This document shows, piece after piece, positions 1-43,726 of a DNA stretch of 43,726 bases. The stretch is from an uncultured Synergistales bacterium. Lineage in GTDB: Bacteria > Synergistota > Synergistia > Synergistales > Aminobacteriaceae. The notes beneath the pieces were generated by a model. That model made no database searches and was not told the DNA's origin. It saw only the letters and a list, made by a program, of their open reading frames with translations. The position numbers and the translations under genes were made by a program. The number at the start of each line of letters is the position of its first letter. Position 1 is the first letter of the stretch. Location: the NCBI GenBank assembly GCA_937897575.1, contig CALCQG010000102.1, forward strand, positions 1 to 43,726. The letters run 5' to 3'.

Positions 1-814
1 CCGCGAACATCATGGCGGTGGCGCCGTCGCTGTCTCTTTCATCGACCTTCACACCGGCCTCCAGGAAGGCCTTCAGGACCTCCGGAGCGTCCTCGTTGTC
101 CCGCGCGGCGGTCATGAAGGCCGTCAGACCGTCGGAGTCCTTGGCGTTCAGCTCCGCTCCGGCGTCGATAAGGGCCTTGATCATGGACGGGCTCTCGCTG
201 AACGCCGCGGCGTAGTGCAGGGCCGTCCATTCGTCGGAATCGGCGTCGTTCAGCTCCGCTCCGGCGTTCAGGAGGACCTTCAGGACCTCGGGGTTCTCCC
301 CGTAGGACGCCGCTGTCATGAACAGGGAGGCGTCGTCGTTGTCCCGTGCCTTCGCGTCGGTCCCGGATTTCAGGAAGAACTCCATGACGGCGGGGTTCTT
401 GTTGAACGAAGCGTAAAAGGCGGCGGTCCATCCATCCTCGTCCTTGGCGTTCAGGTCGAGCCCCTGGTTCAGGAAGTAGGCCGCCACATCGGGGTTCTCG
501 TTCTCCGCCGCGTACATCAGCAGAGTCCGCCCGGAGTCCGAGGTCTCCGCCAGGTCAGCGCCCCCCTTGACCAGCGCTTCATGGGCCTTGGGGTCCTCAT
601 TGTACATGGCGGCGATCACGAGGGCTGAATCGCCGTCCTCGCTCGTCGCTCCGATGTTCGCCCCCTCACCGAGAGCCTTCGTGATCTCCTCGGACGTCCC
701 GGTCGCGCAGAGTTTGAGGAACTCCTCGTCGCTCATGGCAGCCTCCGCGACGAAGACCGCGGACAGGGCAAAAAGGACTACCAGAACCGCAAGAACTCGT
801 TTCACTATCGTCAT
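1..814 (-). CDS. Secreted ankyrin-repeat protein (partial, runs off left edge)
   Basis: Not in the ORF track. Manual translation from ATG at 814 (SD GAAGGGAG): MTIVKRVLAVLVVLFALSAVFVAEA signal peptide, then repeats such as GRTLLMYAAENENPDVAAYFLNQGLDLNAKDEDGWTA and EWTALHYAAAFSESPSMIKALIDAGAELNAKDSDG. Confidence 0.9.
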   Translation of the reverse strand, partial: MTIVKRVLAVLVVLFALSAVFVAEAAMSDEEFLKLCATGTSEEITKALGEGANIGATSEDGDSALVIAAMYNEDPKAHEALVKGGADLAETSDSGRTLLMYAAENENPDVAAYFLNQGLDLNAKDEDGWTAAFYASFNKNPAVMEFFLKSGTDAKARDNDDASLFMTAASYGENPEVLKVLLNAGAELNDADSDEWTALHYAAAFSESPSMIKALIDAGAELNAKDSDGLTAFMTAARDNEDAPEVLKAFLEAGVKVDERDSDGATAMMFA

Positions 815-943
815 AGTATTCTCTCCCTTCATGATTCGGCCCGTCACTGGGGCCGTGGACCCTTTTTCACCGTCTCTTCCCCCACACAGAGGAAGGACGG
901 AATTCCGACACCGCTGCGACACCTCGTCGTCACGCCCGGAACG

Positions 944-3550
944 TCACCCCCCCCGGCCGCCGCCTCCGCCGCCTCCGCCGCCGGAGGACCCGCCGCCGCC
1001 GAAACCGCTGCCCCCGCTGTAGGACGACGGGGCAGAGGGGGGCTCGTAGCTCGCCACGGAGGCCGCGAGGTTGCCGGATAGCCTGTCCGCAAAATTCGAG
1101 ATGACGTAGACCCGGTCGATGCTGTCGCTCCAAGCCGGCACGTACTTGACCCTCTCGAGGATCGAGCTGAAGCTGTCCGCCCAGGTCTTGGCCAACCCCA
1201 GGGCGAAGGCGTAGGGAAGCAGTCGTTCGAAAAGCTCCGGAGTCTCCTCGGGAGGGTTCAGCATGGAGAGGCGATGACGCTCCGCGGTCCCTATGTACAT
1301 GGCGAGGCCGTCGATCTGCGCGGCGACGTCGGCGCCCGCCCTGGTCTTCGCCGGCATGACGGAGCCGAACAGCGCGGCGATCAGCGCGGCGGACACAAAG
1401 CCCGCCGTGAGCACCGGGTCCATGCGGAACAGGAAGATCATGGCCGTCGCGCTCAGAGCGCCCAGGACGAGCCGCGCGACCCCCTGAACCCTGTCGGACC
1501 TCGTCGACCATCTCTTCTTTCCCCGAAGGACGGTCACCCCCTCGAAAATGGCGAGCCCGAGAAGCACCGAGGGGAACAGAAAGAGGAACGCCGTAATGGT
1601 GCCGGCCCACTCATCGAACAGGTCGGCGACGGGGCTGCCGAGCCAGGGGATCATCACGGCCATGGGGATGAAGAGGAGGAGTCCTCCGAGAGCCCACCCC
1701 CGGTTCTGCGAAAAATGCCCCTCCCCCTTCGCTGCATACGACTCCTCGAGAGCGGTGGACGCGTTGTAGAGACGTCGTCCGCTGGTTTCGTGCCGGAGGT
1801 TCATACCGCCATCCTGGCTCCAGTTAGTCAGGGAGTTGCAGAGGCTCTGCTGGGGTTCCGTGAAGCCCATGGCGTCCCGAGGTCGGTCCGTGGAGTGTAT
1901 GGTGAGGTCGTCGTCGCTGCCCTCGAAGCGGAGCGCCCCCTTCACCGCGAGGTGCAGGATGTCCGCGGCGAGGACCTCGGGGGAGTACTCCATGTCCTTG
2001 AAGAACCGGACGTACCCCGGTTCGATGCCCTTGGGCGGTTCGAACAGGGGGATTATCGTCCCACCGGACGGGTCTCTCCCCTTGAACAGCCAGACGGCGA
2101 CGTAGTACAGAAGGACCAGCGCCGTCAGAAAAGCCACGACGGGCCCCCGGTTGCCCGAGACCCATCCTCTCAGGCGCTCCGGAGAGGAGACGGGCGGCGG
2201 GCTCACGAGCCCTTTGTCCCAGGCGGCCGCCACGGTGAGCCCCTCACCGGGCCGCAAGATGCGCGTGGTCCCGAAGGAGCCGTCCGAAGCCTGGACGAAG
2301 TCCTTCCCCGTGTCGCCTCTGGCGCCGGTGAAGGCCTCCCACTTCGTCACAGCCCCTCCCTCGGGGAGGACCACCCGGTAGACTGCTCGTTCGATGGGGA
2401 AAACCCAGTCGTTCCCCGTGACGTTCCAGTAGAGCTCGTCGAAGTCCTTCCGGAAGGCGATCCAGCCCTTGGTCCTGTAGGTGATCTCGTAGACGTGCCG
2501 CCCCGCCTCGAGCAACCTGTCCGCCCTGCCGAGCCGGATCTCCAGATCTCTGCCCATCCGCTCCACCGCGGAGCGCACCGTCTCGCCGTCCAGGGTGGCG
2601 GAGAGCAGTTCGAAGCCGGTTCGCGCCACCGTTCCGTCGCTGCCCCTGTAGTCCGTCGGGAAGACCCGGATGATGCCCCGCTGTATCTCCTGACCGAGGG
2701 CCGTCAGCTCGATGCGCTCCCTCACCGTCACAAAGCCGTCGCTCTGCACCGTGGCCGTGACGTCGAAGAGGTGGATGACCTCCTCGCGGGGGGCCGCCGG
2801 CGGTTCTTCCCTCTTCTCCCGTTCCGCTTCCCGGGCCTCCTGTACAGCCTGCGCCCTCTGCTCCACGACCGAGGCGCCCGTCTCCCCGGGGCGGACGATC
2901 CCCTTCTCCCAGGCCGCGAAGAGGGAGAAGCGCTCCCCCGGCGCGAGGCCCCTGGTCGTGGCGACAGTGCCGCCGGAAAGTTCCTCGGCGTCCTGCCCTC
3001 GCTCGCCCCGCTTCCCCGTGTAGGGAATGGCGCGGAGAAGGCCCTTCTCATCGGGCAGGACGACGCGGCAGGCCGCCCGCTCGATGGGCATCGCCCACCC
3101 GTCCCCCGTCACGTCCCAGAGGATGAAGTCGTAGCCGTCGTTTTCAAAGGCGACCCAGCCCTTCGTCTCGTAGGCCACCTCGTAGACATGCCGCCCCGGT
3201 GAAAGAGAGGTCCCCTCCCCTTCGAGGGCGACGGACACCCTTCTGCCCGACCGGTCGACCCGGGAAGCGAGTACCTCTCCGTCCCGCCGGACGGAGAGAA
3301 GGCGGAAGTCCGTATCGTGCACCGTGCCCGAGGAGTCCATGCGCCCGGTGATGAACGAGCGGACGATCCTCTCCGCCCCCCCCTCCGGGACCGTCACCTC
3401 GATGCGCTCCTCGACGGTCACGACCCCGTCGCGTTGCACCGTGGCCGTGGCGTCGAACAGGTCCACCGTTCCACCGGCCCAGCCCCGGACGGGGACGAGG
3501 AGCAACAGGATCAGAAAGACGAAGATCGGGAGCACGCTCTTGTGTCTCAT
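944..3550 (-). CDS. DUF2207-family membrane protein with two tandem N-terminal DUF2207 domains
   Basis: Signal peptide MRHKSVLP...; two copies of FDxTATVQxDGxVTVxERI...GRHVYE..Y.TKGW.AF...W.VTGxxWxxPIERA; several TM helices; FERLLPYAFALG motif and a Gly/Ser-rich C-terminus typical of DUF2207. Start moved to the ATG with SD GGAGG. Confidence 0.88.
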   Translation of the reverse strand: MRHKSVLPIFVFLILLLLVPVRGWAGGTVDLFDATATVQRDGVVTVEERIEVTVPEGGAERIVRSFITGRMDSSGTVHDTDFRLLSVRRDGEVLASRVDRSGRRVSVALEGEGTSLSPGRHVYEVAYETKGWVAFENDGYDFILWDVTGDGWAMPIERAACRVVLPDEKGLLRAIPYTGKRGERGQDAEELSGGTVATTRGLAPGERFSLFAAWEKGIVRPGETGASVVEQRAQAVQEAREAEREKREEPPAAPREEVIHLFDVTATVQSDGFVTVRERIELTALGQEIQRGIIRVFPTDYRGSDGTVARTGFELLSATLDGETVRSAVERMGRDLEIRLGRADRLLEAGRHVYEITYRTKGWIAFRKDFDELYWNVTGNDWVFPIERAVYRVVLPEGGAVTKWEAFTGARGDTGKDFVQASDGSFGTTRILRPGEGLTVAAAWDKGLVSPPPVSSPERLRGWVSGNRGPVVAFLTALVLLYYVAVWLFKGRDPSGGTIIPLFEPPKGIEPGYVRFFKDMEYSPEVLAADILHLAVKGALRFEGSDDDLTIHSTDRPRDAMGFTEPQQSLCNSLTNWSQDGGMNLRHETSGRRLYNASTALEESYAAKGEGHFSQNRGWALGGLLLFIPMAVMIPWLGSPVADLFDEWAGTITAFLFLFPSVLLGLAIFEGVTVLRGKKRWSTRSDRVQGVARLVLGALSATAMIFLFRMDPVLTAGFVSAALIAALFGSVMPAKTRAGADVAAQIDGLAMYIGTAERHRLSMLNPPEETPELFERLLPYAFALGLAKTWADSFSSILERVKYVPAWSDSIDRVYVISNFADRLSGNLAASVASYEPPSAPSSYSGGSGFGGGGSSGGGGGGGGGRGG

Positions 3551-3872
3551 GGTGGACCCTCCCCGAGGTGCGTCGTGCACAGTCCCGTTCTTGCCGCAAG
3601 GGGCGAGCAACGCGACTCTACCAGATAAGGTACAATGAGAGCGGGTAAAAGTCCAGAACGGGGGCCTGGCGCAACCGTCAATGAGATATCTTTGTTAAAT
3701 CAGTTATCATGCCCCTTTATAGCTTTTAATTCCGGACGGAACGAACAAAACTACCCTGCCCCACCCCTGAGGGTGGTTGAAAAAAAACGGAAAGATGGTG
3801 TAATAAACTCGTCTTGATGATCGTGTTCGATACTCTATCTTCACTATATCTTCATTGGAGGGGGCAGCACAC

Positions 3873-5174
3873 ATGGCATATCAGGAAGTGACGCACACCG
3901 GTTGGTTCAGCAGGATTGGCAAGTCTTTCGGGGGCATGGTCACCGGACTCGTGCTCATTGTCGCCGCGACGGGGCTCCTGTACTGGAACGAGGGACGGAC
4001 GGTGAAGACGGGAGGGGCCATCGGCGAGGCCCAGATGCAGACCGTCCAGATGGGGGACATTTCAAAGGTGGACCCGTCCTTTAACGGCAAGGTCATCTAC
4101 GCCACCGGCCGGGCCGACACGAAGGACATGCTCCAGGACCCCGTCTTCGGCGTCGGGAAGGTCGCCGTCAAACTGGACCGTGACGTGGAGTACTATCAGT
4201 GGGTCGAGAGCTCCCGCTCCGAGAAGAGGAAGAAGCTCGGCGGCGGCGAGGAGACGGTGACGACCTACACCTATGCGAAGCAATGGACCAGCACGCCCGT
4301 CGATTCAAACACCTTCAAGGACCCGGACTACATAGGGATCAACGAAGTCCTCGCCAGGGTGCAGAACGAACAGTGGGTGGCTCCCACGGTCTCCTTCGGT
4401 GCCTACACGCTGCCCGATTTTCTGAAGAGCGGCATCGGCGGGGCGCAACCCCTCCAGGTTGAGCTCGAGGACCAGCAGAAGCAGGAGATCGCCAAGCTCA
4501 TCTCCGTGTCCAGGCGCTACCTCCGGCAGCCGGGGGCCGTTCGGCCGGGAGCCATCGGCGTCGTGGCCGATACGGTGGCACGGTCCGTATCGGGCGCCGT
4601 GCTCGGGGAGAACGACGTGGATGTGGCAACCTACGTCCACTCCCAGGGGAACGTCGTCTACATCGGTGCCGACCCCAACTCGCCCCACGTGGGCGACGTG
4701 CGGCTCACCTTCACCCAGACCCCTCCGGCGGACGTCTCCATCGTCGCGAAGGTTGTCGGCTCCACCTTTGACAAGTTCACGGCGTCCAACGGCTACACCT
4801 TCAGCCGCATCGACATGGGGACCGTGAGCGCCGAGACCATGTTCGAGGGTGCGAAGACGGAGAACACCGTCATGGCGTGGATCCTCCGCGTCGTGGGGAC
4901 CTTCCTCGTCATCGCGGGCCTGCGGATGATCCTGGCACCCCTCTCCGTCATCGCCGACGTGGTCCCCATCTTCGGCACCATCGTGGGAGCGGGAGCGGGC
5001 ATCGTGGCCTTCCTCCTCGGCCTCGCCTGGAGCCTTGTGGTCATCGCCATCGCGTGGATCCGTTTCAGGCCCCTTCTCGCCGCCGGCCTTCTCGCCGTAG
5101 TGGCCGCTCTCCTCGCCCTGCTCTACAAGAGGGGACGAGCCCGCAAAAAGCTTGAAGGAACAGGCGTCGCATAG
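3873..5174 (+). CDS. TMEM43 (DUF1625) family membrane protein
   Basis: N-terminal TM then LYWNEGR; RDVEYYQWVE and Y.KQWTS.PVDS.TF motifs; VGDVRLTF; three C-terminal TMs ending AIAWIRFRP. SD GGAGG. Confidence 0.85.
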   Translation: MAYQEVTHTGWFSRIGKSFGGMVTGLVLIVAATGLLYWNEGRTVKTGGAIGEAQMQTVQMGDISKVDPSFNGKVIYATGRADTKDMLQDPVFGVGKVAVKLDRDVEYYQWVESSRSEKRKKLGGGEETVTTYTYAKQWTSTPVDSNTFKDPDYIGINEVLARVQNEQWVAPTVSFGAYTLPDFLKSGIGGAQPLQVELEDQQKQEIAKLISVSRRYLRQPGAVRPGAIGVVADTVARSVSGAVLGENDVDVATYVHSQGNVVYIGADPNSPHVGDVRLTFTQTPPADVSIVAKVVGSTFDKFTASNGYTFSRIDMGTVSAETMFEGAKTENTVMAWILRVVGTFLVIAGLRMILAPLSVIADVVPIFGTIVGAGAGIVAFLLGLAWSLVVIAIAWIRFRPLLAAGLLAVVAALLALLYKRGRARKKLEGTGVA

Positions 5175-5196
5175 GCCGGAACGGGAGAGAATCGCC

Positions 5197-5970
5197 ATGA
5201 GACACTCCAGACGAACGGGACGCTGGCTCATTCTTCTCACCGTGCTGACCCTCGCCGTGCTGGCCTGTTCGGCGGGGGCTTCGGCCCTGGACCTCCCAGA
5301 GGCGGACGACCCCTTCCGGCTGACCATCCCGGAGGGGACGGAGTATGAGAAGCCCTTTGGCGCCATATACGGTTTCCCGGACGTCCGGCTGTGGGGGTGG
5401 TCCAAGGACGGCAAGGCGGCGCTGTCCGTCGTCCACGAGGTCGCAGGCCGGGGCGGCTTCGAAATATATTACGTCATACAGGACATGGTCTCCGACAAGG
5501 TCCTTTGGACCCTCGACGACGACACCTATAACTGGGAGAACGAGGGGGCCGACGTGGAGGGCTTTGACTCAGACCGCATTGCGGCCCTCTCCTACAAGCG
5601 GAACAGGGCGGCCGTGGACGGGGCGCTGCAGCAATACGCCATCCAGGGGGAGACGAACCCCTTCCTCGCCTTCCCCATGGAGTGGAACGAGTGGACCTAC
5701 ACCCCCGATATCTCCATCGTCGAGGAGAAGGAGCCTCAGTTCTACGACGACATCGCCTCCTACACCGTGTCCCTCGCGAGAAGCGGCGGGAAGACGAAGA
5801 AGATCGCCTTCGTGGACGACACGGCGTCGAAAAACGTCTATGTCTGCGCCCACACCCTCAGCCCCTTCGAGGACCGCGTGCTCGTCGTCATTGCCGAGGA
5901 GCGGTTCGTCTTCGAGGGGACGGAGCTCTTCTACTCCTTTGTGGGGTGCGACCTCAAGAAGGGCTTTTGA
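5197..5970 (+). CDS. Hypothetical exported protein
   Basis: Basic N-terminus, hydrophobic stretch and ASA cleavage-like site; acidic mature region (LWGWSKDGK); follows the TMEM43 gene by 22 bp. Confidence 0.75.
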   Translation: MRHSRRTGRWLILLTVLTLAVLACSAGASALDLPEADDPFRLTIPEGTEYEKPFGAIYGFPDVRLWGWSKDGKAALSVVHEVAGRGGFEIYYVIQDMVSDKVLWTLDDDTYNWENEGADVEGFDSDRIAALSYKRNRAAVDGALQQYAIQGETNPFLAFPMEWNEWTYTPDISIVEEKEPQFYDDIASYTVSLARSGGKTKKIAFVDDTASKNVYVCAHTLSPFEDRVLVVIAEERFVFEGTELFYSFVGCDLKKGF

Positions 5971-6025
5971 ACCACTCCGCCATCCTTGAGTGGCGGGGCA
6001 CTTGCAAGCATAAGGAGGTACTCGT

Positions 6026-7186
6026 ATGCGCCGTATGAAAAAGATCCTCCCGACCGTGCTGTTCTGCGCTTTCGCGTTCGTTCTTCTGCTCCCGGCGTCC
6101 GCCTTGGCCAGCGACCCCTTCTCAGAGGGGGCCTTCGGCAAATTCTGCGAGGAGGCCAATGCCGCAGTGGACAGGAACACGGATATGTTCCGGGACGACC
6201 TGGCCTTCGTCATGGGGGCCCTCTTCCCCACAGAGCCCTTCCTCGCCGCCTGCAAGAGCTCCAAGCCCACCCTGCTCGCCAATCTCTCGTCCTACAAAAA
6301 CCTCAGGGGGTCCAAGGAGTCGGGGCTCGAGCAGCACGTCCGCAACTACGACAACATGGTGGTCAAGCGCATGGAGTTCTTCATCAAGATGGCCGAGGCG
6401 ACGGGCAGCGACTTCCAGAAGGAGCAGTACGCCATCCGCAGGACCATAGAGCTCTGGGACAAAAACAATCCGGACCTTCGAAAGATAGTCAGCAACCGCC
6501 AAAAATCGGCCGACGCGCTGAAGCAGCTCAAAAAGGACTACGACGACCTGCGGAGCCGCATCTCCTCTCCCGGGCCCCAGGCGCTCAGTTCGAACAACAC
6601 GCTGAAGAACCTCTTCACGAACAAGACTCTGGAGTGGCCACCAAAAAAAGACCAGATGGAGGGGCTGGTGCTGAACAGAATATACAACCTTCCGTGGTTC
6701 CTCAGCTCCATGGAGCTGGAGTCCAACGCGAGAAAAACCCTCGAGACCTGGGATGGCTACGTGAGCAAATCTCTTGACAAACTGCAGAAGAGGATGGACC
6801 TGTTCCGCGCCGCCATGGTCAAGATCAACGAACAGAGTAAAACATGCGCCTCCTTGGGGTCGAACCTTCAGAAGGGCATCGAAGGGGACTACAACTCGGA
6901 GAACAGTCTGGCCTTCGGCCTGAGACAGGCCATGCTCGACGCCGCCGCATTCGATCAGCTGCTGCAAAAACATGTCGCCACGGAGCTGAACAAGACTGCC
7001 AAGGACTACGACGGTTTCGTCAAGTTCCGCGACCGCTCGGAGGTCAGCGCGATACTACGAACCGCCTACTCGACCTACACCGACGCCTCCGGGCGACAGG
7101 ACGACCGCATGCTGGACGCCATGGCAAGCTACGGCAAGGCGATGCGCGAATACCGGAGGATGCTGAAGGACCTCGGCCGAAACTAG
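6026..7186 (+). CDS. Hypothetical exported alpha-helical protein
   Basis: Strong SD AAGGAGG; signal peptide ending ALA; Lys-rich helical/coiled-coil-like sequence; no family recognised. Confidence 0.8.
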   Translation: MRRMKKILPTVLFCAFAFVLLLPASALASDPFSEGAFGKFCEEANAAVDRNTDMFRDDLAFVMGALFPTEPFLAACKSSKPTLLANLSSYKNLRGSKESGLEQHVRNYDNMVVKRMEFFIKMAEATGSDFQKEQYAIRRTIELWDKNNPDLRKIVSNRQKSADALKQLKKDYDDLRSRISSPGPQALSSNNTLKNLFTNKTLEWPPKKDQMEGLVLNRIYNLPWFLSSMELESNARKTLETWDGYVSKSLDKLQKRMDLFRAAMVKINEQSKTCASLGSNLQKGIEGDYNSENSLAFGLRQAMLDAAAFDQLLQKHVATELNKTAKDYDGFVKFRDRSEVSAILRTAYSTYTDASGRQDDRMLDAMASYGKAMREYRRMLKDLGRN

Positions 7187-7284
7187 AGCGGCTGAACAGG
7201 GCGCGCCCCCTGTCCGCGGCTCGCTGCCGCGACGAGATGGCGTTCCTCCCTGGAAGCCCTCCCCCTTTTTCGACATCCAGACAC

Positions 7285-7324
7285 AGGAGGCGCCCCGATC
7301 CGGATCGGGGCGCCTCCTCTTTTT
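7285..7324 (+). terminator. Perfect 34-bp palindrome followed by a T-tract; probable intrinsic terminator
   Basis: AGGAGGCGCCCCGATCC|GGATCGGGGCGCCTCCT (7285-7318) then CTTTTT, between convergent genes. Confidence 0.7.
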
Positions 7325-7356
7325 GTCTCGATCCTCCTCCGGACTTCGCGGACGAG

Positions 7357-7388
7357 AGAGGCCCCCGCAAATTTCAGCGGGGGCCTCT
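7357..7388 (-). terminator. Hairpin downstream of the LRR gene
   Basis: 12-bp arms AGAGGCCCCCGC / GCGGGGGCCTCT with an 8-nt loop, 34 bp past the stop at 7423. Confidence 0.55.
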
Positions 7389-7422
7389 TCACTGTCCGAA
7401 GGTTCTCCGGAACCGGACGGTT

Positions 7423-9597
7423 TTACCAGGTGACGCTGTTCATCACGGCGATCACGTCCGGGTTCATCAGTTCGGCGAGGGTCACAGAGCTGATGTCCCC
7501 CACCGCGACTATGAAGACGTGGCTCCCGTCGTCGGGGTAGACCCTGAGTTCATAGCTCGCCTCGCTGGACGAGGGGGTGGTGTCCCTGGCGACCGCGATG
7601 CACCGGTGCCCCTTGTAGGTCCGTTCGAACACCCTGAGACCGTCGTTGTCCTTGTAGTCCTTCTCCTTCCTCTCCAACAGGCTCGCAAGCTGTCCATCAT
7701 AGGGCATGTTCGGCGTCTTCGACCGTTCGGCGTAGACCGAGTACTTGGTGTTTGTGAAGACTCCCGCTTCATCCCGCGCCCAGGAGACCGTCGGAGCTTT
7801 CGAGATCGGGTTGAGCTCCGCCTTGGTCCCCTCGGGGTAGGACAGGGTCACGCCGGCGCCCTCGATGGTCTTCGTCGCCCCGCTGAACTTGCCCGCGTCG
7901 GCGCTCCACTCGGGGATGAAGTGGCTCCGCCGGAGGTTCTCGAGGTTCGCGGGCAGCGAGACGGTCTCGAGGTCCGTGCAACCGGCGAAGGCGGTCTTGG
8001 CTATCTCCGTGACGCTCTCGGGGATGACGAGCTTTCTGATGCCGCTGTTCGCGAAGGCCCGCTCACCGATGACCTCCAGAGAGATGGGCAGGAAGACCTC
8101 TTTGAGCTCCTTGCAGTCGGCGAAGGCCTCCGCCCCGATGCGGCTGATGCTGGCGTAGGCCCCGAAGAAGGAGAGCCTCTGCCCCTTGAAGGCGCCGTCA
8201 CCGATCTCGGAGATGTACAGGAATTCTCCCTCTCGGCCGAAGGTGTCCCGGGGGATCGCCACCTTTTCGCCGGGCTCTCCGGCCTTGTGGGCCACCACGC
8301 GGGCCAGGGTCTTCCCTTCCTCGATCTTCTTGAGGGTCAGGGCGTCGAAGTTCACGTACTGCCTCCACTCGGGGTTGAACTCCGTCCAGGCGAGTTCGTC
8401 CTCGCCCTTGCTGACGAGCCAGGCGTCCATGGCGCTCGTCTGGGCAAGGGTGGCATCCCAGGCCATGGAGATCTGCCCCACATCGGCGAAGACCTTGGCC
8501 TCGCCCTCCTTTTTGACCAGCTCGGGCATCTGGGAGGGTTCATGGACGTGCGGCATGCGGAGCTCCCAGAGGGTTACCCTCTCGTTCTTGAAAACACCGG
8601 AGCCCATGGACTTCACCGTGGAGGGAAGGGCCACGGACCGGGTCCACTTGCAGCCGGCGAAGGCCTGCGCCCCGATGGTCTCGAGGCCATCGGGCAGTGC
8701 GGGAACCTGCATGGCGGAGCACCCCTCGAAGGCCCTGACGCCGATCTTTTTCACTCCGGCCGGAAGCTCGATCGCCGTCAGCTTGCTGTACGCGAAGGCG
8801 CCCTCGCCAATCTCCACAAGCCCGGCGGGGAGCTTCGCTTCCGTTATGTTCGTGCTGTTGAGGGCGTTTTTCCCGATTCTGGTGATCCGCTCGGGAATCT
8901 CGTAGGCCGTCACGGCCTGGCAACCCATGAGGAATCCATCGGGAAGCTCCGTGAAACTGGCGGGGAGGTTCAGCGTCGTGATCTTCCTGTTGTACGAAAA
9001 GGCGTTCTCACCGATGGCCGTGACGCCCTCGGGGATCTTCAGATCCAGCTTTTCACAGGCATAAAACGCGTTGCTCCCGATCTCCTTCAGGCCGTCAGGA
9101 AGAGGCAGCGTCTCGAGGCTCGCACAGTTGAAGAAGGCATAATCGCCGATCTTTGTGACGCCCTTGGGGATGATCACATCTGTGAGCTTCTTCCCGTCGT
9201 AGAGGAAGCTGTTGGGGATTTCCTTCAGCTCCGAGGGCAGGGCGACACGCGTCAGATCGTAGCAGCTGTAGAACGCGAAGGGTTCCAGCTTCGTGGCCGT
9301 CTCCGGGATCTTGACGGCCGTGATGCCACCCTTGAAGTTGGGGTCGCCTAGGAATTGCTGGGACTGGTCGAAGGCGTTCTGCTTGATGCCCTTGACGACC
9401 ACGCCGTCGATTTTCCCCGGGATGACCACCACGCCGCCCTTGCCGACGTACTTGACGATCATGCCCGTCCCCTTGTCGAACTCGAAATCCGACCCCGGGG
9501 TCTCCGCCGGCCACTTGAAGTCTGCGGCCAGGGCGGAACCTCCAAACGCTGTAGCCAGGAAACACAGTACCATCAGGAACAGGATGCTCTTCTTCAT
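7423..9597 (-). CDS. Secreted BspA-type (LRR_5) leucine-rich repeat protein
   Basis: Signal peptide; many LxxIxLPxxLxxIGxxAF repeats in two blocks; non-LRR C-terminal domain; SD AAGGAGGAG. Confidence 0.9.
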   Translation of the reverse strand: MKKSILFLMVLCFLATAFGGSALAADFKWPAETPGSDFEFDKGTGMIVKYVGKGGVVVIPGKIDGVVVKGIKQNAFDQSQQFLGDPNFKGGITAVKIPETATKLEPFAFYSCYDLTRVALPSELKEIPNSFLYDGKKLTDVIIPKGVTKIGDYAFFNCASLETLPLPDGLKEIGSNAFYACEKLDLKIPEGVTAIGENAFSYNRKITTLNLPASFTELPDGFLMGCQAVTAYEIPERITRIGKNALNSTNITEAKLPAGLVEIGEGAFAYSKLTAIELPAGVKKIGVRAFEGCSAMQVPALPDGLETIGAQAFAGCKWTRSVALPSTVKSMGSGVFKNERVTLWELRMPHVHEPSQMPELVKKEGEAKVFADVGQISMAWDATLAQTSAMDAWLVSKGEDELAWTEFNPEWRQYVNFDALTLKKIEEGKTLARVVAHKAGEPGEKVAIPRDTFGREGEFLYISEIGDGAFKGQRLSFFGAYASISRIGAEAFADCKELKEVFLPISLEVIGERAFANSGIRKLVIPESVTEIAKTAFAGCTDLETVSLPANLENLRRSHFIPEWSADAGKFSGATKTIEGAGVTLSYPEGTKAELNPISKAPTVSWARDEAGVFTNTKYSVYAERSKTPNMPYDGQLASLLERKEKDYKDNDGLRVFERTYKGHRCIAVARDTTPSSSEASYELRVYPDDGSHVFIVAVGDISSVTLAELMNPDVIAVMNSVTW

Positions 9598-9698
9598 TGT
9601 CTCCTCCTTATTCTCTTATGGATTGAACAGCGTGATGGTGCGCTCTCGTATTTTTCCGGGGCAACACGCCGTTAAGAGCTCTTTTCGCTCGCCGAAAC

Positions 9699-10175
9699 CT
9701 ACTGCATGCCCCCGGGCGAGAAGGACTGAAGGACCTCCGCCACGAGGGGATCGTAGTGCTCCCTGAGCTCCGAGGGGTACTCCATCTGCAGGGTGTATAT
9801 GGCGCCCTCGCCCACGTACCGCTTCACGCAGAGGGTATTCTCCCCCTTGTCGCCCGAGAGGATGAACCACTCGTCCCCCTTCTTCCGGGAGGCGACGGAG
9901 TCGAAATTCCCCTCCTCCTCCTCCATGGCCGACTCCAGAGTGGCCTCCAAAACGTTGTGCTCACCCCAGACGGTGATGGAACAGCCGTCCCTGTCGTAGA
10001 ACCGCCTTCCGTCGTCGTTGTCCGGGGCCGGATCCATGCCGAACTCCGCCGGGACGGTGACGGACCAGCCGAAGCGCCCGTTGACGTAGGAACCGTCCCA
10101 CACCGCTTCGACTCGCGCGGCGAACAGCAGGGTCACCAACGCCAGAACAACGAAAAGGAGCGATGTCCGTCTCAT
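9699..10175 (-). CDS. Hypothetical exported protein (possibly PsbP/Mog1p-like fold)
   Basis: Signal peptide MRRTSLLFVVLALVTLLFAARVEA; YVNGRFGWSVTVP start and ..VLQSF end resemble PsbP-like domains (inference); SD GGAGG. Confidence 0.7.
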   Translation of the reverse strand: MRRTSLLFVVLALVTLLFAARVEAVWDGSYVNGRFGWSVTVPAEFGMDPAPDNDDGRRFYDRDGCSITVWGEHNVLEATLESAMEEEEGNFDSVASRKKGDEWFILSGDKGENTLCVKRYVGEGAIYTLQMEYPSELREHYDPLVAEVLQSFSPGGMQ

Positions 10176-10208
10176 AGCCACACCTCCCTCATGCATCCGG
10201 ACAGGGCT

Positions 10209-10952
10209 CTACCCCTTCGCTCCGGCGATCTCGTCGAGCTCGGAGTTCAGCCAGTCCAGGACCTTCTTCACCATCTCCATGGAACCGTCCTGGTAGCGTC
10301 GCAGCCAGAAGGAGTAGAGCCAGGCCTCGACGGACGAATCGAACTCGTACAGGCTCATGCTCTCGTCGCGAAGCTCGACGCTCACGGGCGTCGTGTAGGC
10401 CGCCTCCTTGTTCACCTTGGGGAAGCCGGCCAGGTAGAAGGTCTTTCCGGCGTTCAGATCGCCGAGCTCGAGGATGTTGTCGAACTTCTCCTCCCAGTCC
10501 GTCGTGGACACCACGGCCCGGTAGTAGGCCGGGAGCTCGCGGACGACGGGTTCAAGCTGCATGGGGAGGACAAAGTGGTAGAGCACGTACCCCGTGATGT
10601 CGAAGGGCGCGACCTCCACGTCCACGGAGCCGCTCTCGGCGAAGGCCTTGAACAGCTGGATCATGTCGTAGCCGCTGCTGCCCGAGAGTTCGCTCAATCC
10701 GCCCAGCAGACGCGCGATCCGGAGCTTCGCCCCCAGCAACCCCAGGAATTTCTCGTCCACCTCCATGGGTTCGCCGTCCGACGACGTCAGCTCCATGTTC
10801 TCCGGGCCGAGGTCCAACGTCGTGGCGTTCTCGACGATCGTCAGGACCGTCTGAGCGGCGCCCCCATCCTCCCCCGACACCGCTCCTGCTCCGAACAGCA
10901 CCACCGTGGCACACAGCAAAAAAAAGACTGCAATCCGCTTCATCGTGTTCAT
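10209..10952 (-). CDS. Hypothetical exported protein
   Basis: MNTMKRIAVFFLLCATVVLFG signal peptide; acidic mature chain; co-oriented with the two downstream exported genes. Confidence 0.72.
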   Translation of the reverse strand: MNTMKRIAVFFLLCATVVLFGAGAVSGEDGGAAQTVLTIVENATTLDLGPENMELTSSDGEPMEVDEKFLGLLGAKLRIARLLGGLSELSGSSGYDMIQLFKAFAESGSVDVEVAPFDITGYVLYHFVLPMQLEPVVRELPAYYRAVVSTTDWEEKFDNILELGDLNAGKTFYLAGFPKVNKEAAYTTPVSVELRDESMSLYEFDSSVEAWLYSFWLRRYQDGSMEMVKKVLDWLNSELDEIAGAKG

Positions 10953-11024
10953 CGCCCTCCCCGATATGATTGATTCCACTCATCGCGTACTCGTAATGTG
11001 AAAGCCGACACAAGCCTCTCTTGG

Positions 11025-11033
11025 ATTCTACCA
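11025..11033 (-). promoter_or_regulatory. Extended -10 promoter candidate (TGgTAGAAT)
   Basis: Minus strand reads TGGTAGAAT about 70 bp upstream of the 10952 start, in an AT-rich patch. Confidence 0.4.
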
Positions 11034-11123
11034 AATATTTCCTGAAAAAACGTAGAGCGCGGCATCAAATCGCAAAATCACCTCTCTTTTCGCCGCAGCG
11101 CCCTGACGCATTGCCGGAAGATT

Positions 11124-11777
11124 TCACGGCCGCCTTTCCGGAAATCGTCGACGGATACGTGCCACAGCCTCCTTGGCCACCTCCCTCAGGTCTCTGAACC
11201 GGACCTTCGTCAGGGGCTCGATGGCCGGGATATCCTCCGGCTCGCCCCGCTCGCCGAGGACAACGCAGGCGTAGGTCATCTCCCGGTTCCACCGCCGGAC
11301 ATCCTCCCGAAGGACGAAGGAGCGCGCCGTCTCCCGGGCGTCGGCCCTCGCCGACGAGCGCAGCGCCAGCACGGCGGGGTACCGGATCTGCCAGAAGGTG
11401 CTCTCGGTGCAGCGAATCACGGGCAGGATGTCCACATCGTCGGGGAGGTCCAGGCCCCCGATCCCCTCGAGGAGTCCCATGAGGACATACCTGTCCGACT
11501 CCGCATCCACCCGTCCGACGAGATACTCCGTCATCGGACCATCCGCCGTCTTCCCGAGGAGCCTGGACAGAAGATAGTAGGCCTCGCTTCGCAGCCGCCT
11601 GTCCTTCTTCTCTCCGTGGGCCTCGACGAACTTCTTCACCAGCCCCGGGAACTCCGGGTCGTCCGCCGCCTCGGCCTCCCGGTAGGCCTGCCAGGAGACG
11701 GACTCCTCCGACGTATGGACCCTGTCCTGGACGGCCATCCTGGAGATCAGGTCGGCAAGGTACGCCTCCTTGTCCAT
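11124..11777 (-). CDS. HEAT-repeat-like protein (217 aa)
   Basis: C-terminal part of the 779-aa track ORF; real start MDKEAY with SD GGAGGGAG. Helical repeats LRSEAYYLLSRL, IRYPAVLALRS, LREVAKEAVARI. Confidence 0.75.
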   Translation of the reverse strand: MDKEAYLADLISRMAVQDRVHTSEESVSWQAYREAEAADDPEFPGLVKKFVEAHGEKKDRRLRSEAYYLLSRLLGKTADGPMTEYLVGRVDAESDRYVLMGLLEGIGGLDLPDDVDILPVIRCTESTFWQIRYPAVLALRSSARADARETARSFVLREDVRRWNREMTYACVVLGERGEPEDIPAIEPLTKVRFRDLREVAKEAVARIRRRFPERRP

Positions 11778-11875
11778 GACGCTCTCCCTCCATCCGTTCC
11801 GTTTTTTTCCGTCCTCACCGCGAATCCCCTCGCGCTCCGGAGCAAGGCCGACAGGCGCCCTCGCCCCGAGTCGGT

Positions 11876-13003
11876 CTACGAAAGACGGCTGTATCTCCTC
11901 GCGTTCTTCGCCAGCCCGACGAGCCCTCCAGGCAGAGGCCCCATGGCCTCGGCCTGGGTAAAGAGCTCCGAGGAGCGCCTGTAGAGCGTTGTTCGCTCCT
12001 CCTCCGACGAGGCGAGCCCCGCCTCGATGAAAAGGTCCTTTGCCGTCGCCAGAAGGGTTTTCTGATCCGGCGGCGCCGTTCGGACAGGCCCGGTTCCGCC
12101 GTTCAGGAACCCTCTCAGCGGTTCCGTGGGCATCCTGGGGTACCGTTTGTCCGGGTCCGGAGACAGACAGCGCCGGACCAGGCGGACGACCTCTCCGGGG
12201 AGGTCGTCGGGCAGGGGCGGAACCTCCTGGCGGAAAAAGAGATCCGGGGCGGCGGCGAGGCCGGGGGCAAAGGGCAGTGCCCCCGTGAACATCCAGAAGA
12301 GGATGACCCCCAGGGCGAAGACGTCGCTCAGAGGCGACGGACCGCCTGTCACCTGCTCCGGCGGACAGAAGCCCGGCGTCCCGCTCCACCCGTCCCTCCA
12401 CCCCCGCCGTCCGCTCCATGTGCAGGCCACGCCGAAGTCCAGTATCTTCACGAACGTCGGCTTCCAGTCCAGCCAGGGCAGAAGGGCTATGTTGTCGGGT
12501 TTGAGGTCGCAGTGCACCACCCCTTTGGCATGGAAGTCGTCGGCTCCGTCGGCGATCTGGAGGCCCACGTAGAGCTTCTCCTCGAAGGAGAGGGATCCGA
12601 CGCCCCGGGAGAGCGTGGGACCGTCCACGTGCTCCATGACGAGGTAGGGGACGCTCTCCTCGACGAAGGCGTCGTGGAGCACCACCACGTTCTGGTGCGG
12701 GGAGCGGCGCATCGCCATGGCCTCCGCGATGAACTCCCTCGGCGTCACGGCCACATCGGCGTGCAGGGGGAACTTCACGGCCACCGAGCCGAGGCTCTGC
12801 CCGTCGAAGAGCTGGAGCGCCTTCGCCGTGCACCCGAAGCCCCCCGACCCCAGGGGCTCGAGCAGACGATACTTCCCGCCCGCCAGCGTCCTCCCTGCCA
12901 GGGGGCCGCGGATCCATCGCTCCTCTGCCCCGCAGGACGGGCACGTCGCATCGTCCTCGGATACCGTCCTCCAACACCGCGGGCAGCACAGCGTCCTCTC
13001 CAT
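11876..13003 (-). CDS. Hanks-type Ser/Thr protein kinase with N-terminal zinc ribbon
   Basis: CPRC...CPSC; LGSGGFG, VAVK, HCDLKPDN, DFG, GTPGFCPPE, SDVFALG; no TM segment; SD GGAGGGAGG. Confidence 0.92.
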   Translation of the reverse strand: MERTLCCPRCWRTVSEDDATCPSCGAEERWIRGPLAGRTLAGGKYRLLEPLGSGGFGCTAKALQLFDGQSLGSVAVKFPLHADVAVTPREFIAEAMAMRRSPHQNVVVLHDAFVEESVPYLVMEHVDGPTLSRGVGSLSFEEKLYVGLQIADGADDFHAKGVVHCDLKPDNIALLPWLDWKPTFVKILDFGVACTWSGRRGWRDGWSGTPGFCPPEQVTGGPSPLSDVFALGVILFWMFTGALPFAPGLAAAPDLFFRQEVPPLPDDLPGEVVRLVRRCLSPDPDKRYPRMPTEPLRGFLNGGTGPVRTAPPDQKTLLATAKDLFIEAGLASSEEERTTLYRRSSELFTQAEAMGPLPGGLVGLAKNARRYSRLS

Positions 13004-13452
13004 GGTCCTCCCTCCTCGCCGACGGATGCTCTTCACTTCCGTCACCAGAAGTATATCGGACAAAAGCGGTCGCGCCACCGCCCGAAGGGCGAAACCACCC
13101 CGGGAGTTGGGGTGGGCTTTGCGACCCCTGGCGCGACGTCGCGTCCCCGTGCGCGCGCAATACGGATGAAGAAGACGCTCTCACCGGGGTTGTTCCCCAG
13201 GACGAAGGGGCCATCGTGACGAAGGGCATGGGATCGGCCCGACCGACGACGCGGCGGAGCGCCGGGTTCTGCGCGGCCATCGATCCCCCTCTTCCCCTCG
13301 CCCCGGTCGTCCTTCGGCAAGGCGTCGGCTCCCCCCTCGAAGGCGGAGAGAGTCCGCACCCCTCCTGTATAATTCCCGTGGATCGACTATACTGCACGGA
13401 GGGGGCAAGCTGCGCAGTGGAGAGCTCCCCCCCCCCTTCAGGAGGAGTGCCC

Positions 13453-16239
13453 ATGGGCCTCATCGGGAAGCTGTTCTCCGGGTTCCGAACCGACGATCAC
13501 CATACTCCGGACATAGGTGCGCTGAACGGGGACGGAGTGACGCTTCTCATGACCGCCGTCCGTGAGGGAGACCTCCAGGAGCTCGAAAGACTCCTGAAGG
13601 CCGGTGTCGACGTGAACGCGCGCGGTGAGAGGGGTTGGACGCCTCTTATGGTCGCGGCGGACAGAGGAGATGCCCGCGTCCTGAAGGCCCTTCTCGAAAG
13701 GGGCGCGGACGTCGACGGACGGGACGGGGACGGCTGGACGCCGCTCATGGTTGCCGCGTGGGGCGGCGGAGAACCGGGGACGGTGGACATCCTTCTCGAG
13801 CACGGAGCCGACGTGAACGCCCGGGACAAGGACGGCTGGACGCCCCTGATGTTCGCCGCGGACGGAGGAACCTCCCGCGCCCTGAGGGCCCTTCTCGACA
13901 GGGGGGCGGACGTGGACGCCCGGGACGGAAACGGTTGGACGCCGCTCATGCACGCCCTGCAGCGCGACGGAGACGGAGAGATCCTCCGCGCCCTCGTCGC
14001 GGCGGGCGCAACGGCGCACTTTCCCGACAGCGAAAGCAGAATGGTCCTCCTCGGCGGCAGGGACGCCGAAACCCTGAAGCTCCTCGCCTCCGCCGGGCTG
14101 GACATGGATGAAAGGGACGAGACGGGGAGGACGCTCCTCATGGTCGCGGCGGCGGAGAACCGGGCCGCCATGGTCCCCCTCATCGAGGCCGGAGCCAACG
14201 TGGACGCCGAGGACGAGGATGGAGGAACGCTTCTCATGCGCGCCGCAAAGGACGGGGACCTCGACCTGCTGCGGCTGCTCCTCGAGGCCGGAGCCGATCC
14301 CGACAGGAGCAACAGGAACGGCGGGACGGCCCTTCTGTTCGCGGCGGGCCGCCGGGAGAACCCCGAGCCCTTGCGGCTCCTCATCGCCGCCGGAGCGGAC
14401 GTGAACAAGGCCGACGCCGACGGCGTAACGCCCCTCATGGTGGCTTCGGACAGCGGCAAGGCCCTTTCCGCCGTCGAAACCCTCGTGGAATCCGGTGCCA
14501 AGGTCGACGATCAGGACAGCAGCGGGAGGACGGCCCTCATGTACGCGGCCCAAAGCAACGAAAACCCCGACATCCCCGTCTTTCTTATGAAAAACGGCGC
14601 AAGCGTCCATGTGAGGGACGGCCGCGGGGCGACGCCCCTCATGTTCGCCGCGTGGAGCAACCCGAACCCCGACGTGCTGAACACTCTTCTGCGTGCCGGA
14701 GCCGACGTCCGCGCCCGGGACAAGGACGGCTGGACGGCCCTCACCCTCGCCGCCCGACGAGGGGCTTCCGACGTCCTGAAGATACTCCTCGGCGCGGGGG
14801 CTCCTGTGGACGACGCGGGAAGGGACGGCGAGACGGCGCTGCTCTGTGCCGCACGGCACGGGCACTTCGAGGTTATGAAGCTCCTCGTCGATTCGGGAGC
14901 AAACATAGGCGAAGGCGACAGAAACGGACGATCCGCCCTGGCGTACGCCGCCCGGGGGGACAGCCCGGAGATGGTCGCCTTCCTCATCCACAGGGGCATG
15001 GAGATCGACTCCCGGGATATCATCGGCGCGACCCCCCTCATGGCCGCCGCCCGATACGGCTCCACCCCCGATACTCTCACCCCGCTCCTGAAGGCCGGGG
15101 CGAACATCCACGCGCAGGACAACGACGGCTGGACGCCCCTCCTGTTCGCCGCCCTCAACGAGAACGTCGCGCTCCTGAAGGCCCTCGTCGCCGCGGGGTG
15201 CGACACCGACGCCAGGGCTTCCGACGGCACGACGTCCCTCATGATGGCCGCCCGGTACAACAGCAACCCCGACGTCCTCAAGGCCCTCGTCGACTCCGGG
15301 GCGGACGTCCACGCCCGGGACAAGGACGGCTGGACGGCCCTCATGTTCGCGGCCTGCTTCAACCCCGTCCCCGATGTCCTGAACCTCCTCCTCGACAGAG
15401 GGTCCGACGTGAACGCGCGGGACCTGAAGGGTTGGACCCCTCTCATGCTGGCCGCCTGGGGGAACCCCGACGCGCGGATTCCGGAGCTCCTGACGGACGC
15501 GGGAGCCCCGCTCGACGGCATCGGCGGCGAGAGGAGGAGCACCCCTCTCATGATCGCGGCGGAGAACAACACCAGCCTGGAGGTGCTGCGATTTTTCTTC
15601 GACGAGGGGGCGGATGTGAACGCCCGCGACGGGGAGGGCTACACACCGCTCATGGCCGCGGCGCAGAAGAACAAAAATCCCGACGTGCTGGACGCCCTCG
15701 TGAAAGCCGGAGCAGACGTCAACGCCCAGGATGGGGACGGATGGTCCGCCCTCATGTACGCCGCCCGATACGGCAGCGGGACCGCGGCGCTCCGGACCCT
15801 CATCGACGCCGGAGCGCACCTCGAGGCGCGGGACAGGGACGGCACCACGGCCCTCATGTTCGCCGCGTGGAAGAACGACGACCCTCAGGTCCTGCAATGC
15901 CTCATCGAGGCCGGAGGCGATGTGGACGTACGGGACCACGCAGGCTGGACGCCCCTTCTGTGCGCCGCCCGCCACAACAGGACCCCCCGGGTGACGGCCC
16001 TCCTCATCGAGGCGACGAACGACGTCAATGCCAGGCACGAGGGCGACTGGACCCCTCTCATGGTGGCCGCGAAGTACAACACCCCCGACGTGCTGCGGCT
16101 CCTCCTCGGCGGCGGAGGGGACGCGAAGGCGCGAAACGCCGGCGGACGACGCGCTCTGGACTACGCCGAGAAGAACGAGCTGATCGCAGGGACCCCTGAA
16201 CACTGGATGCTGAGCGAGGCGACCTTCAGGAAGGAGTGA
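13453..16239 (+). CDS. Large cytoplasmic ankyrin-repeat protein (928 aa, roughly 25 or more repeats)
   Basis: Repeated GADVNARDxDGWTPLMxAA units over nearly the whole length; SD AGGAGGAG before MGLIGKLF; no signal peptide. Confidence 0.93.
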   Translation: MGLIGKLFSGFRTDDHHTPDIGALNGDGVTLLMTAVREGDLQELERLLKAGVDVNARGERGWTPLMVAADRGDARVLKALLERGADVDGRDGDGWTPLMVAAWGGGEPGTVDILLEHGADVNARDKDGWTPLMFAADGGTSRALRALLDRGADVDARDGNGWTPLMHALQRDGDGEILRALVAAGATAHFPDSESRMVLLGGRDAETLKLLASAGLDMDERDETGRTLLMVAAAENRAAMVPLIEAGANVDAEDEDGGTLLMRAAKDGDLDLLRLLLEAGADPDRSNRNGGTALLFAAGRRENPEPLRLLIAAGADVNKADADGVTPLMVASDSGKALSAVETLVESGAKVDDQDSSGRTALMYAAQSNENPDIPVFLMKNGASVHVRDGRGATPLMFAAWSNPNPDVLNTLLRAGADVRARDKDGWTALTLAARRGASDVLKILLGAGAPVDDAGRDGETALLCAARHGHFEVMKLLVDSGANIGEGDRNGRSALAYAARGDSPEMVAFLIHRGMEIDSRDIIGATPLMAAARYGSTPDTLTPLLKAGANIHAQDNDGWTPLLFAALNENVALLKALVAAGCDTDARASDGTTSLMMAARYNSNPDVLKALVDSGADVHARDKDGWTALMFAACFNPVPDVLNLLLDRGSDVNARDLKGWTPLMLAAWGNPDARIPELLTDAGAPLDGIGGERRSTPLMIAAENNTSLEVLRFFFDEGADVNARDGEGYTPLMAAAQKNKNPDVLDALVKAGADVNAQDGDGWSALMYAARYGSGTAALRTLIDAGAHLEARDRDGTTALMFAAWKNDDPQVLQCLIEAGGDVDVRDHAGWTPLLCAARHNRTPRVTALLIEATNDVNARHEGDWTPLMVAAKYNTPDVLRLLLGGGGDAKARNAGGRRALDYAEKNELIAGTPEHWMLSEATFRKE

Positions 16240-16527
16240 CCCCGTTTCAAAAGCATTCGGCACATGGTGTCGCCGCGAACAATGGGACGGCCGTGAGCCG
16301 CCGCGCACTGTCCGGCCCGTGAGCCGCCCTCTGCTGCTTCGTTCCAGGGCAAGCCGCCGGCTCGACCCGCCGGAGACGCTCGCGGATCACCAATCTCTGT
16401 CCGAAGGGGTGAGATCGGGGCCAAAATCCTTGCAGCAACACCGCACCCCCTTCGGGACGACAGGACTCTCGCCGTCCCGCTCCGCACGAGCCGTGCAATC
16501 GAGACCGGAGGGGGCCTCCGTTCATGA

Positions 16528-16566
16528 GAAAAGGGCGGGAGGGGTTTCGCCCCTCCCGCCCTTTTC
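16528..16566. terminator. Bidirectional intrinsic terminator
   Basis: GAAAAGGGCGGGAGGGG-tttcg-CCCCTCCCGCCCTTTTC, 17-bp arms with A/T tails, between the convergent ankyrin gene and thrC. Confidence 0.85.
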
Positions 16567-16577
16567 GTGGCAATGCC

Positions 16578-17750
16578 CTATCTCATCTTTTCGGCGAGCT
16601 CCTTGAGCTTGCAGTCCTTCCACTTCAGCTTGTGGGCCTGAAAGGCCGCGGTGTACTTGAGCCCGCTGCCCGTCATGATGAGGACGGCCGTCGAGCCCTC
16701 GGCGACCAGTCCCTCCTCCCGGGCGTTCCGGAGACAGGCGAGCGGGACACAGGACGCCGGCTGGCCGAAGAAACCCTGGCGGGCCATATGCTTCTGGGCC
16801 TTGACGATCTCCTTCTCCTTGGCCCCCAGGGCAACACCGCCGTACCTTCTCAGCTCGGCGAGCACCCTGTTCCCGCTCGGGGGGAAGGGGTTCTCGATGG
16901 CGTGGGCGATGGTATGGGGGGACTCGAAGGGCTTGATCCGCTCCTCACCGGCGTCGAAGGCGGCCACGATGGGCGAGCACCCCTGGGCCTGGGCGCAGAG
17001 AAACCTGGGCATCCTGTCCGTCAGTCCGGCCGACAGCAGGTCCTCGAAGCCGTTGATGATGCCCCGGAGGTTCCCCCCCGCGCTGGTCGGGACCACAACC
17101 CAATCAGGGACGGAGAACCCCCGCTGCTCGGCGATCTCGAAGGCGATGGTCCTCGATCCCGCGACCCGAAAGGGGACGTCGGAGTTCATGAAGTAGATGC
17201 CAAGCTCTGCTCCGAGACGGATGCTCTCCTTGTAGAGCTTGTCGTAGGCTCCTTCGACGCGGAGGAGCGTCGGCCCGTAGATGGCCACGGGGGCCATCTT
17301 CTCCTCGTCCGTGTCGCCCTTCACCAGGATCACGGCCTCCATGCCCGCCGCCGCACCGTAGGCGGCCACCGACGCCGCCATGTTGCCCGTGGAGACGGTC
17401 CCGATCCGGCTGAACCCCAGCGCCCGGGCGTGGGCCACACAGGCGGCCGTCCCCCGGTCCTTGAAGGACCACGTGGGGTTCGCGCTCTCGTTCTTTACCT
17501 GGACGTCGGCAAGTCCGAGCTCGTCGGCGAAGTCCTTCACCGAAACGAGGGGCGTGTTCCCCTCGCCGAGGGAGACCCACTCGCCTTCCTCGAAGGGGAA
17601 AAAGATCGCCCTGTCCGTCCGTTTCTCCGCCGCCCCCTCGCCTCCGTCCCAGACAAGGTCGAGAGGCTCGCCGCACTCGCACCGGAAGGTGGGCGTCCGG
17701 GCGTCGTAGTTTGCGCCGCAGCTCTTGCACCGCAACAAGGCGTTTCTCAT
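16578..17750 (-). CDS. thrC: Threonine synthase (PLP-dependent)
   Basis: N-terminal CxxC...CxC, SLGEGNTPL, KNESANPTWSFKDRG (PLP lysine), STGNMAAS, TGSGLK. Confidence 0.85.
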   Translation of the reverse strand: MRNALLRCKSCGANYDARTPTFRCECGEPLDLVWDGGEGAAEKRTDRAIFFPFEEGEWVSLGEGNTPLVSVKDFADELGLADVQVKNESANPTWSFKDRGTAACVAHARALGFSRIGTVSTGNMAASVAAYGAAAGMEAVILVKGDTDEEKMAPVAIYGPTLLRVEGAYDKLYKESIRLGAELGIYFMNSDVPFRVAGSRTIAFEIAEQRGFSVPDWVVVPTSAGGNLRGIINGFEDLLSAGLTDRMPRFLCAQAQGCSPIVAAFDAGEERIKPFESPHTIAHAIENPFPPSGNRVLAELRRYGGVALGAKEKEIVKAQKHMARQGFFGQPASCVPLACLRNAREEGLVAEGSTAVLIMTGSGLKYTAAFQAHKLKWKDCKLKELAEKMR

Positions 17751-17849
17751 CGGATGTACCTCCTCAATTGAACTTCTTCTCGATTGTACATCGCCCCGTC
17801 GATTTTTCAACAGGCGCCCGGCACCGCGACAGAAGGCCTGGACAGTCCC

Positions 17850-17970
17850 CTACTTCAGGCGCTCGAGAGCTGATGTCCCCTTCACCAAGGGGTTCTTCGC
17901 CGCGAGCGCGGCAGCCGATTCTCCCGCCCCGTTCTTCGCCTTCGGATCGGCCCCGGCCTCAATGAGGGCA
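17850..17970 (-). pseudogene. Displaced 3' fragment of an ankyrin gene (paralogous to the end of 25783..27153)
   Basis: Encodes ALIEAGADPKAKNGAGESAAALAAKNPLVKGTSALERLK* versus ALLEAGADPKAKNGAGESAAALAAKNPLVKGSDAEERLKKTAP*. Confidence 0.8.
17876..17960. repeat. 85-bp direct repeat, copy 1
   Basis: Matches 25821-25905 at 83 of 85 positions by manual alignment. Confidence 0.95.
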
Positions 17971-18124
17971 TCCTTGCGGATCGATTCGCCGCGGCGAACG
18001 CGAGAGGGCGTCCACAACCCCTCCCGCTGCATGCATTCACGTCACGCTGGATACCACAGGTTCTTCAGCCTCAGGAGGTCTCCTCCCCGAACGGCAATCA
18101 TGGGAGAGGTCAACTCTCCCTCGT

Positions 18125-19462
18125 TCAGAACTTGGTCTTTTTCAGAACCCACCACGGCGCCATGCTGGAGTCCAGGTGCCCTCGTCCCGTCATCTCCCAC
18201 ATGATGGCGAAGGCGGACCACAACCGTGTGAAGAACGCGAAAACAGGCATGAGGGGAAGCAGCGGGATGAGGTGACGGTCCTCCTTCGGACGTTCCGAGA
18301 GGAAGAAGAGCGTGATGAAGAAGAAGAACACCTCCACGGCGAGGTAGAAGACGTAGACGATGAGGAAAATGGCCGCTACGACACGAAGGGGGGCGACGAC
18401 GAAGAGGAGCAGGGTGTAGAAGAACAGAAGGATCGGCGTGATGATCTGAAAGAAAAGGCCGCCTACGAGCATCACGATGAGATTGAGCCATCCGATGAGA
18501 TGGACGGCGAAGGATCGGAAGTGCTTGACGAAATAGAGGAAGAAGAGGTCCCCGTCCCATCGAAGCCGCTGTTTGAAGAAGCCCTTGAAGGTGTCCGGCG
18601 CGTCCGTATGGCCCATAACCTCGGGGTCGAAGATGATGCGCATCTTCTTCTCCCTGTTGAAATAATTCTTCACCCGTATGGTGAGGTCCAGGTCCTCCGC
18701 CGTTCCGCTGTCCCAGCCTCCTATGAGCTCCAGGGTCGTTCTCCTGAATATTCCGAAGGCCCCCGAGATGTTGTTCACGGCGTTGAACTCGCTCAGCCCC
18801 GTCTTGCTTGCCATGATGGAGACGAGGTATTCAACGGCCTGCAGGGCCGCTGCAAGAGAGACTCTCCAGTTCCTGACCCGAAGGCACCCCGAGACGCACG
18901 CCACGTTGGGGTCGACGAAATGCCGGGTCGCCTTGTCCACCATGTCGTTGTCGAAGGAGGTGTCACCGTCCATGACCATGATGATGTCCCCGGTCGTGAC
19001 GGCGTACCCGGCGTTGAGCGAGGAGACCCTTCCGCCCCTCTGCCGTTTCGGAAGGGGTTTCAGGACTCTGTTGGGGAGGGCGTTGACCCACTCCTCCATG
19101 TCGAGCGCCGCTTCATAGGTGGCCTTGTTCTGCACCGAACCGTCGATGACCGGGATGATCTCCATCTTTCCCGGGTAGATCTGCTCTGCGAGAGAGCGTA
19201 TGGTGAGCTGGATATCCTTTCCCTCGGAATAACAGGTGATGACGCAGGAGACGGAGGGGTAAAAGGGCACCCGTTCGGGGGTCTCCTCTGTTTTTCTGAG
19301 GATGTACTTCATGAGTCCGGCGAGCACCAGGAGATAGTATGGAAGCTCGAGGAAGAGGATGAGCGGAACGAACTTGAAGAGGACCACCCACATTTCGGAG
19401 GAGAAAGGGTCGCTGAGCAGCCCTCTCATGCTCCGGATCAAGAAGGTCATCCAGTCCCCCAT
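18125..19462 (-). CDS. Processive GT2 polysaccharide synthase (PgaC/IcaA/HasA-like)
   Basis: N-terminal TM; ITCYSE, IDGS, MDGD (DxD), SGAFGIFRR, AEDLDLT, QRLRW; C-terminal TM helices; no PilZ domain. Confidence 0.9.
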   Translation of the reverse strand: MGDWMTFLIRSMRGLLSDPFSSEMWVVLFKFVPLILFLELPYYLLVLAGLMKYILRKTEETPERVPFYPSVSCVITCYSEGKDIQLTIRSLAEQIYPGKMEIIPVIDGSVQNKATYEAALDMEEWVNALPNRVLKPLPKRQRGGRVSSLNAGYAVTTGDIIMVMDGDTSFDNDMVDKATRHFVDPNVACVSGCLRVRNWRVSLAAALQAVEYLVSIMASKTGLSEFNAVNNISGAFGIFRRTTLELIGGWDSGTAEDLDLTIRVKNYFNREKKMRIIFDPEVMGHTDAPDTFKGFFKQRLRWDGDLFFLYFVKHFRSFAVHLIGWLNLIVMLVGGLFFQIITPILLFFYTLLLFVVAPLRVVAAIFLIVYVFYLAVEVFFFFITLFFLSERPKEDRHLIPLLPLMPVFAFFTRLWSAFAIMWEMTGRGHLDSSMAPWWVLKKTKF

Positions 19463-19467
19463 GATCG

Positions 19468-20820
19468 TTATTCTCCCTGCATGCGCTCCAGAAGCAGCTC
19501 CGCCGTCTCGCCCCGTCTCAGATCGTCCGGGAACCCCGCGAGTTTCACCGCGATGTCGAGCACGGTGCCGTCGGGCTGACGAGTGAACTCCCGGAGGTCC
19601 CGTATCCTCGATGCAACGATGCCGGCGCCTGTCTTCGGTGTTTTCGGAAGCAGCAGGACAAGGTTATGTCTCGAGGTCCTGGTGCTGATGTCCGTGGACC
19701 GGATCAGCTCCTTCAGCCGTTTCGCGAGAGCGTCGAAAAGTTGCAGGCTCTTGTGGCGTCCCATGGTGGCGCTGAGCTCGTCGAGGTTGGGAAAGGAGAC
19801 CACGAGCAGACCGAACGGGTCCACGGGCGGGCGCTGGGCCAGTCGAAGCATCCAGTCGAGGATATAGTTGAAGGGCTCGGGCTTCATGTAGTTCAGCGTG
19901 TCGAGGAGCATGTACATCTCCTCGGTGACGCCGCTTCGCACCGCCATAAATCCTTTGTCGGAAAGAGCGTACTCCCTGAACGACCGGGGCACGAGCTCCT
20001 CCGGCGTGCTGCGCTTTCCGCAGAGAAGGCAGTAACAGGCTATCTTCGGCTCGTTGAAGGTGTGGGAGCAATCCCTGCACTCGTAATTCTCCAGCGGGCG
20101 ATCGTAGTCCGACCCGATGTGGCGCAGTTTCGTATGGCAGAAGGGGCACTGCAGCCCCGAGTCGGTGAGGAACTTCTCCTGGGGCGCCACTCTCCCGCAG
20201 GTGAAGCAGTGAATGAATGGGACCTGGTGAATATCGATGCTGTCACAGGAGGGGCAGGTCTCCACATAATTGATGTGGGCACCGTCGCACTTGGGACATC
20301 TCCGAATCCTGTCCACGAGAACCCCTTCAGTGAGGTATCCTTTTTCGAAAAGATCCTGGATCCATCGGTCGCTGTCCAGCTCCTGCATCGAGAGCGCCTC
20401 GGCAAGAGGGTAGGAATACAGCCCGGGAGAGTATGGATCGAGATGGGGTCGCAGCGTTTTGTTCTTCCTCGAAAAGAGAAAGGCGAGCAGCCGGAAATCC
20501 AGGTTCCGACGGATCAGATTCTGGTCAATTTCCCCGAGGCGCTCCAGAATGCTCTCGGCCGTCTGCTCCATCTCCGATTCGGAGGATGAGGGTGCGTCGA
20601 CCAGTTCGATCTCGCCGGCCGCAGGTTCGCCGTCCAGAAAGAGAGGCAGGAGCGCTGTATCGTTTCTCCCTCTGATGGCTTCTATTCTCTCGGCGCGCTT
20701 CTTCCCCGCGGATAGGATGAAGCCTGCGGGAAGAGGCTCTCCCTCGGCGGGAAGCACGCTGTCATCGTCGAGACGGAGGAGCCGGATCGCGGCGCGGGCG
20801 TTTAGTTCTTCTCCATGCAT
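19468..20820 (-). CDS. Multi-zinc-ribbon (TackOD1-like) protein with C-terminal degenerate GGDEF domain
   Basis: Six CxxC (CPKC, CPSC, CFTC, CPFC, CRDC, CLLC); C-terminal IRSTDISTRTSRHNLVLLLP aligns to RxxD-xxxR-xGGDEF-xxLLP; SD GGGAGG. Confidence 0.8.
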   Translation of the reverse strand: MHGEELNARAAIRLLRLDDDSVLPAEGEPLPAGFILSAGKKRAERIEAIRGRNDTALLPLFLDGEPAAGEIELVDAPSSSESEMEQTAESILERLGEIDQNLIRRNLDFRLLAFLFSRKNKTLRPHLDPYSPGLYSYPLAEALSMQELDSDRWIQDLFEKGYLTEGVLVDRIRRCPKCDGAHINYVETCPSCDSIDIHQVPFIHCFTCGRVAPQEKFLTDSGLQCPFCHTKLRHIGSDYDRPLENYECRDCSHTFNEPKIACYCLLCGKRSTPEELVPRSFREYALSDKGFMAVRSGVTEEMYMLLDTLNYMKPEPFNYILDWMLRLAQRPPVDPFGLLVVSFPNLDELSATMGRHKSLQLFDALAKRLKELIRSTDISTRTSRHNLVLLLPKTPKTGAGIVASRIRDLREFTRQPDGTVLDIAVKLAGFPDDLRRGETAELLLERMQGE

Positions 20821-20836
20821 GGTGGACCTCCCTTTC

Positions 20837-21958
20837 CTATTCGTGCTCGAACAAGGAGAGACTCTGACGGATGGAGAAGCCGAAATGAACCGACAGAGGC
20901 AACCCCTCCACGCGGAGGGCATCGGGCAACGGTTCGTCGAAGGCGACTTTGACGAGCAGCATCTGTTTGCCTTCGTCGAGGACGCCGGACAGCTCCGCCG
21001 GAATGCGCACCGCGAGCTCGGGCGCGGAGCTCACCCTCCCCTCCATGGAGGAACCATCAGAGAAACGGACTGTGACCGGCTTCCCTGGCTGCGCATACCC
21101 CAGGTGTCTGGGCTGAAGATACGCCACGACCTGGACGGACTGCGGGCGCCCCAGGAGGACGAGCGGCGCACCGGAAGGAAGGATCTCGCCCTCGGACGGG
21201 AAGATATCCAGCACACGCGCGTTCTCAGGGCTTCGGATCGTGAGCTGGATGCTCCGGGTATCCAACAGCTTCAATTCGGCTTCGATCTGATGGATCCGGT
21301 TCTTTCTCTGGGCCTCCGATTCCAGCTCGTAGTAGGAGGGCCCCTGGGCCACAGGCTGAGGGACGGGCGACGCCGATTCCCTGAGGCTCACCAGAGTGAG
21401 TTCGGCCTGCCGATGCCGGTCCTCGGCCTCGTTGAGTTCCGCGCGGGTCGCGGCCCCCTGTTTAAAGAGGGACCGCACGGTCTCCCGATAGGCCCTCTGG
21501 TACTCCGTGTTCTGCTGTGCAAGGCGAAGCCGGTCCTTCGACACGGAGGCAACCGGAGCGGGTGCCTGAGGCGTCTGGGCGGCGGGAACCCCTTCCCGAA
21601 GCCCCTCCATCTCCGCCGAGAGAAGGATCTTTCGCTGCTCCAGCGCCGGATCATCGAGCCGGAGCAGGATATCGCCCGATACCACCGATGCGCCGAGCTG
21701 CACCTCGATGCGGGCGACCGTCGCGGGGAGCGGGGCGTTCACGCTGACCTTTTCGAGGGAGATGACGCCCGGGGCGGTCACGAAGAAGACAGCCGATGCG
21801 ACCCTCCAGATGAGGAACAGCAAGGGCGTCGAAAGGAGCAGGACCAGAAGACGCCACTTCCACTTCGGGATCGCTCGTTTCGCCGGAGCGTACGGAATCT
21901 TCATGCCCCCTTCGCGATCGGGGTTTTCTTGTTGGGATGGGGAAAAATTGACTTTCAT
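20837..21958 (-). CDS. HlyD-like membrane fusion (periplasmic adaptor) protein
   Basis: N-terminal TM; lipoyl halves VNAPLPATVARIEVQLGASVVSGDILLRL and IRSPENARVLDIFPSEGE around a helical hairpin containing GAATRAELNEAE; ATGA overlap with the upstream gene. Confidence 0.85.
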   Translation of the reverse strand: MKVNFSPSQQENPDREGGMKIPYAPAKRAIPKWKWRLLVLLLSTPLLFLIWRVASAVFFVTAPGVISLEKVSVNAPLPATVARIEVQLGASVVSGDILLRLDDPALEQRKILLSAEMEGLREGVPAAQTPQAPAPVASVSKDRLRLAQQNTEYQRAYRETVRSLFKQGAATRAELNEAEDRHRQAELTLVSLRESASPVPQPVAQGPSYYELESEAQRKNRIHQIEAELKLLDTRSIQLTIRSPENARVLDIFPSEGEILPSGAPLVLLGRPQSVQVVAYLQPRHLGYAQPGKPVTVRFSDGSSMEGRVSSAPELAVRIPAELSGVLDEGKQMLLVKVAFDEPLPDALRVEGLPLSVHFGFSIRQSLSLFEHE

Positions 21959-24126
21959 CGGGCCATCTCCCTGTAATCCTCCCAGGCCTGGACGACAACG
22001 CCCGAAAAGACCGGCGAGGAAAGTTGGTGTTGGATCGTTTGTATGATGTCACGCACGCGGCGCGTCCCGCGGGAGAAGAAACTCTCCGAGGGCGGCAGCG
22101 TTTTTTCCACTGAGATCGCGAGGGAGAGGTGCAGAGCGGGCCACTGTCTCCCGATGGCCTTCATCCTCCGAATGACGGCCTCGACATTCGTCGAGTACAC
22201 CATGACCGTCACCTCGCTGACCTTTGCTCGGGCGAACCCCTTGGCCGCAATAGGTCCGAGCTCGCCTTCGAGGTAGCGGGGGTGGACGGAGAGCCCCAGC
22301 GGCCACGGAGCGATCGCCGATACGGCCTGTACCGTGTCGATGAGGCTCTCCAGAAGCTCCTTCCTTCGGGTTGCCGATCCGGCTAATTGGTCCGGCTCGA
22401 GGTCGAGATGAAGGCCGGAAAAATTCAGGGATTTGAGGTCGGAGACGAGGAGGAGAAGCTCCTTTCGATGCTCGGCGAGAATCCACGAGGGGTCCCCGAG
22501 GAGCAGCTCCACAGACAGCCCGCTCGCCTTTGCCGCGGAGAGCGTTTTATCGAGTCGCTCCCTGACGGCCGTGTCTCTCAGTCTCGCTATGCCCTTGCCG
22601 GTGAATGAGACCAGCGCTCTGGAAAAACCGGCGTCCCGAACCGTTCGAAGGGTGCGATCGGCCCCGTCGGAAAGAAGCGTGTCGCCGCTCCAGAGATAGA
22701 GGCCTGGCCGGATGTCCCGGGCAGTGCTGCCCGCTGGCCCGCCAGTGTCTTTATCCAGAGCGATCCACGAGGGAGACAGTGCTTCGCCGTCCTCCGGGAA
22801 CGACGAGGATATGAGCCGGTCCGCCGTTTCATAGCCTGTCCGAAGCATCGGGATGGCTCCCAAAAGTTCAGCGTGGGTCTGGAGAATCATTCCTTCGCTC
22901 TCGATGAGGTCCATGGACGCGGAGAAGTAGTTGAAAATATCGCGAAAGAGCTGTTCGAGAGTATCACCAGGGAGGGATGCATGTCGGAGACGCCCCTCCC
23001 GAACGCCCTCGGCCGCCGATCTCAGACGGACGAAGGAGAACTCCCTCTGGGATATTCCGTAGTCGTAGCGCGCGAGGCCCTCCGTTATATCCGAGAGAAG
23101 ATCCCTTTGCCGAATCTCCCTCTCCTGACGGCTCCGCTCGATGCTGGCGCGCGACGCTCTGCCCGCGGCGGCGGCCGCTTTCGCTTCCCCCCATGGAACG
23201 TCAAAACCGAGGGTTATGAATACGTTCGAACCGTCACCGCCGGGAAACTCCCTGTAGAATCCCACCCCCGCCCTGAGAAAGGCTTCGTACTGCGATCTCG
23301 GAGCATGGCGGGCGATCTCCTCCTTCTTGTCGATCGTCCGATCGAGGAAGGACAGTTCGTCACCAGCCTCTTCGCGGACGTATCGAGAGAGCAGCTCGTT
23401 GGAATAGGCGACGTCGGGAAGATGCGGAGTCTCCGTCGTGAACCTTTGCAGGCTGCCCCGCCCCGTGGCCTTTCGGACGACGCGCATGGCCTCCTCGGAC
23501 GTAAGGGCCGACGAGGACAACGTACGCCGCGCATAGGAGAACCAGCTCTCCATCTCGAGGCGGTCACGTTCGAGCAGAAATCCGCTTTTCGTTCTCGCTT
23601 CGAGCAGGGGAAGAAGCTGCGGCTCGAGGCGGAGAAAGCGTTCGAGAAAGGCCTGTTTCCGCTGGTTTGTCCAGAGGAGGATATAGGCCTTCCTGAGTGC
23701 GATGAGATTGGCCTTCTTGAGCACGGAGAGCCGCCTCTGTTCTTCCAGAGTACGAACAGCCGCTTCGAGCTCCTTGATGCGCTCCTTCCTCCACGTCCCG
23801 AACAGCGGGATCTGAATCCCCGCCTGAAGGGAGAGTTCGGAGTACCACTCATCGTCCGTGTCGTTTCTGTGTACGAGCGGCTCCCTGTTCCCCGAAAGAG
23901 AGACGTTGGCGAACCACCTGGGGCCGTTTTCCGCCCTCTGGCGCTCTTCGAGAGCGGTGCTCTCCGCCACGGAAGCGGCAGCCTCCAGCACTTCCGGAGA
24001 GCAGGTCACCTCCTGCTCCAATACGGCAAGAGGGATAACGTCCGCTGCGCAAACCGAGACCGCGAAAACTGCCAGCAGCGCCATGCATACGACCATCACC
24101 GGAAGGATCGCCCCGGCTCGTTTCAT
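21955..24126 (-). CDS. TolC-like outer membrane factor fused to a C-terminal glycoside-hydrolase-like TIM barrel
   Basis: Signal peptide; OEP-like segments (SPEVLEAAA, LQAGIQIPLFG, LRKAYILL, FITLGFDVPW); after a linker, LYLWSGD...VELLLGDPSW...FSGLHLDLEP...VTVMVY...GVVVQAW. Confidence 0.75.
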   Translation of the reverse strand: MKRAGAILPVMVVCMALLAVFAVSVCAADVIPLAVLEQEVTCSPEVLEAAASVAESTALEERQRAENGPRWFANVSLSGNREPLVHRNDTDDEWYSELSLQAGIQIPLFGTWRKERIKELEAAVRTLEEQRRLSVLKKANLIALRKAYILLWTNQRKQAFLERFLRLEPQLLPLLEARTKSGFLLERDRLEMESWFSYARRTLSSSALTSEEAMRVVRKATGRGSLQRFTTETPHLPDVAYSNELLSRYVREEAGDELSFLDRTIDKKEEIARHAPRSQYEAFLRAGVGFYREFPGGDGSNVFITLGFDVPWGEAKAAAAAGRASRASIERSRQEREIRQRDLLSDITEGLARYDYGISQREFSFVRLRSAAEGVREGRLRHASLPGDTLEQLFRDIFNYFSASMDLIESEGMILQTHAELLGAIPMLRTGYETADRLISSSFPEDGEALSPSWIALDKDTGGPAGSTARDIRPGLYLWSGDTLLSDGADRTLRTVRDAGFSRALVSFTGKGIARLRDTAVRERLDKTLSAAKASGLSVELLLGDPSWILAEHRKELLLLVSDLKSLNFSGLHLDLEPDQLAGSATRRKELLESLIDTVQAVSAIAPWPLGLSVHPRYLEGELGPIAAKGFARAKVSEVTVMVYSTNVEAVIRRMKAIGRQWPALHLSLAISVEKTLPPSESFFSRGTRRVRDIIQTIQHQLSSPVFSGVVVQAWEDYREMAR

Positions 24127-24721
24127 TGCTCATCGTCCTTTCTCACAGCGCGCGAATCCGATAGGCATGACGTGAAAATATCTGCTTTCAGAAAATGAGA
24201 CGAGTTCATATTATAGTCAGGAAAGAGAAAAACACCAGAGGAGAGAAGCTGAATTCTTCCGACGACCTGTCGGTGTTCAGTATATGGGCGCGAGTAGACG
24301 AAAAGAGGCGTAGTGCCCTGATTTGAGGAAGGGTTGGCGCGGACCCTGCGCGCCGCGACAGAACGGAGAGAGCGCGCCCTACCGGAAGGGCGAGAAGGTG
24401 CTTCTGAAGAGAGAGGGTTTCCATGCATCGGAGGACTTTTCACGGCAGCTGAGAGCGCACAAAGATTGTATAACACCTGGCCCTTGAGACTTTTGGCGGG
24501 GGCTCCCGGAGAGACGCCCGGTAACCGCTGCAAATCCCATGGAACAGATGCCGGACAAACCAATATCATAGCCCGCCTGCTGCATCGATGGGTCATCAGA
24601 GTAGTCCGACCACCTGCACTGCCCGACCTCCAGACGGAGGTGCGGGAAACGCACAATGCTTGTTCCACCTTATGCCTTCGTCTTTTTTACTTTTGTCCCC
24701 TGCTTGCCCTGCCCGCGGCGG

Positions 24722-25717
24722 TCAACCGTCCTCCCTCGCGAGGTCGGCGAGCCCCTCCTCCAGAGATACTCGAGGCACAAAACCAAGGACTCTCTCCGCT
24801 TTCGAGATGTCCGCAGCGCTATGGAGGACATCCCCAAGTCTTTTCGGAGCAAAGAGAGGGTTTGTCTCTTCGCCGCGCTGTCCTGTGACGGAACGTATCA
24901 CATCATACAGATCGAGCAGACCAACGGGGGATCCCGATGAAATGTTGAACACCTGTCCGAAGGCGTCCTTGCGCTCCGTCGTGCCGGCGAGAATATTCGC
25001 CTCCACCACGTTGCGAACGTGGCAGAAACCTCTGGTGTTCGAGCCGTCGCCGTACACGGTCCCCGGGCGTCCTTTTTTGAGGGAGTTCATCCACGCCGCC
25101 ACGACCGCCGCATAGGCCCCCTTGGGGTCCTGCCTCGGGCCGAAGATGTTGAAATAACGAAGGCCGACCGTCGGAACTCCGTAGGACTGCCAGTACAGGG
25201 CACCCCATAATTCGTTGTCCCGCTTCGACAGTCCGTAGGGGGAGATGGGAGCCACCGGGGATTCCTCCGTCTTCGGCAACCCCGGAAGGTCGCCGTATAC
25301 GGCGCTGGATGAGGCGTACACCACACGGCTTCCCTCGGCCCTGGCGGCATCGAGAATATTGATGAACCCTTTGGAGTTCACATCAAAGGTGAGCGTGGGG
25401 TGTTCCACCGAAAACGGGACCGAGACGACCGCCGCATGATGCAGGACCGCAGATGCCCCCCTGCATGCTTTTCTGCATACCTCCGGGGATTGAATGTCGC
25501 CTTCGACGAAGGTGAACCGTCTTTGCTGCTCCGGCCGGATCTTTGCCAGGACCTTTTCGAGGTTCTCCCTGTGTCCTGTCGAGAAGTTATCCACTCCGAC
25601 GACATCCTGGTCGAGGGACAACAACCCCTCGACGAGATTCGACCCGATAAAGCCGGCGGCTCCTGTCACTGTCCATCTGGTTTGTTTCAGGGAGACACTC
25701 CGATCAAAAGACCCCAT
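24722..25717 (-). CDS. Extended-SDR NAD-dependent epimerase, WbpP/TviC-like (probable UDP-GlcNAc C4-epimerase)
   Basis: TGAAGFIGSNL, DNFSTG, YASSSAVYGD, SPYGLSK (YxxxK), LRYFNIFGPRQDPKGAYAAV; SD GAGGAGG. Confidence 0.85.
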   Translation of the reverse strand: MGSFDRSVSLKQTRWTVTGAAGFIGSNLVEGLLSLDQDVVGVDNFSTGHRENLEKVLAKIRPEQQRRFTFVEGDIQSPEVCRKACRGASAVLHHAAVVSVPFSVEHPTLTFDVNSKGFINILDAARAEGSRVVYASSSAVYGDLPGLPKTEESPVAPISPYGLSKRDNELWGALYWQSYGVPTVGLRYFNIFGPRQDPKGAYAAVVAAWMNSLKKGRPGTVYGDGSNTRGFCHVRNVVEANILAGTTERKDAFGQVFNISSGSPVGLLDLYDVIRSVTGQRGEETNPLFAPKRLGDVLHSAADISKAERVLGFVPRVSLEEGLADLAREDG

Positions 25718-25782
25718 ACCCTGACCTCCTCATTCGCCACGGGGTGACATCCCCGTTCTTGTACAAGCGTACCACGCGCTTT

Positions 25783-27153
25783 TCACGGTGCGGTTTTCTT
25801 CAGTCGTTCTTCGGCGTCGCTCCCCTTCACCAAGGGGTTCTTCGCCGCGAGCGCGGCGGCCGATTCTCCCGCCCCGTTCTTCGCCTTCGGGTCGGCCCCG
25901 GCCTCCAGCAGCGCAAGAACCGATGACGCCGTCCCCAATTCCGCCGCAGCCAGAAGAGGTGTGTTGCCCCTCTTGTCCTTCGCCTCGACGTCGGCCTCCC
26001 TGTCCAGCAGGGAGGCGATGAGGACCGCCCCGCCGTCGCTCCGGGCCGCCGCGTGGTGCAGCGCCGTCTGCCCCGACGCATCCCGGGTGTTCACGTCGGC
26101 CTTTGCCTTGGCAAGATCCCGGACGGTCCATGGATTCCTGCGCACCCTCGCGGCCTTCATGAGCGCCGTCTCGCCCGCCTTGTCCTGCAGGTTCACGTCG
26201 GCGCCCGAGTCGAAGAGCCTGCGGACGACGTCGTTGTTTTCATTATAGGCCACGGCGAGCATCAGGGCCGTCCGGCCCTCGCCGTCCTTCCCGTCCAGCG
26301 CGGCCCCGGCGTTGACGAGAAGGGAGATGACGTCCGGGTTCGGGTTGAAACGGGCGGCCACCATGAGGGGGCCGCCCGCCTGCGGCAGGGAACCGTTCAC
26401 GGGCAGGCCCTTTTCAAGAAAGAGGGCCGCCACGTCGAGGCTCGGGTTATGCTGCAGGGCAAGGGCGAAGGCCGCCGCCCACCCGTCCTTGTCCTCCTCC
26501 ATGAAGAGCGCCACCACCTCGGGATTCGGATTGCCGCGGGCGGCCAGCATCAGAGGCGTCTCGCCCGCCTTGTTCTTGCCACGGCCCTCTCCCAGTGCCA
26601 GCAGAAGGCGTGCTCCGTCGCCCACGGGGTTTCGGGCGGCGTACAGGAGCGCGCTGTTGCCCGACGCGTCGTGCGCTCCGGGGTCCGCTCCGCCGTCGAG
26701 GAGGACCTCCAGCACGCGGCTGTCACCGTTATACGCCGCGGCGTACATGAGCGGCGTGGCACCCGAGGTGTCCCGCCCGTTCGGGTCCGATCCTCCATCG
26801 ATGAGGGCCGCAGCGATGTCGGCGTTGAAGTTCCGGGCCGCCGCCATCATGAGCGCCGTTCGGCCATCGGGCAGGGCCAGGGCGGCGTCGGCCCCCCACT
26901 CCAGGAGGGTCGAGACGACGGTGGGGTCCACGGAGGAAAGAGCGGCGATCATCAGAGGAGTCCGCCCCGAATCGTCCCGTGCCTGCACATCGCCTCCGGC
27001 CCTGAGGGCGGCGAGGACCTCGTCGGCGGTCCCTCCGGCGCAGGCCCGGTGCAGCGCCCCGCCTCCGGGAGACAGGGCCGTACCCGTCGCCGGAAGAAGC
27101 GCCATGAGCACCGCCACCCCGATTCCCAACATATTTTTGCGTCTCCATCCCAT
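25783..27153 (-). CDS. Secreted ankyrin-repeat protein
   Basis: SD AAGGAGG; MGWRRKNMLGIGVAVLMALLPATGTA signal peptide; about 12 repeats such as GRTPLMIAA, GATPLMYAA, GETALMKAA. Confidence 0.9.
   Translation of the reverse strand: MGWRRKNMLGIGVAVLMALLPATGTALSPGGGALHRACAGGTADEVLAALRAGGDVQARDDSGRTPLMIAALSSVDPTVVSTLLEWGADAALALPDGRTALMMAAARNFNADIAAALIDGGSDPNGRDTSGATPLMYAAAYNGDSRVLEVLLDGGADPGAHDASGNSALLYAARNPVGDGARLLLALGEGRGKNKAGETPLMLAARGNPNPEVVALFMEEDKDGWAAAFALALQHNPSLDVAALFLEKGLPVNGSLPQAGGPLMVAARFNPNPDVISLLVNAGAALDGKDGEGRTALMLAVAYNENNDVVRRLFDSGADVNLQDKAGETALMKAARVRRNPWTVRDLAKAKADVNTRDASGQTALHHAAARSDGGAVLIASLLDREADVEAKDKRGNTPLLAAAELGTASSVLALLEAGADPKAKNGAGESAAALAAKNPLVKGSDAEERLKKTAP
25821..25905. 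repeat. 85-bp direct repeat, copy 2 (inside the ankyrin gene 3' end)
   Basis: 83/85 identical to 17876-17960. Confidence 0.95.
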
Positions 27154-27343
27154 GACAACGCCTCCTTGGTGGCCTCGGACAGCACGGCACAACGATGAAC
27201 CGACAGGAGAAACAGGACACCTCTCACGCCGCAGAAACGGGAGGACATAGCCAAAATGCCCTCCCGTCCCTATCTGGACCGCGCCCACCCGGGAGCACGG
27301 GTTTATCGCTGTCGCTCGTTCTCAGGCCTCCGGTCCGTCGTTT

Positions 27344-27634
27344 TTAATCGTCATCATCGTCGTCGTCATCCCTCTCGACGGAGAGAATCTTGCCCGAGAC
27401 GGGGTGCACCTTGAGCTCCACCTCCCGGCCGTTCCGGTAGGCTTCGATCTCCCACCGTCCATCGTCGAACTCCACGTCCACCACCGGGTGGTACCCCCTG
27501 TTCTCAACGATCCGTATGATCTCGGACAGTTTCTTGGCGTTCCTCGGGAGCCTGTCGTCGTCCGCCAGGCCAAGGGCCGGAGCAAACAGGGCAAAGCCCA
27601 CAATACACGCAAATATCGCCCAGAATTTCTTCAT
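27344..27634 (-). CDS. Small secreted PepSY-domain protein
   Basis: Signal peptide; GYHPVVDVEFDDGRWEIEAY..GREVELKVHPVSGKIL; poly-Asp tail. Confidence 0.85.
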   Translation of the reverse strand: MKKFWAIFACIVGFALFAPALGLADDDRLPRNAKKLSEIIRIVENRGYHPVVDVEFDDGRWEIEAYRNGREVELKVHPVSGKILSVERDDDDDDDD

Positions 27635-27850
27635 GAGGACTCCTCCTTCGCACGCCCGCGTCCAGCACGGGGTATTCGTTCCTCCCTATGTACCATAAAA
27701 GAGGTGCCCGTCAAGGGCATTTCCCGTAACACGCCGCGCGAAAGCGGAGGGTATCCTCCCTGCTTTCATGCGACAGACCATGGCACAGCACGGTAAGGCC
27801 ACTTCATGCTTCGCAGGGGCCACGGCCTACAAAAAATTTTGTGTACTGTC

Positions 27851-27879
27851 TTGACAAAAACGCTCCCTTCGTTCACAAT
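27851..27879 (+). promoter_or_regulatory. Sigma70 promoter of the leu operon
   Basis: TTGACA-17 bp-CACAAT upstream of the leader peptide. Confidence 0.75.
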
Positions 27880-27920
27880 GGGCAAAATTTCATCAAGTCG
27901 AGGAGGGAGGAAGGGAGAAT

Positions 27921-28010
27921 ATGAACGCGACAGTCCGCTGTTTCTGCGCCATGACCATTTCCCTGCTCCTCCTCGGTTGCCGGTTCCCCCCTGGAACGCC
28001 GGCAGCTTGA
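27921..28010 (+). CDS. leuL: leu operon leader peptide (29 aa, four consecutive Leu)
   Basis: Purine-rich SD (GGAGG/AAGGGAG); MNATVRCFCAMTISLLLLGCRFPPGTPAA*; Leu codons CTG CTC CTC CTC at 27963-27974; too short for the ORF track. Confidence 0.85.
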   Translation: MNATVRCFCAMTISLLLLGCRFPPGTPAA

Positions 28011-28031
28011 TGGCTGCACACGGCATTCCCG

Positions 28032-28071
28032 GGCCGGATCCTCTTTTATTGAGAGGTTCCGGCCTTTTTTT
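28032..28071 (+). terminator. Attenuator terminator of the leu leader
   Basis: GGCCGGAtCCTCT...AGAGGtTCCGGCC followed by T7, upstream of leuA. Confidence 0.88.
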
Positions 28072-28144
28072 ATGGGATGAGCAGTCCACACCCTCTGCCC
28101 CCGCAAAGCGGGGCGACGAGGACATATAGAAGGGAGAGAGCGTT

Positions 28145-29701
28145 TTGAGCACCTACGAGCATGTTCGGATTTTCGACACCACGCTGAGAGACGGAGAACA
28201 GGCGGCCGGGATCAACCTGAACACCAAGGAGAAACTGCAGATCGCCGCCCAGCTCGCAAAGATGAAGGTGGACGTCATCGAGGCCGGATTTCCGGCAGCG
28301 TCCCCGGGGGATTTCGACGCGGTGCAGCTCATCGCCCGTGAGATCCCGGGACCGATCATCGCGGGGCTTGCCAGGACGAGGAGGGAGGATATCGCGGCCG
28401 CGGCCGAAGCGGTGAAGCCTGCGGCGAAGCCGCGGATCCACACCTTCATCGCCACGAGCCCCATCCACATGGAGTATAAGCTGAAGATGACCCCAGAAGA
28501 GGTCCTCGAGGAGGTCCGCCAGGCGGTGACCTACGCCCGAAGCCTCGTGTCGGATGTGGAGTTCTCCGCGGAGGACGCCAGCCGGTCGGATCCCGCCTTC
28601 CTGGGTGAGGTGTTCCGCGTGGCCGCCGAGTGCGGCGCCACGACACTCAACATCCCCGATACGGTGGGGTACGCCATCCCGACGGAGTTCGGCGACTTTC
28701 TTGCCGCGGTCATCGAGGCATCCGGCCGCCCCGACGTCATATGGTCCACCCACTGCCACAACGACCTCGGGCTCGCCGTCGCCAACTCCCTGGCGGCCGT
28801 GCGTGCGGGGATCCGGCAGATCGAGTGCACGGTGAACGGCATCGGGGAACGGGCGGGGAACGCCTCCATGGAGGAGATCGTCATGGCCCTCCGCACCAGA
28901 AGGGACAGCTTCGGATGCACCACGGAGGTCGACACGACGAAGCTCTGCGGCATCAGCTCCATGGTCTCCCGAATGACGGGCTTTCCCGTCCCGCCGAACA
29001 AGGCCATCGTCGGAGCCAACGCCTTCGCCCACGAGGCGGGGATCCACCAGCACGGCATGCTGTGCAACAAGGCCACCTACGAGATCATGAGCCCCGAGGA
29101 TGTGGGAGCCGGCAGCAGGCTCGTCCTCGGCAAGCACTCGGGCAAGCACGCCTTCCGCCAGCAGGTGGAGAAGATGGGCTACTCCCTCTCGGAGGAGAAG
29201 CTCTCCGAGGCCATGGCGATCTTCAAGGACCTGTGCGACCGCAAGGAGATCGTGACCACCGACGATCTCGAGGCCATGATCGAGACCGAGGTCCTGCGAT
29301 CGGAGGAGGGAGAGGGGCGGCGGATCGCCCTCAAGAAGTTCATGGTGCAGGTGGGGCAGGGGCACGGAACGGCCACGGTCACCATCGAGGATCAGGGGCG
29401 GCAGGTCACCGACGCCGCCACGGGGAACGGCCCGGTGGACGCGGCCTACAAGGCCATCCGACGGATCGTGGGGATCGAACCCATTCTGGAGAGCTACTCG
29501 ATCCAAGCCGTGACGGAGGCGACGGACGCCATCGGAGAGGCCCGGGTCACCCTTCTCATGGACGACATGAAGGTCATGGGGCGGGGGGCCAGCACGGACG
29601 TGATCGAGGCGAGCATGAAGGCGTACATCGACGGCATCAACCGTCTTTTCCTGAAAGAAGCCATGAAAGGGGTGCAGGTCAATGGGCAGAACGCTGGTTA
29701 G
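28145..29701 (+). CDS. leuA: 2-isopropylmalate synthase
   Basis: FDTTLRDGEQ, EAGFP, HCHNDLGLA, GIGERAGN, HEAGIHQHG, GNGPVDA regulatory domain; TTG start with SD AAGGGAG. Confidence 0.96.
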   Translation: MSTYEHVRIFDTTLRDGEQAAGINLNTKEKLQIAAQLAKMKVDVIEAGFPAASPGDFDAVQLIAREIPGPIIAGLARTRREDIAAAAEAVKPAAKPRIHTFIATSPIHMEYKLKMTPEEVLEEVRQAVTYARSLVSDVEFSAEDASRSDPAFLGEVFRVAAECGATTLNIPDTVGYAIPTEFGDFLAAVIEASGRPDVIWSTHCHNDLGLAVANSLAAVRAGIRQIECTVNGIGERAGNASMEEIVMALRTRRDSFGCTTEVDTTKLCGISSMVSRMTGFPVPPNKAIVGANAFAHEAGIHQHGMLCNKATYEIMSPEDVGAGSRLVLGKHSGKHAFRQQVEKMGYSLSEEKLSEAMAIFKDLCDRKEIVTTDDLEAMIETEVLRSEEGEGRRIALKKFMVQVGQGHGTATVTIEDQGRQVTDAATGNGPVDAAYKAIRRIVGIEPILESYSIQAVTEATDAIGEARVTLLMDDMKVMGRGASTDVIEASMKAYIDGINRLFLKEAMKGVQVNGQNAG

Positions 29702-30971
29702 TTCCATCATCGCGGCACATTCGTCCGGGGAGGCGCGGGAGGGAGAGATATGCGAGGTTCGGGTGGATTTCGCCTTCGCGAACGACATCACCGCCGCCCC
29801 CGCGTTTCAATCCTTCGAGGAGATGGGGGGGACGCAGGTCTTCGACAGGACGCGGTGCGCCGTGCTCCCCGACCACTTCACGCCGAACAAGGATATCGCC
29901 TCGGCGGAGCAGACGAAAAGAGGGCGCGAGTTCGCCAAAGCGCATGGCATGCTCTTCTGGGAGGTGGGCCGTGTCGGCGTGGAGCACACCTTCCTGCCTG
30001 AAAAGGGGTACATACTCCCCGGCGACATCGTCATCGGGGCGGACAGTCACACCTGCACGGGCGGCGCCATGGGGGCCTTCGCCACGGGAGTGGGGAGCAC
30101 CGATCTGGCCGCCGTGTGGGCCCTCGGCGAGACGTGGCTCAAAGTCCCCCCCACCATCCGGGTGGACTTCAGGGGCAAACGCCCCGGGTGGATCACCGGC
30201 AAGGACATGATCCTCTCTCTGCTGGGCCGGATCGGCGTTCAGGGCGCGCGATACATGGCCCTCGAGTTCGGCGGGGAGGGCGTCGAGAGCCTCCCCATGG
30301 ACGACCGGTTCACCATGGCCAACATGGCCGTGGAGGGGGGCGCGAAAACGGGCATCTTCATCCCTGACGAAAAGACCCTCGCCTATGCGAAGGAACGGGC
30401 CGCCCGGCCGTTCACTCCCCGCTACCCCGACGGGGATGCCCCGTACCTCCGGCGCGAGACCTTCGACCTCGAAACCATGGAGCCCGTTGCGGCCATGCCC
30501 CACTCCCCCGACAACGTGAAGCCGGTGCGCGACTGCGGCTCCCCCGCCATCGACCAGGTCTTCATCGGATCGTGCACCAACGGCCGTTTCCGTGACATCC
30601 GGGCCGCCGCCGAGATGCTCCGGGGCAAGAAGGTCGCCGACCATGTGCGGTGCATGGTCATCCCGGCATCCTACGAGGTCTACAACAAGGCCCTCGACGC
30701 AGGGTACGTACGGATCTTCACCGAGGCCGGCGCGTCGGTATGCACCCCCACCTGCGGCCCCTGTCTGGGAGGCCATCTGGGCATCCTCGCCGCCGGGGAG
30801 CGATGCGTCTCCACGAGCAACAGGAACTTCGTGGGCCGCATGGGGAGCCCGAGGAGCGAGCTCATCCTGGCCAGCCCGCTCACCGCGGCGGCAAGCGCCG
30901 TGGCGGGGCGTCTCGTCGACCCGAGAGACGTGGAGGGAAGCCAATTCTTCACATTCATGGAGGAGGAATAG
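29682..30971 (+). CDS. leuC: 3-isopropylmalate dehydratase large subunit
   Basis: GADSHTCTGGA, FIGSCTNGR, PTCGPCLGG (Fe-S cysteines), STSNRNFVGRMG. Confidence 0.94.
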   Translation: MGRTLVSSIIAAHSSGEAREGEICEVRVDFAFANDITAAPAFQSFEEMGGTQVFDRTRCAVLPDHFTPNKDIASAEQTKRGREFAKAHGMLFWEVGRVGVEHTFLPEKGYILPGDIVIGADSHTCTGGAMGAFATGVGSTDLAAVWALGETWLKVPPTIRVDFRGKRPGWITGKDMILSLLGRIGVQGARYMALEFGGEGVESLPMDDRFTMANMAVEGGAKTGIFIPDEKTLAYAKERAARPFTPRYPDGDAPYLRRETFDLETMEPVAAMPHSPDNVKPVRDCGSPAIDQVFIGSCTNGRFRDIRAAAEMLRGKKVADHVRCMVIPASYEVYNKALDAGYVRIFTEAGASVCTPTCGPCLGGHLGILAAGERCVSTSNRNFVGRMGSPRSELILASPLTAAASAVAGRLVDPRDVEGSQFFTFMEEE

Positions 30972-30973
30972 CC

Positions 30974-31486
30974 ATGGCGAATACATTCAAGGGAAAGGCC
31001 TGGAAATACGGCGACAACGTGGACACCGACGGAATCATCCCCGCGCGGTACCTCGTCTCGGGGGACGCGCGCGAACTGGGGAAACACTGCATGGAGGACC
31101 TCGACAGCAGGTTCATAAGCCAGGTGGAGGACGGCGATGTGATCGTGGGCGGAGAGAACTTCGGCTGCGGCTCCTCGAGAGAGCACGCGCCCCTGGCCAT
31201 CAAGGGGGCGGGGTGCAGCTGCGTCATCGCCTCGTCCTTCGCCCGCATCTTCTTCCGAAACGCCATCAACGTGGGGCTCCCCATCTTCGAATGCCCCGAC
31301 GCGGTGAAGGACATTGAGACGGGCGACCGGATCGAGGTGGACCCGTCGGCCGGGACCATACGGAACACGACCAAAGGCAGGACCTACTCCGTGATCCCCT
31401 TCGCCCCCTTCCTCCAGGAGCTCATCCGGGAGGGAGGGTTGGTCCCCTACGTCCGCCAGCGCCTCTCGGCGGCGAAGGGAGCGTGA
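30974..31486 (+). CDS. leuD: 3-isopropylmalate dehydratase small subunit
   Basis: GDNVDTDGIIPARYL, NFGCGSSREHA, SFARIFFRNAINVGLP; SD GGAGG. Confidence 0.95.
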   Translation: MANTFKGKAWKYGDNVDTDGIIPARYLVSGDARELGKHCMEDLDSRFISQVEDGDVIVGGENFGCGSSREHAPLAIKGAGCSCVIASSFARIFFRNAINVGLPIFECPDAVKDIETGDRIEVDPSAGTIRNTTKGRTYSVIPFAPFLQELIREGGLVPYVRQRLSAAKGA

Positions 31487-32616
31487 GGGGCGTGAGGGAG
31501 TACGTCCTCTCCCGCCTTGCGGGCGACGGCATAGGCCCCGAGGTGGTGGGCGAGGCGTCGAAGGTCATGGAGGCAGCTGGGCAACAGGCGGGTTTCGCCA
31601 TTCGGTGGGTGGACTACCCCTTCGGGGCGGAGCACTACCTTCGGACGGGAGAGGTCCTCCCCGAAGGGGCGGTCCGGGAGATGGGCGAAACAGACGCCCT
31701 TCTCCTCGGGGCCGTGGGAGACCCCAGGGTGAAACCGGGGATCCTCGAGCGCGGCATACTGCTCCACCTCCGGTTCCACTTCGACCAGTACGTGAACCTC
31801 CGCCCGGCGAAGAGCTACCCGAGAGTCCCCCTCCCCATCCAGCCGAAGAGCGGGAAAGGGCTGGACACCCTCGTGGTCCGGGAGAACACCGAGGACTTCT
31901 ACATAGGCATCGGCGGGCGGACGGAGAGGGGGAAAACATCCGTGGACCTGGCGACGGAACGGGGGCTCTTCACTCTGACGGGGCGTCTCGAAGGGGCCTT
32001 CTCCGGAGCGACGGAGGGAGCCTTTCAGCTCGGCGTGGCATCGGAGCCCGCCGTGCGGCGGGTGGTGGCCTACGGCTGCAGGGCAGCCAAAGCGCGGGGC
32101 GAGGAGGGCATCGCCGTCGCCTCCAAGGCCAACGCCCTGCCTCAAATGTACGGATTCTGGGAGGAGGTGGCCAGGGACGAGGCGAACCGCCAGGGCATAA
32201 AGATGTCCGTCGTGAACGTGGACGCCATGTGCTACCACCTCGTGCGGACCCCTGACCTCTACGGCGTGATCGTCGCGCCGAACATGTTCGGCGACATCGT
32301 CAGCGACCTGCTGGCGGGGCTCGCCGGCGGCCTCGGCGTGGCAGCCGGCGCCGATATCGGGGACGGGCTCTCCATGTTCGAGCCCATCCACGGATCCGCC
32401 CCCGACATCGCGGGGACGGGCAGCGCGAACCCCATCGCGACGATCCTCACGGGCGCCCTGCTCCTGAACCACATCGGCGAACAGGGAGCGGCGACGGCCG
32501 TGGAACGGGCCGTCACGGAGTTTCTCGAACAGGCCGCGCCAAAGGCTCTGCCCAGAGAGTTCGGCGGTGACGGCACGACGACGGCCGTCGGCGAGGCTAT
32601 CCTAAAGAGACTGTAA
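31483..32616 (+). CDS. leuB: 3-isopropylmalate dehydrogenase
   Basis: GDGIGPEV, GAVGDP, NLRP, VRENTE, NMFGDIVSD, FEPIHGSAPDIAG; operon context. Confidence 0.9.
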   Translation: MRGVREYVLSRLAGDGIGPEVVGEASKVMEAAGQQAGFAIRWVDYPFGAEHYLRTGEVLPEGAVREMGETDALLLGAVGDPRVKPGILERGILLHLRFHFDQYVNLRPAKSYPRVPLPIQPKSGKGLDTLVVRENTEDFYIGIGGRTERGKTSVDLATERGLFTLTGRLEGAFSGATEGAFQLGVASEPAVRRVVAYGCRAAKARGEEGIAVASKANALPQMYGFWEEVARDEANRQGIKMSVVNVDAMCYHLVRTPDLYGVIVAPNMFGDIVSDLLAGLAGGLGVAAGADIGDGLSMFEPIHGSAPDIAGTGSANPIATILTGALLLNHIGEQGAATAVERAVTEFLEQAAPKALPREFGGDGTTTAVGEAILKRL

Positions 32617-32631
32617 TTCTCCCAGACGTAC

Positions 32632-32661
32632 AGCCCGGGGCGCTCCTCCAGGCCCCGGGCT
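32632..32661 (+). terminator. Hairpin after leuB
   Basis: AGCCCGGGGC / GCCCCGGGCT 10-bp arms; weak T tail. Confidence 0.55.
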
Positions 32662-32699
32662 CTTGTGACACGACAGTGCGGTTCCTCACCTCTCAGAAC

Positions 32700-32728
32700 T
32701 TGACAGGCAACCGGCAAAAAATTATCAT
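32700..32728 (+). promoter_or_regulatory. Sigma70 promoter of the ABC transporter operon
   Basis: TTGACA-17 bp-TATCAT. Confidence 0.7.
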
Positions 32729-32893
32729 GTTTTTTGTCCAAGGCGGCAGTTTTGCGGTCTGTAGGGTTTTGTTTTTAACGCGCCGACCGGCAGAAGAGGA
32801 GAAGACCTCGGCGGTTCGGCATAGCCTTTCCGCTTCGCCCCCACATCGTCGATTCTGTACCAGATCCATACTATCTCTCGTAAGGAGGAATGT

Positions 32894-34162
32894 ATGTCCA
32901 TGGTATCCAGAAAAAGAACGCTTTTCGTCGCTCTGTGTGTCCTCTGCACCGTCCTCTTCGCAGGCAGCGCCTTCGCCGAGGAGAAGATCATCAAGATCGG
33001 TACCCTGTTTCCGCTGACGGGTCCGTCGGCCGTGTCCGGGCAGAACTGTCTGAACTCCGTTCTCGCCGCAGCGGAGGTCATCAACAACGCCAACCCCGAC
33101 CTCAACATCCCCCTTGCGGAGAAGGCCGGGCTGCTTGACGGCTACAAGGTCGTCATCGTGAAGGCAGACCATCAGGGCAAGCCCGATGTGGCCAAGTCCG
33201 AGGCCGAGCGCCTGTACAACCAGGAGGGCGTCTTCGCCATCATCGGCAGCTACAACAGCTCCGCCACGAAGCCGGCCAGTGCTGTCGCCGAGCGGGCGAA
33301 GAAGCTGTTCCTCTGCGGCGCCTCCAGCTCTGCGGCCCTCACCGAGAGGGACTTCAAGTACTTCTTCCGCCACGCCCCCACGGACGCCATCGAGTCCAAG
33401 GAGTTCACGGACTACATCGAGTACCTGAACAAGGAGAAGAACGCCGGCATCAAGACCATCGGGCTCTTCTACGAGAACACCGAGTTCGGCAAGCACGCAG
33501 CCGACGAGGGCAAGAAGGCCGCCAAGGAGATCGGCCTTGAAGTGGTCGCGGACGTCCCCTTCAACAACGCCGCCACGAACCTGAGCAGCGAAGTGCAGAC
33601 CCTCAAGGCCGCCAACCCGGACGTGGTGTTCGGCGCGGCCCTCGGCGCCGACTACTCCCTCTGGGTGCGGACCATGAAGCAGGTCAACTGGCTTCCCAAG
33701 ATGGCCGTCAACTACTGCACGGGCTACCAGAACCCTGCCGTTCAGAAGGAACTTGCCGGCGACGGCGACTACTTCATGGGCGGCATGAGCTTCTCGCCGG
33801 AGCTCGCCCAGAAGTTCATGCCCGAGGCGATCAAGGTCCAGGAGAAGTACTATCGCCCCCTCGCGAACCAGGAGTTCGACAGCGACTCCCTTCAGGAGGG
33901 CGTCATGCTCCTGATCCTCGCCCAGGCCATTGAGAAGGCCGGCGGCCTCGACACGGAGAAGGTCCGCGAGATCCTCGCCACGGAGACCTTCGTCTCCCCT
34001 CTGTCTCTGAGCGGCGAAGTGGCCTTCGAGCCGGGCGGCCAGAACGTCAAGGCCCTCAGCGTCATCACCCAGATGAAGGACCTGAAGTACAACACGATCT
34101 ACCCCACGAAGTACCAGGACTCCGAGCCCATGTACCCCATGGCGCCCTGGGACAAGAGATAG
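32894..34162 (+). CDS. HAAT (LivJ/LivK-family) ABC substrate-binding protein
   Basis: Signal peptide; IKIGTLFPLTG, IIGSYNSS, FFRHAPTD, ENTEFG; SD AAGGAGG. Confidence 0.9.
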   Translation: MSMVSRKRTLFVALCVLCTVLFAGSAFAEEKIIKIGTLFPLTGPSAVSGQNCLNSVLAAAEVINNANPDLNIPLAEKAGLLDGYKVVIVKADHQGKPDVAKSEAERLYNQEGVFAIIGSYNSSATKPASAVAERAKKLFLCGASSSAALTERDFKYFFRHAPTDAIESKEFTDYIEYLNKEKNAGIKTIGLFYENTEFGKHAADEGKKAAKEIGLEVVADVPFNNAATNLSSEVQTLKAANPDVVFGAALGADYSLWVRTMKQVNWLPKMAVNYCTGYQNPAVQKELAGDGDYFMGGMSFSPELAQKFMPEAIKVQEKYYRPLANQEFDSDSLQEGVMLLILAQAIEKAGGLDTEKVREILATETFVSPLSLSGEVAFEPGGQNVKALSVITQMKDLKYNTIYPTKYQDSEPMYPMAPWDKR

Positions 34163-34197
34163 TTTTTTTCTGAGAAACGCACGTACTGGTATTCCTG

Positions 34198-34227
34198 GGA
34201 GGGCGGGCTTGGTCTGCCCTCCTTTTT
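34198..34227 (+). terminator. Intercistronic hairpin with T tract after the binding-protein gene
   Basis: GGAGGGCGGGC-ttg-GTCTGCCCTCC-TTTTT. Confidence 0.6.
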
Positions 34228-34246
34228 ATCGGAAGGAGTGTCAGGG

Positions 34247-35107
34247 ATGGACAACTTTCTCCAGGTCCTCCTGGACGGAGTGCTGAACGGGCTTGTCTAC
34301 GCCCTCGTTGCTGCTGGGCTGAGCCTGATCTGGGGCGTCATGGACGTCATCAACTTCGCCCACGGAGAGTTTCTCATGGTCGGAATGTACGTCAGCTACT
34401 GGCTCGGTTTCATCCTGAAGATCGACCCCCTCTTCTCGTGGGTCGCGGCGGGACTTTTTCTTTTCATTCTCGGAGCGGTCACCTATAAGATCATCATCAG
34501 GAACAGCCTCGGCAAATCGGGCATGGCCCCCCTGCTCGCCACCTTCGGCCTCTCCATGGTCTTGAAGAACTTCTGCATGAACCGCTTCACCCCCAATTTC
34601 CGTCTGCTCTCGGGGACCATCCTGGAGGGGAAGACCCTGTCCTTCGGCGGGGCGATCATCTCGGTCCCCCAGCTCGTCACGGCGCTCTTCGCCCTCGTGG
34701 TGCTGAGCCTGCTCTATTGGATGCTGAAGAAGACCCGCCTCGGCTGGGCCATCCAGGCCACGGCCATGGACAAGGAGGCGGCGGAGCTCATGGGCATCAA
34801 GACGGAGAACATCTTCCTTCTCGTCTTCGGCATCGGCGGCGCCTGCGTCGGCATCACCGGGGGCCTCATGACCTCCTACCTGGCCGTCTACCCCGAGGTC
34901 GGCGGGCTGTTCAGCCTCATCGCCTTCGTCGTGGTCGCCCTCGGCGGCTTCGGCAGCATCCCCGGCGCCCTGCTGGCCGCCCTGCTCATCGGGCTCGTGG
35001 AGTCCTTCTCGGGCTTCTACATCGCCGCCGTAGTGAAGTACGTGGCCGTCTTCGCCGTGTACCTCGCCGTCATTCTGCTCCGCCCCAGGGGCCTTTTCGG
35101 GTGGTGA
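34247..35107 (+). CDS. livH: HAAT ABC permease, LivH family
   Basis: YALVAAGLSLIWGVMDVINFAHGE; AAELMGI; VALGGFGSIPGA; RPRGLFG. Confidence 0.85.
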   Translation: MDNFLQVLLDGVLNGLVYALVAAGLSLIWGVMDVINFAHGEFLMVGMYVSYWLGFILKIDPLFSWVAAGLFLFILGAVTYKIIIRNSLGKSGMAPLLATFGLSMVLKNFCMNRFTPNFRLLSGTILEGKTLSFGGAIISVPQLVTALFALVVLSLLYWMLKKTRLGWAIQATAMDKEAAELMGIKTENIFLLVFGIGGACVGITGGLMTSYLAVYPEVGGLFSLIAFVVVALGGFGSIPGALLAALLIGLVESFSGFYIAAVVKYVAVFAVYLAVILLRPRGLFGW

Positions 35108-35111
35108 CGCC

Positions 35112-36113
35112 ATGACGAAGAAGACGACCCTCTCCGACAGACTCTGGTACCTCTTCCTCGCCGCGGCCCTCGTCCTGCCCTTCATCCCGGGCGGAATCGG
35201 CAACAGCTTCCACGGACACGTGCTCACCATGGTCCTCCTCTACGCCGCCATGGCCCAGGCCTGGAACATCATCAGCGGTTACTGCGGACAGACCTCCTTC
35301 GGCCACGCCGTCTTCTTCGGCATAGGGGCCTACGGCGCCGCCATGGCCGTCGTGCAGTTCAACACCCTCCCCTGGTACGGCGCACCAGTCGGCGCTGTTG
35401 TGGCCGCCGTAACCTCCGTCCTGATCAGCGCCCCCTGCTTCAAGCTGAAGGGGCACTACTTCGCCATCGCCACCTTCGCCATCGTGGAGATCTTCAGCCG
35501 CCTCTTCATGATATGGGACTGGGTGGGCGGCGCCATCGGGCTGGACTACCCCATCCTCGACGACGGCTGGCGCAACTTCTCCTGGTCGTCGGACAAAAAC
35601 GGCTACTACCTCGGGGCCCTGGCCCTCTTCACCCTCATCTTCGGCGTCGTCCGATGGATCGAGTCCCACCGGATGGGCTACTACTTCCGGGCCGTTCGGG
35701 AGGGACAGGAGACCGCCGAGTCCCTGGGCGTGCACAGCACGGCCGTGAAACTCTCGGCCATGGCCCTCTCTGCCGGGCTGACGGCCCTTTGCGGGGCCTT
35801 CTTCGCCCAGTACAACTACCGCGTCGACCCGCCCATGGTCATGTCCCTCGACATCTCCATGAAGTTCCTCCTCATCACCATCCTGGGAGGGCTCGGGACC
35901 TTCTGGGGCCCGCTGCTCGGCGCCGCGGTCCTCATTCCCCTCCAGGAGTACACGCGCGCCTACCTCAGCCATCTCGGCTCCGGCGTGGACCTGATCATCT
36001 TCGGGATCATCATCATCCTGACCATGATCAAACAGCCCATGGGGATCATGGGCATCATCCGGGGCGTCACCCGCAGGACGAGCACCGTTCCGGCGAAGGA
36101 AGGTGACGCGTGA
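35112..36113 (+). CDS. livM: HAAT ABC permease, LivM family
   Basis: WNIISGYCGQTSFGHAVFFGIGAY; LKGHYFAIAT; ILGGLGTFWGP. Confidence 0.85.
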   Translation: MTKKTTLSDRLWYLFLAAALVLPFIPGGIGNSFHGHVLTMVLLYAAMAQAWNIISGYCGQTSFGHAVFFGIGAYGAAMAVVQFNTLPWYGAPVGAVVAAVTSVLISAPCFKLKGHYFAIATFAIVEIFSRLFMIWDWVGGAIGLDYPILDDGWRNFSWSSDKNGYYLGALALFTLIFGVVRWIESHRMGYYFRAVREGQETAESLGVHSTAVKLSAMALSAGLTALCGAFFAQYNYRVDPPMVMSLDISMKFLLITILGGLGTFWGPLLGAAVLIPLQEYTRAYLSHLGSGVDLIIFGIIIILTMIKQPMGIMGIIRGVTRRTSTVPAKEGDA

Positions 36114-36880
36114 TGACGCTGCTGGAGGTCCGGAATCTCACCAAAACCTTCGGGGCCCTCATGGCGAACAGCGAGGTTTCCTTCGACGTGGAGCGGGGTT
36201 CCATCGTCGGGCTCATCGGCCCCAACGGGGCCGGCAAGACCACCCTCTTTAACTGCGTTGCGGGGCTCTACAAGCCCACCTCCGGGACCGTCACCCTCGA
36301 CGGGGAGGACATCACGGGGCTGCCGTCGTGGAAGATCGCCCGCCTCGGCGTGGCGCGGACCTTCCAGGTCGTCCGCCCGCTCAAGGAGATGACGGTGTTC
36401 GAGAACATCCTCGTGGGAGCCCACATGCGGCACAGAGAGACGGCGAAAGCCGCGGAGATCGCCACGCGCTGCATGGAGCTCTGCTTCCTCTCCTCCTACC
36501 GGGACCACCTCTCGGGAGGACTCACCATCGGAAACAAGAAGCGTCTCGAGGTCGCCCGAGCGCTCGCCACGGAGCCGAAGCTCATCCTCCTCGACGAGGC
36601 CGTCGCGGGGCTCACCTCCACCGAGGTGAAGGAGATGGTGGAGGTCATCCGGCGGATGAAGGACGAAGGCATCACCGTCCTCATGGTGGAGCACATCATG
36701 GAGGCCATCATGCCCATCGCCGACAAGCTGGTGGTGCTGAACAGCGGGGTGAAGATCTGCGAGGACGCCCCCCGGGCCGTGGTGCAGAACCCCGAGGTCA
36801 TCCGGGCCTACTTCGGCGAGAAGTACAGCCGGCGGCTCCGGACGGAAGGGAAGGAGGACGATCATGGCTGCGATGCTTGA
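36113..36880 (+). CDS. livG: HAAT ABC ATPase, LivG family
   Basis: GPNGAGKTT, GVARTFQ, LLDEAVAGL, VEH. Confidence 0.88.
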   Translation: MTLLEVRNLTKTFGALMANSEVSFDVERGSIVGLIGPNGAGKTTLFNCVAGLYKPTSGTVTLDGEDITGLPSWKIARLGVARTFQVVRPLKEMTVFENILVGAHMRHRETAKAAEIATRCMELCFLSSYRDHLSGGLTIGNKKRLEVARALATEPKLILLDEAVAGLTSTEVKEMVEVIRRMKDEGITVLMVEHIMEAIMPIADKLVVLNSGVKICEDAPRAVVQNPEVIRAYFGEKYSRRLRTEGKEDDHGCDA

Positions 36881-37577
36881 GGCCAGGGATATTCACTGCG
36901 GCTATGACGGCGTGCCGGTGATCCACGGGCTCTCCCTGGAGGTCAACGAGGGCGAGATCGTGGCCATCATCGGGGCCAACGGCGCGGGCAAATCCACGAC
37001 CATGAGGACCATCTGCGGGCTCATGCATCCGGACAGAGGGCAGATCCTCTTCCAGGGCGAGGACATAAGCCGTCTTCCCGCCTCGGAGACCATCCGGAAG
37101 GGGATAAGCTACATCCCCGAGGCCCGCAGGCTCTTCCCGAGGCTCACCGTGCTCGAGAACCTCGAGCTCGGGGCCTTCACGGAGAAGGACCGCTCCGTGG
37201 TGGAGGAACGCCTCTCCGAGGTGTTCTCCCTCTTTCCGAAGCTCAAGGACCGGCTGCACCAGACCGCGGAGACCATGAGCGGAGGGGAGCAGCAGATGTG
37301 CGCCATCGCGCGGGGGCTCATGTCGGGGCCGAAGCTGCTCATGCTGGACGAGCTCTCCCTCGGCCTCATGCCGAGCCTCGTGGAAAAGGTCTTCGAGGCC
37401 GTGACCGCCATCAACGAAAAGGGCATCACCGTGCTCCTTGTGGAGCAGCTTGTCCAGGAGGCCCTTGAGATCGCGGACCGGGGCTACGTGCTGCAGACCG
37501 GTCGCCTGGTCCACTCGGGCACGGCCCGGGAGCTCCTCGACTCTCCGGAGGTTCGACGGGCCTACATGGGCATGTAG
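36864..37577 (+). CDS. livF: HAAT ABC ATPase, LivF family
   Basis: GANGAGKST, MSGGEQQM, LDELSLGL, VRRAYMG. Confidence 0.88.
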   Translation: MAAMLEARDIHCGYDGVPVIHGLSLEVNEGEIVAIIGANGAGKSTTMRTICGLMHPDRGQILFQGEDISRLPASETIRKGISYIPEARRLFPRLTVLENLELGAFTEKDRSVVEERLSEVFSLFPKLKDRLHQTAETMSGGEQQMCAIARGLMSGPKLLMLDELSLGLMPSLVEKVFEAVTAINEKGITVLLVEQLVQEALEIADRGYVLQTGRLVHSGTARELLDSPEVRRAYMGM

Positions 37578-37605
37578 CTCTGCGAGGTTTGCCGCGGAAC
37601 AGACG

Positions 37606-37640
37606 GAGCCGCCCCTCCTGTTCGAAGGGGCGGCTCTTTT
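37606..37640 (+). terminator. Intrinsic terminator after livF
   Basis: GAGCCGCCCCT / AGGGGCGGCTC 11-bp arms followed by TTTT. Confidence 0.8.
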
Positions 37641-37920
37641 GTTCGGTTGTCCGGACATCGCCGCGCGGGGCGCGGCGTTCCTTCATGCCATACCGACGGG
37701 ACGACGGAAAGGCAGGGGGGGGTGAAAATCTCACAGTGCGCCGCCTGGGGCGAAAAGACCGTACACTGGCGGGCTCCCCTCCCGGCGAGGCGGTTGCGGA
37801 CTCCCGAGCGAAGGTCTGAACCCGGCTCCCCTCACCGGTTCGCCTCACGATCGATATCGGGCTCCACGCTCTTCGGAGGGTCATACCCCTGGCGTCGGTC
37901 GCCCTTGGTCTTCCCTCCGC

Positions 37921-38682
37921 CTACCTCTTCACGCCCTTCACGATGTCTCTGAAGAGCTCCGCGAAGAGCAGGGTGTCCATGTTGTACGCGATGTAGCGGA
38001 ACCCCTGTTCGATCCGCTTGTTCGCCTCGTCCACGGAGCCCACGAAGATCCCCGCGGGCTTCCCCGCCCTTTGTATGGAAGACAGCGCGCGTGCCACGGC
38101 GTCCACCATCACCGGGTGGTAGATCTGCCCCGGGATGCCATAGGACTGGGAGAGGTCGTAGGGGCCTACGAACACCACATCCACGCCGTCCACCGACGCG
38201 ATCTCGTCGAGCCGGTCGAGCCCCTCCCTGTTCTCGCAGTGGACGATCACCGCCGTGTCCTCGTTGGCCTCGGCGAAGTAGTCCGCCACGCTCGTCACGA
38301 AGCCGTACCGGGAGGACCGCGTGAGGCAGGCCCCTCGTTCCCCCTTGGGGAAGTACTTGGCCGAGGAGACCACCCCTTCCACCGCGGCCCTCGAGTTCAC
38401 CTGGGGCACCTGAATCCCCGCCGCGCCCACGTCCAGAGTCCGAAGGATCGTCGTCGGGGCCGTATCCGTCACCCGAACGATGGGGGCGATTCCCCGGAGA
38501 GCCGCCGCCCGAAGCATGTTCTGGACGGAGTGAGGGTTCCCCGGGCCGTGCTCCGTGTCGATGATGCAGAAATCGAAGCCCGCCAGCCCCGCGATCTCCA
38601 CGATGTCGGGGCAATCCAGCGTGATGAAGGGGCCGAGGACCACCTCGCCCGCCGCAAGTCTTCTCTTCAGTTCGTTCGCCAT
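37921..38682 (-). CDS. HpcH/HpaI-family class II aldolase
   Basis: AGFDFCIIDTEHG, LDVGAAGIQVPQV, KYFPKGERG, CENREG, FVGPYDLS. Confidence 0.9.
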   Translation of the reverse strand: MANELKRRLAAGEVVLGPFITLDCPDIVEIAGLAGFDFCIIDTEHGPGNPHSVQNMLRAAALRGIAPIVRVTDTAPTTILRTLDVGAAGIQVPQVNSRAAVEGVVSSAKYFPKGERGACLTRSSRYGFVTSVADYFAEANEDTAVIVHCENREGLDRLDEIASVDGVDVVFVGPYDLSQSYGIPGQIYHPVMVDAVARALSSIQRAGKPAGIFVGSVDEANKRIEQGFRYIAYNMDTLLFAELFRDIVKGVKR

Positions 38683-38734
38683 TGCTCCCCCTCCAGACCG
38701 GTCGTGATATTGTCACAGGCGGAGGACACCCGCC

Positions 38735-39655
38735 TCAGTGTCCGACGATGTGCTTCTTGCCGTGGTACTTCTCCTCGAGGATCTTCTTGGGGATGTATCG
38801 CTCCTCCATGGCCTGGATCTCCTCCAGCCGGACCACCTCGGCAAACTCGCCGAAGGTGAAGAGCTTGTCCAGATACCCGTCGGAGACGCCCTCTTTGCGG
38901 ATTTTCGTCATGACGTCGTACATCCCTCGGGCGGCGGCGAAGAGGGCCGAGAGGGCCGGGACGATGAACTTGAACCCCATGGCCTCGGCCTCCTGCACGG
39001 GGACCAGGGGCGTCTTGCCCCCCTCGATGAGGTTCAGCATGAGAGGCGCCCGGATCTCCTCCAGGGCGCGCTTCATCTGCTCCCGCGTCTCGAGAGCCTC
39101 CACGAAGACCATGTCCACGCCCACCTCCACGGCGGATTTCGCCCGGTGCAGGGCGTCGTCGAAGCCCGTCACATGGATGGCGTCCGTCCTGTACATGACC
39201 ACGAAGTCCGGGTCGATGGCGTCGCGGGCATCCAGGGCGGCCCGCAGCTTTCCCATCATCTCGTCCTCGGGGATCACCTGCTTGCCCTCCATGTGGCCGC
39301 ACCGCTTCGGCGACACCTGATCCTCCATGAAGAGCCCCGCCGCTCCGGTCCACACGTACTCCTGAACCGTCCGGTAGGCGTTGACGGCGTTGCCGAAGCC
39401 GTTGTCCGAGTCGCCGAGCACCGGGATCCGCACCGCTCTCGTTATGGACTTCAACTGGGCAGCCATCTCCGTCTGGGTCAGCAGGCCGATGTCCGGCTGC
39501 CCCAGACGCGCCGCGGACGTCCCGTACCCTGAATGAAAGACGGCCTCGAAACCGGCCATCTCGCAGATGCGGGCGCTCAAAGAATCGTAGACCCCCGGTA
39601 TCACCACCGCTCCGGGACGGCGAATGATCTCGCGTATCCGGGTCGTGCTCCTCAT
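38735..39655 (-). CDS. Isocitrate lyase/PEP mutase family lyase (PrpB or dimethylmalate-lyase-like)
   Basis: PGVYDSLSA, DSDNGFG, EDQVSPKRCGH, RTDA, NLIEGGKTP. Confidence 0.9.
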   Translation of the reverse strand: MRSTTRIREIIRRPGAVVIPGVYDSLSARICEMAGFEAVFHSGYGTSAARLGQPDIGLLTQTEMAAQLKSITRAVRIPVLGDSDNGFGNAVNAYRTVQEYVWTGAAGLFMEDQVSPKRCGHMEGKQVIPEDEMMGKLRAALDARDAIDPDFVVMYRTDAIHVTGFDDALHRAKSAVEVGVDMVFVEALETREQMKRALEEIRAPLMLNLIEGGKTPLVPVQEAEAMGFKFIVPALSALFAAARGMYDVMTKIRKEGVSDGYLDKLFTFGEFAEVVRLEEIQAMEERYIPKKILEEKYHGKKHIVGH

Positions 39656-39844
39656 GATCCATCTCCCCTTATCCTGTGGTCTTCGACGTAGAGCACAACG
39701 ATCGGGAAGGCGTTCCTCAGCCGTCCCCGTCACCGGCTCCTTTGCGTATTATACCGGATTTCATCGCAGCACAGAGGGGGAGAACGATCCGAGCCCTGTG
39801 GTCCGAGGCGGCCGACCCTTTTCGCGGGAGGACGATCCCCCCTT

Positions 39845-39872
39845 TTGACAACGGAGCGAAGTCCGGTACAAT
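39845..39872 (+). promoter_or_regulatory. Sigma70 promoter immediately before the UPF0182 start codon
   Basis: TTGACA-16 bp-TACAAT; ATG follows after 6 bp. Confidence 0.75.
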
Positions 39873-39878
39873 GCCAGT

Positions 39879-42671
39879 ATGATGAAAAACAACTGGTTCC
39901 CCGAAGATTTCTGGGATAAGACGGACGAAGAGGTCCGCCGCCATATTCCCCGGCTGCCGAAGATACGGAAATCCCTCGTCGTCGGGGGCGGCCTTGTCCT
40001 GTTGCTTCTTCTGGCCTTCCCGGCCCTGACGGAGATCTACACGGAGTACCTCTGGTACAGCACCGAGGGCTACGGCTCCGTGTTCTGGACACGCATCGTG
40101 GCCAGGATACCGCTCTTCATCGCCGGCTTCCTGGCCACGAGCCTCATCCTGTGGCTCCACTTCGCGTCCGTCCGCCGGACGCTTCGGGCCGTCGCCCCGC
40201 AGTACGACGGCCTTCTCGGCGCCCGACCCATCGGCCTCGTCCTTCTGGCCGCGGCCCTCTTCCTCGGACTGTCCTCGGGGGCCTCCGTCTCCACCGAATG
40301 GGGCATGGTCCTCCGCTTCCTCCGCGGGATGCCCTTCGGGACCCGGGACGCCATCTTCGGCAAGGACATCGGCTTCTACACCTTCGGTCTGCCCTTCTGG
40401 AAGTTCCTCCACGGCGAGGCTCTGGACCTGCTCCTCCTCTGCCTTCTCACCGCGGGAGGCGCCTACGCCTTCTTCCTGATGCGCGACCGGGCCCAGGACG
40501 GGACACTCTCCGTTCCGCCCCGGGTTCAGGCCCACCTCACAATCCTGGCGGCTGCAGGCGCCCTCCTCTGGGGCGTTCGATACTGGCTCGAGCGGTACGC
40601 CATCCTCTACTCACCCCGGGGGGCCACCTACGGAGCCGGCTACACGGACGTCCACGCCGAACTTCTGGCCCTGAATGTCCTGGCGGCCATATCGGCCCTC
40701 ATCGCGGTCTTTCTCCTCGCCAGCCTGGTGCGCAAGACCTGGAAGATCTCCCTCGGCCTCGTGGCGCTCCTCTTTCTGTCCAACATCGTCCTCCGGGGCA
40801 TGTACCCCGCCCTGGTCCAGAAGTACTTCGTCGAGCCCAACGAGTTCGACAGGGAGAGGCCCTACATCCAGAACAACATCGAGGCCACCCTCAAGGCCTA
40901 CGACCTCCACGACATCGAGCTGAGGACCGTCGTCCCCGACGACGCCATCCGATGGGAGGACATCGAGGGCAACCAGGACACCATCCGGAACGTCCGGCTC
41001 TGGGATCACGCCCCTCTGCTCAGAAGCTACAAGCAGCTCCAGGAGATCCGGACCTACTACGACTTCTCCAGCGTGGACATCGACCGATACACCGTGGACG
41101 GCGAGTACCGCCAGGTCATGCTCTCCCCCCGGGAGCTCGACATCCACGAGATGCAGAACCCCACGTGGATCAACATGCGCCTCGAGTTCACCCACGGCTA
41201 CGGCGTCGTCATGAACCCGGTGAACGAGGTGACGGGGACGGGGCAGCCCAGGCTCTGGATACGGGACATCCCCCCCATACGGGAGATCCCCCTGGCCCTG
41301 GACCGGCCGCAGATCTACTACGGCGAGAAGCCAAGCTCCTACGTCTTCGTCGGCACCACCGTCCGGGAGTTCGACTACCCCATGGGGGACTCCAACGTCC
41401 GGACGGCCTACGAGGGCAAGGGCGGTGTCCCCATGGGCTCCTTCCTCCGGCGAATCCTCTTCGCCATCAAGTTCGCCGACATGAAGATCCTCTTCTCCGA
41501 TGTCTTCACGCCGGACAGCAGGATCCTCTACTACCAGAACATCCGCGAGCGCCTGGCCATGGTGGCCCCATTCCTCGCCTTCGACGGCGACCCCTACCTC
41601 GTCGTCTCCGGAGGCCGGCTCGTGTGGATGCAGGACGCCTACACCACGACGGATCGGTACCCCTACTCCCAGCCCATCCGTCTGGGGAGCCGTTTCACCA
41701 TCAACTACATACGGAACAGCGTGAAGGCCACCGTGGACGCCTACGACGGCACCATGCGCTTTTACGCCTCGGACCCGGAGGACCCGATTCTCCAGACCTG
41801 GGGCAATATCTTCACGGGCCTGTTCCGCCCCCTGTCGGAGATGCCCGGGGACCTGCGAAACCACCTCCGCTACCCCCAGGACCTCTTCAACATTCAGAGC
41901 GAGATCTACCGGACCTACCATATGACGGACGCCAACACGTTCTACAACAAGGAGGACGTCTGGGACCGGATGAACAGCAACGAGCAGAACCGGGGAGGAC
42001 TCGACGCCTACTACGTCAACATGCGCCTCGCCGGCGAGGACCGGTCGGAGTTCGTCCTCATCACGCCCTTCATGCCCGTGAACAAGAACAACATGATGGC
42101 GTGGATGGCCGGCCGCTCCGACGGCGGCGAGTACGGCCAGCTTCTCGTCTACCAGTTCCCGAAGCAGAAGCTCGTCTACGGCCCCTCCCAGGTCGAGGCC
42201 CTCACGAACCAGCACCCCGAAATATCGGCTCAGCTCTCCCTCTGGAGCCAGCGGGGCACCTCCGTCATCCGGGGCAACATGACCGTCATCCCTGTGGGCA
42301 ACGGCATCCTCTACGTCCAACCCCTCTACCTGAGGGCGGAGAACAGCGAGCTCCCCGAGCTCAAGAGGGTCATCACGTCCACCGGCGGCCGGGTCGTCTG
42401 GGGCGAGACCCTGGAGCTCTCCCTGCAACGCCTTCTCGGGGCCCCACAGCAGGGGGCTGCCGCGGCCGACGAGCCTTCGCCCGCCCCGCTCGCTCCCTCC
42501 CCGGGCGAGTCCGAGTCCCTGCGGTCTCTGGCGGCCTCGGCCCTCGAGACCTGGGAGAACGCCCGGCGAGCCCTTCGAAACGAGGACTGGGAGGGGTACG
42601 GCCGGGAGATCGGCCGTCTCGAGACCCTCCTCAAGGCTCTTCGGGAGCAGGCGGACGAACAGTCGCCCTGA
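39879..42671 (+). CDS. UPF0182 (COG1615) family membrane protein
   Basis: FGKDIGFYTFGLP, YGAGYTDVHA, VEPNE..RE.PYI..NI.AT..AY, NVRLWD, FTHGYG, NYIRNSVKATVDAYDG, LYVQPLYL, PELKRVI. Confidence 0.93.
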   Translation: MMKNNWFPEDFWDKTDEEVRRHIPRLPKIRKSLVVGGGLVLLLLLAFPALTEIYTEYLWYSTEGYGSVFWTRIVARIPLFIAGFLATSLILWLHFASVRRTLRAVAPQYDGLLGARPIGLVLLAAALFLGLSSGASVSTEWGMVLRFLRGMPFGTRDAIFGKDIGFYTFGLPFWKFLHGEALDLLLLCLLTAGGAYAFFLMRDRAQDGTLSVPPRVQAHLTILAAAGALLWGVRYWLERYAILYSPRGATYGAGYTDVHAELLALNVLAAISALIAVFLLASLVRKTWKISLGLVALLFLSNIVLRGMYPALVQKYFVEPNEFDRERPYIQNNIEATLKAYDLHDIELRTVVPDDAIRWEDIEGNQDTIRNVRLWDHAPLLRSYKQLQEIRTYYDFSSVDIDRYTVDGEYRQVMLSPRELDIHEMQNPTWINMRLEFTHGYGVVMNPVNEVTGTGQPRLWIRDIPPIREIPLALDRPQIYYGEKPSSYVFVGTTVREFDYPMGDSNVRTAYEGKGGVPMGSFLRRILFAIKFADMKILFSDVFTPDSRILYYQNIRERLAMVAPFLAFDGDPYLVVSGGRLVWMQDAYTTTDRYPYSQPIRLGSRFTINYIRNSVKATVDAYDGTMRFYASDPEDPILQTWGNIFTGLFRPLSEMPGDLRNHLRYPQDLFNIQSEIYRTYHMTDANTFYNKEDVWDRMNSNEQNRGGLDAYYVNMRLAGEDRSEFVLITPFMPVNKNNMMAWMAGRSDGGEYGQLLVYQFPKQKLVYGPSQVEALTNQHPEISAQLSLWSQRGTSVIRGNMTVIPVGNGILYVQPLYLRAENSELPELKRVITSTGGRVVWGETLELSLQRLLGAPQQGAAAADEPSPAPLAPSPGESESLRSLAASALETWENARRALRNEDWEGYGREIGRLETLLKALREQADEQSP

Positions 42672-42956
42672 CCGCTCCGGCATGGCGGACGACGAGACAG
42701 GTCCAGCGTTGCACGCAAAATTATATTTCAATTAAAAATACGAACCCTATGTGTCGTTAACGACTCATTTATTCTTTTTCATATTTTTATTTAATTAAAA
42801 TATAATATATGGCGGAGTCTTTGCAGAATATAAGAATGGGCATTTAATATATTCGGGCAAAATTTGCCCGATTTTCGATTCCCCCCATACAATATAGCTC
42901 CTTTTCACCTTCACCAGCCTGATGGGACGAAGAGGCTGGCCTCAGGGAGGGTCTGT

Positions 42957-43691
42957 ATGGGACAGAAATTACGGAAGGGGTTCGTTGCCCTTCTCCTTTT
43001 CTCAGCGGCGGGATTTCTCTTCCTCACCCTGGGAGAGAGCAGCCGTGTCGAATCGCTGCGCTACTCCACGCACTCAGGGCGGGTAACCGCCCAAAACCAG
43101 GACGGAATATGGCACGCCCATCCGGACATGCTGACCCTCGTTCAACGGGTGCATGACGGACTGGCGAACGCCGTCCGGCCCGTGGCCGATGCCGGTCGGG
43201 ATATGACGGATACGGCGGAGATGCTCATGGCCCGGACCATGGACGGCATCGAGGAGCTCGCCCGGTTCATTCAGTCCCAGAACCCCTCCGTATCCATGGA
43301 TTCGGCTCTCTGTCAGGCCGCGGCCTTTCTGAAGTACTCTCTCAAGTACGACGCCCCCCTCGACCTCCTCGTGGCCGTCGCCCACACCGAGAGCAGATTC
43401 GCCTCCGACGCCAGGAGCAAGGCCGGCGCCGCCGGCGTGATGCAGGTCATGTGGAGAGTCCACTCGGGGCTCCTCACGGCCAACGGCATCACCAGCGAGG
43501 AGGACCTCCACGACCCCGAGATGGGCATCGCCGCCGGGTCGCTCCTCCTCTCCCGATACCTCCGGACCTACGGCGACACCCAGACGGCCCTGGGCCGATA
43601 CTACGGAGGCTCCGCCTCGGTCTACTGGTCCCGGGTCTCCCGGAGCCTCTCGAAGGTCCGGGCACTGGACCTCCTGGCAACCCTCTTCTAA
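42957..43691 (+). CDS. Lytic transglycosylase (SLT domain) with N-terminal anchor
   Basis: N-terminal TM; AVAHTESRF (catalytic Glu), GAAGVMQV, ALGRYYGG; SD GGGAGG. Confidence 0.88.
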   Translation: MGQKLRKGFVALLLFSAAGFLFLTLGESSRVESLRYSTHSGRVTAQNQDGIWHAHPDMLTLVQRVHDGLANAVRPVADAGRDMTDTAEMLMARTMDGIEELARFIQSQNPSVSMDSALCQAAAFLKYSLKYDAPLDLLVAVAHTESRFASDARSKAGAAGVMQVMWRVHSGLLTANGITSEEDLHDPEMGIAAGSLLLSRYLRTYGDTQTALGRYYGGSASVYWSRVSRSLSKVRALDLLATLF

Positions 43692-43726
43692 GGGCTCCGA
43701 CGAAATTCCACGACGAAGCAGCGGGG

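Follow-up and report, generated by a model that had tools for sequence, protein, structure and literature searches.

The locus considered here, a compact group of minus-strand genes in a 43,726-nucleotide contig from an uncultured Synergistales bacterium (the window), raises the question of whether these genes form a genuine functional unit, whether that unit is new, and by which route its product might leave the cell. A first-pass annotation had read them as a candidate uncharacterised, c-di-GMP-gated exopolysaccharide system, in which a family 2 glycosyltransferase (GT2) replaces the pump of a TolC-dependent export channel.

A conserved four-gene cassette

The four coupled genes were recovered as ORFs in the order TolC-hydrolase fusion, HlyD-like adaptor, regulator and GT2, with an ATGA overlap at the first junction and gaps of 16 bp and 5 bp at the following two (Table 1). 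Pfam and NCBIfam searches bore out the domain calls, i.e. OEP/TolC (PF02321), HlyD_3, TackOD1 (PF18551) with a partial GGDEF domain, and GT2. An Rfam scan of positions 17,700–27,500 gave no match, and a promoter/terminator scan placed no promoter-like site upstream of the cassette on the minus strand.

Table 1. Positions in the window of the cassette genes and of the features next to them.
Feature	Position	Strand	Basis
TolC-family factor fused to a GH-like barrel, 723 aa	21955..24126	-	PF02321 and fold models
HlyD-like membrane fusion protein, 373 aa, MxdC orthologue	20837..21958	-	HlyD_3 and mxd match
MxdA orthologue with TackOD1 and degenerate GGDEF, 450 aa, predicted c-di-GMP receptor	19468..20820	-	PF18551/PF00990
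Processive-type GT2 synthase, 445 aa, MxdB orthologue	18125..19462	-	Motifs and mxd match
TviC/WbpP-like nucleotide-sugar C4-epimerase; neighbour, probably outside the system	24722..25717	-	PF01370
Degenerate insertion-sequence remnant between epimerase and TolC gene	24344..24563	+	Nucleotide and amino acid identity to the G000:C124 transposase

Linkage of the cassette genes is real and widely conserved, far beyond chance. All four occur together in 67 of 80 related loci and in 48 of the 52 loci with full flanks, and the TolC and barrel portions constitute a single ORF in 46 of these 52. Two gene orders are seen among the conserved cassettes; the order regulator-GT2-TolC/GH-HlyD accounts for 55 of the 67 complete loci, and that of the window is the minority form (11/67). 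As the TolC-hydrolase gene is missing from the cassette in 3/80 loci, and from 16 of 19 loci in a 301-genome sample of another order, it is dispensable in cis. PF18551 scores above its cut-off in 31/184 genomes of the same phylum and in 20/301 of the other order, and a profile of the barrel matches 295 representative proteins (E ≤ 1e-30). Flank scans of the related loci revealed no further conserved neighbours; a single-protein scan of the genome contigs found nothing, and a profile scan did give matches.

The annotated lack of a linked pump, Wzx/Wzy/Wza, TPR-porin or polysaccharide deacetylase extends to 83 flanking ORFs from 45 loci (E ≤ 1e-15), which did include a single soluble ATPase of the ABC-F type and a single gene of the histone-deacetylase family. 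This result bears on an alternative reading, in which the HlyD-like protein and TolC serve an unlinked ABC or RND pump, secreting, for example, an adhesin glycosylated by the GT2. Pumps are the usual partners of the HlyD and TolC families, 14 of the 80 loci contain ABC ATPase genes at some position, and in a Nitrosomonas locus (L065) an RTX-repeat gene is located directly downstream on the same strand. However, no pump family is represented among the flanking ORFs, the adjacent ABC match that was scanned being of the soluble ABC-F type; loci that lack TolC still pair the adaptor with the GT2; and the two other TolC genes of the source genome adjoin pump-like genes of their own, recognised by size and a Walker A motif only. 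We regard an unlinked pump as very improbable.

The epimerase gene upstream, previously counted as part of the unit, probably lies outside the system. It encodes a TviC/WbpP-like SDR protein (285 bits, under the cut-off of 760), and a stretch of 595 bp sets it apart from the cassette. Within this stretch we found a transposase remnant that shares 72% nucleotide identity over 230 bp with contig C124 of the source genome (G000) and 41% amino acid identity (E 1e-5) with the C-terminal end of an rve/HTH transposase of 309 aa encoded there. The epimerase profile consisted of one sequence, and tblastn over the 80 related loci served as the deciding test; it returned no match in 80/80, and the gene was likewise absent from 6/6 loci of related genomes. 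A paralogue with 46% identity resides on contig C93 of the source genome. Not being a conserved member, the epimerase carries no information on the polymer sugar.

Relation to the Shewanella Mxd system

The view of the system as uncharacterised had to be given up, since Shewanella mxdABC provides orthologues for three of the four genes, and through this orthology the cassette largely matches a system that is already characterised. The Shewanella mxd locus was pinned to one genome (G431) with primer cores taken from Table 2 of PMC3691769: the cores of four published mxd promoter primers fall, in order, upstream of an ORF of 462 aa, and the 23-nt core was found in 1/179 genomes of that family. 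This ORF contains NVDEF, the motif given for MxdA in the accessible text of PMC13713693. The regulator aligns with this first mxd ORF (32% identity over 340 aa, E 8e-61), with the same Pfam architecture and an aligned RxxD motif; the GT2 aligns with the second (49% over 413 aa, E 2e-141) and the HlyD-like protein with the third (28% over 367 aa, E 2e-36). These three ORFs (mxdA, mxdB and mxdC) each match this locus alone in the source genome. In both systems the regulator gene is directly upstream of the GT2 gene, at the 5-bp junction in the window, whereas the adaptor gene lies upstream in the window and downstream in mxd. The window also adds the TolC-hydrolase fusion, whose best match in the Shewanella genome was weak (E 3e-6) and covered the TolC part only. 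The fourth mxd ORF (mxdD, 122 aa) gave no tblastn match in the source genome at E ≤ 1e-3, and we therefore file the window as a variant of the mxdABC core rather than as a full mxdABCD operon.

In a quick GT2 tree built without an outgroup, MxdB nests on a long branch among four-gene proteobacterial loci (SH-aLRT 97), so that the direction proposed for TolC-hydrolase loss is presumptive. An mxd primer scan of metagenome contigs gave no match, and a profile-based protein search returned no Shewanella-named match. Among the literature matches listed, which covered open main texts, none describes a four-gene Mxd form. According to the available parts of the Shewanella reports, mutation of mxdA or mxdB abolishes aggregation and the three-dimensional biofilm (PMC3691769), and the Mxd polymer is termed "proposed" or "putative", with no outer-membrane exit named in those parts (PMC3691769, PMC7666153). 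We consider it likely that the cassette is a four-gene form of the Mxd system, for a c-di-GMP-dependent surface or biofilm polysaccharide, with its own TolC exit bearing a predicted hydrolase domain.

The regulator consists of an N-terminal region, the zinc-ribbon domain TackOD1 (PF18551, 233 bits) and a partial GGDEF domain (PF00990, 33 bits), and contains six CxxC motifs. Its I-site, R374-x-x-D377, is kept, and SRHNL stands in place of GGDEF. RxxD is retained in 57 of 58 aligned homologues and in 14/14 three-gene loci checked, while GG(D/E)EF occurs in 0/58. These patterns exclude an active diguanylate cyclase and agree with the predicted degenerate GGDEF domain with a c-di-GMP I-site. In this the regulator resembles PelD, the separate degenerate-GGDEF RxxD receptor of the Pel system. 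The source genome encodes one intact GGDEF cyclase domain. Databases often name homologues of the regulator "diguanylate cyclase".

TackOD1 has been described as being of "function obscure" (PMC5847659). In the accessible portions of the respective papers, MxdA is reported to bind c-di-GMP (PMC11395469, PMC7666153), to change c-di-GMP levels indirectly (PMC3691769) and to bind both CheY3 and the cyclase PdgA (PMC7666153, PMC11395469); the latter two observations suggest that its action is perhaps not simple allostery. A synthase-adaptor-TolC machine whose regulator is switched mainly by another cue, for instance by a CheY-type protein, by a receiver domain fused to it, or by the metal or redox state of its six CxxC motifs, would be in keeping with the binding of CheY3 and heterologous CheY proteins by MxdA (excerpts of PMC7666153), with a 565-aa plasmid homologue that is annotated "response regulator" and adjoins histidine-kinase and Hpt genes, and with the original definition of TackOD1 as a response-regulator output domain. 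Given the retention of RxxD in the window, its homologues and the three-gene loci, and the c-di-GMP binding reported in part of PMC11395469, we deem such a switch improbable and favour c-di-GMP as the main signal.

The synthase, the adaptor and the TolC-hydrolase fusion

The GT2 exhibits the hallmarks expected of a processive-type enzyme, as the first-pass annotation had suggested (D107, D165-x-D167, TAED at 254–257 and QRLRW at 298–302), with the three Asp residues and the Q, R, R and W invariant in 58/58 aligned sequences. Hydrophobic segments at residues 20–52 and 315–390 point to a compact, PgaC/NodC/HAS-like membrane topology. The best NCBIfam model is PgaC_IcaA (TIGR03937), where the cut-off is 422 bits and the GT2 reaches 130, followed by an XrtG-associated GT and NodC (third, 74 bits); CelA reached 21 bits. 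An N-acetylhexosamine polymer is thus plausible on the basis of these motifs and rankings. The PNAG systems (PgaABCD/Ica) share this synthase model, and the fold matches of the barrel include the PgaB hydrolase domain (Z 15.7), but the GT2 falls short of the model's cut-off, and a deacetylase, PgaD and a TPR/β-barrel porin are all missing from the conserved neighbours. Self-translocation by the GT2 is uncertain due to its few predicted membrane segments and the lack of a PgaD/IcaD-like partner. The adaptor (HlyD_3, E 5.8e-10) possesses one N-terminal transmembrane segment (hydrophobic residues 35–68).

In the fusion protein, a hydrophobic, signal-like N-terminus precedes the TolC part (residues ~33–424), which is followed by a flexible linker. 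PF02321 matches in two stretches (E 3.7e-10), the AF2 model (mean pLDDT 91) displays four β-strands and long helical hairpins, and the best Foldseek match is Klebsiella TolC (E 2.7e-14, TM 0.70 by target); model and fold search thus agree on the dedicated TolC that had been proposed. A lipoprotein anchor was considered and rejected, a lipobox-like pattern being present in 1/83 sequences only.

Residues ~470–723, annotated earlier as a hydrolase, are predicted by the AlphaFold model (pLDDT 97) and fold searches to adopt a glycoside hydrolase (GH)-like (β/α)8 TIM barrel. Alignment and model place D575-x-E577 after β4, M642-x-Y644 after β6 and W715 at β8, an arrangement that we take to resemble the GH18 pattern. 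GH18 chitinase-like enzymes match PF00704 and bear the signature DxxDxDxE at β4 of a (β/α)8 barrel. D575 and E577 are invariant in 83/83 aligned sequences, and the Asp upstream of D-x-E is replaced by His in 81/83. Structure matches (VIA) gave Z scores of 18.1 for Cwp19, 17.8 for GH18 and 16–17 for GH5/GH1; with GHL10-like Cwp19, GH18 and GH5/GH1 tied at the top, no single GH family is favoured. Pfam assigned no family to the barrel, the best one being matched, weakly, by 2 of 62 members, Atlas GH18 matches fall below the 0.9 bar, and the best PDB sequence match is 10yv, a "putative GH97 from Cellulomonas fimi" (E 0.0016).

The Foldseek matches of the barrel also include GH18-like lectins and inhibitors that lack catalytic activity. 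Together with the third rank of NodC and the compact membrane domain of the GT2, they would suit a synthase that makes short oligosaccharides or a glycoconjugate, as NodC does, instead of a long matrix polymer, the TolC-fused domain then being a lectin or sizing enzyme. We assign this scenario a small probability, as mxd mutants show matrix-type phenotypes in the accessible parts of PMC3691769 and PMC7666153 and as the invariant D575 and E577 are what a catalytic pair would lead one to expect. A matrix polymer and a candidate hydrolase are the reading that we prefer. Our search of open main texts found no published account of a co-encoded TolC fused to a GH-like (β/α)8 barrel with an invariant D-x-E.

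A model for synthesis and export

The idea of synthase-adaptor-TolC export stands insofar as the cassette combines a GT2, a HlyD-like adaptor and a TolC-fold channel with no linked pump, but it is already in print for BgsAB-TolC and XcsAB-TolC. In the sections available of PMC13438883, tripartite synthase-MFP-TolC export is proposed for rhizobial BgsAB-TolC, the Bgs synthase is c-di-GMP-activated and loss of tolC abolishes the mixed-linkage glucan of Sinorhizobium meliloti. Judging by that description, BgsA differs in that its own C-terminal domain binds c-di-GMP and that seven membrane segments are predicted, and tolC, which is not described there as a hydrolase fusion, lies outside the bicistronic bgsBA operon. 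The cyanobacterial XcsA-XcsB-XcsC-TolC cellulose model likewise unites synthase, HlyD-like adaptor, glycoside hydrolase and TolC, and is called experimentally unconfirmed in the part of a review available (PMC12430437); as described, Xcs is set apart by a PilZ-gated cellulose synthase, a free endoglucanase and an unlinked TolC. The Xag/Sfz stalk-biofilm cluster was discarded as a candidate, since the BcsB-like protein and the GT2 with an N-terminal T2SS-EpsE-like domain given as its features in excerpts of PMC8250860 and PMC4643136 have no counterpart in the cassette.

Based on these comparisons, c-di-GMP would bind the RxxD motif of the dead GGDEF domain, as reported for MxdA and as the conserved site suggests here, and the regulator would turn on the GT2, probably via direct contact. 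The GT2 would polymerise a β-linked sugar, most likely N-acetylhexosamine judging from motifs and family, and push the chain across the inner membrane, perhaps aided by the membrane helix of the adaptor. The adaptor would bridge the GT2 to a TolC trimer, with the synthase in place of an ABC or RND pump, on the same plan as BgsAB-TolC. In the periplasm, the modelled TIM barrel on the TolC C-terminus may shorten the chain or remove strands that fail to enter the channel, a role akin to those of BcsZ, AlgL and the PgaB hydrolase domain. Three-gene forms, such as mxdABC, would use a housekeeping TolC.

A broader reading, to which we give even chances, holds that the four-gene cassette is the complete and probably ancestral Mxd machine, spread over Synergistota, Desulfobacterota, Proteobacteria and other phyla. 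It would be self-contained, with the GT2 for a pump and a TolC trimer that presents three hydrolase domains to the periplasm, where these domains, from an unnamed GH family, edit the chain at the wall of the channel; TackOD1 would couple c-di-GMP to the synthase, and mxdABC would be a reduced version borrowing a housekeeping TolC.

The variant points to TolC as the outer-membrane exit for the Mxd polymer, and the substrate of the small, well-folded candidate hydrolase would identify that polymer. With MxdA, the TackOD1 domain gains a member that has been studied by experiment, and the label "diguanylate cyclase" here stands, in many proteins, for a dead enzyme that is probably a receptor. As published synthase-MFP-TolC models use an unlinked TolC, a cassette with its own TolC offers the cleanest unit for testing them.

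Relation of the cassette to the Shewanella mxd operon

The four minus-strand ORFs of the cassette are joined, as first described, by an ATGA overlap and gaps of 16 bp and 5 bp (see table). The closest homologues of the regulator are found in Synergistota, e.g. Aminivibrio. Shewanella mxdABC codes for a GT2 along with a GGDEF-like and an efflux-like protein. A 23-nt mxd promoter primer core taken from PMC3691769 gave a single match among 179 genomes, in the Shewanella genome G431, where all four primer cores tried were collinear upstream of a 462-aa ORF that starts 154 bp past the "150 bp" primer. This ORF contains NVDEF, the motif given for MxdA in PMC13713693; after it come a 442-aa GT2, a 362-aa HlyD-like ORF and a 122-aa ORF. 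The first-pass annotation had called the system uncharacterised, a description that has to be withdrawn, as the window regulator, GT2 and adaptor match the first three mxd ORFs (32% over 340 aa, 49% over 413 aa and 28% over 367 aa, respectively). Conversely, each of these three ORFs matches only the cassette locus in the genome of the window, while the fourth (122 aa) has no match there. Mxd and the window cassette thus have the mxdABC core in common, and mxdD is absent from the cassette.

MxdA scored 239 bits against TackOD1, an assignment that we did not find in the published literature searched, although other papers and supplements may alter that. In the MxdA alignment, NVDEF lies off the GGDEF position, and the A-site region reads TRDGL after an intact RxxD. 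A TolC-hydrolase profile gave no more than a weak match in G431, to its TolC part. In a quick, unrooted GT2 tree, MxdB groups on a long branch with four-gene loci of Pseudomonadaceae, Halomonadaceae and Burkholderiales (SH-aLRT 97), which suggests, as far as an unrooted sequence tree allows, that the fourth gene was lost in the MxdB lineage. According to PMC3691769, mxdA and mxdB mutants show no aggregation and no three-dimensional biofilm, and the Mxd product is a "putative" EPS. PMC11395469 and PMC7666153 describe MxdA as binding c-di-GMP, with CheY3 and the cyclase PdgA as partners, and as "suspected" to trigger EPS synthesis.

Features of the window, with strand and profile evidence
Feature	Coordinates	Strand	Pfam or score
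723-aa TolC/GH protein	24126-21955	-	OEP
373-aa adaptor	21958-20837	-	HlyD_3
450-aa regulator	20820-19468	-	TackOD1 + partial GGDEF
445-aa GT2	19462-18125	-	GT2
BspA-type LRR	9597-7423
Ser/Thr kinase	13078-11876
Leucine-biosynthesis-like run	28145-32616
Branched-chain amino-acid ABC importer	32894-37577
Bacterial TMEM43-family protein	3855-5174		237 bits

Gene content, order and surroundings of the loci

A search of a genome collection with the regulator profile yielded 246 confirmed loci, the best 80 of which were retained; picked by similarity and with near-relatives among them, they are not independent. The complete four-gene set was found in 67 of these 80; of the 52 loci whose flanks span 4 kb or more upstream and 5.5 kb or more downstream, 48 have it and 46 have TolC and the barrel within a single ORF. 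Within the best 80 of 246, the order regulator-GT2-TolC/GH-adaptor predominates (55 loci), the window's order, TolC/GH-adaptor-regulator-GT2, occurs in 11, one further complete locus has a second GT2 copy and three have regulator-GT2-adaptor only; contig ends interrupt most of the remaining 10. In 40 related genomes, the six strong matches all follow the gene order seen in the window. At L098:9185-14990, the TolC-hydrolase and adaptor genes sit between two GT2 copies.

Clustering the remaining ORFs of the loci revealed no conserved fifth gene, the largest clusters having coordinates that look like shadow frames over core genes. That the adaptor and TolC instead serve an unlinked pump appears very improbable to us. 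Among the 83 flanking ORFs of 45 loci that were scanned with Pfam (89 candidates less six that were short, shadow or edge ORFs), no pump or Wzx/Wzy/Wza family was present, and the genes were unrelated. The epimerase that had been assigned to the system is a real gene, but it lies 595 bp off, past a decayed transposase fragment, and had no match in the best 80 of 246 loci.

Hits to PF18551 that pass its cut-off were present in 31 of the 184 genomes from the window's phylum and in 20 of 301 genomes of another order. Of 19 loci retrieved from the latter, 16 are regulator-GT2-adaptor three-gene operons and three belong to a divergent type whose barrel forms part of a longer protein without a scored TolC match. 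In this divergent subtype (L131:790-6532, L143, L144), a 658-673-aa barrel protein lacking a detectable TolC or Pfam domain is followed by the adaptor, the regulator and a more distant GT2.

Epimerase and cassette (~7.9 kb) are bracketed by an 85-bp direct repeat (17876-17960 and 25821-25905, 97.6% identical) that matches the 3' end of an ankyrin gene (27288-25783). Third-position GC is 0.70-0.83 in genes inside the repeats and 0.84-0.91 in five sampled genes outside, which points to an inserted block. The transposase fragment (24344-24563), a decayed 3'-end copy of an rve/HTH transposase with an intact ORF on another contig of the same genome (G000:C124:6402-7328), overlaps or adjoins the stretch in which the promoter of the cassette probably lies. 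Plasmid records from Aeromonas caviae (L011; regulator and GT2, with the others beyond the end of the record) and from Plesiomonas shigelloides (L012; three genes) likewise carry core genes, and the cassette may therefore be mobile. On a Palleronia plasmid (NZ_CP136762.1; L013:7476-11550), a 565-aa homologue annotated "response regulator", adjoined by kinase and Hpt genes, precedes a GT2 and an adaptor-like gene. Mis-binning or transfer would account for two further observations (L067, L070, L074/L075): all four genes occur together in bins assigned to Patescibacteria and Oscillospiraceae, taxa expected to lack an outer membrane, and closely related GT2s are present in one Succinatimonas and one Synergistetes bin. 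At one locus (L065:11638-14193), an RTX-repeat protein gene lies immediately 3' of the cassette and in the same orientation. A repeat/signalling gene cluster of the window (7423-16239 and 25783-27288) includes two ankyrin-repeat proteins besides the BspA-type LRR and Ser/Thr kinase genes of the table; the leucine-biosynthesis-like run and the ABC importer come after it.

Protein anatomy and a proposed model of polymer export

The 723-aa protein is predicted to comprise a TolC protomer (TolC ranked first in Foldseek), a low-confidence linker (460-469) and a separate barrel. Modelled alone (pLDDT 97), the barrel aligns with glycoside-hydrolase barrels: Cwp19 (Z 18.1, rmsd 3.6 over 241), GH18 6k7z (Z 17.8, rmsd 3.6 over 223) and GH5/GH1 (Z 16-17). 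D575, E577, M642 and Y644 are invariant (83/83). The barrel matches no Pfam family; its profile retrieves 2083 representative proteins at E<=0.001 and 295 at 1e-30. Its top sequence-profile match in the PDB, 10yv ("Putative GH97 from Cellulomonas fimi"; E 0.0016, profile positions 59-255), keeps the D-x-E-P motif and may be a solved member of the family. As the C-terminus of TolC is on the periplasmic side, the barrel would act in the periplasm. We did not find a co-encoded TolC-hydrolase fusion in the published literature searched, which other papers and supplements may alter.

In the regulator, R374-x-x-D377 is kept in 57 of 58 aligned sequences, none of which has GG[DE]EF; the genome encodes three further GGDEF domains, of which one keeps the motif intact. 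A switch other than c-di-GMP is in our view unlikely, and c-di-GMP remains the favoured ligand. The GT2 has the complete set of processive motifs; it scores best against PgaC/IcaA, far under the cut-off, and its closest sequence match among solved polymerases is hyaluronan synthase (E 1e-4). It is likewise unlikely, in our view, that the product is a short oligosaccharide instead of a long polymer.

In S. meliloti, tolC is essential for mixed-linkage glucan and a BgsA-BgsB-TolC complex has been proposed (PMC13438883); a cyanobacterial XcsAB-TolC is likewise proposed, and unconfirmed (PMC12430437). The analysis establishes the gene content, linkage, orthology and motifs of the cassette, with folds by prediction, and we infer all the interactions, the sugar and the hydrolase activity of the following model, in which the cassette would operate like BgsAB-TolC. 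We consider it probable that the regulator would bind c-di-GMP and, in that state, activate the GT2, that the chain would leave the GT2, cross the adaptor and enter the dedicated TolC, and that the hydrolase fused to TolC would trim or clear it.

Follow-up and report, generated by a model that had tools for sequence, protein, structure and literature searches.

The window, by which we mean the whole stretch of DNA that was analysed (43,726 nucleotides from an uncultured Synergistales bacterium), carries on its minus strand a gene for a 723-residue protein in which a TolC-family outer-membrane channel is joined to a predicted barrel domain, together with genes for a periplasmic adaptor, a TackOD1 protein, a family-2 glycosyltransferase (GT2) and an epimerase:

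21955..24126, minus strand: TolC-barrel fusion gene, whole, 723 residues
24046..24126, minus strand: signal peptide, residues 1-27, by inspection, with a helix at residues 4-23 in the AlphaFold2 model
22855..24045, minus strand: outer-membrane factor protomer, residues ~28-424, from Pfam OEP, AlphaFold2 and Foldseek
22705..22854, minus strand: linker of ~50 residues, residues ~425-474, from AlphaFold2 and the homologue alignment
21958..22704, minus strand: predicted (β/α)8 barrel, residues ~475-723, from AlphaFold2 and profile and structure comparison
22393..22422, minus strand: strand-4 signature FSGLHLDLEP, with F569, H573, D575 and E577 invariant
22195..22212, minus strand: strand-6 motif VTVMVY (M642, Y644), which aligns on GH18 M-x-Y
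20837..21958, minus strand: HlyD-family periplasmic adaptor (membrane fusion protein), 373 residues, from Pfam HlyD_3
19468..20820, minus strand: TackOD1 zinc-ribbon and degenerate GGDEF protein, from Pfam and alignment
18125..19462, minus strand: processive-type GT2, 445 residues, from the motifs DGD, TAED and QRLRW
24722..25717, minus strand: NAD-dependent sugar-nucleotide 4-epimerase, best match of the TviC/WbpP type

The stop of the fusion gene and the start of the adaptor gene, which comes next, share four bases. The adaptor matches HlyD_3 above the Pfam cut-off (5.8e-10, 40.3 bits) and HlyD_D23 and Biotin_lipoyl_2 below theirs, and its best NCBIfam match, EmrA/EmrK at 50.8 bits, is far below cut-off. 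The TackOD1 reading frame is open back to 20922 and likely starts at the ATG at 20820, which gives 450 residues. Its GGDEF position reads SRHNL with R-x-x-D kept in register, and in 19 of 20 homologues in the alignment R-x-[TS]-D stands five residues ahead of the degenerate position; in the literature that we searched, TackOD1 appears in a single paper. The glycosyltransferase matches Glyco_tranf_2_3, Glyco_trans_2_3 and Chitin_synth_2 in Pfam and has hyaluronan synthase as a distant solved relative. By its D/DxD, TED-like and QxxRW motifs it is of the processive type, and its best family matches are PgaC_IcaA, at 130 bits against a cut-off of 422, and NodC, at 74 bits against 550. The epimerase lies 595 bases upstream of the fusion gene; it is present in only 4 of the 66 loci compared and possibly belongs to the locus in this genome only. 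The 751 bases upstream contain no Rfam match at E<=1, a scan for promoters and terminators was uninformative, and the sequencing runs listed as holding the sequence include no RNA dataset.

Both the Pfam and NCBIfam matches of the neighbours and the recurrence of the locus elsewhere bear out the initial annotation, which had placed the fusion gene in a synthase-type operon. All four genes of the cassette, namely the barrel-channel fusion, the GT2 synthase, the HlyD-type adaptor and the TackOD1/dead-GGDEF protein, stand together in 44 of the 66 loci and span at least eight phyla. A partial cassette is found in nine loci on short contigs, and the 13 loci with no cassette gene comprise 12 distant stand-alone forms of the barrel and one 1.1-kb contig. 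Clustering of the flanking reading frames gave no fifth conserved gene in at least 5 of the 39 sources, a search in which small or overlapped genes could be missed because greedy calling sometimes takes shadow reading frames in GC-rich DNA. The question had also been raised of whether homologues are split into two genes. Some are, as in one Desulfobacterales locus (L012), where the barrel carries a signal peptide of its own, and a signal peptide or lipobox is present on about 11 close stand-alone barrels, but the fusion is the commonest and dominant form (167 of 209 collected proteins). One variant has an OmpA peptidoglycan-binding domain directly C-terminal of the barrel. Around seven distant stand-alone loci 67 reading frames were scanned, and these neighbourhoods are unrelated and share nothing informative.

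Inspection of the fusion protein identifies a signal peptide with a basic start, a hydrophobic run and V-C-A before A-D. The channel part is matched in two stretches by Pfam OEP (PF02321) on residues 51-204 (E 3.7e-10), at 40.4 bits and so above the gathering score of 22. In the full-length AlphaFold2 model (pLDDT 90.2, pTM 0.60) residues ~30-424 form two repeats, with four long beta strands (70-83, 92-108, 281-294 and 298-309) and long helices of up to 71 residues, and Foldseek places this part closest to TolC, ST50, OprJ, CusC and OprM (E 2e-14 to 1e-12, target TM 0.61-0.80). As modelled, residues ~28-424 are a complete TolC-family protomer, in agreement with the TolC-type N-terminal part that had been described from the sequence. 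The barrel comes after the last channel helix, across a linker whose length and sequence differ between homologues and in which residues 460-469 have a pLDDT below 50. Contigs from a different study are letter-identical to the fusion gene wherever they overlap it, and one of them, spanning 22683-23882, covers the channel-to-linker junction.

AlphaFold2 modelling of the C-terminal 266 residues with a 49-sequence alignment gave eight strands alternating with helices (pLDDT 95.5, pTM 0.91), and the TIM barrel proposed for the C-terminal ~250 residues is thereby predicted with confidence, as a compact domain with no insertion domain. FSGLHLDLEP and VTVMVY, the two motifs on which that proposal rested, lie where the initial annotation put them and are no chance likeness, being conserved among homologues. 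Invariant in the 49 fused homologues are F569, H573, L574, D575, E577, H615, R617, M642, Y644, S672 and E674; when distant stand-alone forms are included (37 sequences) W479, L542, F569 and H573-L-D-L-E577 are still invariant and M642, Y644 and E674 are conserved at 90% or more. The first position of the strand-4 motif is D, S or A among homologues and S here. The invariant residues sit where strands 1 and 3-7 reach their C-terminal ends, or just beyond, and in barrels of this kind these strand ends are the usual catalytic face. The family is a large one, with 3855 library cluster representatives at E<=1e-3, and we found neither a Pfam model nor a characterised member for it.

Residues 458-723 match no Pfam family at E<=10, and neither PF00704 (GH18; model cut-off 29.6 bits) nor PF02638 (GHL10) is matched at E<=10 by the barrel or by the 37 aligned members; PF00704 is not matched anywhere in the window's own genome either, which is 96% complete. 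Profile-to-profile comparison with hhalign relates the barrel to GH18 at 95.7% (E 1e-8, 116 columns), in a register that places HLDLE on xxDxE and MxY on MTY, and to GHL10 at 90.6%, over strands 2-4 only; GH18 and GHL10 themselves align at 90.8%, which calibrates both values. Two further families served as negative controls and were rejected as relatives, PgaB-C/GHL13 at 1.0% and GH114/PelA-type at 3.1%, and the PgaB barrel is a middling structural match (VIA Z 15.4). Searching the PDB sequences with a profile of the barrel yielded 14 matches at E<=10: one full-length homologue (10yv), 10 GH18 chitinases (E 0.033-1.3), whose FDGLDIDLE falls on FDGLHLDLE of the barrel profile, and three unrelated proteins. 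With the single barrel sequence as query, nothing meaningful came up among the PDB sequences (best E 0.14). In the ESM Atlas the nearest named cluster is GH18 at 0.88, which we treat as no more than a lead. The GH18 likeness claimed at the outset therefore stands in part: the nearest named relatives by profile are GH18 enzymes, both motifs align, and D575 and E577 of the (β/α)8 barrel fall in register on the GH18 D-x-E. The barrel is not, however, a GH18 member, since PF00704 is not matched, the middle Asp of the strand-4 motif is replaced by an invariant His (S-G-L-H-L-D-L-E in the window in place of D-x-x-D-x-D-x-E) and the Asp that follows M-x-Y in GH18 is absent. Further differences from GH18 are the fusion to an outer-membrane channel and a strand-1 Y-x-W spacing unlike that of GH18.

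Structural comparison with VIA gives a flat series of matches, from Z 17.7 to 15.3 across 50 entries that include GH5, GH1 and GH84, headed by Cwp19 of Clostridioides difficile (a GHL10 protein, PDB 5oq2; Z 17.7, rmsd 3.9, 237 aligned) and by GH18 entries 6k7z (Z 17.6) and 4wiw (Z 17.3). Foldseek likewise returns generic TIM-barrel glycosidases only (query TM 0.43-0.63), and the fold alone names no substrate. The GHL10 motif D-G-x-H-x-D / G-x-H-x-D aligns on G-L-H-L-D of the barrel, with both His and Asp in common, but GHL10 has D-D-Y where the barrel has D-L-E, nothing is matched past strand 4, and Cwp19 is a Gram-positive surface protein. For D-x-E and M-x-Y, GH18 gives a longer and stronger alignment than GHL10 does. 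The barrel is about equally close to the two families.

The only solved protein matching the whole barrel by sequence profile is PDB 10yv, 'Putative GH97 from Cellulomonas fimi' (275 residues; E 2.7e-14, profile positions 2-249 of 252). Its sequence retains the D-x-E-P-W region, as the barrel does, but it is a stand-alone Gram-positive protein with Gln where the barrel family has His. It is absent from the Foldseek and VIA matches listed for the barrel, and a literature search on it found no paper. Given this whole-domain profile match, and a strand-4 signature present in 37 of 37 aligned sequences, the barrel belongs on profile evidence to a separate, unnamed family near GH18 and GHL10, namely that of 10yv, whose barrels carry H/Q-L-D-x-E-P.

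Several of the top structural matches are inactive GH18-like proteins (xylanase-inhibitor proteins, concanavalin B, the tamarind lectin and imaginal disc growth factor), and these, together with the His in place of the middle Asp and the missing Asp after MxY, would suit a non-catalytic, lectin-like module that holds, guides or senses the nascent polymer without cutting it. We consider this unlikely, as neither D575 nor E577 varies across at least eight phyla or among stand-alone forms, the invariant residues cluster on the catalytic face, and the Glu is usually missing from inactive GH18 lectins. Alternatively, the target might be peptidoglycan: the barrel, whether a lytic or hydrolytic enzyme or an anchor, would open or fix the wall mesh round the duct and leave the polymer alone. 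The GHL10 similarity (Cwp19 as top structural match, hhalign 90.6%), the match to SleL, a GH18 cortex-lytic enzyme (VIA Z 15.8), and the variant with an OmpA domain after the barrel all point this way, yet the barrel is tied to a GT2 cassette in 44 of 66 loci, its D-x-E and M-x-Y alignment favours GH18 over GHL10, and other tripartite pumps and Bgs are not known to need a dedicated wall enzyme, so that we regard this role as distinctly improbable. The title of PMC6016235 calls Cwp19 a lytic transglycosylase, and peptidoglycan lysis is discussed in PMC5765458; another GHL10 member is reported, in the title of PMC9967864, to act on starch, and GHL10 similarity therefore does not fix the substrate.

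With processive GT2 motifs and an HlyD-type adaptor and outer-membrane factor adjacent in 44 of 66 loci, the cassette is probably a variant of tripartite synthase-dependent export of the Bgs/Xcs/Mxd type. The cyanobacterial Xcs cellulose system follows the same plan of GT2, HlyD-type adaptor and TolC-type channel, proposed to work as a tripartite exporter under c-di-GMP control. BgsA/BgsB/TolC of Sinorhizobium meliloti, a mixed-linkage β-glucan system, likewise combines a GT2 synthase, an HlyD-type adaptor and a TolC-type channel into a proposed tripartite exporter under c-di-GMP control, but, in the available text of PMC13438883, borrows the housekeeping TolC, has no hydrolase on it, and binds c-di-GMP at the synthase itself. 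In the cassette described here the channel is dedicated, operon-encoded and fused to the barrel, and the candidate receptor is the separate TackOD1/dead-GGDEF protein. The four-gene biofilm operon MxdABCD of Shewanella oneidensis shares, by description, three roles with three of the four cassette genes, MxdA being a c-di-GMP-binding effector, MxdB a GT2 and MxdC efflux-pump/adaptor-like, whereas MxdD has no known homology and no TolC-barrel fusion is reported in the available text of these sources (PMC3691769, PMC7666153, PMC11395469). No Shewanella was among the 90 relatives listed in the TackOD1 protein search, which, given the word prefilter of that search, does not show MxdA to be unrelated, and the motif scan found no Shewanella locus. 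Our literature search found no described TolC-hydrolase fusion and no description of this cassette, Bgs/TolC being the only relevant work.

Biofilms depend centrally on synthase-dependent systems (cellulose, alginate, Pel, PNAG), in each of which the synthase has a periplasmic polymer-cutting enzyme as its partner; such a hydrolase or lyase, as in BcsZ, AlgL, PelA and the PgaB C-terminal domain, is a usual component, and its exact role is still debated. The barrel would share the proposed role of these enzymes, that of a synthase-encoded periplasmic enzyme trimming or clearing the polymer, but they are separate proteins or lipoproteins and not part of the channel.

We propose a model in which a TolC-family protomer is joined by a flexible linker of ~50 residues to a GH18/GHL10-related barrel, predicted to be periplasmic, that is a likely glycoside hydrolase acting on the polymer of the operon's GT2, and to this model we give a probability of roughly 0.55. 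The inner-membrane GT2 would polymerise a sugar nucleotide, presumably an N-acetylhexosamine because PgaC/IcaA and NodC are its best matches and a TviC/WbpP-type epimerase lies upstream, and activation of the synthase would fall to the TackOD1/dead-GGDEF protein, possibly through c-di-GMP at the R-x-x-D site. By analogy with BgsA/BgsB/TolC, the HlyD-type adaptor and a TolC-like trimer may form a duct to the outside, with three barrels per trimer hanging from the C-terminal end of the channel, where they would trim or release chains, or cut any polymer that strays into the periplasm. The alignment suggests E577 as the acid, with D575, H573 and Y644 assisting in the manner of the substrate-assisted catalysis of GH18, since D575 and E577 are invariant both in the 49 fused sequences and in the 37 that include distant stand-alone forms. 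Periplasmic location is proposed because the barrel follows the last channel helix, split and stand-alone forms carry signal peptides or a lipobox, and one variant has an OmpA domain; the link between barrel and polymer is drawn from the four genes standing together in 44 of 66 loci, the lack of any other neighbour family recurring in at least 5 of 39 sources and the dominance of the fusion. Hydrolytic activity, substrate, location, trimer and the 'trim or clear' role are what we infer, not what we observe.

Several points count against this hydrolase model. If the adaptor-channel duct is sealed, the exported chain would stay out of reach of a barrel hanging outside. The GT2 scores far below the PgaC and NodC cut-offs and the epimerase is found in 4 of 66 loci, while distant stand-alone members lie in unrelated neighbourhoods and 10yv has Gln for His. 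Furthermore, GH18-type chemistry may not apply, given the His for the middle Asp and the missing Asp after MxY. The loose inter-domain geometry of the full-length model (pTM 0.60, low-confidence linker) and the ability of GH18-type enzymes to transglycosylate leave some room for another role, such as a chain-remodelling transglycosylase or a plug or gate regulating channel opening, but nothing speaks specifically for it, the long flexible linker and viable split forms speak against a fixed plug, and we hold any such role to be very unlikely.

Taken further, the hydrolase model would make this the first exit duct to carry its own enzyme: a new H-L-D-x-E hydrolase family, sister to GH18 and GHL10, tethered three-fold on a dedicated TolC-like channel and proof-reading or cutting an N-acetylhexosamine exopolysaccharide, within a self-contained four-gene biofilm module in at least eight phyla. 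We put this joint reading at slightly less than even odds. An enzyme candidate held covalently on the exit channel has its position and stoichiometry fixed, which would make it a clean test case for the function of such enzymes. An activity assigned to the barrel family would establish a new family of hydrolases beside GH18. As the cassette occurs in cultured, tractable bacteria, these questions are directly testable. Indeed, the whole cassette is present in Caldimonas caldifontis and Nitratidesulfovibrio liaohensis, and the TackOD1 gene in Pseudomonas mandelii, P. lini, P. frederiksbergensis, Vreelandella utahensis and Thermanaerovibrio velox.

The barrel is encoded by the first of four tightly packed minus-strand genes of the window, which are listed below with an epimerase gene lying upstream of them.

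24126..21955, minus strand: 723-aa channel-barrel protein, matching Pfam OEP over residues 51-204 (E 3.7e-10, above cut-off)
21958..20837, minus strand: HlyD-family adaptor, 373 aa (Pfam/NCBIfam)
20922 or 20820..19468, minus strand: TackOD1 zinc ribbon (E 3.5e-69) with a partial GGDEF domain, 484 or 450 aa depending on the start (Pfam/NCBIfam)
19462..18125, minus strand: family-2 glycosyltransferase (GT2), 445 aa (Pfam/NCBIfam)
24722-25717, minus strand: TviC/WbpP-type NAD-dependent 4-epimerase (285 bits, below cut-off), 595 bases upstream of the operon

The start of the adaptor gene overlaps the stop of the 723-aa gene by 4 bases. By family, the GT2 comes closest to the PNAG synthase PgaC/IcaA (130 bits), then to NodC (74 bits), with both scores well under the equivalog cut-offs; its DGD, TAED and QRLRW motifs are those of processive synthases, and among solved structures it is related to the membrane GT2 6yv7 (E 1e-9) and more remotely to hyaluronan synthase (E 1e-4). 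No solved structure is related to the TackOD1 protein, and a single paper of the literature searched mentions TackOD1. Its GGDEF position is degenerate, reading SRHNL in the window copy, and in 19 of 20 aligned homologues R-x-[TS]-D stands five residues ahead of that position, which we take to be the spacing of an I-site. Judged from its sequence, this protein may be a c-di-GMP receptor comparable to PelD or MxdA.

The initial annotation had described the 723-aa protein as a TolC-family channel with a GH18-like barrel at its C-terminus, and had quoted the motifs FSGLHLDLEP and VTVMVY, which are indeed encoded where it placed them (22393-22422 and 22195-22212). This structural reading is largely right, and the proposed function, trimming or clearing of an N-acetylhexosamine polymer, appears plausible. 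A full-length AlphaFold2 model from 49 homologues (pLDDT 90.2) divides the protein into an N-terminal signal-peptide-like helix, a TolC-type protomer, and a low-confidence linker (residues ~425-474) leading to a separate compact domain, with a pTM of 0.60 that does not fix the placement of the channel relative to the barrel. The modelled protomer contains two pairs of long strands and helices reaching ~70 residues; its Foldseek matches include TolC, Salmonella ST50, OprJ, CusC and OprM (E 2e-14 to 1e-12, target TM 0.61-0.80). Together with the OEP match this bears out the TolC-family assignment, and the channel half counts as an OEP family member. Modelled alone, the C-terminal domain shows eight strands alternating with helices (pLDDT 95.5, pTM 0.91), the (β/α)8 arrangement of the TIM barrel that had been predicted. 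Contigs of an unrelated study are letter-identical to the window where they overlap it, and one of them spans the channel-linker junction.

As to the kinship of the barrel, neither the window copy nor any of 37 aligned members has a Pfam match at E<=10. A fold search places Cwp19, a GHL10 protein, at the top (Z 17.7), followed by the GH18 chitinases 6k7z (Z 17.6), 4wiw (Z 17.3) and 3ebv (Z 16.6) and, lower down to Z 15.3, by GH5, GH1, GH84, GH20 and PgaB; as the list is flat across glycosidase barrels, fold alone does not settle the matter. A profile of the domain run against all PDB sequences gave 14 matches at E<=10: one full-length homologue, entry 10yv, labelled 'Putative GH97 from Cellulomonas fimi' (E 2.7e-14), ten GH18 chitinases (E 0.033-1.3), in each of which FDGLHLDLE is set on the chitinase FDGLDIDLE, and three unrelated proteins. 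Profile-profile comparison with purpose-built control alignments gave 95.7% for GH18 (24 Bacillales domains; E 1e-8, 116 columns covering strands 3-6), with H-L-D-L-E aligned onto x-x-D-x-E and M-x-Y onto the invariant GH18 M-x-Y, and 90.6% for GHL10 (four sequences; strands 2-4), with G-x-H-x-D common to both. For calibration, GH18 against GHL10 itself scores 90.8%. The PgaB C-terminal family GHL13 (1.0%) and the GH114/PelA type (3.1%) were rejected as relatives. On all these scores the barrel sits in the neighbourhood of GH18 and GHL10 and is more than a generic TIM barrel. It shares Asp-x-Glu with GH18, whereas the middle Asp of the strand-4 motif is replaced by an invariant His, as in GHL10, and the Asp that follows M-x-Y in GH18 is absent. 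Because it stays under the model thresholds and lacks the full motifs, it falls outside both families, and the label "GH18-like" holds for the neighbourhood and not for membership. By these comparisons the barrel is a separate family of its own near GH18 and GHL10, namely the unnamed family of PDB 10yv.

In 49 fused homologues Y477, W479, L543, W548, F569, H573, L574, D575, E577, H615, R617, M642, Y644, S672 and E674 (numbered as in the 723-aa protein) are invariant. When distant stand-alone members are included (37 sequences), W479, L542, F569 and H573-L-D-L-E577 are still invariant, and M642, Y644 and E674 are at least 90% conserved. In the model the conserved residues lie at or just past the C-terminal ends of strands 1 and 3-7, and it is this face that binds substrate in such barrels. 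The Asp and Glu carboxylates are both kept across phyla, which is the main argument for probable catalysis over mere binding; a non-catalytic binding module seems unlikely.

The family is large. Among 1.84 billion cluster representatives a profile search found 3855 barrel-family proteins at E<=1e-3, 2344 at E<=1e-10 and 341 at E<=1e-30. Sorting of 209 collected homologues with two home-made HMMs assigned a full channel part and barrel to 167, a partial channel part to 17 (mostly contig-end fragments) and the barrel only to 25, about 11 of which start with a distinct signal peptide or lipobox and are thus true stand-alone exported proteins. One stand-alone form with a signal peptide, P0149 (598 aa), matches the barrel profile in two stretches spanning residues 34-598 and may hold two tandem barrels. 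Another protein, P0146 (957 aa), has both channel and barrel and, after the barrel, a peptidoglycan-binding domain of the OmpA family (residues 771-873, E 1e-16). This variant, like the similarities of the barrel to GHL10/Cwp19 and SleL, would suit an enzyme or anchor directed at peptidoglycan, a reading that we nevertheless regard as distinctly improbable.

A scan guided by motifs and limited to a single genome per species yielded 66 loci, whose neighbours were counted by tblastn with the window's proteins. Barrel, adaptor, TackOD1 protein and GT2 occur together in 44 and in part in nine (short contigs or contig ends), and the remaining 13, without cassette genes, comprise a 1.1-kb contig and 12 distant stand-alone forms from Acidobacteriota, Eremiobacterota, Actinomycetota and Neobacillus. 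Hosts are found among Synergistota, Desulfobacterota, Alpha-, Beta- and Gammaproteobacteria, Planctomycetota, Binatia, Bacteroidota and Myxococcota. The order channel-adaptor-regulator-synthase is that of the window and five Synergistota loci, and the other 39 loci, in other phyla, have regulator-synthase-channel-adaptor. Since no further neighbour family recurs in at least five of 39 sources, the cassette looks self-contained.

Channel and barrel share one open frame in 41 of the 53 cassette loci, lie in different frames in two (L008, L025) and are separated by a stop in two; in the other eight the channel part escaped the tblastn query through divergence or truncation, yet six of these loci still have single ORFs of 697-954 aa. 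Homologues split into two genes, for which the initial annotation had suggested looking, do exist: in a full cassette of Desulfobacterales (L012, 6324-8771) a stop ends the channel gene and the barrel follows in an ORF of 311 aa that has a signal-peptide-like start of its own. The breaks at L008 and L025, and the stop at L010, may be assembly errors or decay. Distant stand-alone members (L057-L066 from Acidobacteriota, L054, L062 and L067) have 276-428 aa, signal peptides and unrelated neighbourhoods, and their hosts include the Gram-positive Neobacillus and an actinomycete; the Acidobacteriota consensus reads R-F-D-G-I-H-L-D-L-E-P-Q-Q.

The fold, the fusion, the conservation, the linkage of the genes and the distant homology are shown by the data, and from here on the role, location, substrate and activity of the barrel are predictions. 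In the model that we propose, export would run through a tripartite assembly of synthase, adaptor and channel. The C-terminal end of TolC is periplasmic, at the equatorial domain, and the barrel would hang from the channel C-terminus on a flexible tether, giving three barrels per channel trimer. Its Asp-x-Glu and Tyr suggest that it may cleave an N-acetylated sugar polymer by a retaining and possibly substrate-assisted mechanism, most likely clearing stray periplasmic chains or trimming and releasing chains, the role ascribed to BcsZ, AlgL, PelA and PgaB in their own systems. A real difficulty for this proposal is that a chain within a sealed duct would be hidden from an enzyme outside it. Roles of other kinds seem very improbable. 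The exporter is modelled on BgsA/BgsB/TolC, proposed as tripartite in PMC13438883, and by this analogy the operon would work like the synthase systems Bgs and Xcs. As described in PMC3691769, PMC7666153 and PMC11395469, Shewanella MxdABCD resembles it in three of four roles. Neither a fusion of channel and hydrolase nor work on this cassette turned up in the open literature searched, and the system contains an uncharacterised hydrolase-like family.

Weaker homologues of the upstream epimerase lie beside the cassette at just 4 of the 66 loci, three from Betaproteobacteria or Novosphingobium (L026, L036, L042) and one from a gammaproteobacterial MAG (L022). Adjoining the epimerase in the window is a 501-aa ankyrin-repeat protein (25783-27288, minus strand), with a hydrophobic N-terminal segment and repeat-level matches only to ankyrin families.
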